Part shown: in pieces, positions 1 through 54,587 of the stretch
How positions within the stretch are numbered: the first letter of the stretch is position 1
Layout of the letters: each line of letters begins with the position of its first letter
NCBI GenBank assembly: GCA_018826255.1
Contig: JAHJZO010000029.1
Span: 1-54,587, forward strand
Reading direction: 5' to 3'
From: Patescibacteria group bacterium
Lineage (GTDB): Bacteria; Patescibacteriota; Minisyncoccia; UBA10092
DNA length: 54,587 nt
The notes under the pieces: generated by a model
The model's input: only the letters and a program-made list of their open reading frames with translations
Told to the model about the DNA's origin: nothing
Database searches by the model: none
Translations under genes and position numbers: made by a program

Positions 1-420
1 CCAAATCATTTTCACCTCACAATGTGTGAATTTAAAGAAAGTGGCATATCGCAATATATGCAAAGGGTGTTATGCGCGTATACAAAATATTTCAATACAA
101 AATATAAAAAATCTGGACATGTATTTCAAGGCCCTTATAAAGCCATTAATATTAAAAATAATAATCAACTTTTATATTTATCTACATATATTCATCGCAA
201 TCCACGAGAAATTTCTGAATGGAAAAATAAAGAGCATTTGTATCCATGGTCAAGCTATTGGGACTATTTAAAAAATAATAGATGGGGGAAATTATTAAAA
301 CAAGATATTATTTTGGAGCAATTTTCTAATAAAGAAGAATATAATGTTTTTACAAAATCTAGTCTGGCAAAAGAATTGATGGAAAACTTAGATGATGATG
401 ATATTTTAATAGATTTGTAG
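1..420 (+). CDS. IS200/IS605-family Y1 (HUH) transposase / RAYT-like, 5' end cut by window edge
   Basis: Frame 1 is open from nt 1, and PNHFHL (the HUH motif) precedes tracked ORF 22..420. YIHRNP catalytic-Tyr motif present. Roughly two-thirds aa identity to the complete copy at 45770..46450. Confidence 0.8.
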   Translation, partial: PNHFHLTMCEFKESGISQYMQRVLCAYTKYFNTKYKKSGHVFQGPYKAINIKNNNQLLYLSTYIHRNPREISEWKNKEHLYPWSSYWDYLKNNRWGKLLKQDIILEQFSNKEEYNVFTKSSLAKELMENLDDDDILIDL

Positions 421-426
421 CGAAAT

Positions 427-447
427 GTTGGAAACCGAGCTTCTAAC
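427..447. repeat. REP/IS200-end-like hairpin GTTGGAAACCGAGCTTCTAAC just downstream of the transposase stop
   Basis: Reverse complement, with 1 mismatch, of GTTAGAAGCTCGGTTTCTAAC found at 45748..45768 and 46462..46482. Stem is GTTRGAA/TTCTAAC. Confidence 0.75.
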
Positions 448-535
448 ATTTCTAACATTCTTGACTTAACTGGCGGGATGTATTAGATTATTGCAGAGTT
501 TTATTACGGAAAATAAAGAAACGGGAGGAAAAGAG

Positions 536-1183
536 ATGATCTTTGACAATGTGAAGAAAGCAGTTTTTATCGGCGCGCACACCGATGACGAAATGGTTGC
601 CGCCGGAACTTTGAGAAAACTCGTTAAAAATGGCGTTAAAGTTGATGTATTGGCATTCTCCTGTGCTCCAATTCCCGGAAAATCACAGGAAGACACAGAA
701 AGAATTCTTGGACGAGAATTTGCAAAAGCAATGAAAGCAATCGGCGTCGCTTCATTAGAAAACTGGCCACCAATGGACTTTGACCCACGCTCTTTTTCTA
801 GTGGAGAAGACGAAATTCGGCAAATTCTCTATGATTATACCGTTAAAGAGAAGCCGGATATCGCTTTTGTTTTGTCGCCGGAAGACGACCATCAAAGCCA
901 CGCGATGGTTGGTAAATTAGCCGAACGCGTAATGAAAAATAGGGTTCCATTCGTATTAAGGTGTCATTATCCGTGGAATTTCATTAATCCCGGCCGGCGT
1001 AATTTTTTCGTTAAACTAACGCAGGATGAATTCGAGGCAAAGATTGCGGTTATCCGCGCTTATAAATCTCAACATTTCCGCTATGATTATGAGAATCTTT
1101 ACACAGCGCTCGCGAGAGTTGATGGTTTGGCCACAAAAAATGAATTAGCGGAGACCTTTGAAATTACTTATCTTATGGCGTAA
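536..1183 (+). CDS. PIG-L/LmbE-family N-acetyl-sugar deacetylase
   Basis: AHTDDE and DDHQSH metal-binding motifs. ATG at 536 follows GGGAGGAAAAG; the track ORF starts at an upstream TTG (491). Confidence 0.75.
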
Positions 1184-1200
1184 AAGGAGGGAAGATAAAA

Positions 1201-1989
1201 ATGGTTAACGCAAAAGAAATCAGCAACTTTTTAGGCACAACAACGATTGTGGTGGGTGATTCGAAAAAAGTTGTTTATAAAATCTCTAAGATTATTCCCG
1301 GCAAAGTTGGCACATTGTCATTTTGTAAATATGAAGACGGTAGAGCCAAAGGGTTAATCAGTAGGTCGCGCTCTTCAATAATTATTTGCTCTTCACAAAT
1401 ATCGCTTTTCGTTTCAGATTTTATAGGCAAAACTTTTATTTTAGTTCCGCAGCCACGGCTGGCTTTTATGAAAGCGGCAAACGAATTTTTTCCATGGAGA
1501 GATACTCCGGGAATCCATCCAACTGCCGTTATTTCAAACGCTGAAATAGGCAAAAATGTTAGAATTGGAGCAGGTACGGTTATCGGCGGCGAAGGTTTTG
1601 GTTATATGCCCGATGAAAATGGCGAGTTAATTCAATTCCCGCATATTGGCGGGGTAATTATTGAGGACAATGTTGAAATCGGCGTCAATGTCTGCATCGA
1701 CCGAGGCGCTTTAGGCGATACGATTATCGGACGGGGGACAAAGATTGATAATCTGGTTCATGTGGCCCATAACGTTAAAATCGGCAAAAATTGCCAGATT
1801 ATCTGCCTGGTCGGCATCGGAGGCAGTGTGGAAATTGGAGACAATTCTTTCGTCGGCATTTCCGCCTGTATCAGAAATCAGATAAAAATCGGTAAAAATG
1901 CCGTAATCGGCATGGGAGCGGTGGTTGTAAAAAACGTTCCTGACAATATGACAGTCGCGGGTAATCCCGCAAACCCTATTCCCAAATAG
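1201..1989 (+). CDS. LpxD-like left-handed beta-helix N-acyltransferase (hexapeptide repeats)
   Basis: GFGY...VEIG...[30 protein letters not shown] closely follows the LpxD core pattern. AGGAGGG RBS upstream. Confidence 0.7.
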
Positions 1990-2037
1990 GGTTTTTTAAT
2001 TATATAATCTCAAAATCAATTTAATTTTTTGATAAAA

Positions 2038-2739
2038 ATGAAAACGACAATAATTATTCCAACGTATAATGAAAGAGAAAATATAGAGTGTCTTATTGAA
2101 GAGATTTTTTTATTATTGCCAGAAATCAATATTTTGGTTGTTGACGATAATAGCCCTGATGGCACTGCAAGCGCAGTAAAAAAACTCATGGCCAAGTTTT
2201 CCAATCTTTCAATTTTGGGAAGGCCGATAAAAAATGGTTTAGGCGGGGCTTATATTGAAGGATTTAAAAAAGTACTAACTGATTCAGACATTAAAAATAT
2301 TGTAATGATGGATGGAGATTTTTCTCATAATCCGAAATATTTACCCCAACTAATTGCCGAAGCAAAAAATTACAGCTTAGTTGTTGGTTCCCGCTATATC
2401 ATGGGCGGCGGCATCGCCAAATGGGAATTATGGCGGAGAATTCTAAGCGCCGGCGGAAATTTTTATGTCCGGAGCTTATTAGGAAAACAGGTTCACGATT
2501 GGACGGGAGGTTTTAATTGCATCAAAGCCGATTATTTGCGAAAAGTGAATCTGGATAAAATCGATTTATCCGGCTATGCTTTTATAATGGGAATTAAATA
2601 TTTTCTTATTAAAGCCGGAGCCAGCGCTAAAGAAATTCCGATTATCTTTGAGGCCCGTCGCGGCGGAGAGTCAAAATTATCGCATCATATTATAAGCGAA
2701 GGAATTATCGCGCCATGGAAAATGATCTTAAAAAGATAA
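2038..2739 (+). CDS. GT2 polyprenol-phosphate glycosyltransferase (Dpm1/GtrB/CsbB-like)
   Basis: IIIPTYNERENI, VVDDNSPDGT and MDGDFSHNPKYL motifs. ATG at 2038 lies inside track ORF 2029..2739. Confidence 0.8.
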   Translation: MKTTIIIPTYNERENIECLIEEIFLLLPEINILVVDDNSPDGTASAVKKLMAKFSNLSILGRPIKNGLGGAYIEGFKKVLTDSDIKNIVMMDGDFSHNPKYLPQLIAEAKNYSLVVGSRYIMGGGIAKWELWRRILSAGGNFYVRSLLGKQVHDWTGGFNCIKADYLRKVNLDKIDLSGYAFIMGIKYFLIKAGASAKEIPIIFEARRGGESKLSHHIISEGIIAPWKMILKR

Positions 2740-5081
2740 ATTTTTTTAAAAGGAACTATCCGGTAATTCTTCTGGCAGTTTTATCTCTATTGCTGTTTGG
2801 CCGGATTTTATTTTCCGATAGACTTTTTCCCGGATTTGATCCCCTTTTGATTTTTTATCCCTATTCATTTCATTTTTTCCACTTGCAAAGTTTTTGGACT
2901 TCCGGAATATTAAGCGGATTCAATATTGGCGCGACGCCGGCTACTTTTGCCGGTAATTGGATTTACTATTTTTTTGCCAGTGGCATTGGATTCAAATTTT
3001 TTGACTTTATCACTTTTTATAATATTCTGATTTTCTTTTATTTTTTTCTAACGCTTTCTTTCTCATATCTTTCGGCGAGAGCTTTAGGTTTTGATAAATG
3101 GGTCGCAACTCTGGTTGCTTCCGTTTATATTTTTAGCGCCTATAATTTAAGTTGGATGGTGAATATTGTCACGGCGGCGTCACTTTTTATTTTTCCTGCT
3201 ATTATTTATTTTTTGCTTAAGTTCAAAGAACACCATAAGTGGATTTGGCTTTTTTTAGGAGGACTTGTATTAGGGTCCGGCCTGATAATGGCACATCCCC
3301 AATTTGCTTTAATAGCGGTTTTTGGCGGATTTTTATTTTCGTTATTTTTAACTTTTGAATCGGACTTCAAAAAACCTAAATGGATTTTTCTCGTTGCTTT
3401 TTTAGCGATAAGTTTGATTGGATTAGCATTGGCGGCGTTTCAATTAATCCCTGAATATCAAACAGTTCTGTTAACTCAAAGGGGCGAGGCGCTCAGTTTT
3501 TCAGCATCTCAGGAGTGCGCTTTAATCCCGTTGGATTTTGTCAGATATTTTATCCCGAATTTCAATTTTTTAGTTAGTTGCGAATCTCTTTTATACATGG
3601 GAGTTTTACCTCTAATTCTGGCGATTTTGGCAATTTTTTACTCCAGAACTGAAAAAAAGCGTATTTTTTTCTGGATGTTTTTATTGGTGTTTTCTATTTT
3701 ATTTTCCGTTAAATATTCTCCATTGGCTTGGATTTTTCATCAACTTCCGATTTGGCGAAGTGTCAGATCGCCGGGCCATTTTTTAATGCTTTCCGATTTT
3801 GCCTTGGCTGTTTTAGCCGGATTCGGTTTTAATTGGGTTTTAGAAAATAAAGAAAAGTTTAAAGAATCAAAAATATATAGGTGGATTAAAGGGCTTTTTT
3901 TCGGGGGGTTAGCAATAATCTTGGCTATAAACATCGCAAGTTTTTTTAAAAACAAATTTATAAAATTAGCGACAGATTATTTTGACAAGTACTATTATCA
4001 GAAAACCATCGGCTTGCCTTTAGAAAATTACCATCGCTCTATAGAAAACCTTATTTCCAGTAATTTTTATAATTTCAGTTTTTTAAATAAAGATTTTGCG
4101 ATTCCATTTATTCTAACAGTGTTAGCGTTTTTGGTTTTATATTTTATTTACAAATTTAATAAAACAGCGCTTTTTTACGCCGTTATTCTTAGTGGTTTTA
4201 TTTGGACAGTTTCCAGTCCTATGATTTCATCCGGTTTAACAAGGGATTTTTTCAAAGAAACCGAAATCATCGGATTTTTAAAGGATAAAAAATCGCCACT
4301 TCGTATTTATAGCTTACTGCCAGGCCTATCCACTTATCAATTATTGGCCTTAACTTATCCCGGCGTTACGGAATCCGACCAGAATGAATTTTTTAAAACA
4401 ATGCTTCCGCCTAATTTGAATATTGTTTACGGCTTGGATTCTATAGACGGCTACGATGCTTCTATGCCACGGCGGACAGCAAGAATCCTCGCCGAACTTT
4501 TGAGCGAACGCGCCACGATTGGAAATAAAATTGCGGAAGCTAGATTAAAACCGGAAGAAAAAATAAAAATCTTTGAAAGTCGCAAAAACCTACTTTCAAT
4601 GATGAATGTCAAATATGTGATTTCAGCTTATCCGCTTGATGAAAAATTTTTTAAAAAAGTTTTTGAGATTAAAACAACACGCTTTGAGGTTCCAGTTTAT
4701 ATTTATGAAAATAAAAATGTTTTGCCAAGATTTTATTTCGCGAAAACGGTAAATTCAGTTGAATCCGATGAAATGAAGGTTTTGAACGAAATTTTGGCCC
4801 CGGATATTAATTTCGGAGCCATAACGTTTATAGAATGCGGCGACAATTGCGAGGGCGTTTCTTTAGGAAAAATTATTGACTATGAATATAAAAACGGCTA
4901 TTTGCGGATAAATACTGAAAGTCAAATTGGCGGCTGGCTAGTATTCAGCGAGTCATATGACAATAATTGGCAAGCTCTTATAAACGGCGCGGAAGATTCT
5001 ATTTACAGAGCTAATTATATTTATCAAGCGGTTCAAGTCCCGGCCGGGGGAAATACTGTTGAATTTATTTACAAACCATGA
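2715..5081 (+). CDS. YfhO-family polytopic membrane glycosyltransferase (GT-C-like), paralog 1
   Basis: 788 aa with many hydrophobic spans. C-terminal NNWQALINGAEDSIYRANYIYQAVQVPAGGNTVEFIYKP is typical of YfhO. Overlaps the upstream GT2 gene by 25 nt. Confidence 0.7.
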   Translation: MENDLKKINFFKRNYPVILLAVLSLLLFGRILFSDRLFPGFDPLLIFYPYSFHFFHLQSFWTSGILSGFNIGATPATFAGNWIYYFFASGIGFKFFDFITFYNILIFFYFFLTLSFSYLSARALGFDKWVATLVASVYIFSAYNLSWMVNIVTAASLFIFPAIIYFLLKFKEHHKWIWLFLGGLVLGSGLIMAHPQFALIAVFGGFLFSLFLTFESDFKKPKWIFLVAFLAISLIGLALAAFQLIPEYQTVLLTQRGEALSFSASQECALIPLDFVRYFIPNFNFLVSCESLLYMGVLPLILAILAIFYSRTEKKRIFFWMFLLVFSILFSVKYSPLAWIFHQLPIWRSVRSPGHFLMLSDFALAVLAGFGFNWVLENKEKFKESKIYRWIKGLFFGGLAIILAINIASFFKNKFIKLATDYFDKYYYQKTIGLPLENYHRSIENLISSNFYNFSFLNKDFAIPFILTVLAFLVLYFIYKFNKTALFYAVILSGFIWTVSSPMISSGLTRDFFKETEIIGFLKDKKSPLRIYSLLPGLSTYQLLALTYPGVTESDQNEFFKTMLPPNLNIVYGLDSIDGYDASMPRRTARILAELLSERATIGNKIAEARLKPEEKIKIFESRKNLLSMMNVKYVISAYPLDEKFFKKVFEIKTTRFEVPVYIYENKNVLPRFYFAKTVNSVESDEMKVLNEILAPDINFGAITFIECGDNCEGVSLGKIIDYEYKNGYLRINTESQIGGWLVFSESYDNNWQALINGAEDSIYRANYIYQAVQVPAGGNTVEFIYKP

Positions 5082-5776
5082 AAATGCGACGGGTCTATGC
5101 TTTCTCCGCTCTTGGCATCTATATCGCCCCGCAACAATTTTACAATTACTTGCGCGGTAAATTTAGGATTTTCTTTCAGTTTGGCATCGCCAAACAGTTT
5201 CTCTCTCATAGGAGTGTTTAAAGCTCCGGGCGTAATTGAATAACAAGTTACATTTGTGTCCTCCAATTCTTTTGCCACTGCTTGGGTGAGTCCCTCGACA
5301 GCAAATTTAGTGGCCGAATAAAGAGCTAAGCGGGGGTAGCCATTTTTGCCAGCGCGGGACGAAATGTTAATGATGGCTCCCTCATTAATTTTTTTAAAAT
5401 GGGGGATTACCTTTTTTAACATATAAAACATAGAAAAAACATTTATTCTAAAACAATCTCCGATTTCTTTCTCCGTCAGTTTCTCTACTATTTTTAGGGG
5501 CGGGCTCCACCCAGCATTATTAATTAAAATATCCAACCCAAAATTTTTAATAACGCCATTAACCCATTTGAATTCTTTTGCCTTGGAAATATCGGCAACA
5601 AAAATATCTGCTTTGCCGTTTAAGCGGAGTATCTCTTTTTTTGTTTGGGTTAGCGTTTTAATGTGTCTGCCTACCAATATTGTAAGTACTTTTTCTTTGG
5701 CTAGTTCCAGAGCGATAAATTTGCCCAAACCCTGACCGGCGCCCGTAATAATCGCGATTTTATTTGTTAATTTCAT
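5069..5776 (-). CDS. classical short-chain dehydrogenase/reductase (SDR)
   Basis: TGAGQGLG cofactor motif, NNAG, YSATK catalytic Tyr/Lys. ATG at 5776 chosen inside the longer track ORF. Confidence 0.8.
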   Translation of the reverse strand: MKLTNKIAIITGAGQGLGKFIALELAKEKVLTILVGRHIKTLTQTKKEILRLNGKADIFVADISKAKEFKWVNGVIKNFGLDILINNAGWSPPLKIVEKLTEKEIGDCFRINVFSMFYMLKKVIPHFKKINEGAIINISSRAGKNGYPRLALYSATKFAVEGLTQAVAKELEDTNVTCYSITPGALNTPMREKLFGDAKLKENPKFTAQVIVKLLRGDIDAKSGESIDPSHFHGL

Positions 5777-5801
5777 ATAATAAAATATACAGCTTTTTGT
5801 T

Positions 5802-5830
5802 TTGACTTTCAACTTATTATCTTTTACAAT
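5802..5830 (+). promoter_or_regulatory. sigma70-like promoter for the 5844..10989 operon
   Basis: TTGACT (5802-5807), 17 nt spacer, TACAAT (5825-5830). Confidence 0.5.
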
Positions 5831-5843
5831 AGCAGCATTAATT

Positions 5844-7103
5844 ATGAGCTTATTGGGGTTATCGCAAAACGGAAAACACATAACTCAATGTCACATGTGT
5901 CGTGGGGGCGAGTTATTTAACGTGCTCGATCTTGGAATGCATCCACCATCAGACGCATTCTTAAGAGAGGACCAATTATTGGAGCAGGAAGCGTATTATC
6001 CCTTGAAGTTAATAAGTTGCGATAGGTGCGGTTTATTACAAATTGATTATATCGTGCATCCGGAAATCTTATATCAAAGGGATTATCCGTACGAATCATC
6101 CACTACTAAAACCGGAAGAGAGCATTACTATTCTATGGCGGCTGATATTGTCGAGGGGTTCTCAATACCCAAAGGGTCTCTGTCGGTAGATATCGGCAGT
6201 AATGTTGGAGTTTTGTGCGCGGGCTTTAAAAAACTTGGGTTTAAAGCTCTGGGGGTTGATCCTTCAAATACAGCCGCTAAGAAAGCTATTGATAACGGCA
6301 TAGAAACTATTGTTGATTTTTTTAATGAATTTACCGCCGACAAAGTCCTCGGACAATATGGCGCGGCAAAAGTTATTACGGCTACTAATGTTTTTGCCCA
6401 CATAGATGAATTAGACAGTACCGTCAGGGGGATGAAGAAACTATTAGCAAAAGATGGCGTTATCGCTATTGAAGCGCCCTATGCCGTAGATCTAATTAAC
6501 AATTTGGAATACGACACTATTTATCACGAACATATTTGCTATTTGTCGGTTAAGCCGATGAGGTCTTACGTAAAAAGATTTGGGTTGGAGTTATTTGATG
6601 TCAAGAAAGTTTCTATTCATGGCGGGAGTCTCAGGTATTACATTGGGCATGAGGGCTCGCATTCATTGAAGAAGTCAATTAAAGATTATATTTCCGAAGA
6701 AAAAAAGCAGGGACTGTATTCTAAAGCGAAATTGAGGAATTTTGCTCTCAAAGTAGAAAAGCATAAAATGGCTCTCGTTTCACTAATTATGGATTTAAAA
6801 AAAAGAGGCAAAAAGATTGTTGGCATAACTGCGCCAGCCAAGGGCAATACGTTACTAAATTATTGTAATTTAAGCCGGCAGTATATAGATTTTCTAACCG
6901 AAAAAACACAGATAAAAATCGGCCTATATTCACCAGGTATGCATATTCCTATATACTCCGATGAGCATCTTTTTAAAAAGAAGCCCGATTACGCATTAAT
7001 ACTGGCTTGGAATTTTGCGGATGAAATTATGAAAAATTTGCATAAATTTAAAAAGGGTGGCGGAAAATTTATAATACCAATTCCGACTCCAAAAATTATA
7101 TGA
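5844..7103 (+). CDS. NDP-hexose C-methyltransferase-like (Zn-ribbon + class I SAM MTase + C-terminal domain; TylC3-type architecture)
   Basis: N-terminal CHMCRGG...CDRCGLLQ zinc ribbon, VDIGSNVGVL SAM-binding loop and a long C-terminal domain. Confidence 0.65.
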   Translation: MSLLGLSQNGKHITQCHMCRGGELFNVLDLGMHPPSDAFLREDQLLEQEAYYPLKLISCDRCGLLQIDYIVHPEILYQRDYPYESSTTKTGREHYYSMAADIVEGFSIPKGSLSVDIGSNVGVLCAGFKKLGFKALGVDPSNTAAKKAIDNGIETIVDFFNEFTADKVLGQYGAAKVITATNVFAHIDELDSTVRGMKKLLAKDGVIAIEAPYAVDLINNLEYDTIYHEHICYLSVKPMRSYVKRFGLELFDVKKVSIHGGSLRYYIGHEGSHSLKKSIKDYISEEKKQGLYSKAKLRNFALKVEKHKMALVSLIMDLKKRGKKIVGITAPAKGNTLLNYCNLSRQYIDFLTEKTQIKIGLYSPGMHIPIYSDEHLFKKKPDYALILAWNFADEIMKNLHKFKKGGGKFIIPIPTPKII

Positions 7104-7501
7104 TCACATCTAATAAGACAAAACTACAGGTATATAAAATTAAACCCGTATTTAAAGATAAAAGAGGAGAGATTTTTGATATTCTGGAATCTCGGGTAGA
7201 CCATACTGGCATAATCACATTCAAAAAACAGGGGGTTAAAAGAGGTAGTCATTACCATAAAAGATCAATCCAATACACATACGTGTTGGACGGTAAAATC
7301 AAACTTATTACGGCTGACTCTAGTGGTAAGAACAAGAAAGAATTTGTATTGACTCCGGGATCATTCGCGGTTATACCTCCTAAAATTATCCATTTATATA
7401 TTTCTATGACTAGCGCAAAAATTATTGACCTCACAACAATCAGCAGAAAAAAGGATGGCTACGAAAAAGACACCCATAGAGTAGATATAGATAAAATATG
7501 A
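7100..7501 (+). CDS. cupin-fold NDP-sugar epimerase/ketoisomerase-like protein (RmlC/FdtA/WxcM-like)
   Basis: 133 aa. KDKRGEIFDI and RGSHYH cupin motifs. ATGA overlap with the upstream gene. Confidence 0.5.
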   Translation: MITSNKTKLQVYKIKPVFKDKRGEIFDILESRVDHTGIITFKKQGVKRGSHYHKRSIQYTYVLDGKIKLITADSSGKNKKEFVLTPGSFAVIPPKIIHLYISMTSAKIIDLTTISRKKDGYEKDTHRVDIDKI

Positions 7502-8595
7502 GAATTTGTATCGTAGTTGATAATTTGAATCCTCATGCCGGATGGGGCAGGTTGGCTTTGAAAATAGCTGAAAGTTTCAGAGCAAATGGTCACGAAGTCG
7601 GTTTTATTGTTGAAAAAAAGATTGCGGGATTAAGCGCCTCTGATTTGGTGGCTCATTTAAAGTTATCATCTTTAAAAAATCTTTTACGCTTGCCCGTTAC
7701 TTTATTGTTGATTAGAAATTTTATTAAGCCCTATGACGTCATTTTTTGTTTTGACGTAAATCCAAATGCCATTATTCTCAATATGGCCAATCTGTGGCAA
7801 AGAAGAAAAGTTGTTATCTACGCATTGGGGACATACTCCTTATTCGGTGATGGGACATTGATAAAAAATTTTTTTATGCGCTGGGCATACCGAAAAGCGA
7901 AAAAAGTTTTTATTGTGAGTGAGTTTGTTAAAAGGCAAATAGAAATAAATGGATTTAAGCTGAAGAAAGATATTATCGCGCCTGTTGGCGTTGATGCAAA
8001 TTTTTTTCACCCTCTTTTATCGGAAGAGAAAATATTGCCCTATCCTTTTATACTAACGGTGGGGGCCCTTAAGCCTCGCAAAGGATATTATTTTTCCATA
8101 TCGGCATTTAGCTTAATAGCCCAGGAATTTCCGGAGTTAAAATATGTAATTGTTGGCGACCAAGAGATAGGGACATACTATCAAGAAATGAAAAGTTTAG
8201 TTCATAGATTGGGCCTGGATAATCGGGTTATATTTTTGGAGAAAGTTAAAGATGAAGATCTTGTGAGATATTATAACGATGCCAAATTATTTATTTTGAC
8301 TTCCGTAACAGAGTCGGACGCGGTGGAAGGATTCGGCATGGTATATTTGGAGGCAAGCGCATGCGGAACGCCAACGATAGGCGCCTACAATACCGGCGCT
8401 GAAGCGGCTATTAAAAACAACTCAACGGGTATTTTGGTTAGGCATGACCAACAAGAAATTGCCGGCGCAATGAGAAAAATTTTGGTTAATAAAAACCTTT
8501 CTGATGAGTTAGGCAATAATGGAATTGAATGGGCTAATAAATTTAATTGGCCAAATATAACTCGTATTTATCTGGAGAATCTATGTGCGCGCTAA
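7498..8595 (+). CDS. GT4 (GT-B) glycosyltransferase
   Basis: EGFGMVYLEASACGTPTIG, an E-x7-E type motif. Confidence 0.8.
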   Translation: MRICIVVDNLNPHAGWGRLALKIAESFRANGHEVGFIVEKKIAGLSASDLVAHLKLSSLKNLLRLPVTLLLIRNFIKPYDVIFCFDVNPNAIILNMANLWQRRKVVIYALGTYSLFGDGTLIKNFFMRWAYRKAKKVFIVSEFVKRQIEINGFKLKKDIIAPVGVDANFFHPLLSEEKILPYPFILTVGALKPRKGYYFSISAFSLIAQEFPELKYVIVGDQEIGTYYQEMKSLVHRLGLDNRVIFLEKVKDEDLVRYYNDAKLFILTSVTESDAVEGFGMVYLEASACGTPTIGAYNTGAEAAIKNNSTGILVRHDQQEIAGAMRKILVNKNLSDELGNNGIEWANKFNWPNITRIYLENLCAR

Positions 8596-9188
8596 ACACA
8601 ACTAAAGATGTTATTTTTCATGTATTGCCTTATGTAAAAGGCAGGGTTTTAGATCTCGGCGCGGGCACGGCAAAATATAAAGAAATTTTGAAAAAAAATA
8701 GCATCAATTATATTGCCTGCGACACGAAAAAGGATGAAAATATTGATACGATTTGCGATATTACAAATCTTATTTTCCCGGAGGAATCATTTGATACTGT
8801 TGTTTCAACGCAAGTTTTTGAACATATCGACAATCCATTCTCGGCGGTTCGCGAGATCAAAAAAGTTTTAAAGCCCGGCGGCAATGCGATTATTACAGCT
8901 CCCTTTATGGTTCCTTTTCATCCGGATCCAAAAGATAACTTTCGTTTTTCCAAAGAAGGTCTTGAAGAAATTTTTAGATCTTCCGGATTTGAAATTATTG
9001 ATTCCGGAACTTACGGCGGATTTTTTATGATACTTTCCGAAATGATTCATTTTTCTTGGTTTAATCCCTATAAGCGCAAATCCGGGCGTTTTATGGCGAT
9101 TATTGAAAAAATTGCTAAAATTTGTGATAAAATTTTTATTTCAAAAATTATTTACGCCAATACATTTGTAGTGGCCAGAAAAAAATGA
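8583..9188 (+). CDS. class I SAM-dependent methyltransferase (Methyltransf_11-like)
   Basis: VLDLGAGTAKY motif I. ATG 8583 overlaps the upstream stop. Paralog of the next gene. Confidence 0.75.
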   Translation: MCALNTTKDVIFHVLPYVKGRVLDLGAGTAKYKEILKKNSINYIACDTKKDENIDTICDITNLIFPEESFDTVVSTQVFEHIDNPFSAVREIKKVLKPGGNAIITAPFMVPFHPDPKDNFRFSKEGLEEIFRSSGFEIIDSGTYGGFFMILSEMIHFSWFNPYKRKSGRFMAIIEKIAKICDKIFISKIIYANTFVVARKK

Positions 9189-9826
9189 TTTTTCAACCGG
9201 ACCGTTATCTGCTCAAAAAGCAAATAAAAAAATACGCCCATTATATCAAAGGCGTCATTTTAGACGCGGGCGGGGGGGACGGTAATCGCTACAGATCATT
9301 TTTTAAATTTGAAAAATATTTAACTCTCGATATCAATCCTTCAATCAGTCCCGATATCGTAGGTTCCGTTGAAGATATTCCGCTTGGCGATAATAGTATT
9401 GATTCTGTTGTTTCCACCCAAGTTTTGGAACATATCAAAAATCCTCAAAAGGCCGTGGAAGAATTTTATAGAGTTTTAAAAATTGGCGGTTATTGTCTTT
9501 TAACCGCGCCTCAATTTAGTGAATTACACGAAGAGCCGTATGATTATTTTAGATTTACCGCGCTTGGACTTGAAGAATTGTTCAAAAAGGCGGGATTTAA
9601 GATAGTTTTAATTGAAAAACGCGGCGGTTTTTGGTCGACTAACGCGCAAACACGAATCCGCTACGTTATTGATTTATTCCGGCTAAATAAAATACGTTTA
9701 TTGCGATGGATATTCCAACCATTCATCTGGCTGTACGGCATGTCAGCGATTTTATTTGATAATTTTGACAAAAGCCGCGCCGGGCGCAAACATGCCATAG
9801 GCTGGTTAATTATCGCCCAAAAATGA
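9185..9826 (+). CDS. class I SAM-dependent methyltransferase (tandem paralog)
   Basis: ILDAGGGDGNRY. DSVVSTQVLEHIKNP...LKIGGYCLLTAP parallels the preceding gene. Confidence 0.75.
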   Translation: MIFQPDRYLLKKQIKKYAHYIKGVILDAGGGDGNRYRSFFKFEKYLTLDINPSISPDIVGSVEDIPLGDNSIDSVVSTQVLEHIKNPQKAVEEFYRVLKIGGYCLLTAPQFSELHEEPYDYFRFTALGLEELFKKAGFKIVLIEKRGGFWSTNAQTRIRYVIDLFRLNKIRLLRWIFQPFIWLYGMSAILFDNFDKSRAGRKHAIGWLIIAQK

Positions 9827-10989
9827 GAATTCTATTTATTTTAGACGAGTTTTTGCCGGAAAATAACGGTGGCGCCGCCAATATTGCTTTCGGGCTGGCA
9901 AAGGGGATGATAAGGCTCGATCATGATTTATTGGTATTAACAGCAACTTATAATCCGGAAAAAGTTGGCGATATCGAAATTGAGGGCGTTAAAATAAAAA
10001 GAATTTTAGCATATTCTTTCGGACGTTTGCGAAACTTCAAAAATCTTAAAAATCGGGGGATTTTAAATGAATCAGAAAAGATTATAAGGGAGTATCATCC
10101 GGATGTGATTCATATCCACACTTTGCATCACAGATTTTCGTATGGCATTATCGGATTGGCGAAAAAACTTTCTAAAGCTGTTTTTCTCACCCTTCATGAC
10201 GCGCAAACAGTTTTTAATGGAAAATTGTTTCCTAAAAATGATTATAAAATCACTTGGTTTGATAATTTAAAAAAGGATAAACTTGGTTATAATCCTCTGC
10301 AGAAGTTTTTTATTAAAAAGGCGCTGAAAAATGCCGATAAACTTTTTGCAGTTAGCAATGCTTTAAAAAAAGCGCTTGAAGCTAATGGCGCCGGTGATAT
10401 AACGGTAATTCATAATGGAATTAACTTTAATGAGTGGCCAATTGATGAAATTCAGGGAAACAATATTCTTTTTATCGGCAGGGTAGATGAAGCAAAAGGG
10501 GCAAATGTTTTAATTAAAATTATGAGGGCTATTAATAGTAAGATACCAGGCGCCAATCTTATAATTGTTGGCGATGAAAATTTTAAAGCAGGGGATAATA
10601 AAAATATAAAAATACTTTCGTGGCAATACGATAGGATTGAAGTTAAAAAAATTTTTGCCAAAGCTAAAGTAGTCGTTGTCCCGTCGCTTTATTTAGACCC
10701 GTTTCCAACGGTTAATCTTGAGGCGATGGCGGCAGGCCGGCCCGTTGTAGGAACGTGTTTTGGCGGAACGCCGGAAGTTGTAGTTGATAACGAAACGGGC
10801 CATATTGTTAATCCGTACGACGAAAAAAAATTGATTGAAAAAATTGTTGACTTACTAGAAAATCATGACAAGGCAAAATTATTTGGCTCTAACGGCAGAA
10901 AAAGAATAGAAAAATTTTTCAGTTTGGAAAAGCAAATCCAAGAGACACTTACGATTTATAATAAATCGCTAATGAAAGAAAAGCAGTAA
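9823..10989 (+). CDS. GT4 (GT-B) glycosyltransferase
   Basis: DPFPTVNLEAMAAGRPVVGT motif. 388 aa. Confidence 0.8.
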   Translation: MRILFILDEFLPENNGGAANIAFGLAKGMIRLDHDLLVLTATYNPEKVGDIEIEGVKIKRILAYSFGRLRNFKNLKNRGILNESEKIIREYHPDVIHIHTLHHRFSYGIIGLAKKLSKAVFLTLHDAQTVFNGKLFPKNDYKITWFDNLKKDKLGYNPLQKFFIKKALKNADKLFAVSNALKKALEANGAGDITVIHNGINFNEWPIDEIQGNNILFIGRVDEAKGANVLIKIMRAINSKIPGANLIIVGDENFKAGDNKNIKILSWQYDRIEVKKIFAKAKVVVVPSLYLDPFPTVNLEAMAAGRPVVGTCFGGTPEVVVDNETGHIVNPYDEKKLIEKIVDLLENHDKAKLFGSNGRKRIEKFFSLEKQIQETLTIYNKSLMKEKQ

Positions 10990-12196
10990 AAGTTCTGGCG
11001 ATAACGCGAGCCAGAATTAAGCCGATGAGACCGTAAAGAGGAGTTAGAATTGTCATCACCGAGATCTGAAAAATAGGAGAGACAATATTAAACCAATACA
11101 ATTTTTTTATTTTTTTATGAGCCGTTAAAGCAGGAATTATAAAAGTTGCGGGCGTACTTAAAATTGAAATGACGAAAATCTGGGACAGGAAAACAGAATC
11201 CATGTAGCGGGGGAAAAATATACTGTAAAAAAGCGGCGCTAAAATTATATAAGCCACAACAATCACTAAAGTGAAAACCGTTAGAATAATAATTTTTCGT
11301 AGCATTGTTTTTTTCAATTCTTTTTCGCTTCTTTCTGAAAATTTCGGCAATGCTAAATCCGGAAGACCTTTGAGGAGGCCTTTAATTTGTTCCGGCGGAG
11401 CTATGGCGAATGTATAATTGGCAAGATTTGCAGGCCCCAAAAAATGAAAAGCTAAAAATCGGTCAAGATAAGAAGCGATAACTGAAACAATGTTAATAAT
11501 ACTTAAATGTTTCGCATAAGCCATAATTCCCTCATCTTCCCCACTATTAGCGGGTTTTATTTTCATTTTGGTTTTAATGAAAAAGAAAGCGTTGGGGATA
11601 AGATTAGCGAGCAGATATGCAATTACTAAATGAAGAATATTTTTAGTCAGGAAAATTACCGTTATTAAAACTGCGGCAATAAATATTTGACCGGCCACCG
11701 CGTAATAAGCTGAAGTTTTAAATTCCCTTTTACCTATAAGATAAGCATTGTAAATCTGGAAACTGTTGAGCAGGGGGATGAATACCGCTCCGATAAAAAA
11801 AGCCGTTGCCAACATTAAATTTCCGTTATAAAAATAGTAACCCCCGATAATCAAGGCGGCTAAAGTCCCTAAAATTCCGTATTTTAATTTTTTCTTTAAT
11901 CCCAAACTTAGTGAATTTTCAAATCCACGACTGACGGATTGGATAACAGCTGTGTCCATCCCCGGCAAGGCGAAAATCCCAAGAACCGAAATCCATGCCA
12001 AAATATAACTGTATGTTCCGTAAATTTCTTTTGGTAATAAACGCGCAAAGAAAAAAGCCAGAGCAAAATTGACCGCGATAGAAATAAAATTTCCGAAAGT
12101 CAAAAAAGACCCGCCTTTTAAAATATAAGATAGATTTATTTCGAGAAAATCAGAGATTTTATTGAGCAAATTCGCAACACATTTTCTTGGAAACAT
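10949..12196 (-). CDS. Wzx-like oligosaccharide flippase (MOP/Polysacc_synt family)
   Basis: 415 aa polytopic protein whose N-terminal region is typical of Wzx. Convergent 41-nt overlap with the GT4 gene. Confidence 0.65.
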   Translation of the reverse strand: MFPRKCVANLLNKISDFLEINLSYILKGGSFLTFGNFISIAVNFALAFFFARLLPKEIYGTYSYILAWISVLGIFALPGMDTAVIQSVSRGFENSLSLGLKKKLKYGILGTLAALIIGGYYFYNGNLMLATAFFIGAVFIPLLNSFQIYNAYLIGKREFKTSAYYAVAGQIFIAAVLITVIFLTKNILHLVIAYLLANLIPNAFFFIKTKMKIKPANSGEDEGIMAYAKHLSIINIVSVIASYLDRFLAFHFLGPANLANYTFAIAPPEQIKGLLKGLPDLALPKFSERSEKELKKTMLRKIIILTVFTLVIVVAYIILAPLFYSIFFPRYMDSVFLSQIFVISILSTPATFIIPALTAHKKIKKLYWFNIVSPIFQISVMTILTPLYGLIGLILARVIARTFTAFLSLAIYYKS

Positions 12197-12264
12197 AGTT
12201 TGTATTATGTCTTAAATGTAGCATGATGGCAAATATGGAAGAATAGAATAAAAATTCTTTTTAG

Positions 12265-12289
12265 AAAACCGCGTGGGATGCGCGGTTTT
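12265..12289 (-). terminator. hairpin terminator downstream of the 12309..13073 methyltransferase
   Basis: AAAACCGCG-TGGGATG-CGCGGTTTT. A T-run follows on the minus strand. Confidence 0.6.
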
Positions 12290-12308
12290 GTGTTTCAAAA
12301 GTTTATTA

Positions 12309-13073
12309 TTAAAGTTTTTTTACGACAAAGCGCAATCTTCTTGCGGTAAAAAAGGTATCTTGCGGAACGATGTCCAATCGCAACAGTTTAAAAGAATCGC
12401 GGAATTCTTTGGATTTAAAATATGACAAATCAATAAAATTAGAAGACGAAAAATCTTTCATATAATCCAGGTGGGAGAGTTCTTTAATATAATCTTTTGA
12501 CCTGTGAGGAAGCACTATCGGCCCAATCCATCTTATAGCTGTTCCGCCAATACCTAATTTAAAAGTGTTTCTAATAAGAAAAAAGAAAATTTTATTCCAA
12601 GTAATGCGCGGAATGGAATCAATCGCTATAATTGCACTGGGTTTTGCGATATGTTTCAATAACTTAAACTTAGCAGGTGTGTCTCCAGGCACTATGTGTA
12701 AAACACTGTAGGACATTATCAGGTCAAAGCGGTTTTTGAAATTCGGTTTGTCGAGATCCATCATACCATTCAAAAGAAACTCAACACCTTCTTTTTTAAA
12801 AGCAGGATTTTCCAAACAGCGATTAATTGATAAGTCAGAAATATCAGCTCCAACAATGTGGCATTGCCGGTATTTGAGAAGCTCGCGAATTAAACCGCCG
12901 GCACCGCACCCAAGATCAATGCATTCTTCAAATTTATCACGGTAAGGTAATATGTATGTTTTTACAAAATTTTCGTGTATTTCCTGAGGAAAATTACTAT
13001 AAGTATTAAATTTCATTTCGAGCATTTGTTTGATATGATTAAGTATATAAACAAGTGATAGTTTAATTAGCAT
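12309..13073 (-). CDS. class I SAM-dependent methyltransferase
   Basis: CIDLGCGAGGLIRELL motif I. Alternative internal starts at 13025 and 13016 are possible. Confidence 0.7.
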   Translation of the reverse strand: MLIKLSLVYILNHIKQMLEMKFNTYSNFPQEIHENFVKTYILPYRDKFEECIDLGCGAGGLIRELLKYRQCHIVGADISDLSINRCLENPAFKKEGVEFLLNGMMDLDKPNFKNRFDLIMSYSVLHIVPGDTPAKFKLLKHIAKPSAIIAIDSIPRITWNKIFFFLIRNTFKLGIGGTAIRWIGPIVLPHRSKDYIKELSHLDYMKDFSSSNFIDLSYFKSKEFRDSFKLLRLDIVPQDTFFTARRLRFVVKKL

Positions 13074-13136
13074 ACTCTTTAATTCTTGAACTTGGCAAGC
13101 GGATATAAAAAATAAGAATATTTCTTGTAAAACAAA

Positions 13137-15596
13137 ATGTTACAATATTTATATAAAATAATAAATCAAAAAATCATTTGGGGTTTAATGATATTTTGCT
13201 TATTTTTTATTGGGCTTGGCACAATCCTCTGGCCCGTTTTAAGCGGGCAGAAAATATTTAATGACTACTATGTGACGAACTATGCCGTTGGCCAGACCGG
13301 CTATAATTTTTATAAAGATTTCGGCGATAGCTTGAGGCAGGGGCATTTGCAACTTTGGCTATCAAGCTATATGGGGGGCTTCCCCGTATATCTAACGCAA
13401 GCGGGCTTTTTTAATCCCATCGGGATGATTCTTTTTAGGTTTTTTGACTATATTTTTGCCTACAATTGGCTGACTTTTTTAAATTTCCTGTTTGCGGGAC
13501 TGGCAATGTATTGGTTTATAAGAAATTTAAAATTATCAAAATTAGCCGCTATTTTAGGAGGATTTGCTTGGGCGCTTTCTTTTAATAATATCCAATATGG
13601 GTCCATGCTGATTTTTAGTAATCTTTATTTCTTTATTCCGTTGTTTTTTGGCGCAATTCTAAAATTGTCAAGAGGGAATAAAAAATATCTTATTTTGGGC
13701 AGTTTGATCTCTGCCTATGGTTTAATAGCAGGTTTTACAACCTTAGTTTTTTACACGTTTATCACAGGCTTAGCTTGGGCTTTGTTTTTAGATTGGCCAA
13801 AATTTCTTGGAAAGACACTTCGCAATTATATTTTTATTTCTTTGATCGGAATAATCTTAGCGAGTATTTGGCTTTTGCCGGTTTTGAATTATTTGCCGCT
13901 TACCTTGCGGGGAGACGCGATAAGTTCAATAAATTTTTATGATTACTTAAAAATTGGCGATATTTTAAGATTTTTTTATCCTTTTATTCAATTGCCGGGA
14001 TTTGGCGGTTTTTCACTTTTAAGCGGCGTAGCCAATCTTTATGTCGGCATTATCCCGTTTTTATTGGCAATTATAGCTTTTTTTCTGTGGAAAAGGAACA
14101 AAATGATTGCATTTTGGTTAGGGCTTTTCATTTTTGCGTTTTCAATGCGACTTTGGTTTTTTCCGGTGTTCCAATGGCTTCAGTATTTGCCTTTATTCAA
14201 TAAATTCAGAGCGCCTTTCCATTGGTACAGTTTGGCATTTTTTTCTTTATCAGTGCTTTCTGCCTATGGTTTGGATTATTTAAAAGATATTAAAGAAACA
14301 GGGTGGTTCAAGAAGTTTATAAAAATTTTAGAAATTTTCGCGGTTTTAAATATTGCAATTGTTCTGATAATTAATACGGCAATAAAATTTTTTCGTATAA
14401 ATATTTTAAATACCATTTTTGAATATTTTGATAAATATTTATATTCAATCGCCAAAAAAAATCCGATTGATTATTATCATCAAATTATAACGCAGGTTTT
14501 TGATAAAAGCGCTCAAACTTTTTCTTTCTCTAATTACCATTTTTTAATTTCTTTTGTGTTCGTTTTAATAGGCATTTCGATTTTTGTTTTGTATCGGCGG
14601 GATTATATAAGTTTTGAAAAATTTAGAATATTGGCGGTAGCGATTGCAATTCTAAATTTGGTCTTTATCTGGCAGGGATATTATAATTTTACTTCCAAAA
14701 ATTTAATAACCAATCCGCCGGATACAGTTCAATTCATTAAAAAGCAAAAAGAGTCAGATAATTTTAGAGTTTTCAGATTTTATCCGCCGGAAATGTATAA
14801 GCAATTTGGACTTTATGATTTAAAAAATCCTTTGGATTACGATATAAAAACTTTGGGATTACAAATTAATCCCTATTGGATTGATGGGCTCGGCGGAGGA
14901 GAGCCGTTTAGGTCACAGAGAATTTCCGAAGTTCTTGATGAAATCGGTTATGAAGTTTCATCTATGTATGGTCCAGTTTGGATTAAATTCAATGATATTT
15001 CTCTTAACGACAAAACCTCCCGCTTTTCCTCTCCTCAAAACCTAAACCTCATGTCCATGCTTAATATCAAATACGTCTTTTCTTCATTTAAATTACTCAA
15101 CCTGAAACTTATTTATGAAACCACAGCCACGGAAAAAAACATTCCGGTATATGTCTACGAAAATCCCAACGCTATGCCAAGAATATATTTTGCCAATAGT
15201 GTTAAATATATTGACTCTCAGAATGCGTTTGAGGAGCTATTGAAAGTTAAGGATTTTCATGAGATGACGTTGATTGAAGCGACGAAATCCGACCGAAGTC
15301 CGACATCTGGGGATCTCGATGTCGGACTTCAAGAAGTGTCGGATTTTGATATGATAGAATTTAAATCAGAATCAGTAAAAATCAAAACTTCCGGCGATGG
15401 TGGATGGTTAATATATAGTGATGCTAATTTGCCGACCTGGGAAGCGTATATAGACGGCCAAAAAACAGACATTTACACAGCCAACTATCTGTTCAAGTCC
15501 ATATTTGTTCCGGAAGGGGAACATGAAGTGATATTTAAATATCCGGGTTTGTGGGGGCAGTTTAAATATGCGTTCGAAAGTATTTTTGAAAAATAG
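13137..15596 (+). CDS. YfhO-family polytopic membrane glycosyltransferase, paralog 2 (A)
   Basis: 819 aa multi-TM protein. C-terminus WEAYIDGQKTDIYTANYLFKSIFVPEGEHEVIFKYPG. Paralog of 16457..18856. Confidence 0.7.
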   Translation: MLQYLYKIINQKIIWGLMIFCLFFIGLGTILWPVLSGQKIFNDYYVTNYAVGQTGYNFYKDFGDSLRQGHLQLWLSSYMGGFPVYLTQAGFFNPIGMILFRFFDYIFAYNWLTFLNFLFAGLAMYWFIRNLKLSKLAAILGGFAWALSFNNIQYGSMLIFSNLYFFIPLFFGAILKLSRGNKKYLILGSLISAYGLIAGFTTLVFYTFITGLAWALFLDWPKFLGKTLRNYIFISLIGIILASIWLLPVLNYLPLTLRGDAISSINFYDYLKIGDILRFFYPFIQLPGFGGFSLLSGVANLYVGIIPFLLAIIAFFLWKRNKMIAFWLGLFIFAFSMRLWFFPVFQWLQYLPLFNKFRAPFHWYSLAFFSLSVLSAYGLDYLKDIKETGWFKKFIKILEIFAVLNIAIVLIINTAIKFFRINILNTIFEYFDKYLYSIAKKNPIDYYHQIITQVFDKSAQTFSFSNYHFLISFVFVLIGISIFVLYRRDYISFEKFRILAVAIAILNLVFIWQGYYNFTSKNLITNPPDTVQFIKKQKESDNFRVFRFYPPEMYKQFGLYDLKNPLDYDIKTLGLQINPYWIDGLGGGEPFRSQRISEVLDEIGYEVSSMYGPVWIKFNDISLNDKTSRFSSPQNLNLMSMLNIKYVFSSFKLLNLKLIYETTATEKNIPVYVYENPNAMPRIYFANSVKYIDSQNAFEELLKVKDFHEMTLIEATKSDRSPTSGDLDVGLQEVSDFDMIEFKSESVKIKTSGDGGWLIYSDANLPTWEAYIDGQKTDIYTANYLFKSIFVPEGEHEVIFKYPGLWGQFKYAFESIFEK
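15285..15346. repeat. nested in-frame palindrome inside the variable cassette of YfhO paralog A
   Basis: Inner arms GAAGTCCGACAT (15295-15306) / ATGTCGGACTTC (15319-15330). Outer arms AAATCCGAC (15285-15293) / GTCGGATTT (15338-15346). Confidence 0.8.
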
Positions 15597-15602
15597 ATAT
15601 TT

Positions 15603-16454
15603 ATGAAAAAAACAGAATTTTGTCCTATTTGTCGCAAAAAAAATCCAAGCGAATTTGATCATAAAAATGAATTTACTATATGGAAATGTTCCGGTTGTGA
15701 TTTATTATGGACACCAGATGTAAGTGAGGATATTTTAAGAGAATTTTATTCAAAGTCATATTTTAAAAGTCAGCATCATATTTTCGGTTATAGTAACTAT
15801 ATCGAAGATGAAGAAACTCTTCGTATTAATGCTCGCTACATATTATCCGAATTTCCGGAATTCAAAAATCGTTTACCTAAAATGCTTGATATCGGATGTG
15901 CTTACGGTTTTTTATTAGATGAGGCCAGGAAGTTGGGTTGGGGAACAGAAGGTCTGGAATTTAGCACTGAGGCAACGAACTATGCAGTCAATAAATTAAA
16001 TTTAAATGTATCTACTGGCTCTATTATGCAAGCCAATTTTCCTGAAAATAGTTTTGACATTGTTACAATGATAGGTGTTATAGAGCATCTAGCCGATCCT
16101 ATAGCCGCCATTCGCAAGATAAATAAAATATTAAAACTCGGCGGTTACCTTGCCATTACCACTATTAACACCAAGGGATTCGTGAGGTTATTTGATTTAA
16201 AGCCGCCAGAACATACTTTTTATTTTTCTGCCAAAAATTTATCTTTATTATTAAAAACGGAAAATTTTAAAGTAATGAAATCTCTTCCTTATTGGTGCTT
16301 TTATAATTTAAATGAGGCCTTGGATAGAGCTTTTAGATTGATTTTTAAATCTAGTAAAAGAATCGAGGAATTTTTAGGAAAATTCCCTTTTTTGAAATAT
16401 CCAGTAAAAGTGCCAACCAATGAAATGTTTGTATTGGCCCGAAAGATAAAATAA
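15603..16454 (+). CDS. class I SAM methyltransferase with N-terminal Zn-ribbon
   Basis: CPICRKK...CSGCDLLW and MLDIGCAYGFLL. Sits between the two YfhO paralogs. Confidence 0.75.
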   Translation: MKKTEFCPICRKKNPSEFDHKNEFTIWKCSGCDLLWTPDVSEDILREFYSKSYFKSQHHIFGYSNYIEDEETLRINARYILSEFPEFKNRLPKMLDIGCAYGFLLDEARKLGWGTEGLEFSTEATNYAVNKLNLNVSTGSIMQANFPENSFDIVTMIGVIEHLADPIAAIRKINKILKLGGYLAITTINTKGFVRLFDLKPPEHTFYFSAKNLSLLLKTENFKVMKSLPYWCFYNLNEALDRAFRLIFKSSKRIEEFLGKFPFLKYPVKVPTNEMFVLARKIK

Positions 16455-16456
16455 AT

Positions 16457-18856
16457 ATGAAAGTTATTTTTTTATTTTTAATTTGCTTGCTTGTGATTTT
16501 TGGGCCAATTTTATTTGGCGATAAAGTTATTGATGATTTTTTCGGTCTTGATCTGGCTCAATATAAATTTTTAACAGATTTTGGCGATAATTTGAAACAA
16601 AATTTGACACAACTTTGGTGGCCGGATTATCTCGGGGGTTTTCCGATTTATTTAACTCAAACCGGCCTTTTTACTCCTTTAGTTTTTATTTTATATAAAT
16701 TCTTTAGTGGTTTCGCAGTTTACAATTGGCTAACCTTTCTTAATTTCCTGATCGGAGGGCTTGCAATGTATTGGTTTGGTAGAAATTTATCGCTTTCAAA
16801 GATTGCTTCAGTTATTGTTGGCTTAACCTACGTTTTATCCCAAAATAATTTATATTGGGGTCCAACTTTAGTTTTCAGCAATGTTTATCCATTTATCCCT
16901 CTGTTTTTTCTGGCATTATTGAAAATATCAAGAAATGAAAAATTATGGTTTATTTGGGGGGGCTTGATTTCTGCTTATGGATTAGCGGCTGCAGAAATAC
17001 AAATCGTTTTTTACGTATTTGTTATAGGATTTTTTTGGGCTTTATTTTTATTTTGGCAATCAAAAAATCTAAAACCGATTTGGGGATATTTTAGCATTGG
17101 CATTGCCGGAACAATTCTGGCAAGTTTTTGGCTTTTGCCGGTTTTTAATTATCTGAAGTTAACCACTCGGAGCGGAGCTCTAAGCTTTGCCGATTTGACC
17201 TATGACTTTATGAGAATCGCTGACCCTTTGCGATTTTTCTACCCCTATATCCAGTTGCCGCAATTTACCGGTTTAGCGAGTTTAGGCCTCGTTCCCAATT
17301 ACTATATCGGCGCATTTGTTTTCTTTTTGGCAACGGCGGCGCTCTTTCTGGTTGGGAAGAATAAACTTATTGCTTTTTGGGCCGGTGTTGCCACCTTCGC
17401 CTTGGTGGTTAGAATTAAATGGACGGGGATTTTTTGGTTGCTTCATTTTTTACCCGGCTTTGACCGTTTCCGAGGAGTTTTTCATTGGGCATATATAAGC
17501 TCGTTTGCTTTGGCGCTTCTTGCCGGTTTCGCCGTGGATAATATGGAGCAGATTAAGGAATCAAAATATTTTAAAAAATTTGTTAACGCGCTGAAAATTT
17601 TTGGATGGACAAATATTATTTTAGTTGCAGTCATATTTTTAACCAGTTTGTTTCGTGCCAGAATCTTAAATAAAATTTTCCAATTCTTTGATACAAAGAT
17701 TTATCAGACAACAAGGCAATTTCCCTTAGAACATTACCATAATGTCATTACTTCGGAATTTGATAAATTTTTAAACGCTTTTAGCTTAAGCAATTATCAT
17801 TTTCTTATTTCATTTTTGAGCATTTTAATCGCAGTATTAATTTTTATTTTGTATCAAAGAAATAAAATTACTTTTGATAATTTCAAAAAATCAGCGTTTG
17901 TATTCACGTTCTTAAATTTGGTTTTAATCTGGCAAGGTTATTACAGTTTTATCCCGCAGAATAAAATCACCAATTATCCCGATACGGTAACTTTCATAAA
18001 AAATTACTATCATGGTGAAGAAAAATACAGATTTTTCAGATTTTATCCGCCGGAATCCTATCAAGAATTCGGAGTTTTCAATGTTAAGGATTGGTCTGAC
18101 TATAAATTAAAAACCTTAGAATCAAATATAGGCGTTTATTTTGATATGGATACTTTTGGCGGACTGGAGCCATTTATGTCGGCCCGCATTGCCGATATTT
18201 TTGATGAAATAGGATTTGAGAGGCCTACGGCGATTTCAGGCGAACCTTGGCTTCGCTCTACGAAGTTGTCTTTAACCGACAAAACCTCCCGCTTTTCCTC
18301 TCCTCAAAACCTAAATCTCATGTCCATGCTCAACATCAAATACGTCTTTTCTTCATTTAAATTACTCAACCTAAAATTAGTCTACGAAACCACAGCCACC
18401 GAAAAAAACATTCCGGTATATGTTTACGAAAATCCCGATGCTATGCCAAGGATATATTTTGCCAAGGAGGTTAAATATATTGATTCAGAAAGCGCTTTTG
18501 GCGAGCTATTAAAAGTTAAGGATTTTCATGAGGTGACGTTGATTGAATGCGAAAGAAATTGTCCCAAAATATGGATTTCCGACTTCAAAAATTCCCCGAA
18601 GTCGGAAATCAATATTTTCGAATCGCAACTTATTAAAATCAAAACTTCCGGCGATGGCGGATGGTTAATATACAGTGATGCCAATCTGCCTACTTGGGAG
18701 GCGTATATAGACGGCCAAAAAACGGATATTTACACAGCTAACTATTTATTTAAGTCCGTGTTTGTTCCGGAAGGGGGACATGAAGTGATATTCAAGTATC
18801 CCGGGTTGTGGGAACAAGATAAAGCGGCGCTCAAGCGCTTAATTTTTCGTTACTAA
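16457..18856 (+). CDS. YfhO-family polytopic membrane glycosyltransferase, paralog 3 (B)
   Basis: 799 aa. Colinear with paralog A and near-identical in two C-terminal tracts. Confidence 0.7.
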   Translation: MKVIFLFLICLLVIFGPILFGDKVIDDFFGLDLAQYKFLTDFGDNLKQNLTQLWWPDYLGGFPIYLTQTGLFTPLVFILYKFFSGFAVYNWLTFLNFLIGGLAMYWFGRNLSLSKIASVIVGLTYVLSQNNLYWGPTLVFSNVYPFIPLFFLALLKISRNEKLWFIWGGLISAYGLAAAEIQIVFYVFVIGFFWALFLFWQSKNLKPIWGYFSIGIAGTILASFWLLPVFNYLKLTTRSGALSFADLTYDFMRIADPLRFFYPYIQLPQFTGLASLGLVPNYYIGAFVFFLATAALFLVGKNKLIAFWAGVATFALVVRIKWTGIFWLLHFLPGFDRFRGVFHWAYISSFALALLAGFAVDNMEQIKESKYFKKFVNALKIFGWTNIILVAVIFLTSLFRARILNKIFQFFDTKIYQTTRQFPLEHYHNVITSEFDKFLNAFSLSNYHFLISFLSILIAVLIFILYQRNKITFDNFKKSAFVFTFLNLVLIWQGYYSFIPQNKITNYPDTVTFIKNYYHGEEKYRFFRFYPPESYQEFGVFNVKDWSDYKLKTLESNIGVYFDMDTFGGLEPFMSARIADIFDEIGFERPTAISGEPWLRSTKLSLTDKTSRFSSPQNLNLMSMLNIKYVFSSFKLLNLKLVYETTATEKNIPVYVYENPDAMPRIYFAKEVKYIDSESAFGELLKVKDFHEVTLIECERNCPKIWISDFKNSPKSEINIFESQLIKIKTSGDGGWLIYSDANLPTWEAYIDGQKTDIYTANYLFKSVFVPEGGHEVIFKYPGLWEQDKAALKRLIFRY
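18574..18610. repeat. in-frame 13-bp-stem palindrome inside the variable cassette of YfhO paralog B
   Basis: GATTTCCGACTTC (18574-18586), 11-nt loop, GAAGTCGGAAATC (18598-18610). Shares the TCCGAC/GTCGGA core with the paralog A palindrome. Confidence 0.8.
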
Positions 18857-18866
18857 TTTTCAGATT

Positions 18867-19613
18867 TTATTTTTGAGCAATAAGACTAAACCAATTTTTG
18901 ATTTCCAATTTTTCCAAAAGTTGATACATAACACTATAAGTCACCAAAGGATAACGATGAATTTGAATTATTTTCGGCATTTCTTTTATGATCCATCCCA
19001 TATCCAATCTTTCATGATTAAGATAGTAATCGGCCAAAACCGCATCTGAAGTTTTTTTAAAAAGATGATCATAGACAGTAGGAATGACTTTTTTTGGCGA
19101 ATGAATAAGTTTATTAATAAACGCGTCTAAGAGCTCTAATAAAGAGCGTTTTTTTAACGGTTCATTAAAGATAAAAATGAGGCCGTCCTCTTTAAGCATT
19201 CCCAAGGCCATGCGGATTACCTTTTTGTATTCATAGATATGATGTAGAGAAGCGGCAAACATAATGAGATCGTATTTTTGAGTATTTTCTTCAAAAAACT
19301 TCTCTACCTCAATGCAAATCTTTATCAACTTTCCCTTGCCCGGATATTTGTATAAGTCCAGCATATCCGGAGAGAGGTCAAGGGCGTAAAGAGTGTATCC
19401 CAATTCTAAAAATGCCTTACTTAATAAACCAGTGCCGCAGCCAACGTCTAAAATTACGGGTTCTTTTTTGTTTTTTAAGATACTGTCAATAAGTTTAATA
19501 TCAGTCCAATACGAGTTCCAAATTTGATTACAAAATAGATGCTCGGCGTTATAAGAGCGAGAAATCTCCTTTGATAAATTTCGGTTGGCTTGAAGAATTT
19601 TATTTTGGCCCAT
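18867..19613 (-). CDS. class I SAM-dependent methyltransferase
   Basis: ILDVGCGTGLLSKAF motif I. Confidence 0.75.
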   Translation of the reverse strand: MGQNKILQANRNLSKEISRSYNAEHLFCNQIWNSYWTDIKLIDSILKNKKEPVILDVGCGTGLLSKAFLELGYTLYALDLSPDMLDLYKYPGKGKLIKICIEVEKFFEENTQKYDLIMFAASLHHIYEYKKVIRMALGMLKEDGLIFIFNEPLKKRSLLELLDAFINKLIHSPKKVIPTVYDHLFKKTSDAVLADYYLNHERLDMGWIIKEMPKIIQIHRYPLVTYSVMYQLLEKLEIKNWFSLIAQK

Positions 19614-19641
19614 TTTGTCAGTATTTAATATTTAAAAAATA

Positions 19642-21297
19642 TCATTTGGGACCGACGGTAAAAACATATAGGCCTTGAATGTCCATGATAGGAGAGACGT
19701 TTTTCATATTTTTTGCCAATAGTTCTTGCCGTATTTTTTCAACGTCAGATTTATTTTCGGCAATTAAGAAAGAATAAAATGGATACTCGGAACGATTTCT
19801 AAACCACCAAAAATCCACCAGCAAGTCATGGCTATTCGCAAAATCAATTTTTATCATTCCAAGATAATATTCAAAGTTAAATGTCGGAAACTGCGATTGC
19901 CAGATCCGATTTTTAGGAATAATTCTAAAAGCCATTTTTTCTTGGTTCGGAAAAAAAGTTTGAATTGCTTTGCTGAATTCAATTACTTCTTTTGGTGGAA
20001 CATTATTTGGCCATTCTTTCACATAACTCCAAGTATTAGAAAACTGATATGTCCACAACGCCATGATGATTAAAATCAGGAACCCGAATAAAAATCTTTC
20101 TTTTTGTCCCAGTGATTTCTTTTGCTGAAAAATTTCCAAAACAACAATAGTTGAAGTCCCGATGAGCAACCCCCAAAACGCGGCGGTTAAAACGCCCTGA
20201 TAAGGCCAGCCTCCGGTAGCATTGACAAAAAATGGCTGGATAATGGCGGCAACCGCCAAAATGACAATGATTTTGAAAAAATAATGATTTAAATTTAATT
20301 TTGTTCTCAATTTCCATAAAATTCCGATAATTAAAACAGCACTTCCCAATGTGGTGATTGTTTTTTTGAAAAAATAAAAAGTTTTTACGCTTGTCATCGT
20401 AACAAAAGGTCCCGTTAAACCAACGATAAAATTTTTAACGCCCCTGAATGTTCTCTCAGTATAAATATAACAAAAATCGCTTATCATATTATGCCAGCCC
20501 AAATACCATGTATTTTGGATAATTTGCAACATGAATCCTAAAATTGGCGCCGAAGCGAAAATCAGCCACTTTTTCCAAAGGAATTTTTTTAAAACAAAAA
20601 TATCAAATAAAATAAGATAGGCAAATATATAAAAAGTAGCGTCGTAGGAAGAAAGAGACAATATCAAATAGGCGAACCAGATGTATAGATTATACTTTTT
20701 GTATTTTTCAGGAATATTAAAATTTTGCCAAGCTTGAACGCTTAAATAAAGAATTAAAAAAATAAATAAAATAGTCCATGACTGGAAAGCGGAATCAGCA
20801 TAATTTAAAAAAGTAACTGAAAAACCATAATAAAAAACCGCAATGGTAGCCGTTGCCTTGTTTGAAACCGATTTGATAAACCAATAAAAAAATCCTAAAG
20901 CCAAAAGAGAAAGGAAAATAGAGAAAAATCTAAATAGAAATCTTTCTGTAATTCCGATTTTAGTAAGAATTGCATAGGGAGCAAGGAAAAATGGGGGATA
21001 ATGTGTGTAATGAATAGGGCCGCGAGTTAAAGAACCATCCATTGTGTCAATCGGGCGATTCCTGAATTCCGGTTCGTCCAAATAATGAATAAGTTTACTG
21101 TAAGGTTGCGGTATAAATAAAAAATAATTTTTGGCAAGCCCATCTTTTGCCCAATATTGGCTGGACATTAAAATTTGAGCCGAACCAAAGCCCCAACCAT
21201 CCCAACCGTTTTCATCCATTGCTTTAATACTCAAATAAGAACCCAAAATCAAAATAATTATTAAAATCGGCAGATATTTTTTCACAAAATCAATCAT
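19642..21297 (-). CDS. large polytopic membrane protein of unknown family (candidate GT-C transferase/polymerase)
   Basis: 551 aa, more than 10 hydrophobic spans, long first loop with acidic/aromatic residues (DENGWDGWGF). No family motif recognised by eye. Confidence 0.35.
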   Translation of the reverse strand: MIDFVKKYLPILIIILILGSYLSIKAMDENGWDGWGFGSAQILMSSQYWAKDGLAKNYFLFIPQPYSKLIHYLDEPEFRNRPIDTMDGSLTRGPIHYTHYPPFFLAPYAILTKIGITERFLFRFFSIFLSLLALGFFYWFIKSVSNKATATIAVFYYGFSVTFLNYADSAFQSWTILFIFLILYLSVQAWQNFNIPEKYKKYNLYIWFAYLILSLSSYDATFYIFAYLILFDIFVLKKFLWKKWLIFASAPILGFMLQIIQNTWYLGWHNMISDFCYIYTERTFRGVKNFIVGLTGPFVTMTSVKTFYFFKKTITTLGSAVLIIGILWKLRTKLNLNHYFFKIIVILAVAAIIQPFFVNATGGWPYQGVLTAAFWGLLIGTSTIVVLEIFQQKKSLGQKERFLFGFLILIIMALWTYQFSNTWSYVKEWPNNVPPKEVIEFSKAIQTFFPNQEKMAFRIIPKNRIWQSQFPTFNFEYYLGMIKIDFANSHDLLVDFWWFRNRSEYPFYSFLIAENKSDVEKIRQELLAKNMKNVSPIMDIQGLYVFTVGPK

Positions 21298-21315
21298 TTC
21301 CGAATTTTAATCGTT

Positions 21316-21344
21316 TTGACAATCTAAGTCAAAAGTCATATAGT
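21316..21344 (+). promoter_or_regulatory. sigma70-like promoter for the B12-radical SAM gene
   Basis: TTGACA (21316-21321), 17 nt, TATAGT (21339-21344). GGAGGTG RBS precedes ATG 21390. Confidence 0.55.
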
Positions 21345-21389
21345 TGTCTTCAATGTTCGTTCCCAATTAAATAAAACGGAGGTGAGAAA

Positions 21390-22979
21390 ATGTATCCGAA
21401 ACTTGATGAAAAAAAAGTTTGTTTTGTAACGCCGCCGTCGGCTTTTTCGGCCTATACCGGGACGGCTATTAATGCCGCGACACAGATTTATCCCTATTTG
21501 TCTTATCAGTATCTTTCGGCTTGGCTCAAAGAAAAAATTAAAATGGGGCTTAAGACAAGAGTTCTTGATATGGGGATTGCACCCGATCCATGGCCACTTT
21601 TGGGGCGCTTTCTGTTAAGGGAAAAGCCGAAATATTTAGGGCTGTCTTTCACAACGCCATTGTTTTATGAAGCCAAATTGATAGGCCTGATAGCTAAAGA
21701 TCTTCTTGGGCCGGAACTCGTTTTGATTCATGGTAATGTCCACGCATCAACACTATATGAAGAAAGTTTAACGGAAACAATGTGCGATGTTATTGTGAAG
21801 GGCGAAGGCGAGGTTACTTTCGGAGAAATTTGCCAGGGAAAGCCATTTAACGAAATTTTGGGCGTAATTTATCGCGCTGACGATTGGCGGAAACAACTCA
21901 TTTCTGCCGAGGAAATTATCAGCCGCCGAGTAAAAGGCGAGTCCTGTTATGATATCGCCAAAAATGCGGTTTTTTCGGAAGAGCCCGATATAAGAAGTAC
22001 CATATATTGGGGATCGCGTCCGTACATAGGAAGTTCAAAAAATAACAGCTTAGACGATTTGCCGTTTCCCGACATGGAACTTTACGATATTTATCGTTAT
22101 AAAAATCCGGATATCATTGCTCACGGTTATCCGATGCAGCAGGTTGAAACCAGCCGCGGCTGTCCCTTTACCTGCAATTTTTGCAGTTCTGAAGACACAT
22201 ACAGAGCAATGAGCCCGGATTATGTCATTGAGCTTTACAAATATCTCATAAAATGCGGGGTAAAAGAATTTCGCCTTATTGATGACCAGTTTCTTATTAA
22301 TATAAATAGAGGAAAGGTTATTGCGCAAAAAATGCTGGAAAATAATATAACCATTTCCTGGAATATGGCCAATGGCGTCAGGGCTGACCGAGTTGACAGG
22401 GAATTTCTGGAACTTGCCGCCAGATCGGGATGTTATCAAGTTGGAGGCGGTTATGAATCGGGAGACCAGGAGTCGCTGGATTCAATCCAGAAAAATCTTG
22501 ATATTGAAAAAAGCATTGAATGCATGAAAATGATTAAAGAATTAGATATTGAAACAGTGGGCTTTTTTATGTTTGGAACCCCAGGTGATACCGAAAGGTC
22601 GATGCAGAAAACCATTGATTTTGCCAAAAAACTGATGCCTGATTTTGCCAAAGTTACCGTTTGCATCCCGTTTCCGGATACCCGCCTTTATGCTGATTAT
22701 GAAAAGCGAGGGTTAATATTAAGTAAAAAATGGGATGATTATAACATTCATAAAGCGGCGAGATTATTCAAACACCCGAACGGTTTAACGCCGGAAATTC
22801 TGGAAAAATTTTATTGGAAATTTTATCGGGAGTTTTATCTGAATCCGAGATATCTTTGGTGGAAGGGCCGTAAAAGTTTGAGGGATGGAACTTTTTTCAG
22901 AAACGCGAATCTGGCAAAAAAACTTTTCTTTGCCAAAATAATACCCGATAGCCCGTTGAATTGGGCGTTAAAAAAATAG
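21390..22979 (+). CDS. class B (cobalamin-binding domain) radical SAM enzyme
   Basis: N-terminal B12-binding-like domain, then RGCPFTCNFCSS (CxxxCxxC). Appears monocistronic, sitting between its own promoter and terminator. Confidence 0.75.
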   Translation: MYPKLDEKKVCFVTPPSAFSAYTGTAINAATQIYPYLSYQYLSAWLKEKIKMGLKTRVLDMGIAPDPWPLLGRFLLREKPKYLGLSFTTPLFYEAKLIGLIAKDLLGPELVLIHGNVHASTLYEESLTETMCDVIVKGEGEVTFGEICQGKPFNEILGVIYRADDWRKQLISAEEIISRRVKGESCYDIAKNAVFSEEPDIRSTIYWGSRPYIGSSKNNSLDDLPFPDMELYDIYRYKNPDIIAHGYPMQQVETSRGCPFTCNFCSSEDTYRAMSPDYVIELYKYLIKCGVKEFRLIDDQFLININRGKVIAQKMLENNITISWNMANGVRADRVDREFLELAARSGCYQVGGGYESGDQESLDSIQKNLDIEKSIECMKMIKELDIETVGFFMFGTPGDTERSMQKTIDFAKKLMPDFAKVTVCIPFPDTRLYADYEKRGLILSKKWDDYNIHKAARLFKHPNGLTPEILEKFYWKFYREFYLNPRYLWWKGRKSLRDGTFFRNANLAKKLFFAKIIPDSPLNWALKK

Positions 22980-22981
22980 AA

Positions 22982-23006
22982 AAATGCCCGCATTACGCGG
23001 GCATTT
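22982..23006. terminator. bidirectional hairpin terminator between convergent genes
   Basis: AAATGCCCGC-ATTAC-GCGGGCATTT. Confidence 0.7.
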
Positions 23007-23706
23007 AAATTATTCTGGCTAAATTAATTATGGTTTTTCCGATGAGAAAAACATTTTTCCAATTGATAACATTTGATTTTCCGTATACTCTTTCTTGATT
23101 ACAGAAGGGGACCTCCACATATGAAATTTTTTTCTTAACCAATTGAATCAGTATCTCTGCCATATAAGCGGGGCTGTCGGTGGTCATTGAAACCGTTTTC
23201 AATATATCGCGTTTAAAAAAACATGGGCCGTTAAAATATTTCAGATGTAAGCCGAAAAGAGCATTAAATGTCATAGTATAACTTCGTGACAACATTGAAC
23301 GAAAAAACGTGCGCTGTTGAGGATTGGCGACATAAGGAATGATGACATCGGTTTTCCCGATTTGTTCAAAAATTTTTTGTATACTTTCCAAAATTATCTG
23401 GTTATCTCCCGGAAACCAGCCGACATAATCTTTAACGGCGGCGCGGATTCCCGTCCTGATATTGTACCCCAATCCTTTTGGCTTGGGGTTGGACATCACT
23501 TTAATGCATCTGTTGTTGAGTGACAGTTCGGCGGCAACTTTTTCCGTTTCATCCGTTGAGCCGTCATTTATAATAATTATTTCATAATCGGAAAGTTCTT
23601 GATTTTCCAAAGCCAATAAAACATTTTGAATCGTTTTTTCAATGTTACCGGCTTCGTTTAAAGCGGGGATAATTATTGACACGGAATTATTCATGTCTTT
23701 AATCAT
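23005..23706 (-). CDS. GT2 polyprenol-phosphate glycosyltransferase-like (paralog of 32614..33333)
   Basis: VSIIIPALNEAGNIEKT, IIIINDGSTDET. Colinear similarity with the 32614 GT2. Confidence 0.75.
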   Translation of the reverse strand: MIKDMNNSVSIIIPALNEAGNIEKTIQNVLLALENQELSDYEIIIINDGSTDETEKVAAELSLNNRCIKVMSNPKPKGLGYNIRTGIRAAVKDYVGWFPGDNQIILESIQKIFEQIGKTDVIIPYVANPQQRTFFRSMLSRSYTMTFNALFGLHLKYFNGPCFFKRDILKTVSMTTDSPAYMAEILIQLVKKKISYVEVPFCNQERVYGKSNVINWKNVFLIGKTIINLARII

Positions 23707-23746
23707 AAATCAATTCCTTTCTTTGTAAAGATACAAGCCGTTTTTC

Positions 23747-23775
23747 TTGACATCCGCGGTTTTATTTGTTATTAC
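23747..23775 (+). promoter_or_regulatory. candidate promoter for the 23820..26583 operon
   Basis: TTGACA (23747-23752), 17 nt, TATTAC (23770-23775). Confidence 0.4.
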
Positions 23776-23819
23776 AAGTCCATTCAGATCTTTGAAAATT
23801 TAACATAGGGAGGGAAGAT

Positions 23820-24839
23820 ATGCAAACTTTAGTTACCGGTGGAAAGGGTTTTATCGGCAGTCATTTGATTGAAAGATTATTGAACGATGGTCACGAGGTT
23901 GTATGTCTGGATTTGGAAGAAGCGTCCAATCGAAATATTGAATGCTTTCTCCATAATGAAGGTTTCGTTCTAGTCAATAGGAATATTGTTTCTCCTTTTT
24001 CTGTTAGAAATATTAAAGACATTTTACGCGATTACGAAATTGATATAGTTTTCCATTTGGCGGGTCTTGCGGACATTGTTCCGTCAATACAAAATCCTAC
24101 GGAATATTTCGCGACCAATGTCATAGGGACGCTCAATATACTTGAAGCGGCTCGCGAATATGGAAAACTCCAAAAATTTATCTATACTTCTTCATCGTCT
24201 ATTTACGGAATTCCTGAATTTTTTGAAATTCCAACTTCCGAAGAAATTCCGATCAAACCGCAATATCCCTACGCCGAAACAAAATATCAGGGGGAAAGAT
24301 GGGTAAGTCATTATGGCCAAATTTACAAATTGCCCACGATTTCTTTGCGTCTGTTTAATGTCTATGGACCGCGGTCGCGGACAACCGGGACTTACGGCGC
24401 GGTATTCGGGACATTTTTGGCGCAGAAAATAAACGGCAAACCATTCACAGTTGTCGGCGACGGGAGGCAATCAAGGGATTTCACTTTCGTCACGGATGTT
24501 TGCGACGCTTTTGTAAGAGCGGCGGAATCCAAGATATCAGGAGAAGTATTTAATGTCGGCTCCGGAAAACCGCAAACAATTCTGCGATTGGTTGAACTTT
24601 TGGGAGGCGATATTATTCACATCCCCAAAAGGCCGGGCGAACCGGATAAAACTTGCGCCGATATATTGAAGATTAAAAACACGCTCGGTTGGACGCCGAA
24701 AGTTTCGTTTGAGGAAGGCGTGAAAATTATGCTGGATAATATTGATTACTGGAGAAACGCGCCCGTATGGACGCCCAATTCAATCTGGGAAGCGACCAAA
24801 GATTGGTTTGAATTTTTGGGCGGCAAGGAGGGAAAATGA
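23820..24839 (+). CDS. extended-SDR NAD-dependent nucleotide-sugar epimerase/dehydratase
   Basis: VTGGKGFIGSHL Rossmann motif, YAETK catalytic Tyr/Lys. GGGAGGG RBS. Confidence 0.8.
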   Translation: MQTLVTGGKGFIGSHLIERLLNDGHEVVCLDLEEASNRNIECFLHNEGFVLVNRNIVSPFSVRNIKDILRDYEIDIVFHLAGLADIVPSIQNPTEYFATNVIGTLNILEAAREYGKLQKFIYTSSSSIYGIPEFFEIPTSEEIPIKPQYPYAETKYQGERWVSHYGQIYKLPTISLRLFNVYGPRSRTTGTYGAVFGTFLAQKINGKPFTVVGDGRQSRDFTFVTDVCDAFVRAAESKISGEVFNVGSGKPQTILRLVELLGGDIIHIPKRPGEPDKTCADILKIKNTLGWTPKVSFEEGVKIMLDNIDYWRNAPVWTPNSIWEATKDWFEFLGGKEGK

Positions 24840-25474
24840 CAACACTGGCGAAAAAGACTTATCAGGAATTGAGAAATCTCGGCGTTGATAAAGCGGATGA
24901 TTATTTCAGCGCGCTGACCGGTATCTTGAAAAAAGTGCGCGTAACTTCATGCGCGCTCGAAACGGGAAACGCGCTGGAAATAAATTATGCCATTAATATA
25001 GTCGCCAATTGCTTGCGCGGCGCCCTTTTGGACAAGAAAAAATTTATTGCTGTTGGCAATGGTGGTTCGGCGGCAATCGCAATGCACGCGCTTGTCGATT
25101 ACGCCAACGCCGGCGGTTTGCAAACAATGGATTTAATGAATCCGGCATTAGTTACCTGCATGGCAAATGATTATGGGTATGAAAAGGTTTTTGCCAAAAA
25201 CATAGAAATGCATGTTGAAGAAAGCGATGTTTTGTTTGCCATCTCAAGTTCGGGCCAATCGCCTAATATTCTTTCAGCTTGCGACGCGGCAGACATAGGG
25301 TGCAAAATAATTACCTTTTCCGGCTTCAGCCCGGAAAATCCTTTGAGGAAATTAGGAAGTATAAATTTTTACGTTCCTTCTAGCCATTATGGGTTTGTGG
25401 AACTGGCCCATCAGATACTTATCCATTGTATTTTGGATTTTTACCTAAAAAAACTGATCAAAGAAAGAGGTTGA
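24836..25474 (+). CDS. gmhA: SIS-domain sedoheptulose-7-phosphate isomerase-like (GmhA-like)
   Basis: VGNGGSAAIAMH and AISSSGQSPNIL align with the GmhA pattern CGNGGS...STSGNS. About 210 aa. Confidence 0.65.
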   Translation: MTTLAKKTYQELRNLGVDKADDYFSALTGILKKVRVTSCALETGNALEINYAINIVANCLRGALLDKKKFIAVGNGGSAAIAMHALVDYANAGGLQTMDLMNPALVTCMANDYGYEKVFAKNIEMHVEESDVLFAISSSGQSPNILSACDAADIGCKIITFSGFSPENPLRKLGSINFYVPSSHYGFVELAHQILIHCILDFYLKKLIKERG

Positions 25475-25479
25475 TTCTC

Positions 25480-26583
25480 ATGAATAGAATGATTTTAGAC
25501 GGCCATAAACTATTGTGGCACAGAGAAAGGGTTGAAGCGTGGCATGGGGGCGAGAGAATAGCGCCGATTACCATTGATTGCGCCTTAACGAGAAGATGCA
25601 CTTATCGATGCGCCTATTGTTATGGTCAGTTGCAGGCAAATGATGAAAGGAAAATGACCAAAGATATTATTTTTCGTTTTCTTGATGACGCGGCCGAAAT
25701 TAGCGTTAAAGCAATTAGTTTTGTCAGTGACGGAGAGAGTACATGTTCTCCCCACCTATATGACGCTATTTTGCGCGGTAAGAAAAATGGTCTTGATATA
25801 GCGTTGGGAACTAACGGCTATTTGCTGAAAGAGGAAAATTTAGAGGAGATTCTTGCTTGCCTTACTTATCTCCGTTTCAATATCTCTGCCGCGGAACCAT
25901 CTAGTTACGCGAGAATAATGGGGTGCAAGGAAGAATGTTTTTTGGTGGTCCGCGATAATGTCAAAAAATGCGTAGAAATTAAAAAGAAAAATAATCTTGA
26001 CGTTACTATTGGCTTGCAAATGGTTCTTTTACCTAGTTTTAAGGACCAAATAATTCCTTTGGCGGAACTTGGTAAGGAGTTGGGCGTAGATTACTTTGTC
26101 ATCAAACATTGTAGTGATGACGAGAGTCATACCCTTGGGATTGATTATTCAAAATATTTTGGGTTGACCGGATTGTTGGAAGAGGCAGAGTCATATTCGG
26201 AAAGCGATTATCTGGTGAAAGCTAAATGGTCCAAAATTTTAAGCAGGGGCGAGAGAAAATATTCTCAATGTTATGGACCGGCTTTCATCATGCAGTTTTC
26301 CGGTTCCGGCCTGGTCGCTCCTTGCGGCATGCTGTTTAACAGAAAATATAAAAAATATCACATAGGAAATATCGCGAATGTTTCTTTTAAGAAAATATGG
26401 CAAAGTGAAAGATACTGGGAAGTGATTAATTTGATTGGCTCGGAAAAATTTGATGCCAGAACAATGTGCGGGTCGCTATGCCTTCAGCACAAGGCAAATG
26501 AATTTCTGTGGGATTTGAAAAACGGAAAAGCAGTGTTAAGAGATACACATGGGGAACTACCCATGCATATAAACTTTGTTTAA
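25480..26583 (+). CDS. radical SAM enzyme with Cys-containing C-terminal region
   Basis: CTYRCAYC cluster motif. Additional C-terminal cysteines (QCYGP...APCG...MCGSLC). ATG 25480 follows AGAAAGAGG. Confidence 0.75.
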   Translation: MNRMILDGHKLLWHRERVEAWHGGERIAPITIDCALTRRCTYRCAYCYGQLQANDERKMTKDIIFRFLDDAAEISVKAISFVSDGESTCSPHLYDAILRGKKNGLDIALGTNGYLLKEENLEEILACLTYLRFNISAAEPSSYARIMGCKEECFLVVRDNVKKCVEIKKKNNLDVTIGLQMVLLPSFKDQIIPLAELGKELGVDYFVIKHCSDDESHTLGIDYSKYFGLTGLLEEAESYSESDYLVKAKWSKILSRGERKYSQCYGPAFIMQFSGSGLVAPCGMLFNRKYKKYHIGNIANVSFKKIWQSERYWEVINLIGSEKFDARTMCGSLCLQHKANEFLWDLKNGKAVLRDTHGELPMHINFV

Positions 26584-26604
26584 CGGGCGCTTGACGCCCG
26601 TTTT
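26582..26604 (+). terminator. rho-independent terminator
   Basis: AACGGGCG-CTTGA-CGCCCGTT followed by TT. Confidence 0.7.
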
Positions 26605-26677
26605 AATTTGTTGTATGTTTCGGGCATAAAATTTTTTGGCACTTTTAAAAAATAATAACGAAGGAGGAGATACCATA

Positions 26678-28231
26678 ATGGCCCTGAATCGCAAGATAAA
26701 GACATTGGAAGAATTTATTGTTGAATTGAAAAAGTTGAGAAATTCCGGTAAAAAAATCATACACTGCCACGGAGTATTTGACTTGGTGCATATCGGCCAC
26801 ATCCGCCATTTTTCCATCGCCAAGGCCTTGGGGGATATTTTAGTGGTTACAATCACTCCGGACCAATACGTGAACAAGGGCCCAGGCAGGCCGGTATTTA
26901 CGGAGGCTCTCCGCGCCGAATATATTGCGGCGCTTGAGCCGGTTGATTACGTAATAATCAACAATTGGCCGACGGCGGTTGAAATAATAAAGGCGATTAA
27001 ACCGGATGTTTATGTTAAAGGCCAAGATTACGCGGACTCTGAAAAAGACGAGACCGGAGGGATACACTGTGAAAGAGAAGCGGTTGAATCGGCGGGCGGG
27101 AAGATCCACTTTACCGGCGATATTACTTTTAGTTCCAGCTCGCTTCTTAACGAATATTTTGATATTTATCCCAGAGAAGCCCAGGATTTTTTAGCCGGTT
27201 TTCGGAAAAAATATTCAGCCGAAAAAGTCATTGAAATGCTGAAAAGTTTGAAATCAATGAAAGTTTTGATTATTGGTGAAACGATTCTGGATAAATATCT
27301 TTTTATGGCTCCGATGATGGGCAGGCCGCTAAAGGGGAATCACATTGCCGCCAGAACTATTGGGGAAGAAACCCACGCCGGAGGTATTCTGGCCTGCGCC
27401 AATCACTTGGCGAATTTTTGCGGCAATGTTGATTTGATAACAGCCATTGGTAATAACGGAAATGAAGAATTCGTCAGGGCGCATCTCAAATCAAATATAA
27501 ATCTCCAGTTATTTTATCATGATGTCGCGCCGACAATTGTTAAAAGGCGATTCATAGAAACTTCTTTCAGGTCCAAATTATTCGAAGAATATATTCTTGA
27601 CGACAGGCCGTCGCCGGAGCTAGATGAGAAAATAATGAGCTATCTGCGCGGCATTCCAAGAGACCTCGTTTATGATTTGATTCTTGTTTTGGATTACGGC
27701 CACGGGCTGATCACTCCACGGCAAATAGATTTTCTCTGCAACCAGAGATTTGATTTTTTGGCGGTAAATGCTCAAACAAACACCGCCAATATGGGATTTA
27801 ATTTGATAACAAAATATCCCAGAGCCAACTATTTTTGCCTGGATGATATAGAACTGAGATTGGCTTTTCACGACAATTACAGTGAATCGGCGAAAATTAT
27901 AACGCGTTTAGCGGATAGGGCTTCAAGCTCCAGAGCTTATATGTCCAGGGCCGTCGCGGTTACATTGGGGCATTTAGGGTCAATGGTCTATGACGCGAAA
28001 AAAAATGAACTCTGCAAGGCGCCGGTGTTGTCCCAGAAAATCGTTGATACCACCGGAGCCGGAGATGCGTTTTTCGCGTTAACCGCTCCCTGCGTCGCCA
28101 AGGGATTTTCCATGGATTTAGTGGCTTTTATAGGCAACGCGGCTGGAGCTTTGGCCGTTGGCTATTTAGGCAACCAGAAATCAATTGAAGCGACTCCGTT
28201 TTTCAAATTCATAACGGCTTTGCTTAAATAA
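26678..28231 (+). CDS. bifunctional nucleotidyltransferase (N-terminal) / PfkB sugar kinase (C-terminal); HldE/RfaE-like with reversed domain order
   Basis: N-terminal HGVFDLVHIGHIRHF (HxGH cytidylyl/adenylyltransferase motif). C-terminal KVLIIGETILDKY and DTTGAGDAF (PfkB). GGAGGAG RBS. Confidence 0.7.
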   Translation: MALNRKIKTLEEFIVELKKLRNSGKKIIHCHGVFDLVHIGHIRHFSIAKALGDILVVTITPDQYVNKGPGRPVFTEALRAEYIAALEPVDYVIINNWPTAVEIIKAIKPDVYVKGQDYADSEKDETGGIHCEREAVESAGGKIHFTGDITFSSSSLLNEYFDIYPREAQDFLAGFRKKYSAEKVIEMLKSLKSMKVLIIGETILDKYLFMAPMMGRPLKGNHIAARTIGEETHAGGILACANHLANFCGNVDLITAIGNNGNEEFVRAHLKSNINLQLFYHDVAPTIVKRRFIETSFRSKLFEEYILDDRPSPELDEKIMSYLRGIPRDLVYDLILVLDYGHGLITPRQIDFLCNQRFDFLAVNAQTNTANMGFNLITKYPRANYFCLDDIELRLAFHDNYSESAKIITRLADRASSSRAYMSRAVAVTLGHLGSMVYDAKKNELCKAPVLSQKIVDTTGAGDAFFALTAPCVAKGFSMDLVAFIGNAAGALAVGYLGNQKSIEATPFFKFITALLK

Positions 28232-28236
28232 GAAAC

Positions 28237-28260
28237 AACCCCGCAAGCTTGCGGGGTTTT
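28237..28260 (+). terminator. rho-independent terminator (CCCCGCAAGCTTGCGGGG type)
   Basis: Perfect 18-nt palindrome at 28239-28256 followed by TTTT. Confidence 0.8.
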
Positions 28261-28323
28261 AAGTTTTGTAGTATAGTAACCGCCGATCTAGAGGTCTTTA
28301 AAAACTTAATTATGGAGGTGAAA

Positions 28324-29340
28324 ATGTCTAAGAAAATCTTAGTTATCGGAGGCGCCGGTTATGTCGGCAGCGCTCTGGTGCCAAAATTGTTGGACGCGGG
28401 GCACTATGTCCGTGTTTTGGACACATTTTGGTTCGGCGATGGTGTATTTAATGATTGGATTTTGAAAAATAGCCGAACAAGCATAAACAGATTGGGATTT
28501 GTTAAGGGCGATATTCGTAATTGTGATTTGGAACAAGCGATGAGAGACGTAGATTGCGTTATTCATCTGGCTTGCATTTCAAACGATCCGAGTTTTGAAC
28601 TCAATCGTGATTTAGGCCGTTCAATAAATTATGACGCGTTTTTGAAAGTTATCATAGCGGCGCAAGAGAGTAAAATCGGGCGTTTTATTTTTGCTTCTTC
28701 CAGTTCCGTTTATGGCGTCAAAAATACGCCGAACGTTACGGAAGATATGTGCCTTGAACCGCTGACGGATTATTCAAAATACAAAGCGTTTTGTGAAATG
28801 GAGCTTCAAATGATTCCAACCGAAAAATTGCCCTGGGTAATTATTCGCCCGGCGACGGTCTGCGGCTACGCGCCGCGCATGAGGTTGGATTTATCGGTTA
28901 ATATCCTGACGATGGCGGCTTTAACAAAGGGAAAAATCATGGTTTTCGGCGGATCACAGATCCGTCCCAATATCCATATTGAAGACATGACGGATTTGTA
29001 TGTTCGGCTGGTTAACGAAGAGGACGATAGAATAATCGGTCGGACATTCAATGCCGGCGGGAGTAATCTCAGCATTGAGACAATCGCCGAGCTGGTAAAG
29101 AAAATCATTGAACAATGCATGGCGAAGAAAATCGAAATTGAAAAAGTACCGACCTGGGATTTGCGTTCTTATCATGTTTCGTCGGCAAAGATAGAACGCC
29201 AGCTTGGCTGGCAAACCATTCGCGATGTACCGGATGCCGTTGTTCATTTGATGAAAGCATTCAACGCCGGATTGATTCCGAATCCCGACGACCCGAAATA
29301 CAGCAATATCAAAACAATGAAAGTGTTGAAAATCCAATAA
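28324..29340 (+). CDS. extended-SDR NAD-dependent nucleotide-sugar epimerase/dehydratase
   Basis: VIGGAGYVGSAL, YSKYK. ATG 28324 follows GGAGGTG. Confidence 0.75.
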   Translation: MSKKILVIGGAGYVGSALVPKLLDAGHYVRVLDTFWFGDGVFNDWILKNSRTSINRLGFVKGDIRNCDLEQAMRDVDCVIHLACISNDPSFELNRDLGRSINYDAFLKVIIAAQESKIGRFIFASSSSVYGVKNTPNVTEDMCLEPLTDYSKYKAFCEMELQMIPTEKLPWVIIRPATVCGYAPRMRLDLSVNILTMAALTKGKIMVFGGSQIRPNIHIEDMTDLYVRLVNEEDDRIIGRTFNAGGSNLSIETIAELVKKIIEQCMAKKIEIEKVPTWDLRSYHVSSAKIERQLGWQTIRDVPDAVVHLMKAFNAGLIPNPDDPKYSNIKTMKVLKIQ

Positions 29341-29351
29341 AGGAGGATGAA

Positions 29352-30482
29352 ATGGGCGAAGCAAAAGTTCACTATAATTATTTAGACAAGCAATTTAAGA
29401 TTGGAGGGCCTCTGGTAAAGCAGATTCTTGAAGATATTGAAGGACTTGTCAAAACCGGCCAGTTTACTCTCGGCCCGCAAGTCGCGGAGTTCGAAAAAGA
29501 GTTTGCGAAAATTTGCGGCGTCAAGTACGCGATCGGCATCAATTCGGGAACGGACGCTCTGATTCTCATCTTGAGAGCCCTGGGCATTGGATTGGGCGAT
29601 GAAGTCATCACCCAACCGAATAGTTTTATCGCTACGGCAAATGCCATCAGATTTGTCGGCGCCAAACCGGTTTTCGTCGACGTGACTGATGATTACATGA
29701 TTAACCATCTTCAGATCGAAAAGGCCGTTACGTCCAAGACGAAAGCCATATTGCCGGTTCACTTGACCGGGAATCCGGCGGGCATTGTCTGCGCCTCTGA
29801 AATTGCAAAAAGACGCAATCTTTTTCTGATAGAGGATGCGTGTCAGGCCATCGATTCATCAGTTAATGGAAAAATGGCCGGAAGCTGGGGGATCGCTGGG
29901 GCGTTCAGCCTCCACCCTTTGAAAAATCTCAATGTATGGGGCGATGGCGGAATGGTTACCACCGATGACGGCGAGCTGGCAATGAAGATTACCTTAATGC
30001 GCAATCATGGGCTGGAAACAAGGGATGATTGCGTGATGGTTGCCGGCAACTGCCGATTGCACACCATTCAGGCCGTCATCGGTTTGCGATTAATTACGGA
30101 CGTTCCCAGGATTTCCAGCAGCAGAATTATGAACGCCACGATGTATAGCAAGTATTTGGCCGATGTTGATGGGGTAAAGCTTCCTCCGCGCTTTGCCAAT
30201 GTGCGGCAGGTGTACCACACATTTGTCATTCAGGTTAAGAAGCGCGACGAACTGCAAAAATTTCTGGAACGCAACGGAGTTGAAGTTAAAGTTCATTACC
30301 CGATTCCGATTCATCTGCAGAAACCGTATCTGGAAATGGGATACAAAAAGGGCGATTTTCCCGATTGCGAAAAGCAATCAGAAAATATTATTTCTCTGCC
30401 CATTCATCAGTACTTATCGGCATCGCAGATTATGAAAGTAATTAATTTAATCAGAAAATTTTACGGCGCGAAAACCGTATAA
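29352..30482 (+). CDS. DegT/DnrJ/EryC1/StrS-family PLP-dependent sugar aminotransferase
   Basis: GINSGTDALIL. FSLHPLKNL carries the PLP-binding Lys. Confidence 0.85.
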   Translation: MGEAKVHYNYLDKQFKIGGPLVKQILEDIEGLVKTGQFTLGPQVAEFEKEFAKICGVKYAIGINSGTDALILILRALGIGLGDEVITQPNSFIATANAIRFVGAKPVFVDVTDDYMINHLQIEKAVTSKTKAILPVHLTGNPAGIVCASEIAKRRNLFLIEDACQAIDSSVNGKMAGSWGIAGAFSLHPLKNLNVWGDGGMVTTDDGELAMKITLMRNHGLETRDDCVMVAGNCRLHTIQAVIGLRLITDVPRISSSRIMNATMYSKYLADVDGVKLPPRFANVRQVYHTFVIQVKKRDELQKFLERNGVEVKVHYPIPIHLQKPYLEMGYKKGDFPDCEKQSENIISLPIHQYLSASQIMKVINLIRKFYGAKTV

Positions 30483-30490
30483 CAAACAAT

Positions 30491-30518
30491 TCCCCCGCCA
30501 TGGCGGGGGACTTTTTTT
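30491..30518 (+). terminator. rho-independent terminator
   Basis: TCCCCCGCCATGGCGGGGGA followed by CTTTTTTT. Confidence 0.8.
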
Positions 30519-30596
30519 GTTTGACAATAGTTATAATGTGTATTATTCTCCGAACACTTGAAATTCTTTGAAAATTTAATAAAAAGGAGGTAGCAG

Positions 30597-31562
30597 ATGA
30601 GCGTAAATGAGCTTTTGAAATTGTATTTTGAAATGTTGAGGATAAGGATGGTTGAAGAGAGATTGACCGATTGGTGCAATAAAAAGTTGGTAAACGCGCC
30701 GGTCCATCTCTCAATTGGTCAGGAGGCCGTGGCAGTTGGAATTATGGCGGCTTTGAACCCCGAGGATAAAATTATTTCAGGCCATCGTTGCCACGCGCAT
30801 TATCTTGCCAAGGGCGGCGATTTAAAAAAAATGTTTGCCGAAATTCTCGGTAAAGCCACAGGTTGCTGCAAAGGCAAGGGCGGCACGATGCATCTTTTTG
30901 ACGATGAAGCCGGCCATGTGATTTCGGCCCCGCTTGTTGCCGCCAGCATTTCATTTGGAGTCGGTCTCGCGCTTTCTTTCAAAATGAAAGGCGAAAATAA
31001 AATAGCAGTTGTGTTTCTGGGCGACGGAGCGGTTGAGGAGGGAATTTTTTGGGAAAGCATCAATTTTGCTTCGGTGTTTCATCTGCCCGTTTTGTTCGTT
31101 TGCGAGAATAATCTTTACGCCACTCATTCGCACATTTTACAACGCCAACCGTCGGAAAATATCACTGAACGCGTAAGACCGCATAAGGTAAACGCGCATC
31201 GCATCAATGACGGAAATAATGTTTTTCTCGTAAGGGAAATTGCCAAGGCAAAGGTTGAATTAGTCAGAAAAGGCCAGCCATGTTTTATTGAGGCCTGTAC
31301 ATACCGGCTCCGAGAACACTGGGGAGTAGGTGAAGATTGGGATCTCGGTTACCGCAGCCGGGAAGAAGGGGAAAAGTGGATGGAAAAATCCCCGCTGAAA
31401 CAAGCTGAAAAAACGTTTTTGAATCGCATCAGCGCGCCGATGCTTCATTCGAAAATTAAAAAAATGGAAGAGGCGATAAAAAAAGAAATTGACGAAGCGG
31501 AAGAATTCGCGTTCAATAGTCCGCAGCCGCCAAAAGAAGATTTACTATCGGAGGTGGGATAA
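30597..31562 (+). CDS. ThDP-dependent 2-oxoacid dehydrogenase E1 component, alpha subunit-like
   Basis: GDGAVEEGIFWESINFASVFHLPVLFVCENNLYA (ThDP-binding GDG...NN motif). Confidence 0.8.
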   Translation: MSVNELLKLYFEMLRIRMVEERLTDWCNKKLVNAPVHLSIGQEAVAVGIMAALNPEDKIISGHRCHAHYLAKGGDLKKMFAEILGKATGCCKGKGGTMHLFDDEAGHVISAPLVAASISFGVGLALSFKMKGENKIAVVFLGDGAVEEGIFWESINFASVFHLPVLFVCENNLYATHSHILQRQPSENITERVRPHKVNAHRINDGNNVFLVREIAKAKVELVRKGQPCFIEACTYRLREHWGVGEDWDLGYRSREEGEKWMEKSPLKQAEKTFLNRISAPMLHSKIKKMEEAIKKEIDEAEEFAFNSPQPPKEDLLSEVG

Positions 31563-32545
31563 TGGGAATGAGAAAGATAACCTATAAAGACGCTTCAGCC
31601 GAAGCATTGCTGATGGCGATGGAGGAAGATAAAAATGTATTTCTTATCGGCGAAGGCGCCGACCATATTAACGGTATTGGCGGGCAGTGCTTACCGGCCA
31701 TCAGAAAATTTCCCGACAGAGTTATTGATACGCCGCTTTCCGAAAACGGACTGACCGGTTTTTGCGTCGGCGCCGCGCTGAATGGAATGAGGCCGGTTTT
31801 AATTCACCAGCGAGACGATTTTATGCTGTTAGCGATGGACCAAATGTTCAATCAAGCGGCCCAGTTACGATATGCTTCCGGCGGCCGCCATAGGGTTCCG
31901 TTAACTATTTTAAGTTTTATTGCCCGCCGTCCCGGAGAGGGAGTTACGCATAGCCACAGCTTGCAGTCCATTTTTGCCCATTTTCCGGGTATTAAAGTCG
32001 GAATGCCGGCAACCGCTATGGATGCCAAGGGAATGCTTTTAAGGGCTATTTTTGACGATGATCCTGTAATAATTCTTGAACACAGACATAATCCACTTTA
32101 TAACCGCGAAGAATATGTCCCAGCAGAGCATTACGAAACATCTCTTTCGTCTCGAGTGGTGCTTTTGGGGGACGACATCACGATTGTAACAATATCCATT
32201 ACCCTTCTTGACGCATTAAAAGCGTCTTACGATTTCCTTCTGGAGAAGGTTATTTTTCCTGAAATTATTGATTTAAGATGGCTTCGGCCGCTTAATATTG
32301 AACCGATTATTCAATCAGTGAAAAAAACAGGAAAACTTTTGGTTGTTGATACCGGCTGGAAATCGTGCAGCATTTCTTCGGAAATCGTCGCTCTGGTCGC
32401 CGAGCAGGCGCATGGACATCTCAAATGTCCGCCGCGAAGAATCGCTTTACCCGACGCTCCCTGCCCGGCCAGTCAATATTTAGAGCCGTTGTACCATCCC
32501 AATTCCGAGATGATAATCCAGGCCGTTGAAGAAATGGTTAAATAA
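31562..32545 (+). CDS. E1 component beta subunit-like (transketolase pyrimidine-binding + C-terminal domain)
   Basis: TAATG overlap with the alpha gene. FLIGEG...DTPLSENGLTGFCVGAALNGMRPV is typical of E1 beta. Confidence 0.8.
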   Translation: MGMRKITYKDASAEALLMAMEEDKNVFLIGEGADHINGIGGQCLPAIRKFPDRVIDTPLSENGLTGFCVGAALNGMRPVLIHQRDDFMLLAMDQMFNQAAQLRYASGGRHRVPLTILSFIARRPGEGVTHSHSLQSIFAHFPGIKVGMPATAMDAKGMLLRAIFDDDPVIILEHRHNPLYNREEYVPAEHYETSLSSRVVLLGDDITIVTISITLLDALKASYDFLLEKVIFPEIIDLRWLRPLNIEPIIQSVKKTGKLLVVDTGWKSCSISSEIVALVAEQAHGHLKCPPRRIALPDAPCPASQYLEPLYHPNSEMIIQAVEEMVK

Positions 32546-32551
32546 TTTACG

Positions 32552-32575
32552 CCCCCGCAAGCTTGCGGGGGTTTT
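32552..32575 (+). terminator. rho-independent terminator (CCCCGCAAGCTTGCGGGG type)
   Basis: CCCCCGCAAGCTTGCGGGGG followed by TTTT. Confidence 0.8.
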
Positions 32576-32613
32576 AATTTGTTTTTTATAAATTTAATGT
32601 TAAAATTTTTCAC

Positions 32614-33333
32614 ATGAATAAATCTATTTCAATAATTATTCCGGCGTATAACGAGGAAACAAAATTAAAACCGACAGTTGATTCGGTTTTGGATCGCCTG
32701 GAAAATAACGCAATTTCCGATTTTGAGATTATTATTTTCAATGACGCTTCAACCGACAGGACGGGCGAAGTCGCCGATGATTTGGCGATGCAATTTTCTC
32801 AAGTTAAGGTGGTTCATAATGCCAAGAATATGAATCTTGGATTTAACATTGTCAGAGGTTTCCAATTGGCAACCAAAGAGTATGCCGGATTCGTTCCGGG
32901 TGATAACGAAACTGCTCCCGAGGCGCTGGATAATATTTTTCAGGCCATAGGAAAAGCGGATATTGTCATTCCTTACATACAAAATCCCGAAGTCAGAATC
33001 TGGGGCAGGCGGATTCTTTCAAAAACTTATATTGCGATAATAAATACGGCTTTCGGATTAAAAATACGATATTACAACGGTATGTGTTATTTCAAAACCG
33101 AAATGGTAAAAAAAGTCACGGTTTCTACTCACGGCTTTGCGTACATGACCGAAATATTAGTCAAACTTTTAAAATCAGGCGCTACTTTTGTTGAAGTGCC
33201 GATGATAAACAGAGCAAGAGAAAGAGGAGCAACCAAAGCGTTTAGGATTAAGAACATTGCAAGTGTTTTCAAAACGTTTTTAACTCTTTTCTGGGAAGTC
33301 CAGATTTTAAGAAAACGAATAAATCTGTCTTGA
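32614..33333 (+). CDS. GT2 polyprenol-phosphate glycosyltransferase-like
   Basis: ISIIIPAYNEE, IIIFNDASTDRT. Paralog of 23005..23706. Confidence 0.75.
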   Translation: MNKSISIIIPAYNEETKLKPTVDSVLDRLENNAISDFEIIIFNDASTDRTGEVADDLAMQFSQVKVVHNAKNMNLGFNIVRGFQLATKEYAGFVPGDNETAPEALDNIFQAIGKADIVIPYIQNPEVRIWGRRILSKTYIAIINTAFGLKIRYYNGMCYFKTEMVKKVTVSTHGFAYMTEILVKLLKSGATFVEVPMINRARERGATKAFRIKNIASVFKTFLTLFWEVQILRKRINLS

Positions 33334-33407
33334 CGGGTCTCGCTTTTTGTGGGAGCATAAGCAGCAGTTTTTTGACATTTCAATAATACATTTATAGGAG
33401 GAAAGAA

Positions 33408-34682
33408 ATGAAAGTAATGCTGATAACCCTTCCGAAGGAAGGGCAAACGAAGGACTTCACTACGCCGTCATTTTATTCATCAAATCCTGTGCGCTATATC
33501 CCTCTCGGGATATTGGCGGTCGCCACCAGCATATCGCCGGACCATGATATCCGGATATTAGACGCCGACAGTTATGGTCTTTCCATTGATTACACCGTAA
33601 GAAGAATCAATGAATTCGCGCCTGACGTTCTCGGAATCAGCGCAGTTACCAGAAAAGCATTTGCAATGAGCAAAATTCTAAAACGGGCTAACGTTTCGTT
33701 AAAAGTTGTCGGAGGTCCGCATGTTACGCATTATGCCAAGGAAACAATAAATTTAGGGGCCGACGCGACATTCAAGCATGATAGCGACCGAAATTTCAAT
33801 GAATGGCTCAATACAGGGTGTAAAAGAGGCATTTATGAGGATTATATTAGAAATATCGATTCTCTGCCGTTTATCAGAAGGGAATTTTCCGGGTTTGAAT
33901 TGGAAGATTATATGTTAAGCGGGGAAGACACGCAAAAAACGCTGTTCAAGCAAAAAAGCTTGAGGCGTCTCGCAATGATGAGTTCCAAGGGCTGTCCTTT
34001 CCGATGCGTTTTCTGCGACGTTCAGGATAAAGAATTTCGTTTTCTGTCTCCCCAAAGAGTTGTCGATGAGATGGAGCACCTTTTGTCTTGCGGCGCGAAT
34101 TCCATCCATATTCTTGACGATTGCTTCAACACCGACAGCAACAGAGTTATTAAAGTGTGCGAGGAGATTAAAAAAAGGGGACTAAAATTCCAGTGGAGTT
34201 GCAGAGGAAGGGCAGTTTTGGACAGGACCACGGCCGAAGCTCTCCAATCAGCCGGTTGCGTCAGAATGCATGTCGGGATAGAAAGCTTGAATCCGGAAGT
34301 GCTCAAATGGATGAACAAAAGAATAACGGTTGAAACGACAGGAGAGTTTTGTGATCTATGCAACGAATACGGCATAGAAATTGTCGCCTATTTTGTCCTT
34401 GGCGCGCCCATGGAAACAAGAGAATACCGCGAAAAACTTCCGGATATGATCCGCGAGTTGAAAATCAAGTATCCCTTTTTCAACATCCTGTATCCTTCGG
34501 CTAACACGAAATATTACCGAGAGCTGATGGCCAATGGAACATATAAAATGGATTATTGGCAGGCATTCGCCGAAAAGCCAGTGCCCAATTTTGAAATACC
34601 TCTTCCTCGCTCAGAGGAGTTGCAGGATGAGTTGGAAAAAACGGCCGAAAGGTGCATAAAAATATTTTTCAATGGAGGTTAA
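33408..34682 (+). CDS. class B (cobalamin-binding domain) radical SAM enzyme
   Basis: N-terminal B12-binding-like domain, then KGCPFRCVFCDV. Confidence 0.75.
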   Translation: MKVMLITLPKEGQTKDFTTPSFYSSNPVRYIPLGILAVATSISPDHDIRILDADSYGLSIDYTVRRINEFAPDVLGISAVTRKAFAMSKILKRANVSLKVVGGPHVTHYAKETINLGADATFKHDSDRNFNEWLNTGCKRGIYEDYIRNIDSLPFIRREFSGFELEDYMLSGEDTQKTLFKQKSLRRLAMMSSKGCPFRCVFCDVQDKEFRFLSPQRVVDEMEHLLSCGANSIHILDDCFNTDSNRVIKVCEEIKKRGLKFQWSCRGRAVLDRTTAEALQSAGCVRMHVGIESLNPEVLKWMNKRITVETTGEFCDLCNEYGIEIVAYFVLGAPMETREYREKLPDMIRELKIKYPFFNILYPSANTKYYRELMANGTYKMDYWQAFAEKPVPNFEIPLPRSEELQDELEKTAERCIKIFFNGG

Positions 34683-34684
34683 TA

Positions 34685-35683
34685 ATGACCCAAAGAATCG
34701 CGATTATTGGCAGCAATTCTTTTTCCGGCAGTCACCTGGTTGATTTTTTTCTGAAAAATTCAAATTGGGAAGTAATCGGCTTAAGCCGATCACCGGAATA
34801 TCCCGCGCTATTTTTGCCTTATCTTTATCAAAAAGAAAGGTCTCTGAGATTCAAATTTTTTCAGGTAAACATAAATACGCAGCTTCCGGACATTGTTCAT
34901 CTATTTGACATCATGAAGCCGGAGGTCATTGTTAATTTTGCCGCGCAGGGCAACGTCCAGTACAGCTGGAATCATCCGGAGCATTGGCTTATGACCAATA
35001 CGCTTGGCGTGGCGAGTTTGGCATTCGCCTTGCGCGACAAGCCGTACTTAAAAAGATTTATCCAAATTTCAACTCCGGAAATTTACGGGCTTTGTCGCAA
35101 TTATCAGGAGGATTCCAACTGTTACAATCCTTCAACACCGTATGCAGTTTCCAAGGTAGCCGGCGATTTGTTTCTAATGGCAATGTTTAAGAAATTTAAG
35201 TTTCCGGTTTCTTTTATCAGATCGGTTAATGTGTATGGCATTCACCAGCAACTGTATAGAATAATTCCGAGAACGATTATTTTTTTGAAAAAAGGCATTC
35301 CAGTTCCGCTTCATGGCGGGGGAAAAACGCAAAGAAGCTTCATTCATATATCGGATGTTTGCCATGGAATCCACAGCGTTATTCTTAATGGTAAAGCGGG
35401 AGAGGCGTATCACTTTTCCGGCGGGAATACAATGGAAATAAGAAACTTGGTAGAATTAATTTGCCAAAAAATGAATCGCGATTTTGAAATGTCAACCGAA
35501 ATAACCGAAGATAGGGCAGATCAGGACCCCATGATTGATTTAGATTGTTCCAGGACAAAAGAGGGAATCCTCTGGCAGCCCCAGATTGAACTCTACAATG
35601 GCATTGATGAAGTGGCTCGATGGATTAACGAAAATTGGGAAGAAATTATAAAATATCCATTTGAATATATTCATCAAGAGTAA
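34685..35683 (+). CDS. extended-SDR NDP-sugar 4,6-dehydratase-like
   Basis: IIGSNSFSGSHL, YAVSK, GGGKTQRSFIHISDV (RfbB/Gmd-like pattern). ATG 34685 follows GGAGG. Confidence 0.6.
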   Translation: MTQRIAIIGSNSFSGSHLVDFFLKNSNWEVIGLSRSPEYPALFLPYLYQKERSLRFKFFQVNINTQLPDIVHLFDIMKPEVIVNFAAQGNVQYSWNHPEHWLMTNTLGVASLAFALRDKPYLKRFIQISTPEIYGLCRNYQEDSNCYNPSTPYAVSKVAGDLFLMAMFKKFKFPVSFIRSVNVYGIHQQLYRIIPRTIIFLKKGIPVPLHGGGKTQRSFIHISDVCHGIHSVILNGKAGEAYHFSGGNTMEIRNLVELICQKMNRDFEMSTEITEDRADQDPMIDLDCSRTKEGILWQPQIELYNGIDEVARWINENWEEIIKYPFEYIHQE

Positions 35684-35703
35684 CCCCGCAACCGCGGGGT
35701 TTT
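35684..35703 (+). terminator. rho-independent terminator
   Basis: CCCCGC-AACC-GCGGGG followed by TTTT. Confidence 0.75.
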
Positions 35704-35707
35704 AATT

Positions 35708-35737
35708 TTGACAGGGAGTTAATTTTATGTTTATATT
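35708..35737 (+). promoter_or_regulatory. sigma70-like promoter for the 35789..38341 operon
   Basis: TTGACA (35708-35713), 18 nt, TATATT (35732-35737). Confidence 0.45.
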
Positions 35738-35788
35738 GCCACGAATCTTATTTCTTTAAAAATTTTAATACGATGAGGAGAATCTCTA

Positions 35789-36676
35789 ATGAAAAGCGAC
35801 AGAAGAAGGCGAAAAATTGTAATATTGGGTCATACAGGTTTTCTGGGAAGTTGTCTTTACGAGAATTTCAGCAAAGAAATTGAGTATGAAGTTTATGGGT
35901 TTTCTTCGGCTAATGTAAATTTATCGTCATCAAAAGAATGCCAAAAATTGTTGAGCGTTATTGATAAAAACAGTACCGTCATAATGACGGCGACATCTCT
36001 GGTTAAGAATAAGGACTTTATTTCCTTCAGGAATGATTTTGACATGTTACTTAATACTGCCGAAGTTTTTTCTTTGGCGGGCATCCAACATTTGATTTAT
36101 ATCAGTTCTATTGCGGTATTTGGCCGTCATTCTGAATCAGTAATAACCGAATCAAGTTATCCGAATCCGGATGACCTTTATAGTTTTTCTAAACTTTTAG
36201 GCGAGCAAATTTTTGAACGTATTTGTCGCAATTCCGGAATTCACCTAACAATTTTACGCCCTGGAACTTTTTATGGCCTCAATGATAAGACGAGTCCCTT
36301 TTTTAGATTCTTGGGAGGCATTAAAAGTAACGGGGAAATTAAAATTTATGGTGATGGTTCTTCAAAACTTTTCTGGGTTCACAAAGTGGACTTGTGTCGC
36401 ATAATCCAAGCGGCTGTCGCGAGTTGCAATCCTGGGATTTATAACATTGTTACAGAGAGCGAAGGTATTTCTTTGTTAAAACTTGCAGAATTGATGTTTC
36501 AAATTTGCGCTCTCGGGCATCGGATTAAGATTGAATTTATTCCAAGCGCAAAAGTTCCCGTTGATTTGCGGTTTGATATATCAAAATCAAAATCCTGTTT
36601 TTCAGGGATAAAACATATTAAATTGGAAGATGGTTTAAAAGAATATCTCAATCAAACTGACAAAAAGGAGGAATAA
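35789..36676 (+). CDS. extended-SDR NDP-sugar reductase/epimerase (RmlD/DmhB-like)
   Basis: ILGHTGFLGSCL, YSFSK. GAGGAG RBS. Confidence 0.6.
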   Translation: MKSDRRRRKIVILGHTGFLGSCLYENFSKEIEYEVYGFSSANVNLSSSKECQKLLSVIDKNSTVIMTATSLVKNKDFISFRNDFDMLLNTAEVFSLAGIQHLIYISSIAVFGRHSESVITESSYPNPDDLYSFSKLLGEQIFERICRNSGIHLTILRPGTFYGLNDKTSPFFRFLGGIKSNGEIKIYGDGSSKLFWVHKVDLCRIIQAAVASCNPGIYNIVTESEGISLLKLAELMFQICALGHRIKIEFIPSAKVPVDLRFDISKSKSCFSGIKHIKLEDGLKEYLNQTDKKEE

Positions 36677-36678
36677 CA

Positions 36679-37332
36679 ATGGCAGAAATAAATTTACTGG
36701 ATACTTACCCCAAAGAAAATCGCGACGTTGAGGGACGATTTAAGCAAATCACGAAAGAACATCACAAAATTGCCCGTCAATTCGGAGAGGAATTTTTTGA
36801 AGGCGACAGATTAGTCGGCTACGGAGGGTATATCTATGACGGCCGGTGGGCGAGCGTAGTTAAAAGATTCAGGGATCACTATGGGCTGACTTCTGAAAGT
36901 AGTGTCCTTGATATAGGTTGCGCCAAGGGATTCATGCTTCATGACTTCCAGCGGATTATTCCCGGCATCAAAGTGGCGGGAATAGATATTTCCGCTTACG
37001 CGATCGCCAACGCCAAAGAAAGCGTTAAAGCGTTCGCGCGGGTAGGCAATGCGAAAGAATTGCCTTTTCCCGATAAATCGTTTGACCTGGTAGTTTCTAT
37101 TACCACACTTCATAATCTGCCTATTAAAGAATGCAAACAGGCGATTCGCGAAGTGCAAAGAGTATCGCGAAAACACGCTTTTATTACTCTTGATTCCTGG
37201 CGCAACGAATACGAATGCGAGAGGATGATAAAGTGGAATTTGACAGCGCTGACCTATATGAGCGTTGAGGACTGGAAGAAATTATTCACCGAAGTCGGTT
37301 ATACCGGTGATTACTACTGGTTTATTCCATAG
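36679..37332 (+). CDS. class I SAM-dependent methyltransferase
   Basis: VLDIGCAKGFML motif I. Confidence 0.75.
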   Translation: MAEINLLDTYPKENRDVEGRFKQITKEHHKIARQFGEEFFEGDRLVGYGGYIYDGRWASVVKRFRDHYGLTSESSVLDIGCAKGFMLHDFQRIIPGIKVAGIDISAYAIANAKESVKAFARVGNAKELPFPDKSFDLVVSITTLHNLPIKECKQAIREVQRVSRKHAFITLDSWRNEYECERMIKWNLTALTYMSVEDWKKLFTEVGYTGDYYWFIP

Positions 37333-37342
37333 AGGTGGCGAA

Positions 37343-38341
37343 ATGAAAACTAAAGCGGCGGTTTTAAGAAATATTGGCGGACCATTGATAATTGAGGAAC
37401 TGGAAATCCCCAAATTGGGATTTGGACAGGTTCTTGTAAAAATACTGTATAGCGGACTTTGCCGAAGCCAGCTAAATGAAATTAAAGGATGGAAGGGCAA
37501 AGACCATATTCCTCACCTTTTGGGTCATGAGGCGTCAGGCGAGGTTCTAGAAATTGGAGATAGCGTTTCTAAAGTCAGGCCTGGCGATTATGTCGTATGC
37601 AGTTGGATAAAGGGCGCGGGATTGGATGTTCCGCTTATCAAATATCGCGCGGGCGATGGCAGTGTTGTAAATGCCGGAGCCGTGGCGACATTTTCCCAAT
37701 ACGCGGTTATTTCAGAAAACCGGCTGGTTCCGGTCTCAAGAAAAATTGGCGGTGAAGTGGCGGCCCTTCTGGGTTGCGCCGTGCCAACGGGCGCCGGCGT
37801 GGTTGATCATTCGGATATCCCGCTTGGATCAAAATTAGCCATATTCGGCATTGGGGGCATCGGCGCCAGCGCTTTATTGAAAGCTCTTTCCCTTAAAATA
37901 AGATGCTTTGCTATTGATGTGGCTCAATGGAAATTAGATTGGGCGGAAAAAATTGGAAGTGTTGCTATTCATTTTGATCATGTTAAAAAATATGCGCCCT
38001 TTGATTCTGCGGTTGAATGCAGCGGTAGCAGAACTGCTATGGAGGCAGCTATTAATCTGACTAAGAGTGATGGCGCAGTGATTGTTGCCGGCAACTTGGA
38101 ACCGGGAGAAAAAATTGCTATTGACCCTTTTGATTTAGTAAAAGGTAAAAGGATAAGCGGTACTTGGGGCGGAGGATGTTTTTTGGATGATGATATCCCG
38201 CGCTATGCTTCCGAATATCTCTTCGGTTATCTGTCACTTGAAAATTTAATAACCCGTATTTATTCTTTTGAAAAGATAAATCTGGGATTAGCAGAATTAA
38301 ATTGTGGTGAATTAATCCGGGGAATTGTAAAAATTTCCTGA
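37343..38341 (+). CDS. zinc-type medium-chain alcohol dehydrogenase/reductase
   Basis: GHEASGEVLEIG zinc motif, GLCRSQ, FGIGGIGASAL Rossmann loop. ATG 37343 chosen inside the track ORF. Confidence 0.8.
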   Translation: MKTKAAVLRNIGGPLIIEELEIPKLGFGQVLVKILYSGLCRSQLNEIKGWKGKDHIPHLLGHEASGEVLEIGDSVSKVRPGDYVVCSWIKGAGLDVPLIKYRAGDGSVVNAGAVATFSQYAVISENRLVPVSRKIGGEVAALLGCAVPTGAGVVDHSDIPLGSKLAIFGIGGIGASALLKALSLKIRCFAIDVAQWKLDWAEKIGSVAIHFDHVKKYAPFDSAVECSGSRTAMEAAINLTKSDGAVIVAGNLEPGEKIAIDPFDLVKGKRISGTWGGGCFLDDDIPRYASEYLFGYLSLENLITRIYSFEKINLGLAELNCGELIRGIVKIS

Positions 38342-38348
38342 AAACAAA

Positions 38349-38370
38349 ATCCCCGCTTAGCGGGGATTTT
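38349..38370. terminator. bidirectional hairpin terminator between convergent genes
   Basis: ATCCCCGC-TTA-GCGGGGAT followed by TTTTT. Confidence 0.7.
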
Positions 38371-38384
38371 TTAATTGATAAAAT

Positions 38385-39722
38385 TTATTTTCCCGCGCCG
38401 GAAAGTAAAATGCGAATTGTTTTTAACATAATTGATAAATCAAGAAACGCCGAACGGTTTTTCAAATAATATAAATCGTATTGGAGTTTTTCCAAGGTTT
38501 CTTTGAAAGTAGGGCCGGCATTAGGATTATGAAGTTGCGCCCAGCCGGCGATTCCCGGTTTTATCAAGTGCCGCATTTCATAAAAAGTAATTTCTTCCGA
38601 TAGTTTTTTTGCAAGCTCCGGTTTTTCCGGCCGCGGGCCGATAAACGACATTTGTCCAAGTAAAATATTCCAAACCTGTGGCAGTTCGTCAATATGAGTT
38701 TTGCGCAAAAATTTACCGACTAATGTAGATTTTTCTTCATATGATGTTCCGGCTTCTCGCGCGCTTGAGCCGCTAATCAATGACCTAAACTTTATTAAAG
38801 TAAATATTTGCCCATTTTTACCCACGCGCTGTTGTCTGTAAAAAACAGCTCCCGGATAAGACACTTCTATGGCTAAAACTACTAAGGGCGATATTATCAA
38901 TGTTATCAACCCAAGTATGATTGAACCGATAATATCAAAAGTTTTTTTTGTCGTTTCATAAAATCCTTTGGTAGATTGTCCGATATTTTCCAAAAACCAG
39001 GCCTCTTGGATAATTGAAATCGGCACACGGTTTGTCGTGGTTTCGTAAAATTTATCCAAATCATTAATGACAACGCCCTTTTTAAAATATTTGAAAAGCA
39101 AATAAGATAATTTTTTTGAATGATCAAACTGTTCGACTGAAACTATTAGTGAAAATTTTTTATCTTGCCAAAGATTTTCTAATTCGGCGGCATTGTCAGG
39201 CGCTAGAATTCCGACAGTTTGATAGCCCAGTTGTGGATTATTGCTCAAAAATTCTTTTAGCTCCATTATTTCTGGGCTGGCGCCAAGAAATGCAATCCCG
39301 ATTTTGAACGCTTTGGTAGCCCACTTATTAAAATATTGCCTCCAAAAATAAAGAATAGCCATGGTTAGGGCCAAATCAATAAACAAATTTATTTTTGGCG
39401 TAATTATAAAATATGGTATAAAATAAAAGAAAGAAACAGCAATTGCCGCGTTAACGCCAAAAGTAATAATGAGATTTTTGTAAAACAACCCTTCATTTTT
39501 AAGTTTTGACAAATCATAAAGACCCGCAGCCCAAAAAACGATTAGCCAGAGCGCGAATATTATGCTAAAAGGGACAAGATGGAGGGGGATGGAATTTTTG
39601 AGAACAATATAATCACGATTGATTAATGCGTAGCGGATAATGAGAGTCAGCCCTAAAGCCGCATAAAATATTACAACATCGCTCAAGACCAATAAAGATA
39701 CTTTTAGTTGTTTACGCCACAT
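38385..39722 (-). CDS. polyprenyl-phosphate sugar-phosphate transferase (WbaP/EpsB-type initiating enzyme)
   Basis: RQQRVGKNGQIFTLIKFRS and DELPQVWNILLGQMSFIGPRPE bacterial sugar transferase motifs, with N-terminal TM segments. Confidence 0.9.
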   Translation of the reverse strand: MWRKQLKVSLLVLSDVVIFYAALGLTLIIRYALINRDYIVLKNSIPLHLVPFSIIFALWLIVFWAAGLYDLSKLKNEGLFYKNLIITFGVNAAIAVSFFYFIPYFIITPKINLFIDLALTMAILYFWRQYFNKWATKAFKIGIAFLGASPEIMELKEFLSNNPQLGYQTVGILAPDNAAELENLWQDKKFSLIVSVEQFDHSKKLSYLLFKYFKKGVVINDLDKFYETTTNRVPISIIQEAWFLENIGQSTKGFYETTKKTFDIIGSIILGLITLIISPLVVLAIEVSYPGAVFYRQQRVGKNGQIFTLIKFRSLISGSSAREAGTSYEEKSTLVGKFLRKTHIDELPQVWNILLGQMSFIGPRPEKPELAKKLSEEITFYEMRHLIKPGIAGWAQLHNPNAGPTFKETLEKLQYDLYYLKNRSAFLDLSIMLKTIRILLSGAGK

Positions 39723-39725
39723 ATT

Positions 39726-41978
39726 ATGAATTCTAGCATACTATTAAAACTTATAAAATTCGGAATCGGTTTTATCCTATTTATCCCGCTTTACATCGGC
39801 GGTTCTTTTTTCTTTCCTTTTATTTTCCCGAAAATATGGCTTTTTCAATTGGTTACCGAAATTATTTTATTCCTTTATATTATTTTGGCGCTTACGGACG
39901 CGCGTTTTAGGCCAAAATGGAATTTAGCGCTTGGCGCGACAATGTTGCTTACAATAATTTTAATAATCACAAGTTTTACGGGAGTTGACGCTTTCAGGAG
40001 TTTTTGGGGCAATACCGAAAGAATGTCCGGCATAATTACGTGGTTTCACTTTGTGATTTTTGCCATAATTTTGTCCAGCGTTTTAACGACCGAAAAAGAA
40101 TGGCGAAAATTTTTTGGTATAGCGGTTATTGTCAGTGTTTTGGAATTCTTTTATACTCTGGCCCAATATTTTAACGCTTCTTGGGCATGGCTTCCATCAA
40201 GCCAGTCCGGGACGATTGGCAATGCCGATCTTTTGGGAAGTTACGCAATCTTTGGCGCCTTTTTCGCGCTTTATTTGTGGAAAAACTCAAAATCCGATTT
40301 CAAGTATTTTTGGGCAACCGCTTTTTTTCTTAATATCGGCACTCTTTACATAGCAAGCAGCCGAGGCGCCATTATTGGGTTTGTTATCGGGATTATTGCT
40401 TATATGCTTCTTAATATCGCTGATAATCGTGATCTCTGGAAAAAGTGGGCGATTATAGCAGCTATCCCGCTTTTAATCTATGGCTTTTTATGGACAATCA
40501 GAAGTTCCGATTTTATTAACAATAGCGTCCAACTTACCCGGTTAACAAATATTTCCTTGAAAGGCGATACGATTCAGCAACGTTTCACAGAATGGGGGAT
40601 TGCTTGGGACGCATTTTTGGCGCGCCCAATTTTCGGTTTTGGGCCTAATAATTATTTGTATCTTCACAATGCCTTTCTTGATCCAAGGGTTTACGAGCTT
40701 CGCGAAACCAACTTTGATCGCGCTCACAATGCCTATTTGGACTATGCCTCAATGAGCGGAATTTTAGGTCTCTTGGGTTATCTATTTTTGATCGGCGCTT
40801 TATTTTGGGTGTTTGTAAAGAATAAATTATGGATTCCTGCGTCATTAATGGTCGCTTATGCGGTGCAGAGTTTTTTTGTTTTTGATAGCCCAGCAAGTTA
40901 TATTGCGCTTTTTTTGACGATTGGATTTGCCATCTATAAAACTGGAAATTCCAATGACCAAATCCCAAGTTCTCATAAAGATCTCCCGAAGGGAGACAAG
41001 CAAATCCCAAATCCCAAATCTCTAAATTCCCAAACTATTATCGCTCTCTCTCTTGCCGCCTGCATCTTGTCGTTTTATATATTTTGGCAAGTGAGTGTTA
41101 AGCCGGCGGTAGCGAACAACGATTTTGTGAACGCTTTTAATAATCCGTCGCTTGGCGCCGAAGAATCGTTTAATCTGTATAAAAAGGCCGTGGCTCAAGA
41201 AACTCTTGGCACTACGGAATTTCGCAATCAGTATAATCCTTGGCTTCAGAAAAATTTGAACAATTTTAAACCGGAAGAACGTATTACAGTATTAGATTTT
41301 GGTATTAACGAGCTTGAAAAAGAAGTTAAAACTCATCCCATGGTTTTTAGTTATTTAAATCTCGGCCAAATTTATAATTATAAGGCGAGAGGATTTCAGG
41401 ACGAATCGGTGCGGATGGCCTTTTTTGAAAAAGCGGCAAGCGCTTACGATGAAGCCCTGAAACTTTCTCCAAACCGGTTGGAGGTCTTTTATTCTTATTT
41501 ACAACTATCTTTTGACGCTAAAAAATACGATAAAGGCGCAGAGTTGATGGAGCAGGTCGCTTCTCGCGCTCCTAATTATTGGCAAACCCATTGGTATCTC
41601 GGTTTTGCCTATACTATGGCGGGAAAAGATGAAGAAGCGGCGAAGGCGCTGAATAAAGCATTGGCAATTTTCTATAATCACAGCGGCGTGATTATAGAAA
41701 ATGGCAGATTAAAGTATGATTATGACAAAGCTCTAAATTTTGCGCTCGGTTTTGCGCCGAAGCAAGAAATTTTGGGAGCGGTGAATCCCTATATATGGCT
41801 AAAAATGTGGCCAGAACTTTTATTGCTTTATTTATCGGCCGAAAAAGGCGATCCCGAGGATATTCAACTGCACCAATCGCTCGCGCTGGTATACCAAAAT
41901 CTCGGCTTAAACGACAAAGCCAACGAAGAATTAAAAATTGTAAGGGCTTTGTCTGAAAATCAGAGCAGAAGCGAATGA
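39726..41978 (+). CDS. O-antigen ligase/polymerase-like (Wzy_C) membrane protein with C-terminal TPR repeats
   Basis: SSRGAIIGFVIG...FGFGPNNY...AHNAYLDYASMSGILGL. C-terminal TPR-like helical repeats. Confidence 0.8.
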   Translation: MNSSILLKLIKFGIGFILFIPLYIGGSFFFPFIFPKIWLFQLVTEIILFLYIILALTDARFRPKWNLALGATMLLTIILIITSFTGVDAFRSFWGNTERMSGIITWFHFVIFAIILSSVLTTEKEWRKFFGIAVIVSVLEFFYTLAQYFNASWAWLPSSQSGTIGNADLLGSYAIFGAFFALYLWKNSKSDFKYFWATAFFLNIGTLYIASSRGAIIGFVIGIIAYMLLNIADNRDLWKKWAIIAAIPLLIYGFLWTIRSSDFINNSVQLTRLTNISLKGDTIQQRFTEWGIAWDAFLARPIFGFGPNNYLYLHNAFLDPRVYELRETNFDRAHNAYLDYASMSGILGLLGYLFLIGALFWVFVKNKLWIPASLMVAYAVQSFFVFDSPASYIALFLTIGFAIYKTGNSNDQIPSSHKDLPKGDKQIPNPKSLNSQTIIALSLAACILSFYIFWQVSVKPAVANNDFVNAFNNPSLGAEESFNLYKKAVAQETLGTTEFRNQYNPWLQKNLNNFKPEERITVLDFGINELEKEVKTHPMVFSYLNLGQIYNYKARGFQDESVRMAFFEKAASAYDEALKLSPNRLEVFYSYLQLSFDAKKYDKGAELMEQVASRAPNYWQTHWYLGFAYTMAGKDEEAAKALNKALAIFYNHSGVIIENGRLKYDYDKALNFALGFAPKQEILGAVNPYIWLKMWPELLLLYLSAEKGDPEDIQLHQSLALVYQNLGLNDKANEELKIVRALSENQSRSE
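40971..40999. repeat. in-frame GC-rich hairpin module (TCTCCC-GAA-GGGAGA) within the ligase gene
   Basis: Exact 21-mer AGATCTCCCGAAGGGAGACAA (40979-40999) is shared with gap (48640-48660). Flanked by CAAATCCCAA direct repeats at 40959-40968 and 41001-41010. Confidence 0.85.
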
Positions 41979-41997
41979 TTTTTAAAAACAAAACCTT

Positions 41998-42015
41998 ATC
42001 CCGCCGCGGCGGGAT
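41998..42015 (+). terminator. weak hairpin terminator
   Basis: Perfect palindrome ATCCCGCCGCGGCGGGAT. The T-run is displaced (GCTCAGTTTT). Confidence 0.4.
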
Positions 42016-42066
42016 GCTCAGTTTTATTGCTAAATTGTATCATTTCATGATAAAATTTAGATAAAA

Positions 42067-42897
42067 ATGGCAAAGTTCAGAATAGTTTTTGGATTTATTT
42101 TATTGATTTTATTTTTTGTCGCGTTATTTGTCGGCTTGCCTTATCTTTTTCAAATACTGAAAACAAGTTCAATAACAAACTCCCCCCGGTTTATGTTTTC
42201 ATCCACTTCCACTGTGCCGTGGAATTTTAGTTATTTTTATAGTCAGCCAATGAGTTCAACATATCAATATCAACAAAATCAACAATATCAACAAAAAGTA
42301 AGAATCGGAAGCATTTCCAGTTATGGCGCCACCCAAATTAGTTTACAATCCGCATCTTATGAAAGTCCGGTAAATATTACCGGCTGGAGAATTAAAAGCG
42401 CTCAAAAAGGCGAGACTCTTATAGGCAAAGGAATCAATCTGGTTCAATTTGATTCAGTTTCTTCCGATGTCTGGCTTAATGGCGGCGAATCGGCCGACAT
42501 TATCGCCGGTGTGAGCCCGATGGCTGCCAATTTCAGGGTTAATATTTGTTTTGGAGGAATAAATAACCTGTATAATCTTGGTTACGCGTCCTGTCCGGCG
42601 ATGGCAATGTATGATCTGACAGGCCTTGATAGTTCCTGCCAGGATTTGATATTGCGAAGCAGCTCGTGCCAAGCTCCGAGCGATAATATATTAAACGGGC
42701 AAACCTCCAAGTGCCGAATATGGTTTGAAAAAAATGTCAATTACAATGCCTGTGTTAATCAATACCGCAACAGCCGCGATTTTTATAGGGGATGGAAAAT
42801 TTATACCGGCAACAGTAATCAGATTTTTGACCCGCTTCATGATAAAATTGAACTTCGCGATCAAGCCGGGCGATTAATCGACAGCCGCCAGTATTAG
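42067..42897 (+). CDS. membrane-anchored, Cys-rich hypothetical protein with possible lamin-tail (LTD)-like fold
   Basis: N-terminal TM helix. VRIGSIS...VNITGWRIKS...HDKIELRDQAGRLIDSRQY resembles the LTD pattern. Eight Cys in the insert. Confidence 0.35.
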   Translation: MAKFRIVFGFILLILFFVALFVGLPYLFQILKTSSITNSPRFMFSSTSTVPWNFSYFYSQPMSSTYQYQQNQQYQQKVRIGSISSYGATQISLQSASYESPVNITGWRIKSAQKGETLIGKGINLVQFDSVSSDVWLNGGESADIIAGVSPMAANFRVNICFGGINNLYNLGYASCPAMAMYDLTGLDSSCQDLILRSSSCQAPSDNILNGQTSKCRIWFEKNVNYNACVNQYRNSRDFYRGWKIYTGNSNQIFDPLHDKIELRDQAGRLIDSRQY

Positions 42898-42914
42898 TTA
42901 TCCACATATTTACA

Positions 42915-42942
42915 TAGACAAGCACAATTATAGGTATATAAT
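42915..42942 (+). promoter_or_regulatory. sigma70-like promoter for the surface-protein gene
   Basis: TAGACA (42915-42920), 16 nt, TATAAT (42937-42942). Confidence 0.5.
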
Positions 42943-43010
42943 CAATGATAGAAGTGCATAAACTGCATGATTTGGCGGTTTTTATAATTAACTTGGTTAA
43001 AATAAATAAA

Positions 43011-44957
43011 ATGTCACGAAAATATTTTATAATTCTTGGGCTGTTTTTAGCCGTGAGTGTTTTTGTTTCCAGTGCCGGTATTGTAGGGGCCTATACTACT
43101 ACTGCCGTATGGACCGGCGGTGGCGATGGAGTGACATGGACTGATCCCGGTAACTGGGGGAATACGAGCAGTAACGCTTATCCTGGCGCTTCTACGACTG
43201 ATGCGGTGTTAATTTCCACGCAGACGCCGACGGGCGATATTATTGTCAGGGCTACATCTACGCTTCCCGGTTCGTTAAGTACATTAACGCTTGGCGCGGC
43301 GAATACCGGCGGCCCGACTCTTATTTTGGGCAATGGAGCCACAATTTCCGCCAGTACCTCAGTCATTCTCGTTAGTACTAGCACGCTTAAACTAGGCGAT
43401 AGCACTTGGGGTAGCGGCAATTTAACTTTTGCCAATGGCAATGATAGCGCCATACCGTTTAGATTTGGCACTACCACAACTGCTTTTACAGCTGCGACAG
43501 GCACAGTTACATTTACCGGCACAGGCAGCAATATTGTTATAGCGACAACTACTTACTATAATCTCAATTTAACTCCAACATCTACTGCCACAACCGTTAC
43601 TTATAAATTTGGCGCCGATAGTTTTTCCTGTACATCTGGCGGTTGTACTGCCACTACTACTGTGTCTAATGTTCTTACTGTTAGTCCTGGCGCTCGCGCT
43701 AATTTTAACAGTACGACTCTTATTTTGTCGGGTTCTGGAACAGTATTTTCAAAAGCCAATGGCACATTTATTGCCAATGGCTCGGTAATTCAATATACCT
43801 CCGCTTCAGCCACCAATATTGCTACCGGCACTTATGACAACCTTAATATCAGCGGAGCGGCTACCAAGACCCTACTGGGCAACACGACCGCGACCAGTAC
43901 AGTAACAGTTGCTTCCGGCTCAACATTGGCAATAAGTACTTATACATTCACCGCTACCGGTTCTACTTGGACCAATAGTGGAACGGTTACCGAAGGAACA
44001 GGTGGTAAAATAACTTTAGCTTCAGCCACCACGTTAGCCGACAGTGCCGGCACCAGTAAATCGTCATTTGATGGCGACGCTCGGGATAGCGTTTATTTCA
44101 AGGTAACCGATACAAGTTTAAACCTTTTAGCTGCAACGGCTGAAACTTTAACATGTACAATTAGAGCAGTTAGTGGCATTAGCGATACTGAAACAGTTAC
44201 TCTCACTGAAACAGGCGTTGCCACAGGCATCTTTTCGGGTGGCGTTACTTTTGGTATGTCAGGCACAGATGTTGCCAGCCAGCTTGATTATCAGGGAGGA
44301 GGCACTTTGACCGTCACTTGGGTTGACAAACAAGATTCTGATGATACGGGCACCGGCAAGACAGGTACATTTACCGGCACTGCCCCGGGAGGTGGCGGTA
44401 GCAGCGGTTCTGTAGCGACAACTGCGACGACCGCGACAACTGCGACGACAGCTACCACCGATACAACGACAGCTACCACTGACACAACAACTACTACTAC
44501 CGACACAACTACAACAACAGCGACTCCGGCAGTTACGACTGGCCCGACGCTTGATAGTATTCAAACAAAAATTGCGGCCGCGGTGGCCAGTATATCCGCT
44601 CTTCCGGCAAACCCATCAGCTGCTGATTTAACCGCTGTTCAAGCTCAAATCGCCGCTATTTTGGCTGATATTCAGGCACTTCAGGGGACAACGCAAGGCG
44701 CGGCTCTCGGACTTAACTTCACTACACCGCTGTCCTATGGCATAACAAATAGCAGTGTGACGGATCTTCAAAATGCCCTTAAAACCGATTCGTCGGTTTA
44801 TCCTGAAGGATTGGTAACCGGTTACTTTGGTCCAATGACTTTGAGGGCAGTTCAGAAATTCCAAGAAAAATATGGTATTGCCGCGAGTGGTGAACCCGGC
44901 TATGGTTATGTCGGTCCGAAAACCAGGACGAAACTGAACGAACTTTACGGTCAATAA
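43011..44957 (+). CDS. secreted Thr/Gly/Ser-rich surface protein with C-terminal peptidoglycan-binding (PG_binding_1-like) domain
   Basis: Signal peptide MSRKYFIILGLFLAVSVFVSSAGIVGA. Poly-Thr linker. C-terminal LQNALK...GYFGPMTLRAVQKFQEKYGI. Confidence 0.7.
   Translation: MSRKYFIILGLFLAVSVFVSSAGIVGAYTTTAVWTGGGDGVTWTDPGNWGNTSSNAYPGASTTDAVLISTQTPTGDIIVRATSTLPGSLSTLTLGAANTGGPTLILGNGATISASTSVILVSTSTLKLGDSTWGSGNLTFANGNDSAIPFRFGTTTTAFTAATGTVTFTGTGSNIVIATTTYYNLNLTPTSTATTVTYKFGADSFSCTSGGCTATTTVSNVLTVSPGARANFNSTTLILSGSGTVFSKANGTFIANGSVIQYTSASATNIATGTYDNLNISGAATKTLLGNTTATSTVTVASGSTLAISTYTFTATGSTWTNSGTVTEGTGGKITLASATTLADSAGTSKSSFDGDARDSVYFKVTDTSLNLLAATAETLTCTIRAVSGISDTETVTLTETGVATGIFSGGVTFGMSGTDVASQLDYQGGGTLTVTWVDKQDSDDTGTGKTGTFTGTAPGGGGSSGSVATTATTATTATTATTDTTTATTDTTTTTTDTTTTTATPAVTTGPTLDSIQTKIAAAVASISALPANPSAADLTAVQAQIAAILADIQALQGTTQGAALGLNFTTPLSYGITNSSVTDLQNALKTDSSVYPEGLVTGYFGPMTLRAVQKFQEKYGIAASGEPGYGYVGPKTRTKLNELYGQ
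44415..44520 (+). repeat. imperfect tandem ACN/GCN codon repeats encoding the TTATTATTATTATTDTTTATTDTTTTTTDTTTTT linker
   Basis: Read directly: GCGACAACTGCGACGACC... and GATACAACGACAGCTACCACT units. Confidence 0.8.
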
Positions 44958-44973
44958 AGAGAAATGACTAAAA

Positions 44974-45006
44974 CCTCCCCCGCAAGCTTGCGGGGGAGGT
45001 TTTTTT
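44974..45006 (+). terminator. strong rho-independent terminator (CCCCGCAAGCTTGCGGGG type)
   Basis: CCTCCCCCGCAAGCTTGCGGGGGAGG followed by TTTTTTT. Confidence 0.85.
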
Positions 45007-45016
45007 GTTACCCTAT

Positions 45017-45046
45017 TTGACAGATTGCGTTCTACCCGTATAGAAT
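45017..45046 (+). promoter_or_regulatory. near-consensus sigma70-like promoter upstream of the truncated dehydrogenase ORF
   Basis: TTGACA (45017-45022), 18 nt, TAGAAT (45041-45046). Confidence 0.5.
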
Positions 45047-45055
45047 GCGTAAAAT

Positions 45056-45691
45056 TTGATTTTTAACAATTCGACAGAAAGAGAGGTTGCTATAGTCGAT
45101 GAGGCCATCGGCTATGTTCGGGATTACAAAATTGTGATCATCAAATCAACCGTTATCCCGGGTACAACCGATGCGCTTCAGATTAAATATTCTCAGCACA
45201 AAATTTTATTTTGTCCGGAGTTTTTAACCGAAAAAACAGCACATGAAAATTTTCAAAACCCCAAAATTAAAATTGTTGGTGATACGCTAAAAAGTAATTC
45301 AGTCGCTCTTGCGGTGCGCGGGCTTCTACCCGAGGCGAAGTTTAATGCGATTATGCCGGCAATGGCCGCTGAACTTTTTAAGTATTTTAGAAACAGTTAT
45401 CTGGCAACAAAAAATTCGTTTTTCAACCAGATTTATGATTTGTGCCAAATAACCGGCATTAACTATTCTTTCATAAAAGATTGCGCCGAAGCGGATCCGT
45501 GGATTGGGCCGGAACATCTCGACCCATGGCATGGCGGTTTTCGCGGTTTCAATGGAAAGTGTTTGCCGAAAGATACGGAAGCTCTGCTGAAATTTGCCGA
45601 TGGATACGGTATAGATATTAGTGTTTTAAGAGAAGTTGTGAAATACAACTCTTTACTTCTTGAGTCGCAAAACATTAAAAAAGACAGTTAA
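45056..45691 (+). pseudogene. UDP-glucose/GDP-mannose dehydrogenase-family fragment lacking the N-terminal Rossmann start and the C-terminal UDP-binding domain
   Basis: IIKSTVIPGTT, FCPEFLTEKTA and FNGKCLPKD (catalytic Cys) align to about residues 90-295 of E. coli Ugd. No GxGxxG. Only a TTG start and no RBS. Confidence 0.55.
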
Positions 45692-45698
45692 TTCTAAA

Positions 45699-45726
45699 CC
45701 CTCGCAAATGCGAGGGGTGTTTTTTT
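45699..45726 (+). terminator. rho-independent terminator
   Basis: CCCTCGC-AAAT-GCGAGGG followed by GTGTTTTTTT. Confidence 0.7.
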
Positions 45727-45742
45727 GTGTTAGATAAATGTT

Positions 45743-46482
45743 ATAATGTTAGAAGCTCGGTTTCTAACATTATAAATCTATCATTAACAAATTATCGTCT
45801 GAATATTCTTTGGATTGTTTGGCGATACTAGTTTCTACAAAATTTTTATATTCATTTCCAGTAGAAAATTGTTGAATAATAATATTTCGCTTTAACAATC
45901 CATTCCATCTATTTTCTTTTGAGCAATCTTGATAGCTCGACCATGGATAGGCAAGTTCCTTATTTTTCCATTTAGGTATTTCTCTTGGATTGCGATGAAT
46001 ATAGGTAGATAAATACAAAAGCTGATTATTGTTTTCAACATTTACCGCTTTATATGGGCCTTGAAACAAGTGTCCGGTCTTTTTATATTTTGTATTAAAA
46101 TACTTAGTGTAAGCGCAGAGAACTCTTTGCATATACTTAGCTATGCCGTCTTCTTTCACTTCGCGCACAATAGCATGAAAATGATTTGGCATCATGACAA
46201 AATTTACCAACTCCACATACCTTTCTCTCAGTACTTGTTGTACCGTTTCTTCCACTATGTTAAAAGCTCGGTTTTTAACATAGTGTGATGTTTGACGACC
46301 CAAATTATAAAAAACTATCGGAGACTGAAGATAAATAATTAAAAACAAAAATCTAATCCTATCTTTTTCGTCTAAAAATAGCGGCTGTTTATTGTTGCCT
46401 CTGTTAAAAATATGATAATGTTCGCCCGGAGCGATAATAGTTTTTCTCATAATATAATAATGTTAGAAGCTCGGTTTCTAAC
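45743..46482 (-). mobile_element. complete IS200-like / RAYT unit: Y1 transposase gene flanked by identical 26-nt hairpin-containing repeats
   Basis: ATAATGTTAGAAGCTCGGTTTCTAAC occurs at 45743-45768 and 46457-46482 in the same orientation, bracketing CDS 45770..46450. Confidence 0.75.
45770..46450 (-). CDS. IS200/IS605-family Y1 (HUH) transposase / RAYT-like
   Basis: PNHFHAIV (HUH) and YIHRNP (catalytic Tyr). 226 aa. Confidence 0.85.
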   Translation of the reverse strand: MRKTIIAPGEHYHIFNRGNNKQPLFLDEKDRIRFLFLIIYLQSPIVFYNLGRQTSHYVKNRAFNIVEETVQQVLRERYVELVNFVMMPNHFHAIVREVKEDGIAKYMQRVLCAYTKYFNTKYKKTGHLFQGPYKAVNVENNNQLLYLSTYIHRNPREIPKWKNKELAYPWSSYQDCSKENRWNGLLKRNIIIQQFSTGNEYKNFVETSIAKQSKEYSDDNLLMIDL

Positions 46483-46571
46483 CGCCAATGATAGAATAAC
46501 AGATAATAGATATAATAGGTAGGACTAGGTTTTAATGTTTAGGAGGCGGATTGCTTTTTTTATTTTTTCGA

Positions 46572-46590
46572 ATTACAATTGTATTGTAAT
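46572..46590. promoter_or_regulatory. perfect 8-3-8 inverted repeat (candidate operator) upstream of the dsbA-grx-trxB cluster
   Basis: ATTACAAT-TGT-ATTGTAAT, ending 19 nt before ATG 46609. Confidence 0.35.
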
Positions 46591-46608
46591 AGTAAAATAA
46601 CAAAAAAC

Positions 46609-47283
46609 ATGGAAGAACAAAGCAACAAGTTTTTAATACCGGTGGCGATTGGTTTTGCGGGGATAGTAATTGCCATTGCCGTGATTTATTCCGCTCAGAA
46701 TCCTTCTCCGAACGCGGGAAAAAATAATGAAAGAACAGCTGCTCTGGCGGCTTTGCCTGCCGTTTCTTCAAGCGATTTTGTTTTGGGAGATCAAAACGCG
46801 CCGGTGACCGTAATAGAATATGGAGATTTCCAATGCCCGTTCTGCAGCAAGTTTTTTGAAGATACCGAATCAACACTCCGGGAAAAATATATCAAGACGG
46901 GAAAAGTTAAGTTTATCTATCGCGATTTCGCCTTTTTGGGCGATGAATCGTTTTGGGCCGCCAATGCGGCCCGCTGCGCCGGAGAACAGGGGCAATTTTG
47001 GCAGTATCACGATTATCTCTACAGCAATCAAAGCGGCGAGAATCAGGGTGTTTTCAGCAAGAGTAATTTGAAAAGTTTCGCGGCGGTGTTAGGGCTTGTT
47101 CAGGAAAAATTCGATTCTTGTCTTGATTCCGATAAATACGCGGCCGCTATTCAGAAAGAAACCAAGGAAGGCGGCGAAGCCGGAGTTTCCGGGGTACCGG
47201 CTACTTTTATCAACGGAACGCTTTATAACGCTTCGCCATCCAGCGCGTTTATACAAATCATTGATAATGAGTTAAGTAAGTGA
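46609..47283 (+). CDS. membrane-anchored DsbA-family thiol:disulfide oxidoreductase
   Basis: N-terminal TM helix. DFQCPFCSKF CxxC motif. AARCAGEQGQFW is typical of the family. Confidence 0.8.
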   Translation: MEEQSNKFLIPVAIGFAGIVIAIAVIYSAQNPSPNAGKNNERTAALAALPAVSSSDFVLGDQNAPVTVIEYGDFQCPFCSKFFEDTESTLREKYIKTGKVKFIYRDFAFLGDESFWAANAARCAGEQGQFWQYHDYLYSNQSGENQGVFSKSNLKSFAAVLGLVQEKFDSCLDSDKYAAAIQKETKEGGEAGVSGVPATFINGTLYNASPSSAFIQIIDNELSK

Positions 47284-47507
47284 AAATAACCATTTACACA
47301 ACAGCCGGATGCGTGTATTGCAAAATGGCAAAGGAGTTTTTTAAGCGTAATAAAATTTCTTACGAAGAAAAAGACATTTCTGATGATAACGCCAGGCGGG
47401 AGATGATTGAGAAATCAAATCAGCTCGGAGTGCCGGTTATTGATATTGACGGACAGATTATAGCCGGTTTTGATGAAGATGTGGTGAAAAAATTATTGAA
47501 GTTATGA
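47280..47507 (+). CDS. glutaredoxin/NrdH-like small redoxin
   Basis: 75 aa. TAGCVYCKMAKEF CxxC. GTG start in a GTGA overlap with the upstream stop. Confidence 0.75.
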   Translation: MKITIYTTAGCVYCKMAKEFFKRNKISYEEKDISDDNARREMIEKSNQLGVPVIDIDGQIIAGFDEDVVKKLLKL

Positions 47508-48463
47508 TTTATGACACAATAATTATTGGCGGAGGGCCTGCCGGCGTGGCGGCCGGTGTTTATTCTGCTCGTAAAAAATTAAAAACATTAATTATAACAG
47601 AAAGTTTTGGCGGGCAATCAACGGTTGCCGAGAATATCGAAAATTGGATTGGCGCCAAAAAAATTTCCGGCATTGAATTTGCTAAGATGCTTGAGGAGCA
47701 TATTAGAGCGCAAGAAAATGTTGAAATAAAAATGCCGGAGAACGTAGTTGACATTAAAGAGTTGCCGGGTGACCCGACTGCGCGGGCAGGCTGGGAAGTC
47801 ACAACCGATAAAAATAATTCTTATCAAGCCAGGACTTTAATTGTCACTTCCGGGGGCCGCCGCCGCCGTCTTAATGTTCCGGGCGAGGATAAGTTTAAAG
47901 GCAAGGGGGTTGCTTATTGTTCAACTTGCGACGCTCCGGTTTTTAAAAACAAATCAGTTGCGGTTATCGGCGGCGGCGACACCGGTCTGGAAGCAGCGAT
48001 TGACTTAGCGCAATATGCCGCCAGGGTTTATTTAATAAGCAACAAAGAATCGCTTGTTGGCGACCTTTCAATTCAGGAAATGGTTAAAAATTCTGAAAAG
48101 ATAACTGTTATAGAAAACGCGAATGTTCAAGAAATCTTAGGCGATAAATTTGTTTCCGGCCTCAAGTATTTTGATAAAAACGACAATCAAATTAAAGATT
48201 TAGATGTTGAAGGAATTTTTGTTGAAATTGGATCAACGGCAAATTCAGAATTTATTAAAAAATTAGTGAATACCAATCAAAAAGGAGAAATTATCATTGA
48301 CCATAAGACCGGCGCAACGTCTCGTCCCGGAATTTTTGCGGCCGGCTTCATAACCGACGAAATTTACAAACAAAACAACATTTCTGCCGGGGATGGTGTC
48401 ACGGCCGCCCTTTCGGTGTATAATTATTTGATAAATAATAAAACATGGCAAAAACAAAAATAG
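47504..48463 (+). CDS. trxB: thioredoxin-disulfide reductase
   Basis: IIIGGGPAGVAAGVY FAD motif, CSTCDAPVF redox-active disulfide, VIGGGDTGLEAA NADPH motif. Confidence 0.9.
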   Translation: MIYDTIIIGGGPAGVAAGVYSARKKLKTLIITESFGGQSTVAENIENWIGAKKISGIEFAKMLEEHIRAQENVEIKMPENVVDIKELPGDPTARAGWEVTTDKNNSYQARTLIVTSGGRRRRLNVPGEDKFKGKGVAYCSTCDAPVFKNKSVAVIGGGDTGLEAAIDLAQYAARVYLISNKESLVGDLSIQEMVKNSEKITVIENANVQEILGDKFVSGLKYFDKNDNQIKDLDVEGIFVEIGSTANSEFIKKLVNTNQKGEIIIDHKTGATSRPGIFAAGFITDEIYKQNNISAGDGVTAALSVYNYLINNKTWQKQK

Positions 48464-49500
48464 CGATTAATGGTTTTGGACGGATAGGGCGCATTTTTTT
48501 CCGCCACGCGTTTGAATGCCCTGACGTGGAAATTGTCGCGGTTAACGACCTGACGGAGCCTGAAAATATGGCTTATCTTTTAAAATACGACACGGTTTAT
48601 GGTCCCTATGACAAAAATGTCAAATGTTCTCCCTATGGGAGATCTCCCGAAGGGAGACAAATGTCAAATGTCAAAAATATTTTGGTGGTAGATGGAAAAA
48701 AAATCAGGATACTACAGGAAAAGGACCCTTCAAAACTTCCTTGGAAAGAACTGGGTGTCGATATTGTCGTTGAATCAACCGGTGTTTTTGAGTCAAACGA
48801 GAAAGCGGCGGCGCATTTAACTGCCGGCGCCAAAAGAGTAGTTATTTCCGCTCCCGCGAAAGATGAAATAACTCCAACTGCTACTCCGAATGTCGGAGAA
48901 GAATTTTTAAAAAACGGCAAAATAACCTCTAATGGCTCTTGCACTACCAATGCGGCAACACCAGTGATGGCGGTGATGTCTGAAAATCCCGGAATTAAAA
49001 AAGCCGTTTTAAGCACTGTGCGCGCGTATACCGCATCTCAGGGATTGATTGATGGTTCGGATAAAAAAAATGACTACAGAAGGGCCCGAGCGGCGGCGCA
49101 AAATATTGTTCCTTCAACATCCGGAGTTGCTACGGCGGCTATAAAAGCGTTTCCGTCGCTGAATGGAAAGTTTATCGGCATTGCTTTAAGAGTGCCGATA
49201 ATTTGCGGTTCTATCATTGATTTTACTTTTATCGCTAATCGTTCTACTACGGCTGAAGAAATTAATTTTATTTTCAAAAAAGCGGCGGCCGAAAAACAAT
49301 GGAAAGGAATTTTAACAGTTACCGAAGAGCCGTTAGTTTCAAGCGATATTCTTAAAAATTACCATGGCTCTATCGTGGATCTTTCTATGACAAAAGTTGT
49401 TGACGGGGATTTAGTTAAAGTTTTGTCATGGTACGACAATGAATGGGGGTACGCTTCAATGTTGCTTAAGCATGTTTTGGCGGTAAGTAAATTATTATGA
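48445..49500 (+). CDS. gap: glyceraldehyde-3-phosphate dehydrogenase (type I) carrying a short in-frame insert
   Basis: INGFGRIGRIF. SCTTNA catalytic Cys. WYDNEWGY near the C-terminus. Confidence 0.9.
   Translation: MAKTKIAINGFGRIGRIFFRHAFECPDVEIVAVNDLTEPENMAYLLKYDTVYGPYDKNVKCSPYGRSPEGRQMSNVKNILVVDGKKIRILQEKDPSKLPWKELGVDIVVESTGVFESNEKAAAHLTAGAKRVVISAPAKDEITPTATPNVGEEFLKNGKITSNGSCTTNAATPVMAVMSENPGIKKAVLSTVRAYTASQGLIDGSDKKNDYRRARAAAQNIVPSTSGVATAAIKAFPSLNGKFIGIALRVPIICGSIIDFTFIANRSTTAEEINFIFKKAAAEKQWKGILTVTEEPLVSSDILKNYHGSIVDLSMTKVVDGDLVKVLSWYDNEWGYASMLLKHVLAVSKLL
48628..48660. repeat. two tandem 15-nt hairpin units (TCTCCC-TAT-GGGAGA, TCTCCC-GAA-GGGAGA) in frame within gap
   Basis: Units at 48628-48642 and 48643-48657. 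12-nt direct repeat AATGTCAAATGT at 48616-48627 and 48660-48671. Confidence 0.85.
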
Positions 49501-50108
49501 TGAACAGACAAATAAAAATTGCCGTTATAGTTGCTATAATTTTGATTCTTAGTTCTGGCGGTTATTTTGCTTATACAAAATACTTTTCCGCCAAAACTCC
49601 CGAAATTTCCGAAAACGAAAATATTCAGCCTCCAACGGAAAATAACGCGACATCTACTCCGGAAAAAACAACTCCGAAAGAAATTACGGTTTTACCCGGC
49701 TATAAGTTGTATAAAAATTCAGAATTTGGTTTTGAAATTCAATATCCCGAAACATGGATTGTCGATGAAGAGAATATTGAAAATGTAAGAGGCGAAAACA
49801 CAAAGGCATTTTATTTCAAAAAGCCAAATAGCGATTTACGATTTGCGATATTGCCTAGAGACGGGCTTAGTTATGGTTTACCCAGCAATGGCGCTTCCAG
49901 CGAAGTTCTTATCGGTGGCTCTTCCGGAAACCAGAGAAAATGGACGCTTCCTGATGGCCGCCGTCTTTGGCTTCTCAATCCGCGATACGGATTGTATAAT
50001 TGGTCGGAAGACATCGGCAGAATCGATATTCAATCAAGCGCGACTGACCCGGCAGGCGATATCGCTATTTTTGAAACAATGTTAAATAGTTTTAAATTAT
50101 CAAAATGA
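49497..50108 (+). CDS. membrane-anchored hypothetical protein
   Basis: N-terminal TM helix (IAVIVAIILILSSGGYFAY). No recognisable motif. Confidence 0.5.
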   Translation: MMNRQIKIAVIVAIILILSSGGYFAYTKYFSAKTPEISENENIQPPTENNATSTPEKTTPKEITVLPGYKLYKNSEFGFEIQYPETWIVDEENIENVRGENTKAFYFKKPNSDLRFAILPRDGLSYGLPSNGASSEVLIGGSSGNQRKWTLPDGRRLWLLNPRYGLYNWSEDIGRIDIQSSATDPAGDIAIFETMLNSFKLSK

Positions 50109-50551
50109 TTTACATTGGCGCTGACCACAGGGGCTATAGTTTAAAAGAAGCTATTAAAGGTTATTTATCCGCCCAAGGCGGACCAGCCGCAGGCTGGAAA
50201 GATCTTGGAGCTTTTAAGTATGACCCAGATGACGATTATCCGGATTACGCCTTGGCGGTTGCCCGAAAAGTTGCTGAAGATTCGGAAAACAGCCGCGGAA
50301 TTTTAATTTGCGGTTCAGGCGTCGGCGTTGATATTGTCGCCAATAAAATAAAGAATATTCGTTCGGCGCTTTGTTTTGACGCTAAGCAAGCGCAAGCTGG
50401 TCGCAACGATGACAACACAAACGTCTTGTCGCTTCCGGCAGATTATATTTCCGAAGATTTAGCCAAGGAAATTACCAAAGTATGGCTCGAAACGCCGTTT
50501 TCCGGAGAAGAAAATCACACAAGAAGAATTGAGAAAATTAAAAAGATTTAA
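50105..50551 (+). CDS. rpiB: ribose-5-phosphate isomerase B (RpiB/LacAB family)
   Basis: GADHRG, ILICGSGVGVDIVANK, NDDNTNVLSLP. Confidence 0.85.
   Translation: MIYIGADHRGYSLKEAIKGYLSAQGGPAAGWKDLGAFKYDPDDDYPDYALAVARKVAEDSENSRGILICGSGVGVDIVANKIKNIRSALCFDAKQAQAGRNDDNTNVLSLPADYISEDLAKEITKVWLETPFSGEENHTRRIEKIKKI
50166..50196. repeat. two 15-nt hairpin units in frame within rpiB
   Basis: TATCCGCC-CAA-GGCGGACC (50166-50184), then CAGCC-GCA-GGCTG (50184-50196). Encodes SAQGGPAAG. Confidence 0.8.
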
Positions 50552-51119
50552 GAATCTCAAAATCTTTTTTGAGAGTTTCTTTGGTGCTGTTATTGTAAAT
50601 GGCGACGGCGGGATGATAGAGAGGGATTATTGTCACTTTTTCAGCGGAGAAAATTTTGCCATGCATAATACTGATTGGCTTTAATTCGGATTCCAGTCCG
50701 AAATTTTTTATTATATAGGCCATTGAAAAACGGCCGAGCGTCGCGATTACTTCCGGTTTGATTATTTCAATCTGGCGAATCAAAAAAGGCGAGTAGAATT
50801 CTATTTCTTCCGGTAAAGGGTCTCTGTTAAATGGCGGCCGGTCTTTAACGATATTTGTGACATAGACGTTTTTTCGGTCTAGGTTGATTGATTGCAGAAG
50901 TTCATCTAAAATGCGCCCGGCCGCCCCGCAAAAGGGGCGGCCGGTAAGCGCTTCATTTTTTCCCGGCGCTTCGCCGATGAACATTATTTTTGCGTAATGG
51001 TCGCCCTCGCCGATAACCGGCAAGAAATTATTTTTAATTCTAAAATCATAAAGCGGCGAATTTTTTGCCGCCACAATCTCGTCTTTTATCTTTTTTAGCT
51101 GTTCAGTTCGGTTTTCCAT
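50538..51119 (-). CDS. family-4 uracil-DNA glycosylase
   Basis: GEAPGKNEALTGRPFCGAAG motif. Confidence 0.8.
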   Translation of the reverse strand: MENRTEQLKKIKDEIVAAKNSPLYDFRIKNNFLPVIGEGDHYAKIMFIGEAPGKNEALTGRPFCGAAGRILDELLQSINLDRKNVYVTNIVKDRPPFNRDPLPEEIEFYSPFLIRQIEIIKPEVIATLGRFSMAYIIKNFGLESELKPISIMHGKIFSAEKVTIIPLYHPAVAIYNNSTKETLKKDFEILKSF

Positions 51120-51197
51120 ATTCTAAGATTATAAAATTATTATAATAATTGCAAAAAAACTTGTAGATTTATTTTTTTGGTGTAAAATTAAATTATT

Positions 51198-52565
51198 ATG
51201 AATGGACAGAATGGGCATAATGGAAAAAATATATCCGCCACAGGCGGACCCGCCACAGGCGGACCCGCCTCTGGCGGGGAACCAAAAAAGTTTTTGTTTA
51301 TCTCATTGGAAAGTTTAAGCGGCGATCTTGCGTGGCAGTTGACCAAAGAAGGCCACAAAGTTAAAGCTTACATAAAAGATAAAGGTGATGCCGATGTTTA
51401 TGATGGTTTTATAGAAAAAGTTGATAATTGGGAATCGCACAAAGATTGGGCGGATGTGATTGTTTTTGACGATGTGGAATTTGGAGAAATTGCCGACAAA
51501 TTAAGAAAAAATGGCAAGTTAGTTATTGGCGGCAGTAAATATACCGATGAATTGGAAATGGATAGGGATTTTGGCCAAGGCGAAATGAAAAAATATGGAG
51601 TTAATACTCTGCCTCAGTGGCAATTTTCCAGCTACGATGGAGCCATTGAATTTATTGAAAAAAATCCCGAAAGATATGTTTTTAAACCCAGTGGGAATAC
51701 TCCATCCGCTGGTAAAGGTCTTTTGTTTCTGGGCCAAGAGGAAGATGGAAAGGATTTGCTTGAGCTTTTGAAACAGAACAAAAATTTATGGACTAAAAAA
51801 GTTCCGGTTTTTCAACTTCAAAAATTCGTTTCTGGAGTTGAAGTGGCAGTCGGCGCGTTTTTCAACGGCAAAGATTTTATTTTGCCGATAAATGTCAATT
51901 TTGAACACAAAAGAGTTTTCCCCGGCGACATTGGTCCATTTACCGGCGAAATGGGTACTCTGATGTTTTGGAGCGAGCCCAACAAGTTATTTCATATGAC
52001 TCTTGAGAAAATGAAACCGGCTTTGGTGGAATCCGGCTATATCGGTTATATCGACATAAATTGCATTGTCAATGGCAAGGGGATATATCCTCTGGAATTT
52101 ACGGCGCGTTTTGGCTATCCGACTATTCAGATTCAATCTGAAGGAATAACAATGCCTACGGGCGAATGGCTTTATAAATTGGCGAGCGGAGAGAGTTTTG
52201 AATTGAAAACCAAAAAAGGTTTTCAGGTCGGGGTGAGAGTTAATGTCCCCACACTTTTTGTAAAATCCACGGACAAAGAAACCATTGAAATGTATCGGGA
52301 TCTGCCGATTCTTTTTAAGAAACCGGATAATTTAGACGGAATTCACATTGAAGATGTTAAAAAAGAAGATGGCTCATGGCGAGTTGCCGGCGTATCTGGT
52401 TGCTTAATGGTCGTTACCGGTTCTGGCACCACTGTTAACGAAGCGAGACAGCAGGTTTATTCCAGAATAAAGAACATAATGGTTCAGGATATGTTTTATC
52501 GAACTGATATCGGGCTGAAATGGAACACCGATAGCGACAAGCTCCAAACTTGGGGTTATTTATGA
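51198..52565 (+). CDS. PurD-like ATP-grasp protein (phosphoribosylamine-glycine ligase-like) with repeat-built N-terminal extension
   Basis: LAWQL and EHKRVFPGDIGPFTGEMG resemble the PurD motifs ALAWKL and DHKR...GPNTGGMG. Confidence 0.6.
   Translation: MNGQNGHNGKNISATGGPATGGPASGGEPKKFLFISLESLSGDLAWQLTKEGHKVKAYIKDKGDADVYDGFIEKVDNWESHKDWADVIVFDDVEFGEIADKLRKNGKLVIGGSKYTDELEMDRDFGQGEMKKYGVNTLPQWQFSSYDGAIEFIEKNPERYVFKPSGNTPSAGKGLLFLGQEEDGKDLLELLKQNKNLWTKKVPVFQLQKFVSGVEVAVGAFFNGKDFILPINVNFEHKRVFPGDIGPFTGEMGTLMFWSEPNKLFHMTLEKMKPALVESGYIGYIDINCIVNGKGIYPLEFTARFGYPTIQIQSEGITMPTGEWLYKLASGESFELKTKKGFQVGVRVNVPTLFVKSTDKETIEMYRDLPILFKKPDNLDGIHIEDVKKEDGSWRVAGVSGCLMVVTGSGTTVNEARQQVYSRIKNIMVQDMFYRTDIGLKWNTDSDKLQTWGYL
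51232..51279. repeat. three tandem 15-nt hairpin units in frame at the 5' end of the ATP-grasp gene
   Basis: CCGCCACAGGCGGAC x2 then CCGCCTCTGGCGGGG. The first unit, TATCCGCC-ACA-GGCGGACC, matches the rpiB unit arms exactly. Confidence 0.85.
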
Positions 52566-53626
52566 GGTTACAAACATTTAGTTTTATATTTTCAATGGCC
52601 ATAACAATTATGGCGATGGTTTTCTTTTTCCCCAATTTCCAGAAATCAATAAAAAACAATACGGACTTAAGCATTAAAATCGCAACATCAACTGTAAATT
52701 TGCTGGCTACAAGTACGCCGGTCGTAAGCGAGCAGATTATAAATTTACCAATTCCAAAAAAATCTCTTCCAATATCTAAACCTATTCCTAACATTGCGCC
52801 TCTCGCGGTAGTCAAAGAGGTAATAAAAGAAGTTTCTTCAAAAAGTCTTGGAGAGTTAATCAATAGTTCGGTCGTACAGCTTTATTGCGGTTATTTCAGT
52901 GATGAGGGGGCGACATTTTCGGATATTTCGCGGGGGACGGGCATAATTATAAACCCCAAGGGCGAGATTTTAACAAATCGTCATATTATCTACGATGAAA
53001 ATTTGAAAAAAGCCAGAAATGATTGTTTTGTTTTAAAAAGCCCATTCCCAAATGAAAAATCTCAAAATCCCAAGATTTATTACTTTACCGAAATTGTCGG
53101 TTATCCCGCAGTTGAAAAATTTAGCGATTCTTTCAGCGAAGACAAATATTACAACGACTTTGCTATTCTTAAAATTATTTCAAAAATTAGCAGCGAATCT
53201 AAGGTGAATCTTATTTTAGGATTTGATTATGCGTCACTGGAGGATTATTCGGTATTGGAAAATAATAATTTATTTAATTATTTACCAATTGATTGGGATT
53301 ATAATCCAAAAGATGGAGATTTTTTAATTACTTTGGGATATGGCGTTGACGCCTCGCATATGGCTAATAAAATTACTTCAACTATCGGAAAACTTATCGG
53401 CAATATTAATACGGATGGAAGCTTAAAACCGCAAATTCTTTTAATTGAAAGCAATGCGACGGCCGGATTTTCCGGCGGAGCTTTAATCAATCCTCAATCA
53501 AAAGGCCTTATTGGATTAATCAGCTGGATAACTAGCGGCGATGAACCCGGCAAATATACGGTGGCGATTTTCCGCGATTTTTTGCGGGACCTAATGTTCC
53601 AGGACTTAAATTTTGAGTTAAAATAA
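52562..53626 (+). CDS. membrane-anchored trypsin-like serine protease (no PDZ domain seen)
   Basis: Catalytic triad contexts TNRHI, NDFAILK and GFSGGALI. ATGA overlap with the upstream gene. Confidence 0.75.
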   Translation: MRLQTFSFIFSMAITIMAMVFFFPNFQKSIKNNTDLSIKIATSTVNLLATSTPVVSEQIINLPIPKKSLPISKPIPNIAPLAVVKEVIKEVSSKSLGELINSSVVQLYCGYFSDEGATFSDISRGTGIIINPKGEILTNRHIIYDENLKKARNDCFVLKSPFPNEKSQNPKIYYFTEIVGYPAVEKFSDSFSEDKYYNDFAILKIISKISSESKVNLILGFDYASLEDYSVLENNNLFNYLPIDWDYNPKDGDFLITLGYGVDASHMANKITSTIGKLIGNINTDGSLKPQILLIESNATAGFSGGALINPQSKGLIGLISWITSGDEPGKYTVAIFRDFLRDLMFQDLNFELK

Positions 53627-53642
53627 GGTATTATGTGCTCAA

Positions 53643-54443
53643 ATGAATAACGTCCCCTCTTTTTCAGTAGTCATTATATCTTATAATGGAAGAGATTTTT
53701 TGAGAAAATCTCTGAAAGGACTTGAGCAAAGTATATGGCATCCAAATAAAATTATCGTGGTTGACGATCATTCAAGCGATGATACCGGAATGATGGTCCA
53801 GAAAGAGTTTCCTTATGTGGAATATATTTACAATGAAAATAACATTGGCCCTACTGCATCAAGAAATAAGGGGGCGGGACTGGCACTTGGCGAATACATA
53901 GTATTTCTTGATAACGATATTATAATACGGCCGGATTCCTTTGAGCGTCTTATTTCGTTTCTTAACGCGACTAAGGATGCGGGAATGGTTGGGGGTAAGT
54001 TGTTAAATGAACGAGGGGAGAAAATATTTTGGAATATGGGGCATCGTCATAATTTTATCCGTCAAGCAATTGGGAAGATTTTGTATTTTTTTCTTAAGCC
54101 ATTTCTTGAACATTCAACGCGAGCGAGAGATTTTCTTATGAATTTTTCTTTGAATTACTGGGATTACGATAAATCGATTTTAGTCGGGTGGGTTATTGAG
54201 AGTTTTATCGCGGTTCGTATTGAGCCTTTCAAGCGAGTGCGAGGTTTTGATGAACAATTTTTTATGTTTCACGAAGGGCCTGATCTTTCCGAACGGTTTC
54301 GCAAAATTGGTTATAAAACATATTTTGTACATAATGCCTTGGTAACAATGTTAGAAGGCCACAGCCATTTACCGGCGAAACGTAAAAAGATGTTTCGTGT
54401 CTCAACTTGGCGATATTACAGAAAACATTATTTACATTTTTAG
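53643..54443 (+). CDS. GT2-family glycosyltransferase
   Basis: FSVVIISYNGRDFL, VVDDHSSDDT, FLDNDII (DxD). Confidence 0.8.
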   Translation: MNNVPSFSVVIISYNGRDFLRKSLKGLEQSIWHPNKIIVVDDHSSDDTGMMVQKEFPYVEYIYNENNIGPTASRNKGAGLALGEYIVFLDNDIIIRPDSFERLISFLNATKDAGMVGGKLLNERGEKIFWNMGHRHNFIRQAIGKILYFFLKPFLEHSTRARDFLMNFSLNYWDYDKSILVGWVIESFIAVRIEPFKRVRGFDEQFFMFHEGPDLSERFRKIGYKTYFVHNALVTMLEGHSHLPAKRKKMFRVSTWRYYRKHYLHF

Positions 54444-54477
54444 CTTTAGCTAAGGGTAATTTTGTTCTATACCGTTT

Positions 54478-54517
54478 ATCGTTACCAAATTCTGCTGTAG
54501 CAAGAATTGGTAACGAT
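54478..54517. other. long imperfect hairpin downstream of the last GT2 gene
   Basis: ATCGTTACCAAATTCT...AGAATTGGTAACGAT, a 15-16 nt stem with one bulge. No T-run; TATAAT follows at 54520-54525. Confidence 0.4.
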
Positions 54518-54587
54518 GATATAATATATCTATATGGGGCAGGAGAATATTGGTAGGAAAATATTAAAATATCTATTAATCGGAGGC

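Follow-up and report, generated by a model that had tools for sequence, protein, structure and literature searches.

The window analysed here, a 54,587-nt stretch of a Patescibacteria genome, encodes a predicted Dpm1/DPMS-type polyprenyl-phosphate sugar synthase (GT2_1) whose gene overlaps that of a diverged YfhO-family GT-C glycosyltransferase (Y1), together with three further predicted GT-C enzymes (Y2, Y3 and P551) and two more diverged Dpm1-like proteins (GT2_2 and GT2_3). We propose a lipid-phosphate-sugar scheme and give it, taken as a whole (GT2_1, flippase, Y1, further GT-C enzymes and a non-teichoic acceptor), a probability of roughly three in four. In the scheme as we infer it, the peripheral, transmembrane-less GT2_1 would transfer one sugar from a nucleotide sugar onto polyprenyl phosphate at the cytoplasmic face, the lipid-phosphate-sugar would be flipped, possibly by the Wzx-like protein as the local candidate, and Y1 would hand the sugar on to an extracytoplasmic acceptor via the conserved acidic residue D42 of its first external loop. 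Y2, Y3 and P551 would be further transferases of the Y1 kind, and GT2_2 and GT2_3 probably provide other lipid-phosphate-sugars, possibly carrying a modified heptose from the neighbouring cassette. The acceptor would be a Wzx/Wzy-type glycan or a Thr-rich peptidoglycan-binding protein rather than teichoic acid. The folds, signature residues, gene coupling, fusions and lack of teichoic-acid genes are observations; reaction, sugar, flippase and acceptor are inferred from here on.

The genome is 0.54 Mb in size and 96.8% complete, and the window, in which glycan genes are in the majority, represents ~10% of it. Genome-wide, there are about ten GT-C genes, which by the sum of their ORF lengths occupy ~17.6 kb (~3.3% of the genome), and five genes for Dpm1-like GT2 proteins. 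All the genes listed in a first-pass annotation of the window were found in place, and its count of three Dpm1-like GT2 genes held; a fourth GT2 gene that it had missed, GT2_4, encodes a protein that is not Dpm1-like. Its Wzx-like flippase is real as well, with the correction that the gene, listed without a strand, lies on the minus strand. Upstream of GT2_1, the PIG-L family protein possibly acts on a sugar or lipid-linked sugar, and the LpxD-like gene is followed by a terminator-like hairpin (1971-1994) and a promoter-like site (1979-2008), both pattern matches only.

Table 1 Features of the window, with the evidence for each assignment.
Feature	Position	Strand	Evidence
PIG-L family de-N-acetylase	491..1183	+	Pfam PF02585, 1.2e-14; context gene upstream of GT2_1
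LpxD-like hexapeptide-repeat acyltransferase	1201..1989	+	Pfam Hexapep 8e-20, LpxD N-domain 1e-4; context gene
GT2_1, predicted Dpm1/DPMS-type polyprenyl-phosphate sugar synthase	2038..2739	+	233 aa; PDB 5mlz, signature residues
Y1, diverged YfhO-family GT-C	2715..5081	+	788 aa; Pfam YfhO C-terminal end, fold, transitive homology
Wzx-like MOP-family flippase	10949..12196	-	Pfam Polysacc_synt_3 2e-14, Polysacc_synt 5e-12
Y2, YfhO-family GT-C paralog	13137..15596	+	819 aa; Pfam YfhO 41.5 bits
Class I SAM methyltransferase, N-terminal Cys4 ribbon	15603..16454	+	Pfam Methyltransf_23 7e-22; between Y2 and Y3
Y3, YfhO-family GT-C paralog	16457..18856	+	799 aa; Pfam YfhO 28.3 bits
P551, predicted GT-C-fold glycosyltransferase	19642..21297	-	551 aa; AlphaFold and Foldseek; outside Pfam/NCBIfam families
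GT2_2, diverged Dpm1-like subfamily	23005..23706	-	233 aa; DPMS match, signature residues
GT2_3, paralog of GT2_2	32614..33333	+	239 aa; DPMS match; within heptose-tailoring cassette
Bac_transf-type priming phosphoglycosyltransferase	38385..39722	-	Pfam Bac_transf 3e-54
Wzy_C (O-antigen ligase / polymerase / PglL-type) membrane protein, C-terminal TPR repeats	39708..41978	+	Pfam Wzy_C 1e-21
Thr-rich secreted protein, poly-Thr linker, C-terminal peptidoglycan-binding domain	42945..44957	+	Composition, PG_binding_1
GT2_4, GT2 not Dpm1-like	53643-54443		Lacks DPMS match and signature set

GT2_1, GT2_2 and GT2_3 all matched Pfam Glycos_transf_2 (E~1e-26), and GT2_1, which could alternatively start from a TTG at 2029, matched Pyrococcus DPMS (PDB 5mlz) over residues 1-221 with E=2.9e-31. 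The DPMS signature is identical in GT2_1 at 21 of 25 positions, with E12, D39, D89xD91, H94, R117, G122, R131, S135, R202 and G205-E-S-K208 retained; the DXD motif reads DGD, and nothing is lost from the acceptor loop R202...K208 or from the residues that bind the phosphate of Dol-P (R117, R131 and S135). GT2_1 deviates from DPMS at Q93S, F177Y and K178A, which suggests a sugar other than that of DPMS, and its orthologs in relatives share 65-74% identity. These comparisons support the prediction that GT2_1 is a Dpm1/DPMS-type polyprenyl-phosphate glycosyltransferase. In the label 'Dpm1/GtrB-like' given in the first-pass annotation, the GtrB part is imprecise, as none of the three proteins, which end at 233-239 aa, has a hydrophobic segment of transmembrane length and the C-terminal transmembrane helices are missing in all of them. 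In predicted architecture they resemble human DPM1 or streptococcal GacI, not GtrB, CsbB or ArnC. A DPMS variant lacking its transmembrane domain is still membrane-bound and active (PMC5526996). A GacJ/DUF2304-type membrane-anchor partner was not found in the genome, in which the DUF2304 profile gave sub-threshold noise only.

GT2_2 and GT2_3, which share 44% identity, are paralogs within a more diverged Dpm1-like subfamily and match the polyisoprenyl-phosphate glycosyltransferase signature only in part: GT2_2 retains E12, D39, D91, Q93, R131, S135, R202, G205 and S207 and lacks D89, R117 and K208, and GT2_3 retains E12, D39, D91, R131, S135, F177, R202, G205 and K208 and lacks D89 and R117. 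Three parallel lipid-linked donors had been suggested; GT2_1 does qualify as a Dpm1/DPMS-type enzyme, but a one-to-one assignment of donors to YfhO proteins is not established, as GT2_2 and GT2_3 lack D89, R117 and, in the window, an adjacent GT-C gene. In a less probable reading that nevertheless carries weight, GT2_1 alone makes lipid-phosphate-sugar, so that one donor rather than three serves several GT-C enzymes, and GT2_2 and GT2_3 act in the cytoplasm as conventional GT2 enzymes extending a lipid-diphosphate-linked repeat unit, for example by adding modified heptose. Although the loss of D89 from the DXD motif and of R117, the shortened loop ahead of the interface helix in both proteins and the N-terminal half of chondroitin synthase as the best PDB match of GT2_2 overall fit this reading, DPMS is the best full-length match of both (1.2e-11 for GT2_2 and 4.3e-18 for GT2_3), and both keep R131, S135, R202 and G205, which are missing in the control GT2_4 (without R117, R131, S135 and the acceptor loop). 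Similarly, both genes are grouped with nucleotide-sugar tailoring genes in the window and neither adjoins a GT-C gene there, yet the subfamily is coupled to GT-C genes elsewhere: a GT2_2 paralog with 53% identity lies directly 3' of a PMT_2 GT-C gene on contig C13, a GT2_3-like GT2 overlaps a bona fide YfhO gene in L023, and L006 has the order GT2, epimerase, PMT-like. We prefer to regard GT2_2 and GT2_3 as probable sources of other lipid-phosphate-sugars.

Y1, Y2 and Y3 scored 40.2, 41.5 and 28.3 bits against Pfam YfhO (PF09586; gathering cut-off 28.5 bits, with Y3 slightly below it), the match being limited to the final ~60 residues (model positions ~760-825 of 835), and a profile search of genomes with neighbouring stretches added gave 40.6, 35 and 30.2 bits. 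Over 95-99% of its length, Y1 aligned with P0041 (35% identity, E=7e-118) and P0070 (E=6e-12, 5.8e9 sequences), which themselves cover YfhO model positions 30-596 (72 bits) and 11-607 (111 bits), respectively; through this full-length homology to proteins matching the membrane part of the model, the membrane domain of Y1 belongs to the YfhO family. Since neither Y1 nor P551 matched any PDB entry in sequence or profile searches, we turned to fold comparison. The AlphaFold model of Y1 (pLDDT 93.5, pTM 0.93) shows a membrane domain followed by a beta-rich domain at the C-terminus, and its best 35 Foldseek matches in the PDB were exclusively GT-C enzymes with a probability of 1.0, among them AftD, ArnT, STT3, PglB, AglB, Pmt, Emb and AftA (TM-score 0.55-0.57 normalised to ArnT). 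D42, located after TM1 in a first loop predicted from the Lys/Arg-rich N-terminus to face outside, is conserved in 58 of 66 homologs (88%), and Arg residues are conserved too; the acidic residue after TM1 lies one to two alignment residues upstream of D42 in the other two proteins, as ND in Y2 and DD in Y3. Y1 is 28% identical to Y2 over the full length, Y2 is 54% identical to Y3, and Y3 scored 744.7 bits against the A1 profile. Fold and transitive homology thus support the earlier view of all three large proteins as YfhO-family GT-C enzymes.

P551 had been left as an unclassified polytopic protein, and it indeed has no match in Pfam, NCBIfam or PDB sequences. Its AlphaFold model (pLDDT 90.5, pTM 0.90), in contrast, had exclusively GT-C enzymes as its best 29 Foldseek matches in the PDB, including STT3/AglB (E~9e-7), ALG12 (TM-score 0.56) and ArnT (0.50). 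All of 46 homologs share the W32-D33 that follows TM1, 3 of 99 homologs match PMT_2, and a paralog lies at C10:6337-8166. Judged by its modelled fold, P551 is the fourth GT-C enzyme of the window, from a family absent from Pfam and NCBIfam.

The GT2_1 and Y1 genes overlap by 25 nt, the Y1 ATG lying at 2715 and the GT2_1 stop ending at 2739, and they form the sole adjacent GT2/YfhO pair in the window; the first-pass annotation had recognised this overlap as the only one. Coupling of a GT2 gene to a following YfhO gene is conserved even where identity has dropped to 21-24%, and some genomes carry a fusion of the two (P0038). In L007, PIG-L and then LpxD-like genes precede the GT2::YfhO fusion gene; L004 has the order GT2, methyltransferase, YfhO, a comparable order occurs in L006, and methyltransferase homologs lie between a Dpm1-like GT2 and a GT-C gene in L004, L006 and L017. 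One-to-one co-occurrence of GT2_1 and YfhO among the 12 genomes of the order, which had been put forward for examination, failed in both directions: G003 and G011 carry high-identity GT2_1 orthologs with no YfhO-like match in the genome, the YfhO-like match of G007 is only a 45-codon piece at a contig end, and G004, G006 and G009, which do have YfhO-like genes, contain nothing closer than distant relatives of GT2_1. In G003, G007 and G011, the GT2_1 ortholog is joined at an identical 25-nt overlap to an unrelated, non-YfhO polytopic partner of 562-627 aa, from a family with no database match, so the GT2/YfhO pairing is not obligate. The 566-aa G003 partner is a candidate GT-C on account of its polytopic topology and an 'NDE' motif after TM1. 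A sequence link among the GT-C families was rejected, as hhalign comparisons of the YfhO-like and P551 profiles and the G003 partner with one another gave 2-15% probability.

Synthase, flippase and GT-C enzyme are all encoded in the genome, the flippase function being represented by the Wzx-like gene in the window and a GtrA-like gene at C47:5958-6644. The Wzx-like protein is a candidate flippase for lipid-linked glycan, lipid-phosphate-sugars or both. An improbable alternative is that Y2 and Y3, and perhaps Y1, take a Wzx-flipped polyprenyl-diphosphate oligosaccharide as donor and act as oligosaccharyltransferases, ligases or polymerases, not single-sugar decorators. A Wzx-like gene always adjoins Y2/Y3 orthologs (divergently in G009 and G006), Y2 and Y3 lack an adjacent GT2 gene, and YfhO::Wzx fusion proteins occur in several genomes (P0058, P0059, P0062, P0068, P0069 and P0071), all of which, with STT3, PglB and AglB among the fold matches, would agree with an oligosaccharide donor; in L022, however, a GT2_1-type synthase gene (40% identity) overlaps the YfhO::Wzx fusion gene, making synthase, flippase and GT-C functions contiguous, as fits a three-component monophosphate system. 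Furthermore, the island's Wzy_C protein is already available for ligation or polymerisation, Wzx-type flippases such as GacK serve lipid-monophosphate-sugar systems (PMC8035078), and all characterised YfhO enzymes use C55-P-monosaccharides as donors, transferring them onto teichoic acids or Ser/Thr-rich protein regions (PMC8035078, PMC12041528). That the large membrane proteins are instead structural or transport proteins sharing a helical scaffold is very improbable, for although their Pfam match covers the C-terminal 60 residues only and no solved GT-C structure matches them in sequence, the uniform GT-C fold matches of Y1, the conserved acidic residue and Arg, and the conserved coupling and fusion to a lipid-sugar synthase all argue otherwise.

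As to the acceptor in the lipid-phosphate-sugar scheme, the teichoic-acid analogy of the first-pass annotation is not supported, because the 96.8%-complete genome yielded no TagF/TagB (PF04464), LtaS (PF00884) or LCP (PF03816) family gene, whereas control genomes responded. More likely acceptors are a Wzx/Wzy glycan primed by the island's own phosphoglycosyltransferase, the Bac_transf-type enzyme, which would start a lipid-diphosphate-linked glycan as a candidate acceptor, or the Thr-rich protein. The latter has a signal anchor, a Thr-rich body and PG_binding_1 at residues 602-652, contains the genome's only 30-residue window with >50% Ser+Thr (77%), and has conserved counterparts at 48-63% identity in 9 of the order's 11 other genomes; in G003 and G007 its gene lies on the contig of the GT2_1 ortholog, 32-38 kb apart. 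We hypothesise that it is an O-glycosylation acceptor. A polyprenyl-phosphate carrier is in use, since MraY is encoded in the genome. UppS and BacA were not found in the assembly; UppS is encoded by 5 of the 11 remaining genomes in the order, two of them from congeners, so the failure to find these genes here may reflect an assembly gap.

The mechanism is already known from Gram-positive bacteria, and the parts found here are diverged. Like CsbB/GtcA/YfhO of Bacillus subtilis and Staphylococcus aureus and Lmo2550/GtcA/Lmo1079 of Listeria, which glycosylate lipoteichoic or wall teichoic acid, the present set combines a predicted GT2 lipid-phosphate-sugar synthase, a YfhO-family GT-C enzyme with an acidic residue in a predicted external loop and a large extracytoplasmic C-terminal domain, and a candidate flippase. 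By contrast, CsbB has C-terminal transmembrane helices that GT2_1 lacks, the flippase candidate of the window is Wzx-type with the GtrA-like gene on another contig, teichoic-acid synthesis genes were not found here, and Y1-Y3 match Pfam YfhO at the C-terminal end only. The GacI/GacJ/GacK/GacL system, which adds the GlcNAc side chain of the group A carbohydrate in Streptococcus pyogenes, belongs to a variant (b) with a transmembrane-less cytoplasmic GT2, a Wzx-type flippase and a GT-C decorating a Wzx/ABC-exported wall glycan (PMC8035078); the window shares these three components, but GacL is PMT_2-type, not YfhO, and no GacJ-like (DUF2304) helper was found here. Streptococcal YfhO operons likewise feed a YfhO-family GT-C from a GT2 synthase and contain two YfhO paralogs and an epimerase, the acceptor being a Ser/Thr-rich extracytoplasmic protein region (PMC12041528); such a protein is encoded in the island, although the streptococcal GT2 is GtrB-type with transmembrane helices and glycosylation of the Thr-rich protein is hypothetical here. 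GT2_1 shares its catalytic domain and signature residues with Pyrococcus furiosus DPMS and human DPM1, the latter also without a transmembrane domain, and differs in the three substitutions given above, a bacterial carrier and the lack of DPM2/DPM3-like subunits.

In gtrA-gtrB-gtrC operons of Shigella and Salmonella phages, a conserved synthase gene precedes an interchangeable, unrelated polytopic transferase gene, much as GT2_1 orthologs are joined at the same 25-nt overlap to a YfhO-like or a 562-627-aa partner; unlike those operons, the locus has no prophage context and no adjacent gtrA, and the acceptor is not lipopolysaccharide O-antigen. We speculate, with considerable doubt, that the GT2_1-type gene is a fixed 'socket' at whose single 25-nt overlapping junction unrelated GT-C genes are swapped in, which would produce serotype-like variation of the glycan on a conserved Thr-rich, peptidoglycan-anchored surface protein among closely related ultra-small episymbionts. 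[quoted passage not shown] Our analysis leaves two candidates in the search for the acceptor, a Wzx/Wzy glycan and a single conserved Thr-rich protein bound to the wall, and offers concrete testable residues (D42 in Y1 and D33 in P551) and one testable gene pair. If true, the socket reading would be the CPR counterpart of gtr-type serotype conversion, with relevance to host attachment or phage evasion.

By analogy, the GT2/GT-C system of the window matches the 'multi-component transmembrane glycosylation systems' covered by a review (PMC8035078), the closest variant being GacI/J/K/L, in which a GT-A enzyme in the cytoplasm works with a flippase of the Wzx type and a GT-C enzyme, as in the window; we infer its functions from fold, conserved residues and gene context. 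Parallel GT-A/GT-C pairs within one genome are already known, B. subtilis and L. lactis having three each (PMC8035078). A search of the available literature library found no paper tying CPR bacteria to YfhO or GT-C enzymes. All genes named in the first-pass annotation were found where it had placed them, although the Wzx-like gene lies on the minus strand.

The GT2 identity assigned to three of these genes was borne out by Pfam Glycos_transf_2 matches (each ~1e-26), and residues 1–221 of GT2_1 matched the catalytic domain of the Pyrococcus dolichol-phosphate-mannose synthase (DPMS; PDB 5mlz) with E=2.9e-31. Reading the signature residues defined in the DPMS structure paper (PMC5526996) off an alignment of the GT2s, DPMS and relatives, we found that GT2_1 retains 21 of the 25 positions, including Y10-N11-E12, D39, D89-x-D91, H94, G122 and W127, the lipid-phosphate binders R117, R131 and S135, and the acceptor loop R202-x-x-G-E-S-K208. 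Its departures include Q93S, F177Y and K178A, and since Q93, F177 and K178 contact metal or mannose, the enzyme may use a sugar other than mannose. GT2_2 shares 44% identity with its paralog GT2_3, and each of them only 22–25% with GT2_1; DPMS is the best full-length structural relative of both (1.2e-11 and 4.3e-18, respectively), and both keep E12, D39, D91, R131, S135, R202 and G205. D89 and R117 are missing from both, and the loop leading into their interface helix is shortened. A fourth GT2, serving as negative control, lacked the acceptor-loop set and had no DPMS match at all. The 'GtrB-like' label first given to the three enzymes is imprecise: all of them lack transmembrane helices, and their architecture is therefore not that of GtrB, CsbB and ArnC. 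A DPMS variant deprived of its transmembrane domain is reported to remain bound to membranes and fully active (PMC5526996).

Y1, Y2 and Y3 (mutual paralogs, full-length identity 28% and 54%) belong to the YfhO family of GT-C enzymes, with activity predicted from sequence and structural models. The Pfam YfhO profile covered only their last ~60 residues, with Y1 (40.2 bits) and Y2 (41.5 bits) above the 28.5-bit cut-off and Y3 (28.3 bits) just below it. A database search with Y1 returned 113 homologs, nearly all carrying a precomputed YfhO domain; the homologs P0041 (35% identity to Y1) and P0070 (24% identity over 99% of Y1) cover YfhO model positions 30–596 and 11–607 (the latter with 111 bits), and as intermediates link Y1 to the membrane part of the model. 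For the AlphaFold model of Y1, built on a 66-sequence alignment (pLDDT 93.5, pTM 0.93), the best 35 Foldseek matches in the PDB were all GT-C glycosyltransferases (probability 1.0), namely AftD, ArnT (TM-score 0.55–0.57 for ArnT), STT3, PglB, AglB, Pmt, Emb and AftA, while PDB sequence searches found no YfhO relative. The catalytic acid of GT-C enzymes is expected on the outer side (PMC8035078), and the conserved extracytoplasmic acid anticipated at first pass has a counterpart in D42 of Y1, which lies shortly after the first transmembrane helix (TM1), is kept in 88% of homologs and is predicted to face outward given the Lys/Arg-rich N-terminus. Y2 has ND and Y3 DD 1–2 residues upstream of this position, and further conserved Y1 positions are W61, G68, R122, R256, R351 and R530. 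Y2 and Y3 are 54% identical overall, yet share long near-identical C-terminal stretches, such as SRFSSPQNLNLMSMLNIKYVFSSFKLLNLKL and GDGGWLIYSDANLPTWEAYIDGQKTDIYTANYLFKS, flanking one divergent segment, a pattern suggestive of gene conversion within this tandem pair.

On its predicted model (pLDDT 90.5), the 551-aa protein P551 is the fourth GT-C of the window, with a likewise predicted function. It had no match in Pfam, NCBIfam or, by sequence, the PDB, and its top 29 fold matches were all GT-C, among them STT3/AglB (E~9e-7), ALG12, ALG9, ArnT, AftA/B, DPY19 and ALG3. W32-D33 after TM1 is invariant across 46 homologs, a weak PMT_2 match appears in 3 of 99 homologs, and the named homologs are all CPR except one labelled Nanoarchaeota.

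Small Dpm1-like GT2 genes are repeatedly linked to YfhO-like genes, in near and distant relatives alike. In the window, GT2_1 and Y1 share 25 nt, confirming the overlap read earlier, and a 65-kb metagenome contig carries a GT2_1 ortholog (74% identity), a methyltransferase and a Y1 ortholog in that order. A 171-kb contig has the order GT2, epimerase, methyltransferase, YfhO, methyltransferase, YfhO; on another contig a GT2_2/3-like GT2 and a bona fide YfhO gene overlap by 4 nt; and in GCA_041643095.1 the GT2 is fused to the Y1 ortholog (P0038, 1071 aa). In GCA_040961035.1, the gene of a 253-aa GT2 (40% identity to GT2_1) shares 11 nt with a YfhO::Wzx fusion gene, so that synthase, transferase and flippase are held in two genes. 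A SAM methyltransferase of ~285 aa bearing a Cys4 ribbon at its N-terminus (copies 31–37% identical to one another) turns up repeatedly, either separating the Dpm1-like GT2 from the GT-C gene or located between a pair of YfhO paralogs, and may methylate the lipid-linked sugar ahead of flipping. Upstream of the first GT2/YfhO pair, and likewise of a GT2::YfhO fusion gene in another genome, a PIG-L de-N-acetylase is followed by an LpxD-like acyltransferase, a hint that an amino sugar is deacetylated and then re-acylated (compare ArnD in the Arn pathway).

The partner encoded with GT2_1 can be exchanged. Three other members of the order (G003, G007 and G011) have the YfhO-like gene replaced, and their GT2_1 ortholog (65–70% identity) lies upstream of the gene for an unrelated 562–627-aa polytopic protein with 'VVNDE' after TM1, a soluble C-terminal domain and no Pfam match. 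This protein probably represents another undescribed GT-C family, and a PMT_2 GT-C gene lies downstream of it. The junction in G003 and G007 is the same 25-nt overlap (..GCGCCATGGAAA..), and in G011 a methyltransferase gene sits between the two. A synthase gene with a changing polytopic partner gene resembles gtrAB with its variable gtrC. Elsewhere in the order, one genome (G009) keeps Y2/Y3, Wzx and P551 together as a block, a second (G006) keeps P551, one Y3-like gene and Wzx, and a third (G004) keeps P551 and Y3-like genes.

Coordinates of the features discussed (plain ranges refer to the window; C10, C13 and C47 are further contigs of the same genome, L-numbers are loci in relatives)
Feature	Location	Strand
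IS200-like remnants	1-420; 45770-46450	
PIG-L, LpxD-like	491-1989	
GT2_1	2038-2739	+
Y1 (788 aa)	2715-5081	+
Wzx-like	10949-12196	-
Y2 (819 aa)	13137-15596	+
Cys4-ribbon methyltransferase	15603-16454	
Y3 (799 aa)	16457-18856	+
P551	19642-21297	-
GT2_2	23005-23706	-
GT2_3	32614-33333	+
Wzy_C protein	39708-41978	
Thr-rich protein	42945-44957	+
Truncated UDP-glucose dehydrogenase	45056-45691	
Fourth GT2 (control)	53643-54443	
GtrA-like gene adjoining two PMT_2 genes	C47:5958-11416	
PMT_2, P551 paralog, Dpm1-like GT2, radical-SAM-sized gene	C10:4979-14189	
PMT_2, then GT2_2-like GT2	C13:2066-4218	
Cys4-ribbon methyltransferases	L004 9120-10004; L006 9126-10004, 12394-13173; L017 7365-8237	
PIG-L, LpxD-like	L007 6356-7909	
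562–627-aa partner	L016 8533-10233 (G003); L018 8922-10610 (G007); L017 5482-7365 (G011)	

The genome (536,896 bp, 49 contigs, 96.8% complete, the window being contig 1) is that of a CPR bacterium, judging by its nearest protein homologs, which carry the names Candidatus Azambacteria or Patescibacteria, and totals about ten GT-C and five Dpm1-like GT2 genes. Beyond the four GT-C genes of the window, C47 and C10 each carry two PMT_2 genes, one of the C10 pair being truncated by the contig end, and C13 carries a fifth; C10 also has a P551 paralog and C47 a GtrA-like gene. Of the two extra Dpm1-like GT2s, that on C13 (53% identity to GT2_2) lies directly downstream of the PMT_2 gene, and that on C10 matches DPMS at 7.7e-20. 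Within the order, YfhO-like genes have a scattered distribution (5/12 genomes); in the phylum they are common (66/151 sampled genomes, at most 8 per genome). MraY is present alongside the about ten polyprenyl-dependent GT-C genes; UppS (cis-prenyltransferase, PF01255) and BacA (PF02673) were not found in the 49-contig assembly, either because the assembly has a gap or because the carrier lipid is scavenged, and UppS was found in 5 of 11 other genomes of the order, including two congeners.

A surface-glycan island occupies one block at 0.5–45 kb, flanked by IS200-like transposase remnants and holding sugar-nucleotide tailoring genes, GT4 and GT2 glycosyltransferases, many SAM methyltransferases, three radical-SAM enzymes, the Wzx-like flippase, a Bac_transf priming transferase and a Wzy_C protein with C-terminal TPR repeats. 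The Wzy_C domain also occurs in PglL-type protein O-oligosaccharyltransferases, and this protein could be a protein-glycosylating enzyme instead of a polymerase or ligase. G+C content is 33–36% at 12–20 kb (YfhO paralogs) versus 43–46% at 24–32 kb (heptose cassette), and the island edge is marked by the truncated UDP-glucose dehydrogenase and IS200-like remnants, suggesting assembly from modules of differing origin.

The acceptor would be either the island's own glycan, which the Bac_transf enzyme would initiate and on which Wzx and Wzy_C would act, or a protein, for which we hypothesize the Thr-rich protein by analogy with the streptococcal YfhO-family enzymes PgtC2 and PgfM1, which O-glycosylate Ser/Thr-rich disordered regions (PMC12041528). 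It is the only strongly Ser/Thr-rich protein of the genome, comprising a signal anchor, a Thr-rich body, a poly-Thr linker and a C-terminal peptidoglycan-binding domain; it is kept in 9 of 11 other genomes of the order regardless of their GT-C set, and in G003 and G007 its gene is on the contig of the GT2_1 ortholog, 32–38 kb apart. Teichoic acids, the acceptor of the original analogy, were rejected as unlikely because the 96.8% complete genome yielded no gene of the TagF/TagB, LtaS or LCP families, whereas control genomes responded. Points of interest are the exchange of probable GT-C partners at one fixed junction, P551 as a predicted, undescribed GT-C family, and the candidate protein acceptor.

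Follow-up and report, generated by a model that had tools for sequence, protein, structure and literature searches.

The window analyzed here (the whole stretch of DNA, 54,587 nt) belongs to an ultra-small groundwater bacterium of the candidate phyla radiation (CPR; Azambacteria-like Parcubacteria) with a 537 kb genome (49 contigs, a MAG-like assembly, 96.8% complete), denoted G000 in the comparisons with other genomes. The forward strand of the window encodes two proteins of the YfhO family of predicted GT-C glycosyltransferases, gene A (13137..15596, 819 aa) with an A-type and gene B (16457..18856, 799 aa) with a B-type N-terminal domain. The tandem YfhO paralogs claimed in an earlier note on this sequence are thereby borne out, with the open reading frames as claimed and, between them on the same strand, a gene for a class-I SAM methyltransferase (15603..16454; Pfam Methyltransf_23/11) that is also found in the Hain sister strain and, judging by gene orders, is missing between the paralogs of G004, G011 and ANAN16. 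The neighborhood includes flippase and sugar-tailoring genes; a Wzx-like flippase (10949..12196) adjoins the gene pair.

Gene A matches PF09586, the Pfam YfhO profile, with 41.5 bits (gathering cut-off, 28.5), gene B falls marginally under this cut-off with 28.3 bits, and most of the homologs carry precomputed PF09586 assignments. The match in A covers residues 743-802, within a C-terminal beta-sandwich. In an AlphaFold2 model of A (mean pLDDT 84.6, pTM 0.88), helices fill residues 1-513. Sequence searches found no relatives with solved structures; these came from fold comparison, in which the top Foldseek matches in the PDB are all GT-C enzymes (AftD, 1e-4; ArnT, 1.3e-4; then STT3, AglB, AftA and PMTs; probability 0.96-1.0). 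By profile and by predicted fold, A and B are polytopic GT-C glycosyltransferases of the YfhO family, and their C-terminal domain is probably extracytoplasmic and part of a surface-glycan enzyme. D43 (..KIFNDYY / VIDDFF), with a conservation of 90% or more across the 51 aligned sequences, is a candidate acidic residue in the first extracytoplasmic loop. In Bacillus subtilis and Listeria monocytogenes, the extracellular glycosylation of LTA/WTA depends on the GT-C enzymes YfhO and Lmo1079, respectively (Rismondo et al., 2018, PMC5836110). Like A and B, these PF09586 proteins combine a polytopic membrane domain with a large extracytoplasmic part and have flippase and sugar-tailoring genes nearby. 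Unlike in these enzymes, only the last ~60 residues of A and B fit the Pfam profile, and the soluble domain lies at the C-terminus, with a short helix as its last element, whereas in YfhO and Lmo1079 it is a loop preceding the last TM helix. To our knowledge, no teichoic acids have been characterized in CPR cells.

Divergence between the two paralogs is highly uneven along their length. The first ~620 residues, which comprise the membrane/catalytic domain and the start of the soluble domain (13137..15006 in A and 16457-18275 in B), are 49% identical, with a saturated dS of 2.15; the 55-60% identity previously estimated for the membrane domain is too high, 55% being the figure for the whole protein. 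At 15007/18276, the similarity jumps to ~89% nucleotide identity. The breakpoint is sharp (at 15008, chi2 = 81 in a maximum chi-square scan, compared with at most 15.4 in 500 permutations), and the uniform divergence that the earlier note had named in advance as speaking against a mosaic is not seen. Tract 1 (15007..15278 in A, 18276..18547 in B) is 89% identical (30 mismatches in 272 nt; dS 0.40); in the shorter segment that had been aligned by hand (15009-15194 and 18278-18463), the estimate of about 14 mismatches in 186 nt proves to be exact. Tract 2 (15378..15555 in A, 18635..18812 in B) is 88.8% identical (20 mismatches in 178 nt; dS 0.76, dN 0.018) and in A encodes most of the C-terminal beta-sandwich, the part that fits the Pfam profile; this tract had also been recognized correctly (~15378-15555), with the B coordinates (~18633-18810) 2 nt off. 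The tracts are separated by a divergent patch of 99 nt in A (15279..15377) and 87 nt in B (18548..18634), and are followed by type-specific tails, 15556..15596 in A, ending in ..GQFKYAFESIFEK, and 18813-18856 in B, ending in ..EQDKAALKRLIFRY. The tails resemble those of same-type orthologs (QFKYALKNIF in G004_A; QD.AA.K in G004_B and G011), not that of the paralog.

The low divergence of the tracts extends to synonymous sites. Among codons for identical residues, 13 of 82 differ synonymously in tract 1, compared with 123 of 291 in the N-terminal part (p = 7.6e-6); for tract 2 alone, which is under very strong purifying selection, the reduction is borderline (p = 0.054). Equal synonymous divergence, the other outcome named in advance as contradicting conversion, thus fails for tract 1 and is rejected only at the borderline for tract 2. 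The two tracts also differ from each other in dS, which hints at separate events, but not significantly (p = 0.09).

The taxonomic family was sampled with 12 genomes, four of which contain these genes. In the N-terminal part, A groups with its ortholog G004_A (71% amino acid identity); for B, the corresponding partners are G004_B, G009 and G011 (67-72%). Within the tracts, by contrast, A and B of G000 are 89% identical at the nucleotide level to each other versus 69-73% to the orthologs; in tract 1, G004_A is only 69% identical, with saturated dS. The paralogs of G004 independently show the same pattern, with 78% and 86% nucleotide identity in the tracts. The comparison with orthologs, which the earlier note had suggested as a check, therefore places the tracts nearer to the paralog and the N-terminal parts nearer to the orthologs, in this genome and independently in a sister-genus genome. 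Moreover, genome-specific substitutions are common to both paralogs in G000 and, likewise, in G004. In phylogenetic trees of 51 homologs (41 of these in the ingroup), the N-terminal part yields one clade each for the A-type and the B-type with 100% support. In the C-terminal tree, the two types intermingle: the A/B label requires 15 changes, as many as random, and the AU test rejects A-monophyly (p = 7.5e-6). Sister pairs in this tree are formed by the paralogs of G000, of G004 and by P0017/P0040, and the nearest neighbor in the C-terminal region is the paralog partner in 2-3 of 10 pairs. Lower synonymous divergence, closer similarity of paralogs than of orthologs and recurrence in other genomes strongly support the earlier claim that gene conversion homogenizes the flanks of the patch.

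The other strains present this process in different states. On the sister-strain contig L046, the paralogs do not differ at a single position over ~550 nt including the patch (100% identity), with the same boundaries and tails that are still type-specific; this identity comes from a short-read metagenome assembly, in which repeat collapse is possible, and the same protein is found on three contigs. One-sided conversion is seen in P0017/P0040 (tract 1 only) and in P0008/P0055 (tract 2 only), and in L073 there is only one gene, a chimera that joins the N-terminus of A to the patch and tail of B. The mosaic pattern recurs in G004, L046 and L072, which were assembled independently and stem from other samples. 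Different patches occur in 10 of 11 same-contig pairs, despite very similar flanks; selection for difference would yield the same outcome. Within clusters of proteins with 90% identity, the patch is constant in four of seven (clusters 1, 4, 6 and 8), and clusters 5, 7 and 9 include alternative patch alleles, the differing members being those in which the whole C-terminal module has been swapped.

The A patch encodes ATKSDRSPTSGDLDVGLQEVSDFDMIEFKSES(V), a loop and the start of a beta-strand; residues 721-733, between two strands, have a pLDDT below 50 in the AlphaFold2 model. The B patch encodes CERNCPKIWISDFKNSPKSEINIFESQL(I) and retains the ancestral C-x-x-N/D-C-P start. The sequences between the tracts had been considered unrelated, which holds for the peptides but not for the DNA: the nucleotide alignment of the two patches (53 of 84 nt identical) beats shuffled sequences (p = 0.001), partly with the similarity in different frames (GGA CTT CAA in A versus GAC TTC AAA in B; TGCGAAAGAAAT versus GCG-ACGAAAT). 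A dN/dS of 0.57 calculated for the patch is unusable, because the protein alignment behind it forced non-homologous frames together. The 3′ end of the patch is type-specific (EFKSES in A, similar to AFKPEY of G004_A; IFESQL in B, similar to SFESQL of G009), and the B patch aligns with those of G004_B and G011 with scores of 41.5 and 44.5, compared with 31 for the A patch. The A patch type is also present in P0001 and P0003, and every patch type occurs in A-type as well as B-type genes. Between close strains, the patch is as conserved as its surroundings (94 of 98 nt identical between G000_A and Hain_A, with 90-94% identity in the flanks). A search of the whole genome with the 601-nt C-terminus as the DNA query recovered only the two genes, a short-word BLAST search for further patch copies retrieved only short palindrome copies, and the genome was found to contain no reverse transcriptase (RVT_1) of the kind expected for a diversity-generating retroelement.

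Both patches carry a dispersed palindromic repeat that consists of paired GAAGTCSGACTTC units, 10-11 nt apart. In A, a nested palindrome (15285..15346; fold z = -5.4) has the outer arms AAATCCGAC and GTCGGATTT and an inner 13-bp stem (15295-15307 / 15318-15330) formed by GAAGTCCGACATC and GATGTCGGACTTC around the loop TGGGGATCTC, whose reverse complement, 'gagatcccca', forms the loop in copies of G007. In B, the palindrome (18566..18618; z = -4.0) has 21-nt arms that are 95% complementary and an 11-nt loop (core GATTTCCGACTTC, AAAAATTCCCC, GAAGTCGGAAATC); it includes a 29-nt stretch 96.6% identical to the rpoB copy and is homologous to a perfect 21-bp hairpin in P0009, from which it differs by two compensatory double changes. 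With regard to a role as an internal terminator or attenuator, a terminator scan flags the B hairpin on the antisense strand only. Four paired copies are present in G000, the other two being in frame in rpoB (C34:3777-3812) and ileS (C2:1586-1627), and the repeat is translated in all frames (EVRLQKSPKSDF in rpoB, KSDFG..RSRTS in ileS, RSPTSGDLDVGLQ in A and ISDFKNSPKSE in B). Across the taxonomic family, the 13-mer is enriched relative to a control pattern (21 versus 1 in G007, 12 versus 1 in G010, 11 versus 2 in G008). At the orthologous site of rpoB, other sequences are found in G001-G004 and G007, and this site is as variable among relatives as the patch. The repeat is, then, a dispersed, multi-copy palindrome that occurs in frame in unrelated ORFs and is present or absent at orthologous sites.

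Under the explanation that we prefer, and consider likely as a whole, A and B would be ancient tandem paralogs, the membrane/catalytic domains of which diverged into two stable lineages while the last ~185 codons, encoding the extracytoplasmic beta-sandwich, underwent concerted evolution, driven by repeated non-reciprocal recombination of the RecA type (gene conversion) between direct repeats 3.27 kb apart. Conversion would be limited to the stretch in which the copies have retained sufficient similarity, from ..AACGACAAAA to ..TTGTGGG. The genome encodes RecA (C9:3941-4726, 451 bits), and a search for MutS and MutL in this 96.8%-complete genome found neither; missing mismatch repair could ease conversion between copies that are 80-90% identical. 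The 99/87-nt patch would be a disordered surface loop that tolerates almost any sequence, is probably not under selection for its content, and was colonized or remodeled by the dispersed palindromic repeat with its two GAAGTCSGACTTC units. Because the heterology of the patch would usually halt conversion tracts, the two flanks would have been homogenized in separate events; an occasional tract would cross the patch and remove all differences between the copies, as seen in the sister strain, and a crossover could fuse both genes into one. Of these elements, the data bear out the mosaic, the conversion and its recurrence, the repeat inside the patch and the predicted loop, whereas the patch as a barrier, its freedom from selection, the RecA mechanism and the effect of missing mismatch repair are inferred.

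The earlier note had proposed a different role for the patch, namely that it serves as a determinant of specificity or antigenicity, kept different by selection while conversion homogenizes the flanks. This remains the strongest competitor but an unlikely one. The probable extracytoplasmic location of the domain in a surface-glycan enzyme would suit such a role, as would the different patches between converted flanks in both G000 and G004, the 10 differing pairs out of 11 and the alternative alleles within clusters 5, 7 and 9. However, both sister-strain paralogs possess an identical A-type patch, the patch core is modeled as a loop with low confidence, and the patch is no more variable than the flanks between close strains and is constant in clusters 1, 4, 6 and 8. 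Furthermore, each patch type is shared by A-type and B-type genes, the same repeat resides in loops of RpoB and IleS, with equal variability at the rpoB site, and the genome was found to contain neither silent cassettes nor a reverse transcriptase. For the same reasons (no silent donors, no reverse transcriptase, variation between close strains not concentrated in the patch), cassette-based antigenic or phase variation was rejected.

It is less probable still that a single conversion copied the whole C-terminal region including the patch, and that the unconstrained patch, with its mutationally unstable palindrome (indels, frameshift pairs, hairpin-templated changes), then diverged rapidly. Whole-region conversion does happen, as seen in the sister strain, and the patches are homologous, partly frame-shifted nucleotide sequences with the same repeat family and compensatory double changes in the stems; the flank pS of 0.31-0.48 predicts 52-69% identity at neutral sites, close to the 53 of 84 nt in the patch alignment. 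Against this history, the patch 3′ ends and the C-x-x-N-C-P start of B carry the signatures of their own ortholog groups, the B patch is nearer to those of G004_B and G011 than to the A patch, and the A patch type is common to P0003, a more distant A-type gene; both patch alleles therefore appear to predate the conversion of the tracts. An assembly artifact (a chimera or the collapse of a repeat in a contig from a metagenome) would be conceivable for a 49-contig assembly but is very improbable: the G000 copies differ at ~11% of the tract positions, with private differences in each, so nothing has been collapsed, and the pattern recurs in the independent assemblies G004, L046 and L072. The notion that the tracts are merely the most constrained residues of the family, without any recombination, can draw on the high conservation of the C-terminal domain (70-90% amino acid identity between any two of the 41 ingroup homologs) and the low dN of tract 2, but is refuted, with next to no probability left to it, by the 3-5 times lower synonymous divergence of the tracts, the ortholog comparison with its genome-specific substitutions common to the paralogs in G000 and G004, the 100% nucleotide identity in the sister strain and the AU test.

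Gene conversion that is restricted to one domain and has persisted over long periods has a precedent in mtrA-1 and mtrA-2 of Methanococcales and Methanomicrobiales (Wang et al., 2015, PMC4632066). Like A and B, these are ancient paralogs of one operon with different membrane parts and a soluble domain that was repeatedly homogenized over the history of the clade, such that the paralogs group by genome in this domain. Unlike mtrA, A and B represent another protein family in another domain of life, and their conversion is sporadic, is often broken by the heterologous loop, and comes with inter-strain mosaicism and a fusion or deletion product. The present case is a clean, replicated example of domain-restricted concerted evolution in a CPR bacterium, and shows very active homologous recombination (conversion, gene fusion and inter-strain mosaicism in a single 10-kb glycan island) in tiny CPR genomes that apparently lack MutS and MutL. 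The distinct membrane/catalytic domains of A and B probably use different lipid-linked donors; A and B share one acceptor-side domain and are therefore predicted to act on the same polymer.

Gene conversion generates antigenic variation in Neisseria (pilE/pilS), Borrelia (vlsE) and Mycoplasma (MgPa repeats). As in these systems, a paralogous copy serves as the template that rewrites part of a surface-related gene, and alternative C-terminal modules exist here among near-identical strains. Unlike these systems, A and B have no silent cassettes, both copies being complete genes, and conversion makes the copies alike, whereas the variable patch is the unconverted part and is not hypervariable between close strains. 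The reading of the patch as an antigenic cassette is attractive but unsupported; the patch belongs to a wider phenomenon, that of translated mini-palindromes in CPR genes.

The Rickettsia palindromic elements (RPE) are MITE-like repeats that reside in frame in ORFs, according to the summary in PMC10969869. RPE are ~100-150 bp long and encode a conserved peptide. The present repeat resembles RPE in being a dispersed palindrome translated as extra loop residues in unrelated genes, including housekeeping ones (here rpoB, ileS and YfhO), and differs in that its unit is 36-53 nt long and is read in all frames, with no terminal inverted repeats or target-site duplications recognized in the repeat copies read. 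REP/REPIN elements are mobilized by RAYT (IS200-like Y1) transposases and are extragenic. As in a REPIN, a pair of inverted short palindromic units makes up a single larger hairpin in the present repeat, and the genome has three Y1_Tnp matches, including an ORF within the window (45770..46450, reverse strand); unlike REPINs, the GAAGTCSGACTTC repeat is located inside ORFs. The hairpins beside this RAYT-like Y1-transposase ORF have a different sequence, and this comparison yielded no link between the ORF and the GAAGTCSGACTTC family.

As a tentative possibility, the loop of A and B, rpoB, ileS and a polytopic membrane protein might be fixed sites, within this CPR family, of a previously undescribed class of ultra-small elements, either paired 13-nt palindromes or heptamer tandem repeats, in which the sequence of the 13-mers is preserved to the letter across genera despite divergence of the host genes, and the stems change only by compensatory pairs. 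If such a class exists, it would imply that homing or self-correction of DNA is actively at work, or else a function at the DNA or RNA level, and the surface loop of a glycosyltransferase would be continually renewed and then shuffled between both enzymes by paralog-templated conversion.

Gene A (13137..15596, forward strand, 819 aa) and gene B (16457..18856, forward strand, 799 aa) flank a gene for a class-I SAM methyltransferase (15603..16454, 283 aa), and a distant third paralog (31% identity) is found at 2877-5072. The source genome consists of 49 contigs (537 kb, completeness 96.8%), and the named relatives of the two proteins belong to Candidatus Azambacteria and Parcubacteria. The match to the Pfam YfhO profile (PF09586, cut-off 28.5 bits), limited in both proteins to the final ~60 residues, lies above the cut-off for A (41.5 bits) and marginally below it for B (28.3 bits). 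The AlphaFold2 model of A, based on an alignment of 51 sequences, is confident (mean pLDDT 84.6, pTM 0.88) and predicts a helical membrane domain up to approximately residue 513, followed by a soluble domain whose last elements are a beta-sandwich (strands 644-801) and then a short helix. The top PDB structural matches of this model are exclusively GT-C glycosyltransferases (AftD, ArnT, STT3, AglB, AftA and PMTs); the genetically defined GT-C enzyme of extracellular LTA glycosylation in B. subtilis is YfhO (PMC5836110). The sequence TTTTCAGATTTTAT occurs in three exact copies, two of them at homologous positions within A and B (14770-14783 and 18033-18046), where they encode FRFY, and one directly after the stop codon of B (18857-18870).

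The first ~620 residues of A and B share ~49% amino acid identity and, in the codon alignment, ~0.45 third-position identity. In the same alignment identity jumps at 15007/18276, and a maximum chi-square scan places a breakpoint at 15008 (chi2 = 81; permutation maximum 15.4). Tract 1 in its full extent (15007-15278 vs 18276-18547) is 89% identical at the nucleotide level, tract 2 (15378-15555 vs 18635-18812) is 88.8% identical, and the final ~40 nt diverge again. The count of 14 mismatches in 186 nt of tract 1 in the earlier note proves exact; the high identity of tract 2 also holds, with the B coordinates off by 2 nt. The intervening patches (15279-15377 in A, 99 nt; 18548-18634 in B, 87 nt) had been called unrelated, which is not so for DNA, where their alignment beats shuffles (p = 0.001).

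Within the sequence data, the evidence points to conversion, not constraint, as the source of the tract similarity. Synonymous divergence is not equal along the genes: the Nei-Gojobori dS drops from a saturated 2.15 in the N-terminal part to 0.76 in tract 2 and 0.40 in tract 1, and identical residues have differing codons in 123/291 cases upstream, 13/82 in tract 1 (p = 7.6e-6) and 16/57 in tract 2 (p = 0.054). The comparison with orthologs settles the matter. In the N-terminal part, A is closest to G004_A from a related genome (71% aa) and B pairs with G004_B, G009 and G011_dn (67-72%), so that the duplication is older than at least two genera. A and B are 89% identical to each other at the nucleotide level over the tracts, where each is 69-73% identical to its orthologs; the two G004 genes likewise have their closest match in one another (78% and 86% nt) and have private substitutions in common. 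The tree of the N-terminal domain (51 homologs) splits into A-type and B-type lineages with 100% support, whereas in the tree of the tracts these labels change 15 times (shuffled mean 16), a random-like scatter; A-monophyly is rejected for the tracts (AU test, p = 7.5e-6), and the genes of the source genome, those of G004 and the P0017/P0040 proteins form sister pairs. The proposal of the earlier note that gene conversion homogenises the flanks is strongly supported by dS, orthologs and trees. The shared C-terminal domain and distinct membrane domains suggest that A and B might use a common acceptor and different donors.

The sister strain known from contig L046 (ENA, Hainich groundwater) keeps the gene order of the source genome, the intervening methyltransferase included; the methyltransferase gene at 12309-13073 is missing from it. 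Its paralogs show 100% identity across ~550 nt, the three segments being 266/270, 98/98 and 180/180. This block contains an A-type patch and begins and ends at the boundaries seen in the source genome, and the tails beyond it are still type-specific. Conversion is therefore able to cross the patch. In other pairs it is confined to tract 1 (P0017/P0040) or to tract 2 (P0008/P0055). A single YfhO gene in place of the tandem pair of its relatives (ENA ERZ27293351 k141_26998, 2313-4730) joins an N-terminus of A type to a patch and tail of B type; it looks like a deletion product, as expected from a crossover between the C-terminal repeats. Compared with L046, the glycan island (10900-21400) is a mosaic in which stretches of 98-100% identity are interspersed with stretches of 68-82% (such as 13182-13482, 13882-14182, 15782-16182, 17582-18082 and 19168-19468).

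Such exchanges could arise by RecA-dependent non-reciprocal recombination, with the direct repeats of A and B as partners; conversion would end on both the upstream and the downstream side where homology is lost, and would often be halted by the heterology of the patch. RecA is encoded in the source genome (contig C9, 3941-4726), and profile searches of this 96.8%-complete assembly gave no match to MutS (PF00488) or MutL (PF01119). Their absence, if true, would ease recombination between copies of 80-90% identity and would favour hairpin-templated changes as well as slippage in the loop. The nearest published parallel is the long-lasting, domain-restricted conversion of mtrA-1/mtrA-2 (PMC4632066).

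The patch spans ..TLIE to VKIKT.., and its core (residues 721-733) is predicted with pLDDT <50 between strands 711-714 and 736-743. Its start is C-x-x(x)-C in the outgroup and many ingroup genes (B retains C-E-R-N-C-P), its middle differs in nearly every lineage, and every patch type is found in both A-type and B-type genes. The nucleotide similarity of the A and B patches is partly out of frame. Both fold into strong hairpins (z = -5.4 for A, -4.0 for B) and share a motif of two 13-nt palindromes, GAAGTC[C/G]GACTTC, spaced by 10-11 nt. Read on the opposite strand, the A loop (TGGGGATCTC) equals 'gagatcccca', a loop frequent in the relative G007. At the same site P0009, an A-type gene of another organism, carries a perfect version, AAAATATC-GAAGTCCGACTTC-AAAAATTCTCC-GAAGTCGGACTTC-GATATTTT, from the stem of which B differs by two compensatory double changes. 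Patches of other relatives hold either heptamer tandem repeats, as in G009 (ATACAAA x4) and G011_dn (CCAAGCT x4), or, in G011_up, a doubled 17-nt palindrome.

The paired 13-mer also lies in frame in rpoB (contig C34, 3777-3812; loop AAAAATCCCC, matching B at 29/30 nt) and ileS (contig C2, 1586-1627), and the rpoB site in relatives carries heptamer repeats and palindromes, as does the YfhO patch. Since the same repeat and the same menu recur there, patch content is a genome-wide repeat phenomenon tolerated in loops and not particular to the YfhO enzyme. Across the family the 13-mer is over-represented (hits/control 21/1 in G007, 12/1 in G010, 11/2 in G008), its copies being usually paired, 23 nt apart.

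That selection keeps the A and B patches different, as the earlier note held for a specificity or antigenic determinant, is unlikely: the patches do differ in 10/11 pairs, but they are identical in the sister strain, which was seen on three contigs, and the patch is constant in 4/7 protein clusters (90% identity), the entire C-terminal module being swapped in the other three, and it is modelled as a low-pLDDT loop that holds a repeat shared with rpoB and ileS. A single full-length conversion followed by rapid patch decay agrees with the nucleotide homology of the patches but is improbable, as the 3′ patch ends are each typical of the ortholog group to which their gene belongs and both alleles therefore predate tract conversion. 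For the tracts of the source genome, pure constraint (by dS and ortholog comparison) and an assembly artefact (by ortholog comparison and tract mismatch data) are essentially excluded.

The palindromic repeat behaves like RPEs (PMC10969869) and has a REPIN-like architecture but is far smaller; no TIRs/TSDs or linked mobilising enzyme were found for the copies examined, and a full-text literature search, which is not proof of absence, found no paper describing in-frame mini-palindromes in CPR. The paired GAAGTCSGACTTC palindrome reads ..GRNEVRLQKSPKSDFKTDF.. in rpoB and ..SAQKSDFGSSSGRSRTSNL.. in ileS, and the element occupies the identical site in ileS of G008. The rpoB site holds (ACAAACA)n in G007, (GCGACAA)n in G003 and short GC palindromes in G001 and G004. 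The 13-mers are letter-perfect between genera and in another family (G030) despite host-gene divergence (G007, G008, G011, G030; loci L054-L071), and several copies cluster in the loops of a polytopic membrane protein of G007 (C8, 9480-10200). The whole source genome contains 84 perfect hairpins (stem of at least 11 bp, loop 3-24), compared with 3-8 in shuffled sequence, among them further repeat families: CCCTTATCAGGG-N17-CCCTGATAAGGG (with 4 copies, of which three lie around rpoB), AAATTGCATGTT-N18(CCGATCGG)-AACATGCAATTT and TTTCACGCAAAA-N16-TTTTGCGTGAAA. An IS200/RAYT-like Y1 transposase ORF (45770-46450, reverse strand, 226 aa; PF01797, 41.8 bits), which has a conserved Tyr region as well as an 'HFH' motif of the HUH type, is flanked or overlapped by hairpins at 45741-45775 and 46253-46285, both with the loop GCTCGGT; two more Y1_Tnp matches in the 537-kb genome lie at window positions 1-201 and on contig C8 (4988-5221).

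Follow-up and report, generated by a model that had tools for sequence, protein, structure and literature searches.

The palindromes that lie in the divergent cassettes of two YfhO-family genes are, with a probability we put at roughly 80%, REPIN-like elements of a RAYT-like HUH/Y1 clade in Patescibacteria, translated within hypervariable protein linkers. Both genes belong to the window analysed here, i.e., the whole 54,587-nt stretch of contig JAHJZO010000029.1 (Table 1). The preliminary description of this DNA had raised the possibility of a relic of a palindromic insertion element, and this idea agrees with what we found: in this genome and in many relatives, unrelated genes carry the module in frame, and it flanks RAYT-like genes.

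Table 1. Positions of the host genes, palindromes and related features; C2, C8 and C34 are other contigs of the same genome.
Feature	Position	Strand	Details
Third YfhO-family paralog, 788 aa	2715..5081	+	linker shorter, homologous site without palindrome
YfhO-family paralog A (YfhO-A), host gene, 819 aa	13137..15596	+	Pfam PF09586, 41.5 bits
A/B divergent cassette	15285..15373	+	47% nucleotide identity
YfhO-A nested palindrome, whole	15285..15346		inner doublet plus outer half-REPs, a four-unit architecture
YfhO-A outer half-REPs	AAATCCGAC 15285-15293; GTCGGATTT 15338-15346		enclose the inner doublet
YfhO-A inner REPIN-like doublet	15295..15330		arm GAAGTCCGACATC 15295-15307, loop TGGGGATCTC 15308-15317, arm GATGTCGGACTTC 15318-15330
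YfhO-family paralog B (YfhO-B), host gene, 799 aa	16457..18856	+	PF09586, 28.3 bits, slightly below the 28.5-bit cut-off
YfhO-B REPIN-like doublet	18574..18610		arm GATTTCCGACTTC 18574-18586, loop AAAAATTCCCC 18587-18597, arm GAAGTCGGAAATC 18598-18610
In-frame doublet, IleRS-type gene	C2:1586-1627		same genome
In-frame doublet, rpoB	C34:3777-3812		same genome
RAYT of the same clade	C8:4796-5476		this genome; bracketed by sister REP TATAGGTTTC-S-GAAACCTATA, not the exact 13-mer

The sequence, coordinates and in-frame position of both palindromes were confirmed, each lying inside the open frame of its host gene. The inner stem of the YfhO-A palindrome, previously given as 12 bp with a 12-nt loop, is indeed palindromic but measures 13 bp with a 10-nt loop, and the translation across it includes ...SDRSPTSGDLDVGLQEVSDF.... 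In YfhO-B, a 13-bp stem encloses an 11-nt loop whose orientation is opposite to that in YfhO-A; two changes in its arms are both compensated, and the doublet is translated as ...WISDFKNSPKSEI.... When folded as RNA, the palindromes gave z-scores of -5.1 to -7.2, far outside the shuffled controls, with none of 200 dinucleotide shuffles folding equally well (whole YfhO-A nested palindrome: minimum free energy -33.3 kcal/mol, z -5.05; YfhO-B doublet: z -6.4). Stems of at least 12 bp arose in 10 of 300 codon shuffles of the YfhO-A gene and in 3 of 300 of the YfhO-B gene, and genome-wide, perfect stems of 13 bp or more number 44, versus 0-1 in first-order Markov shuffles. The palindromes had been called unexpected in AT-rich coding sequence; the genome, at 40% G+C, is only moderately AT-rich.

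The repeat unit is the 13-mer GAAGTC-S-GACTTC, itself an odd palindrome with a single central base; two inverted copies make up a doublet, separated by a loop of 5-25 nt. Doublets are 31-42 nt long, and the elements overall span 31-62 nt. Most doublets by far have C in the centre of the first arm and G in that of the second, which gives perfect pairing of the arms, and G..G or C..C combinations are rare. A search of the whole 537-kb genome for the module recovered four doublets on three contigs, all inside long open frames and read in frame; two of them lie in rpoB and in an IleRS-type gene, so that the module is not confined to YfhO. The genome also holds about 14 related single units, as well as intermediates, namely GATGTC-S-GACATC units and GGTTTC/GACATC hybrids. 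The 13-mer leaves the frame open in all six frames. We saw no target-site duplication or direct repeats flanking the copies, no longer parent element bearing these ends, and no GTAG or CGTC tag adjoining the GAAGTC-type hairpins or the RAYT-flanking copies.

Among the YfhO genes, paralog B is 76% identical to paralog A across its C-terminal 198 residues, and the cassette is flanked by homogenised 3' sequence (77-96% identity at 15015-15284 and 86-89% at 15374-15553), while the 5' 1.9 kb of the two genes is about 60% identical. The cassettes of A and B are unequal in length, and what sets them apart is whole elements and not adenine-specific substitutions against a template repeat, as the target of a diversity-generating retroelement would show; the third paralog, described earlier as shorter here, is 10 and 6 residues shorter by our measurement. 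The preliminary description had also suggested that the palindromes are sites of recombination or inversion and so give rise to the diversity of the cassettes; on this view they would diversify a surface-glycan enzyme. In its favour, the cassette is the sole divergent island in the otherwise homogenised 3' region of both paralogs, and the A and B loops are oppositely oriented. Nonetheless, because the loops are of different subtypes (TGGGGATCTC versus GGGGAATTTTT), B is not an inverted A; moreover, the arms are only 13 bp, no invertase was noticed next to the genes, and switching of cassettes would make no sense in rpoB, ileS, pth and the other genes in which the element also occurs. In sister genomes the orthologous YfhO linker is hypervariable, and the cassettes hold unrelated heptamer repeats. 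We therefore find the proposal unsupported and give it almost no credence; the idea of a cassette mechanism specific to YfhO falls away.

The reading as REPIN-like elements draws on the physical association of the unit with RAYT-like transposase genes. The exact 13-mer brackets RAYT genes in two Giovannonibacteria genomes (G097:C15 and G126:C19) and one Kaiserbacteria genome (contig VGJQ01000022), an association that rests on physical linkage in several genomes, related genomes not being independent samples. Two of these three bracketed genes carry an extra in-frame copy of the 13-mer internally, and in a further genome (G259) a doublet is located inside a RAYT gene. Against the reading, neither this genome nor G007 contains a RAYT flanked by exact GAAGTC-S-GACTTC. 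In a RAYT tree, REP type follows RAYT clade, and the RAYT on C8 of this genome groups with two GAAGTC-flanked RAYTs (SH-like support 0.98); RAYTs of the C8 clade within the family have the REP cores GGTTTC, GATGTC, GATATC and GATTCC. As for the proteins themselves, those of this genome score above the Pfam Y1_Tnp cut-off (35-42 bits versus 23), and their best and only NCBIfam match is REP_Tyr_transpos, at 36-42 bits, below the 80-bit cut-off. An HUH motif (NHYH/NHFH) and a YIHxNP motif are visible in the RAYT-like sequences, and the RAYT-like protein weakly matches ISDra2 TnpA (PDB 2xm3); a search for a TnpB partner (PF07282) found none. It also speaks against the reading that no Y1_Tnp was detectable in three genomes that carry copies (G002, G008 and G009), although these are only 88-93% complete.

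Beyond this genome, the doublet is present in 13 of 61 relatives, in 7 of the 11 genomes of the family and in 45 of the 401 genomes of the class. Relative genomes hold up to 10 core-pattern matches each, the richest of the family being G007 (nine matches; 99% complete). Most copies in relatives are intragenic, inside long open frames, and the hosts include LeuRS, Pth, a Wzy_C (Wzy-type) ligase, a GT1 glycosyltransferase, a ComF-like gene and a TPR membrane protein. All three reading frames are used, giving the peptide readings KSDF, RSPTS and EVRL/EVGL. Orthologous sites are hypervariable, with the element present in some genomes and absent in others, and orthologs do not encode the same peptide. 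At one comF site, for instance, G002 has a doublet and this genome a single GATGTC-type REP.

Unstable linkers could conceivably generate palindromes locally, through template switching, slippage or quasi-palindrome correction, the likeness among copies then being convergence. Several observations lean this way: the same linkers in sister genomes hold tandem heptamer repeats and other palindromes, the flanks of copies often extend the palindrome, and linkers that have the element are about as long as those that lack it (the rpoB linkers of G000 and G002 differ by two residues). Convergence, however, would have to produce identical 36-mers, loop included, in different, unrelated genes of different genera. 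It would also have to account for more than 119 stretches matching the doublet pattern in public genomes, where by our estimate (26 fixed bases) chance predicts about 0.003 doublets in 596 Gb of genome contigs, and for a reversed-pattern control that matched in none of the 401 genomes of the class. As the unit moreover brackets RAYT genes, we regard a local origin as highly improbable.

The YfhO-A loop subtype TGGGGATCTC, with consensus arms, also occurs in G007, G009 and G010, and three of four other copies with this loop (two in G007, one in G010) have extra outer half-sites as in YfhO-A. The YfhO-B loop is the same as that of copies in G002 and G010 and exceeds that of the rpoB copy by one base. 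Among the listed matches, inner-stem variants are almost all compensated (TTC/GAA, CTC/GAG, ATC/GAT, TCC/GGA and CCC/GGG), and a few have one mismatch.

Perfect stems with compensated changes could also mean that the host keeps the hairpins for an intragenic nucleic-acid function, such as ribosome pausing at domain boundaries, mRNA stability, antisense termination or a site for a dimeric protein; modulation of translation by RNA structure had been put forward in the preliminary description. Consistent with a host function, two genera keep the 13-mer unchanged at the same position of IleRS, and the loops share a GGGGAT motif across families. The hairpin of YfhO-B scores as terminator-like on the antisense strand only, no intrinsic terminator being called on the sense strand of the hairpins. 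Against this, the orientation of the copies with respect to their host genes varies (4 sense, 11 antisense), sister genomes lack the hairpin at the same sites and have heptamer repeats instead, and the host genes are functionally unrelated. An Rfam scan of 15100-18800 matched no family, returning a single chance-level match (IS009, 17 bits versus a gathering score of 117). Since the link to RAYT genes accounts for hairpin conservation without a host function, we consider such a function very unlikely, and do not favour a role in translation.

Taken together with the reading as REPIN-like elements, these sequence comparisons lead us to infer that the element is mobilised by RAYT. In such a scheme, the RAYT would bind the hairpin on single-stranded DNA and copy or move doublets, and copies would survive only where the frame stays open and where some 12 added or substituted residues do not harm the protein. 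Copies retained under these two constraints would consequently be translated as linker peptides (KSDF, RSPTS, EVGLQ and others). We take the linker sites to be permissive because they are hypervariable among orthologs. The nested palindrome of YfhO-A may have formed when a second doublet entered an older one, and the divergence of the A and B cassettes would reflect element turnover within a 3' region otherwise homogenised by gene conversion. Given the roughly conserved linker lengths, linkers may be overwritten or replaced instead of simply receiving an insertion. A bolder version, which strikes us as unlikely, starts from the contents of single linker sites, which vary among sister species between a doublet of the GAAGTC type, one REP of some other subtype, a palindrome of a different family, and heptamer repeats. 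In this version RAYT/REP would not insert at random but would repeatedly rewrite a fixed set of 'landing-pad' linkers, diversifying them in a site-directed way that surface-glycan enzymes such as the YfhO paralogs might exploit.

The elements can be set beside REP/REPIN sequences with their RAYT (TnpA-REP), as known from E. coli RayT/YafM with REP/BIME and from the REPIN-RAYT system of Pseudomonas (Bertels and Rainey, PMC3337134; Di Nocera et al. 2013, PMC3733652). Shared with these are a short palindromic unit dispersed in the genome, inverted doublets that form one long hairpin (the REPIN definition) and, as in a REPtron, a Y1/HUH transposase gene that is bracketed by its own repeat and whose clade the repeat type follows. 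Several features nevertheless differ: the present unit, a perfect odd palindrome around one central base, has no GTAG/CGTC tag; the doublets do not exceed 31-42 nt in length; in this genome all four lie inside genes, in frame, instead of being extragenic; the RAYT-like protein, at about 226 aa, falls below the NCBIfam equivalog cut-off; the transposase often carries its own REP in frame; and the lineage is Patescibacteria.

The in-frame habit itself has counterparts. Rickettsia palindromic elements (RPE) were reportedly described by Ogata and colleagues in 2000. They are inserted in frame in functional genes, and intragenic REPs are documented as exceptions in Opitutus terrae and others (PMC3733652). 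As in both of these, the palindromes found here lie in frame in functional genes, including those for tRNA synthetases and repair, and unrelated proteins tolerate them; dimers encoding 20-30 residues are a feature of the RPE and intragenic REPs. Elements of the RPE-1 type, however, are about 100-150 bp long, specific to Rickettsia and without a known transposase, while the present ones measure 31-62 nt and can be assigned a cognate RAYT clade. Length and lineage set the two apart, the sequences are probably unrelated, and only the in-frame habit is shared.

With IS200/IS605 TnpA and its miniature derivatives (PATEs, MITEs) the present system has in common the Y1/HUH enzyme family (Pfam Y1_Tnp), and by analogy the RAYT-like enzyme is expected to recognise hairpins on single-stranded DNA. 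Unlike IS200/IS605, it has no TnpB partner and no distinct left and right ends, and, unlike for a MITE, we saw neither a target-site duplication nor terminal inverted repeats that would derive from some longer parent. In cyanobacteria, small dispersed repeats (SDR), said to have been described by Elhai and colleagues in 2008, are hairpin-forming repeats of 20-30 nt that insert into other elements and genes and coexist with STRR heptamer repeats. We know of no RAYT link described for SDRs; hairpin repeats alongside heptamer repeats are common to both systems, while lineage and sequences differ. Finally, mitochondrial genes of Nematomorpha contain coding palindromes, i.e., perfect inverted repeats that are translated (PMC6649704). 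Embedding in coding genes is again shared, yet those palindromes are far longer (up to 284 bp), organellar and without a transposase link.

In-frame REPs and RPEs are thus already known, and we found no paper on them in Patescibacteria; our literature search likewise returned no relevant paper containing the exact 13-mer and none coupling RAYT or REPIN with Patescibacteria. REP/REPIN elements are, to our knowledge, extragenic by definition and studied almost only in Proteobacteria. The elements described here would represent a miniature version that lives mainly within genes, rpoB, ileS and leuS included, of bacteria with almost no intergenic space. For annotation, this suggests that oddities of 10-20 residues in Patescibacteria proteins are repeat-encoded linkers and not functional motifs, and for alignments and trees that repeat-derived inserts in marker genes should be masked. 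For mobile-DNA biology, an enzyme of 226 aa and a palindrome of 13-21 nt offer a compact, tractable system in which to study how a RAYT chooses and copies hairpins.

Other possible sources of the repeat were considered and set aside. Low copy number, together with the link to RAYT genes, led us to reject a DNA-uptake or parS-like site. What we take to be a sequencing adapter has AAGTCGGA in common with the arms; an adapter artefact was rejected, since copies do not interrupt reading frames and are found in assemblies that come from many different studies and sequencing platforms. Likewise, GAAGTCGGAA presumably resembles a stretch of 16S rRNA, a similarity that we treated as coincidence.

The perfect palindromes that the preliminary description had located inside the YfhO-family genes YfhO-A and YfhO-B were borne out by the sequence, and both lie in frame within open frames (13137..15596 and 16457..18856, respectively). 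A trivial correction concerns the inner stem of the YfhO-A palindrome, which measures 13 bp with a 10-nt loop. At this site the third paralog (2715..5081) is indeed shorter, by 10 residues compared to YfhO-A and by 6 compared to YfhO-B. The calculated RNA folding energies were -33.3 kcal/mol (z = -5.1) for YfhO-A and -18.3 kcal/mol (z = -6.4) for YfhO-B, with z = -5.7 and -7.2 when short flanks were added, and none of 200 shuffles equaled either palindrome. When the genes were codon-shuffled, stems of 12 bp or longer arose in 3% (A) and 1% (B) of the trials.

Palindromic elements and RAYT-like genes in the window and on other contigs of its genome
Feature	Position	Strand	Structure or remark
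YfhO-A nested palindrome	15285-15346		AAATCCGAC, c, GAAGTCCGACATC, TGGGGATCTC, GATGTCGGACTTC, aagaagt, GTCGGATTT
YfhO-B palindrome	18574-18610		GATTTCCGACTTC, AAAAATTCCCC, GAAGTCGGAAATC
In-frame doublet, class I tRNA synthetase of IleRS type	C2:1586-1627
In-frame doublet, rpoB	C34:3777-3812
Window RAYT-like Y1 transposase gene, complete, 226 aa	45770..46450	minus	hairpins TGTTAGAA-GCTCGGT-TTCTAACA on both sides
Hairpins of window RAYT	45741-45775, 46253-46285, 46461-46484		one is an in-frame internal copy
Truncated second Y1_Tnp copy at window start	1..420	plus	hairpin 426-448
C8 RAYT-like gene	C8:4796-5476 (region 4683-5503, outside the window)		bracketed by TATAGGTTTC-S-GAAACCTATA

A perfect inverted-repeat scan of the whole genome (G000; 537 kb, 49 contigs, 40% G+C, 97% complete) revealed two further copies of the palindrome module, on contigs C2 and C34, whose arms have the consensus sequence GAAGTCCGACTTC ... 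GAAGTCGGACTTC. In all, 44 perfect stems in the genome reach 13 bp or more, versus 0-1 in shuffles. The 13-nt arms are each palindromic around a central C or G (GAAGTC-S-GACTTC), and the copies form a dispersed family of REPIN-like doublets, i.e., two 13-mers inverted around a loop. The loop AAAAAT(T)CCCC is common to the YfhO-B and rpoB copies while their first arms are translated in different frames, indicating a likeness at the DNA level and not at the peptide level. Two loops recur, TGGGGATCTC, as in YfhO-A, and GGGGA(A)TTTTT, as in YfhO-B and rpoB, and in nearly every listed copy a change in the inner stem is compensated on the opposite arm. Moreover, identical 36-mers are shared by different genes in different genera, a finding that a purely local origin through template switching cannot explain, nor can it explain the link to RAYTs (REP-associated Y1/HUH transposases) described below. 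The arms of YfhO-A (GAAGTC/GACATC) and YfhO-B (GATTTC/GACTTC) are mixed halves of the REP cores that C8-like RAYT genes carry (listed below), and hybrid units such as TATAGGTTTCCGACATCTATA are present in the genome. The TGGGGATCTC loop occurs in four other copies, three of which (two in sister genome G007 and one in G010) have additional outer half-units to either side, the same architecture as in YfhO-A, whose nested palindrome reads as a doublet within a doublet or a four-unit element.

Of 61 relatives, 13 carry the doublet, and within the family it is present in 7 of the 11 genomes other than G000; across the class, the core AGTCCGAC..GTCGGACT occurred in 45 of 401 genomes and the reversed pattern in none of the 401. 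A scan of public genomes, one per species, gave more than 119 stretches among the matches listed, most of these from Patescibacteria (Giovannonibacteria, the Parcubacteria group, Sungbacteria, Kaiserbacteria and MAGs labelled Saccharibacteria) and the remaining listed ones from Chloroflexota, Cyanobacteria, Ignavibacteriales, Bacteroidota and Omnitrophota. Among the host genes in the sister genomes are those for LeuRS, peptidyl-tRNA hydrolase, a Wzy_C O-antigen ligase, a GT1 glycosyltransferase, a ComF-like protein and a TPR membrane protein, and a UvrB copy immediately precedes the likely start codon. None of the six frames of the 13-mer contains a stop codon, and the encoded peptides (KSDF.., RSPTS.., EVRL../EVGL..) indicate that all three frames are in use.

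Comparison of orthologs showed the sites to be hypervariable linkers and established presence/absence of the elements at the same positions: in sister genomes the YfhO C-terminal linker lacks the palindrome and is filled with simple sequence such as (CCAAGCT)n or (ATACAAA)n. At the rpoB site, G010 carries GAAGTCCGACATC..GATGTCGGACTTC, the arm variant of YfhO-A, G003 carries (GCGACAA)n and G007 (CAAACAA)n. At the IleRS site, the left 13-mer occupies an identical position in G000, G002 and G008, followed in G002 by a different palindrome (TCCGCC..GGCGGA), and G003 has GCGRCAA repeats. At the comF-like site, the doublet of G002 (C12; L013:1501-1537) faces a single GATGTC-type unit, TATAGATGTCGGACATCTATA, in G000 (C26:7007-7025), i.e., one REP stands in place of another at the same codons. 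Since linker length is little changed in several of these comparisons, the elements could have arrived either by plain insertion or by replacement. A DNA or RNA structure selected by the host is disfavoured as the primary explanation, given that the host genes are unrelated, that orthologs exist without the hairpin, and that both orientations occur (relative to the host gene, 4 copies have the GGGGAT-type loop in sense and 11 in antisense orientation); it is possible as a secondary use.

Heptanucleotide tandem repeats fill the same protein linkers in sister genomes (G003 genome-wide, L170-L192, and loci of G007, G009 and G011). In G003, 92 of 305 TRF matches have period 7, with families including TGTCGCT, CTTGCCG, TTGAAAA and AATTTTC; many of its heptamer arrays are 27 nt long, and one heptamer is common to rpoB and ileS.

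Three Pfam Y1_Tnp matches were found in G000. The best and only NCBIfam match of these proteins was 'REP-associated tyrosine transposase', at a score under the curated cut-off, and HUH and YIHxNP motifs are present. The window RAYT differs in clade and REP type from those of the YfhO palindromes. In the five doublet-richest genomes, almost all Y1_Tnp genes are bracketed by their own perfect odd palindrome, and in many RAYT-like genes a further copy of the gene's own REP lies in frame at a constant position preceding the HUH motif (L197-L212, L217 and L219, from G007, G010, G011, G097, G126 and G259). This REPtron layout occurs with the 13-mer itself in other genomes: the bracketing palindromes TACCGAAGTC-S-GACTTCGGTA in G097 (C15) and TGATTGAAGTC-S-GACTTC.. 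in G126 (C19) both contain it, a Kaiserbacteria contig has a RAYT gene bracketed in the same layout, and a RAYT gene of G259 has a doublet within it. Repeat type tracked clade in a tree of 22 RAYT-like proteins, and the C8 protein of G000 clustered with the two GAAGTC-flanked RAYTs (SH-like support 0.98; 42-49% identity), which places a member of their clade in G000. The REP cores of C8-like genes in the family are GGTTTC-S-GAAACC (G000, G005), GATGTC-S-GACATC (G010), GATATC-S-GATATC (G011) and GATTCC-W-GGAATC (G001). Single TATAGGTTTC-S-GAAACCTATA units, ~14 in number, are dispersed in G000, mostly between genes; TGTGAGGGGATTT, which occurs both downstream of the C8 gene's 3' unit and in the loop of a palindrome at C34:9908, recalls the doublets' GGGGAT loops.

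We suggest that a RAYT would recognize the hairpin on single-stranded DNA and thereby spread the doublets, that only frame-keeping copies in tolerant loops would survive, and that these copies would be translated. Several observations count against RAYT-driven spread or leave it open: no RAYT flanked by the exact GAAGTC-S-GACTTC unit was found in G000 or G007; G002, G008 and G009 carry copies yet have no detectable Y1_Tnp (these genomes are 88-93% complete); and neither a GTAG or CGTC tag nor a target-site duplication was found at the elements. RAYTs mobilise inverted doublets of REPs, known as REPINs (PMC3337134). REPs that lie in frame, along with REP dimers that encode 20-30 residues, are on record for organisms that include Opitutus terrae and Rickettsia conorii (RPE-4/6), with tRNA synthetase and uvr genes among the hosts (PMC3733652). 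The elements described here differ in lineage, in being very small, perfect odd palindromes without a tag, in the predominance of intragenic copies and in the RAYT-internal copy; our literature search found no paper on in-frame REP/REPIN-like elements in Patescibacteria.

As for the YfhO genes themselves, the DNA identity of A and B is ~60% across the first 1.9 kb, rises to 89-96% at 15015-15194, drops to 47% across 15285-15373 and recovers to 86-89% downstream; outside the cassette, 15015-15553 and 18284-18800 are 86-96% identical. Paralog pairs in G004 show within-genome likeness of the same kind, implying that the 3' ends are undergoing homogenisation, and the drop between the homogenised flanks marks the cassette as a fast-turnover island. 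No support was found for the palindromes acting as inversion or recombination sites that drive cassette switching, as had been proposed. The likeness of the 3' ends indicates gene conversion between YfhO-A and YfhO-B, which are separated by ~0.9 kb and a single intervening gene. YfhO-A has lost a CxxNC motif from the linker start; the motif is kept in YfhO-B and the third paralog, as well as in some orthologs.

Other palindromes were also seen, several of them in frame. A second in-frame element in rpoB (C34:3443-3515; CCCTGATAAGGG..CCCTTATCAGGG, peptide SPDKGRLGGVELRRGETHPTPPLSG) has more family copies flanking rpoB and in another open frame (C34 780-820, 2477-2517, 6253-6293; C41:1919), and rpoC (1200-aa frame, NADFDGD motif) holds TGTTGGAAGCTCGGTTTCCAACA in frame at C34:8095-8117, a REP of the window RAYT's type. 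Another in-frame family, TCCGCCAAAGGCG-GATC-CGCCTTTGGCGGA, occurs in G000 (C33:14175-14214), at no fewer than five loci of G003 and at the IleRS site of G002. The palindrome family AAATTGCATGTT..CGATCG..AACATGCAATTT has at least six copies in G000, including C24:7243, C32:8911, C32:9545, C42:17066 and C47:11941.

Follow-up and report, generated by a model that had tools for sequence, protein, structure and literature searches.

A class-B-type radical SAM enzyme of a Patescibacteria genome, encoded in a cross-phylum gene cassette and predicted to tailor a heptose-derived glycan

A contig of a Patescibacteria group bacterium (JAHJZO010000029.1; 54,587 nucleotides, analysed over its whole length and called the window below) carries a gene of accessory distribution whose product, by its sequence and modelled structure, is a member of an uncharacterised family of class-B-type radical SAM enzymes. 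All homologues derive from metagenome bins and none of the family members has been characterised. The gene is found in many phyla amid the same set of sugar genes, and the best explanation is that these genes form a cassette for making a modified amino sugar of heptose origin, with the family as part of its core and transferred horizontally. The enzyme likely has a role in tailoring a heptose-derived glycan. Literature searches on CPR cobalamin and ribonucleotide reductase, on B12 radical SAM enzymes with heptose or polysaccharide, and on YfhO with radical SAM enzymes returned no paper on the family or the cassette. The features of the locus are listed in Table 1.

Table 1. Features at and around the radical SAM gene, in window coordinates (aa, residues of the encoded protein).
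Feature	Coordinates	Strand	Basis or remark
Class-B-type radical SAM CDS	21390..22979 (stop codon included)	+	529 aa
Sigma-70-like promoter of the radical SAM gene, TTGACA-17-TATAGT	21316..21344	+	11/12 positions match
Mirror promoter-like site for the divergent GT-C gene	21332..21304	-	10/12; overlaps the radical SAM promoter site
Shine-Dalgarno GGAGGTGAG of the radical SAM gene	21378..21386	+	sequence match
N-terminal Rossmann (B12-binding-type) domain, aa 1-160	21390..21869	+	five strands/five helices; AlphaFold2 model and alignments
Linker subdomain, aa ~161-218	21870..22043	+	AlphaFold2 model and alignment
Radical SAM partial TIM-barrel core, aa ~245-440	22122..22709	+	Pfam and AlphaFold2 model
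CxxxCxxC [4Fe-4S]/SAM cluster motif, C258-P-F-T-C262-N-F-C265	22161..22184	+	sequence motif
C-terminal helical domain, aa ~441-529	22710..22976	+	invariant H462-P-N motif
GC-rich hairpin AAATGCCCGC-loop-GCGGGCATTT between convergent genes	22982..23006	.	10-11 bp, 6 GC pairs
Two YfhO-like GT-C membrane proteins and intervening class-I methyltransferase	13137..18856	+	profile searches
GT-C-fold membrane glycosyltransferase, divergent neighbour, 551 aa	19642..21297	-	Foldseek; no own Pfam match
GT2, convergent neighbour, 233 aa	23005..23706	-	resembles polyprenyl-phosphate sugar synthases full-length
Co-travelling cassette	23820..33333	+	profile searches
SPASM radical SAM gene	25426/25480..26583	+	profile search
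Second class-B-type radical SAM gene	33408..34682	+	B12-binding 40.6 bits, Radical_SAM 84.3 bits

The initial annotation had described a stand-alone gene for a 529-residue protein with a cluster motif, set between its own promoter and a bidirectional terminator. The reading frame was confirmed, with RGCPFTCNFC present, and the near-consensus promoter was borne out as a sequence match. Six promoter-like sites matching at 11 or more of 12 positions occur in the window, where Markov shuffles gave 1.85 ± 1.4; the majority of the six lie directly 5′ of gene starts. The Shine-Dalgarno sequence is strong, its GGAGG core (21378..21382) lying 7 nt ahead of the ATG. The hairpin occupies the entire 25-nt gap up to the convergent GT2 gene; its bidirectional label is only partly backed, because a good T-run is present on the minus strand only (TTCTATTTTT), the one on the plus strand being weak (AAATTATTCT). 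The gene can be called stand-alone as a predicted separate transcription unit, but functionally it would be a core member of the cross-phylum cassette.

In Pfam searches the protein matched PF04055 (Radical_SAM) over residues 252-412 with 70.4 bits (gathering score 29.5), and C258, C262 and C265 are invariant across 65 homologues, which together place it in the radical SAM superfamily. PF02310 (B12-binding) reached 22.7-25.6 bits over residues 34-147 with the query alone, below the gathering score of 32.1, and precomputed matches to PF02310 exist in nearly all homologues. The AlphaFold2 model (pLDDT 93.4, pTM 0.92) agrees with the cobalamin-binding-like N-terminal domain that had been proposed: strands at residues 6-14, 55-60, 80-86, 111-115 and 134-136 alternate with five helices in a predicted B12-type Rossmann fold, followed by the radical SAM barrel. 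Such a five-strand/five-helix domain N-terminal to the barrel is the layout of the OxsB/TsrM/TokK/QCMT class (PMC12931638). Full-length Foldseek matches of the model were to class-B-type enzymes, namely AprD4, MgmA, TsrM, CysS, OxsB and TokK, and the family profile could be aligned over its N-terminal domain with four cobalamin-binding enzymes: OxsB (from profile position 32), TsrM (30), TokK (71) and CysS (61).

Within this domain D60, P80, G115, H118 and E139 are family-invariant, while overall family identity is just 30-40%. The motifs G-G/N-x-H-A-S and G-E-G-E are present in the target; GGxH and GEGE are almost invariant across the family, and the unusual G-N of the target at 115-116 is shared with cobalamin-bound OxsB. 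The invariant residues argue for a working cofactor domain. DxHxxG is absent from the target, which fits the base-off, His-off cobalamin mode of every solved class-B enzyme (PMC12931638). A class-B-type fold alone is insufficient for cobalamin binding, as AprD4 and ArsL demonstrate (PMC12931638), and the sub-gathering Pfam score, AprD4 as the best match and the failure to find B12 uptake, salvage or adenosylation genes in the genome are points against a cobalamin reading. The B12-dependent NrdJ described below, a sign of B12 use in this genome, counts in favour. Taking the evidence together, we consider that the enzyme probably does use cobalamin.

As a stand-in for a sequence-similarity network against Fom3, GenK and TsrM we used NCBIfam profile scores, by which the target reached none of the curated families. 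The top score was obtained with HpnJ (TIGR03471), at 147.2 bits against an equivalog cut-off of 577.6, followed by BchE (TIGR02026; 114.6 bits, cut-off 481); AprD4 (NF033070) gave 65.2 bits against a cut-off of 500, with nine other class-B families scoring higher, and the ApyD and ladderane families gave moderate scores. Each of the 19 close family members likewise scored highest with HpnJ (best E 8.8e-72) and next with BchE, and the family scores amount to a quarter to under half of the HpnJ cut-off.

Related loci were searched with a 19-sequence alignment. The orthologues form a well-supported clade of 22 rows in the tree (SH-aLRT 100), spanning at least nine phyla. Orthologues 36-75% identical to the target lie amid the same cassette genes in Patescibacteria, Planctomycetota, Elusimicrobiota, Chloroflexota, Verrucomicrobiota, Bdellovibrionota, Omnitrophota and Gammaproteobacteria. 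What recurs is a GmhA-like isomerase, an inverted HldE-like enzyme, a dehydratase-like SDR (56-67% identical), an aminotransferase, a ThDP E1 pair, a SPASM radical SAM enzyme (54-73%) and a small GT2, often immediately beside the class-B orthologue. Cassette genes were found at 12-13 of the 21 other loci of the clade, whereas the roughly 56 loci outside the clade had none; about eight of the 21 are without them, several of these being short contigs. At the loci examined, the regular neighbours of the homologues are glycan genes and not tRNA or lipid genes, which supports the glycan context proposed in the initial annotation.

In the window the cassette encodes a dehydratase-like SDR, a GmhA-like SIS protein, the SPASM radical SAM enzyme, an inverted HldE-like enzyme, an SDR, a DegT aminotransferase, the alpha and beta subunits of a ThDP E1 and a second small GT2. 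Domain scores bear out the earlier finding that the island holds three radical SAM genes. The second class-B protein is a paralogue, 27% identical to the target, and was rejected as the cassette-linked orthologue (27-28% identity versus 41% for the target). The convergent GT2 is akin to ArnC, AglJ, PpgS and a Dol-P-hexose transferase, with ArnC, AglJ and PpgS scores below their cut-offs. The top 28 Foldseek matches of the divergent 551-residue protein are all GT-C enzymes (AglB/STT3, ALG9/12, ArnT, PglB), and its family is found in Patescibacteria-type records only. A 532-residue membrane protein beside the Verrucomicrobial orthologue was considered as its counterpart and rejected, as BLASTP found no similarity; the pairing of this GT-C protein with the radical SAM enzyme is therefore limited to close relatives. 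The upstream block with the YfhO-like proteins is also conserved beside the target in close relatives.

From these data we propose that the target is a cytoplasmic class-B radical SAM enzyme that tailors a heptose-derived sugar in a cobalamin-dependent reaction, most plausibly by C-methylation, a combined proposal that we hold at about an even chance. C-methylation as the reaction is a tentative assignment that falls somewhat short of even. For cobalamin binding, methyl-transfer chemistry, substrate and the order of steps we infer the following scheme. The [4Fe-4S] cluster of the CxxxCxxC motif would cleave SAM reductively to a 5′-deoxyadenosyl radical, which would take a hydrogen off an unactivated sugar carbon; cobalamin, held base-off in the N-terminal Rossmann domain, would receive a methyl group from a second SAM and hand it to the sugar radical. 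The substrate may be an NDP-heptose derivative or a polyprenyl-phosphate-linked sugar from the adjacent small GT2, and the finished sugar would pass to the outside and to a surface acceptor via the neighbouring GT-C transferases (the 551-residue protein and the YfhO-like proteins).

Likened by description, GenK/GenD1, MoeK5 and Fom3 belong to the same enzyme class with the expected chemistry, and GenK C-methylates a sugar, MoeK5 a sugar attached to a lipid, and Fom3 a nucleotide-linked alcohol (PMC9204698); they differ from the target in serving antibiotic pathways of Actinobacteria and not surface-glycan cassettes. OxsB, TsrM, TokK, CysS and MgmA/QCMT resemble it in full-length fold and in the alignment of the N-terminal domain, including the G-G/N-x-H and GEGE regions, but at 14-17% identity and with unrelated substrates (nucleotide, tryptophan, carbapenem, thiol ester and protein glutamine). 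The flanking polyprenyl-phosphate-synthase-like small GT2 and GT-C-fold transferases, YfhO-like ones included, recall the three-component glycosylation systems GtrB/GtrA/GtrV, ArnC/ArnEF/ArnT and CsbB/GtcA/YfhO. The known ones carry no radical SAM tailoring enzyme, however, and none of the neighbours assigned here is a GtrA-type flippase; we know of none in which radical tailoring takes place between the lipid-sugar synthase and the GT-C transferase.

Other chemistries were weighed against this proposal. In the manner of HpnJ, OxsB or BchE, the enzyme could, once a hydrogen is abstracted, rearrange, ring-contract or cyclise an amino sugar without methylating it, cobalamin serving either as electron sink or as partner of the radical. 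The HpnJ and BchE scores of the target and its 19 relatives point this way, and HpnJ (of hpnI-hpnJ-hpnK, hopanoid side chain) shares the two-domain layout and works after a GT2 on a lipid-attached amino sugar, the lipid-linked glucosamine made by HpnI; in parallel, the B12-type radical SAM enzyme here is accompanied by a small GT2 and an aminotransferase. Nevertheless we find this reading unlikely: the sub-cut-off scores indicate that the target is no HpnJ orthologue, hopanoid genes (hpnI/hpnK, squalene-hopene cyclase) were not seen among the 20 neighbouring genes scanned, which are glycan genes, and the proposed substrate pathway begins at a heptose nucleotide. HpnJ contracts the ring, and in the setting of the target the GT2 and the GT-C transferases could not use a ring-contracted carbocycle on polyprenyl phosphate or a nucleotide as glycosyl donor, nor would a SAM-dependent enzyme be able to work after export. 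HpnJ and BchE, the two top curated families, are described as non-methylases (PMC9204698), an observation that counts against C-methylation. Likeness to HpnJ is no predictor of chemistry, since a published sequence network groups HpnJ with Fom3 and MoeK5, which are true methylases (PMC9204698).

If, on the other hand, the Rossmann domain were structural only, the enzyme might do without cobalamin and work as a radical 1,2-diol dehydratase, or something close to one, and a cassette SDR reductase would finish the deoxygenation. The apramycin 1,2-diol dehydratase AprD4 (PDB 6fd2), which also has a Rossmann-like N-terminal domain and a radical SAM barrel, is the closest solved structure, being the top match in Foldseek (TM 0.67/0.77, E 1e-20) and among PDB sequences (E 4.5e-13; profile E 2e-36). 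Its substrate is an amino sugar and its reaction depends on a partner SDR, several SDRs are found in the cassette, the problem of cofactor supply would vanish, and B12-free proteins such as AprD4 sit within class-B sequence networks according to reviews (PMC12931638). Yet AprD4, which binds no cobalamin (PMC12931638), aligns with the family profile through its radical SAM part alone, whereas the N-terminal domains of the four cobalamin-binding enzymes do align; its NCBIfam score ranks low, as given above, and the N-terminal motifs are invariant across phyla. Its top rank also partly reflects which structures are solved, as the PDB holds none of HpnJ or BchE. We therefore regard an AprD4-like enzyme as distinctly improbable. 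A substrate other than a sugar, namely the polyprenyl carrier, a membrane lipid or a protein or peptide glycan acceptor (for example by lipid-tail methylation or peptide C-methylation), appears very improbable. Lipid and peptide modifiers do exist among class-B enzymes (HpnP/R, the ladderane enzyme, PoyC, ApyD), the ApyD and ladderane scores were moderate, and the gene is flanked by two membrane-associated transferases; but the constant neighbours across phyla are nucleotide-sugar enzymes and not lipid-synthesis or RiPP precursor genes, and neither a lipid pathway nor a precursor peptide was seen in the contexts examined.

The proposed use of cobalamin bears on the whole genome of 537 kb. Profile searches identified a B12-dependent NrdJ (611 bits, cut-off 400) as its sole detectable ribonucleotide reductase, an enzyme common among the relatives, as well as four class-B enzymes, and recognised no gene for B12 uptake, salvage, adenosylation or synthesis; matches to CbiQ (14 bits) and CobA (15 bits) were noise. 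Around NrdJ, where a B12 transporter was sought, only housekeeping genes were seen. The source of the cofactor, asked about in the initial annotation, is a genuine question and wider than the target gene: the sole detectable reductase is B12-dependent too, and the bacterium would need B12 for its DNA precursors as well. With a presumably essential NrdJ and four B12-type radical enzymes, and import or salvage genes not found, the B12 dependence of tiny CPR cells becomes concrete, and the supply of this genome a testable question on what such cells take from their hosts. In its most specific form our proposal would make the target a cobalamin-dependent C-alkylase acting on a polyprenyl-phosphate-linked heptose-derived sugar between the GT2 and the outward GT-C transferase, in a symbiont-type genome with an undescribed route for host cobalamin; this form is unlikely to hold in full. 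If the C-alkylase reading is true, it implies an undescribed uptake route for finished cobalamin from the host cell.

Assigning functions to class-B radical SAM enzymes is difficult, and to our knowledge few act on sugars, all of them in antibiotic pathways. The target family would extend the class-B sugar enzymes to the surface glycans that uncultured bacteria and archaea make across many phyla, and would help to define an undescribed higher-carbon sugar. Ultra-small CPR bacteria probably attach to their hosts through surface glycans. The Patescibacteria-type clade of the family also differs from the other members in its linker, which comprises 55-61 residues versus 19 (about 36-42 extra).

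The ORF behind the target encodes a 529-aa product carrying RGCPFTCNFC, as the initial annotation had read it, and the two further radical SAM genes it had named were both confirmed in the window. Pfam assigned residues 252-412 to Radical_SAM (70.4 bits), and residues 34-147 matched B12-binding at 22.7 bits, below the gathering score of 32.1. None of the curated NCBIfam cut-offs was reached; the best score was for HpnJ (147 bits, cut-off 577.6), followed by BchE (115), the PhpK family (107) and AprD4 (65), and 19 close relatives gave the same ranking. Homologues were numerous (at E ≤ 0.001 there were 40,050 cluster representatives, at E ≤ 1e-30 still 2,489), but all retrieved relatives were metagenomic and lacked informative names, and our literature search found no paper on the family or on the cassette. 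With 65 homologues as input, AlphaFold2 gave a confident model (pLDDT 93.4, pTM 0.92), in which a Rossmann domain of five strands and five helices is followed by a linker subdomain, the radical SAM barrel and, at the C-terminus, a helical domain. The cobalamin-binding-like N-domain proposed earlier thus has a B12-type fold in the model, and the layout of Rossmann domain and barrel is the same as that of the OxsB/TsrM/TokK/QCMT class in a 2026 review (PMC12931638). The target is therefore a class-B-type radical SAM enzyme. Its linker, also modelled confidently, spans 55-61 residues in the Patescibacteria-type clade vs 19 in all other family members (~36-42 longer).

The 92-nt gap between the target and its divergent upstream gene holds several signals, among them the near-consensus promoter noted previously (see the table below). 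Six sigma-70-like sites in the window agree with the consensus at 11 or more of its 12 positions, compared with 1.85 +/- 1.4 in Markov shuffles, and the majority lie directly 5′ of gene starts; because of this excess and this placement they are probably real promoters. Downstream, the proposed bidirectional terminator held up in part: a hairpin is present with a good T-run on the minus strand, but the plus-strand T-run is weak, and as a putative terminator it suits the GT2 gene better than the target gene.

Features of the target gene, its neighbours and related loci (window coordinates unless a contig or locus is named; C, contigs of the same genome; L, locus handles)
Feature	Location	Strand	Remark
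Target radical SAM gene	21390..22979	+	529 aa
Linker subdomain of target	21870-22043	+	aa ~161-218
Promoter-like TTGACA-17-TATAGT	21316..21344	+	11/12 consensus positions
Second promoter-like site		-	overlaps 21316..21344; 10/12 positions
GGAGG		+	7 nt 5′ of target ATG
Other 11/12 sigma-70 consensus sites	23676, 35708, 42915, 45017 (+), 52072 (-)		
GC-rich hairpin, 10-11 bp	22982..23006		occupies whole 25-nt gap to convergent GT2 gene
Divergent membrane protein gene	19642-21297	-	551 aa; GT-C glycosyltransferase by model
SPASM radical SAM gene	25426/25480..26583		
Second class-B gene	33408..34682	+	
Class-B-type gene outside window	C10:11637-13127 (L001:385-1875)	-	
Class-B-type gene outside window	C31:2-715 (L003)		cut by contig end
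NrdJ gene outside window	C16:6285-8723 (L099)		
Small convergent genes, other Patescibacteria	L007:6176-7259; L008:9667-10750; L009:9699-10828		directly 3′ of orthologue
bAvd-like gene and reverse transcriptase (RVT_1)	L007:11554-14132		adjoin 638-aa B12-type radical SAM gene

The window as a whole is an island of glycan genes, encoding a Wzx-like flippase, class-I methyltransferases, YfhO-like membrane proteins, small GT2s, SDR dehydratases/epimerases, a GmhA-like SIS protein, an HldE-like fusion whose domains stand in inverted order, a DegT aminotransferase, a ThDP E1 alpha/beta pair and the SPASM radical SAM enzyme. The divergent neighbour had no match in Pfam or NCBIfam, and the top 28 matches of its model (pLDDT 88.9) were all GT-C glycosyltransferases; its family was found in Patescibacteria-type records only, a few of them with PMT_2, and W32-D33 is invariant near its first outer loop. 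Along its full length the convergent 233-aa GT2 is similar to polyprenyl-phosphate sugar synthases, with scores below their cut-offs.

The link to glycans extends to the orthologues: when 80 genome loci were surveyed by tblastn, cassette genes surrounded orthologues in eight named phyla, with identities of 56-67% for the dehydratase-like SDR and 54-73% for the SPASM enzyme. A Verrucomicrobial contig has the order SDR, DegT x2, E1 alpha, E1 beta, unknown, SPASM radical SAM, target, GT2, HldE-like; at several loci a small GT2 is directly adjacent to the orthologue, and on two other contigs a YfhO-like gene lies 3 nt before the orthologue and a gene of the GT9 heptosyltransferase family after it. 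The maximum-likelihood tree placed the window protein in a Patescibacteria-type clade of seven rows (SH-aLRT 100), itself nested within a multi-phylum clade of 22 rows (SH-aLRT 100). Of the 21 other loci in the larger clade, 12-13 carried cassette genes, vs none of ~56 loci outside it; these counts are descriptive only, since rows are related to one another and several of the contigs are short. The target thus belongs to a mobile cassette for a heptose-derived amino sugar, and its neighbours are a GT2 resembling lipid-sugar synthases and GT-C transferases. The second class-B gene of the window, considered as a cassette orthologue, was rejected as a distant paralogue (27%).

This setting makes the enzyme interesting, and its substrate is undescribed. 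We prefer C-methylation of a sugar, in which the C258/C262/C265 cluster would support reductive SAM cleavage, a hydrogen would be abstracted from an unactivated sugar carbon and methylcobalamin would donate the methyl group; the substrate would be an NDP-sugar or a polyprenyl-phosphate sugar, before export. An HpnJ-type ring contraction of the sugar would fit the best NCBIfam score, but in a published network HpnJ shares a cluster with the methylases Fom3 and MoeK5 (PMC9204698), so that similarity to HpnJ leaves the chemistry unfixed. We consider contraction the less favoured reading by reasoning rather than data, since the neighbouring transferases could no longer use a carrier-bound carbocycle as glycosyl donor, and a SAM-dependent enzyme could not act after export.

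A serious rival to methylation is a dehydration of AprD4 type, independent of cobalamin, with a cassette SDR then carrying out a reduction. Indeed, in a full-length Foldseek search of the PDB AprD4 came first (TM 0.67/0.77), ahead of MgmA, TsrM, CysS, OxsB and TokK, and the fold is insufficient to settle cobalamin binding because AprD4 and ArsL have Rossmann-like domains and lie inside the class-B sequence network, yet bind no cobalamin (PMC12931638). With AprD4, however, the family profile aligned in the radical SAM part only, whereas its N-domain aligned with cobalamin-bound OxsB, TsrM, TokK and CysS and in part also with MgmA, which favours cobalamin binding. In a family only 30-40% identical overall, D60, P80, G115, H118 and E139 are invariant and T88-T89-P90, GGxH(A)(S/T) and GEGE nearly so, a conservation not expected of a vestigial domain and pointing the same way. 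At 115-116 the target has a rare G-N instead of G-G, as does OxsB, and this shared residue pair likewise speaks for binding. DxHxxG is absent from the target, which is compatible with base-off, His-off cobalamin binding as in every solved member of the class (PMC12931638). Taken together, the target probably uses cobalamin.

The earlier question of where the cofactor comes from proved valid, but not specific to the target gene. The draft genome (536,896 bp, 49 contigs, 96.8% complete) encodes the B12-dependent class II ribonucleotide reductase NrdJ (611 bits, cut-off 400), the only ribonucleotide reductase detected, as neither NrdD nor NrdB was. PduO-type and CobA-type adenosyltransferases, a cobalamin riboswitch, a BtuC/FecCD permease, an ECF T component and CobS were not found in this draft, where absence of a gene is no proof; the genes around NrdJ itself are housekeeping genes and include no transporter. 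Since 34 of 61 relatives also had an NrdJ above the cut-off, as did at least 10 of 11 other genomes of the same family, the whole lineage appears to depend on cobalamin acquired via an unrecognised route. Domain search found seven radical SAM genes in the genome, and a fragment at a contig end, adjoining an IS110-family transposase gene, is additional to these and is the fourth class-B-type gene.

The target gene is accessory: it was found in one of 11 same-family genomes (74% identity) and in none of the five same-genus genomes searched. In other Patescibacteria two to three small convergent genes, pentapeptide-repeat proteins among their products, lie directly 3′ of the orthologue; the window is without them, and there the GT2 gene abuts the hairpin. 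On a Paceibacterota contig (L007) a 73%-identical orthologue lies a few kb from a bAvd-like gene and a reverse transcriptase, a pair typical of diversity-generating retroelements. A 50%-identical orthologue with the long linker, on a contig labelled Elusimicrobiota (L024, JBGFSC010000007.1), falls inside the Patescibacteria-type clade, either through recent transfer or because the contig is mis-binned.
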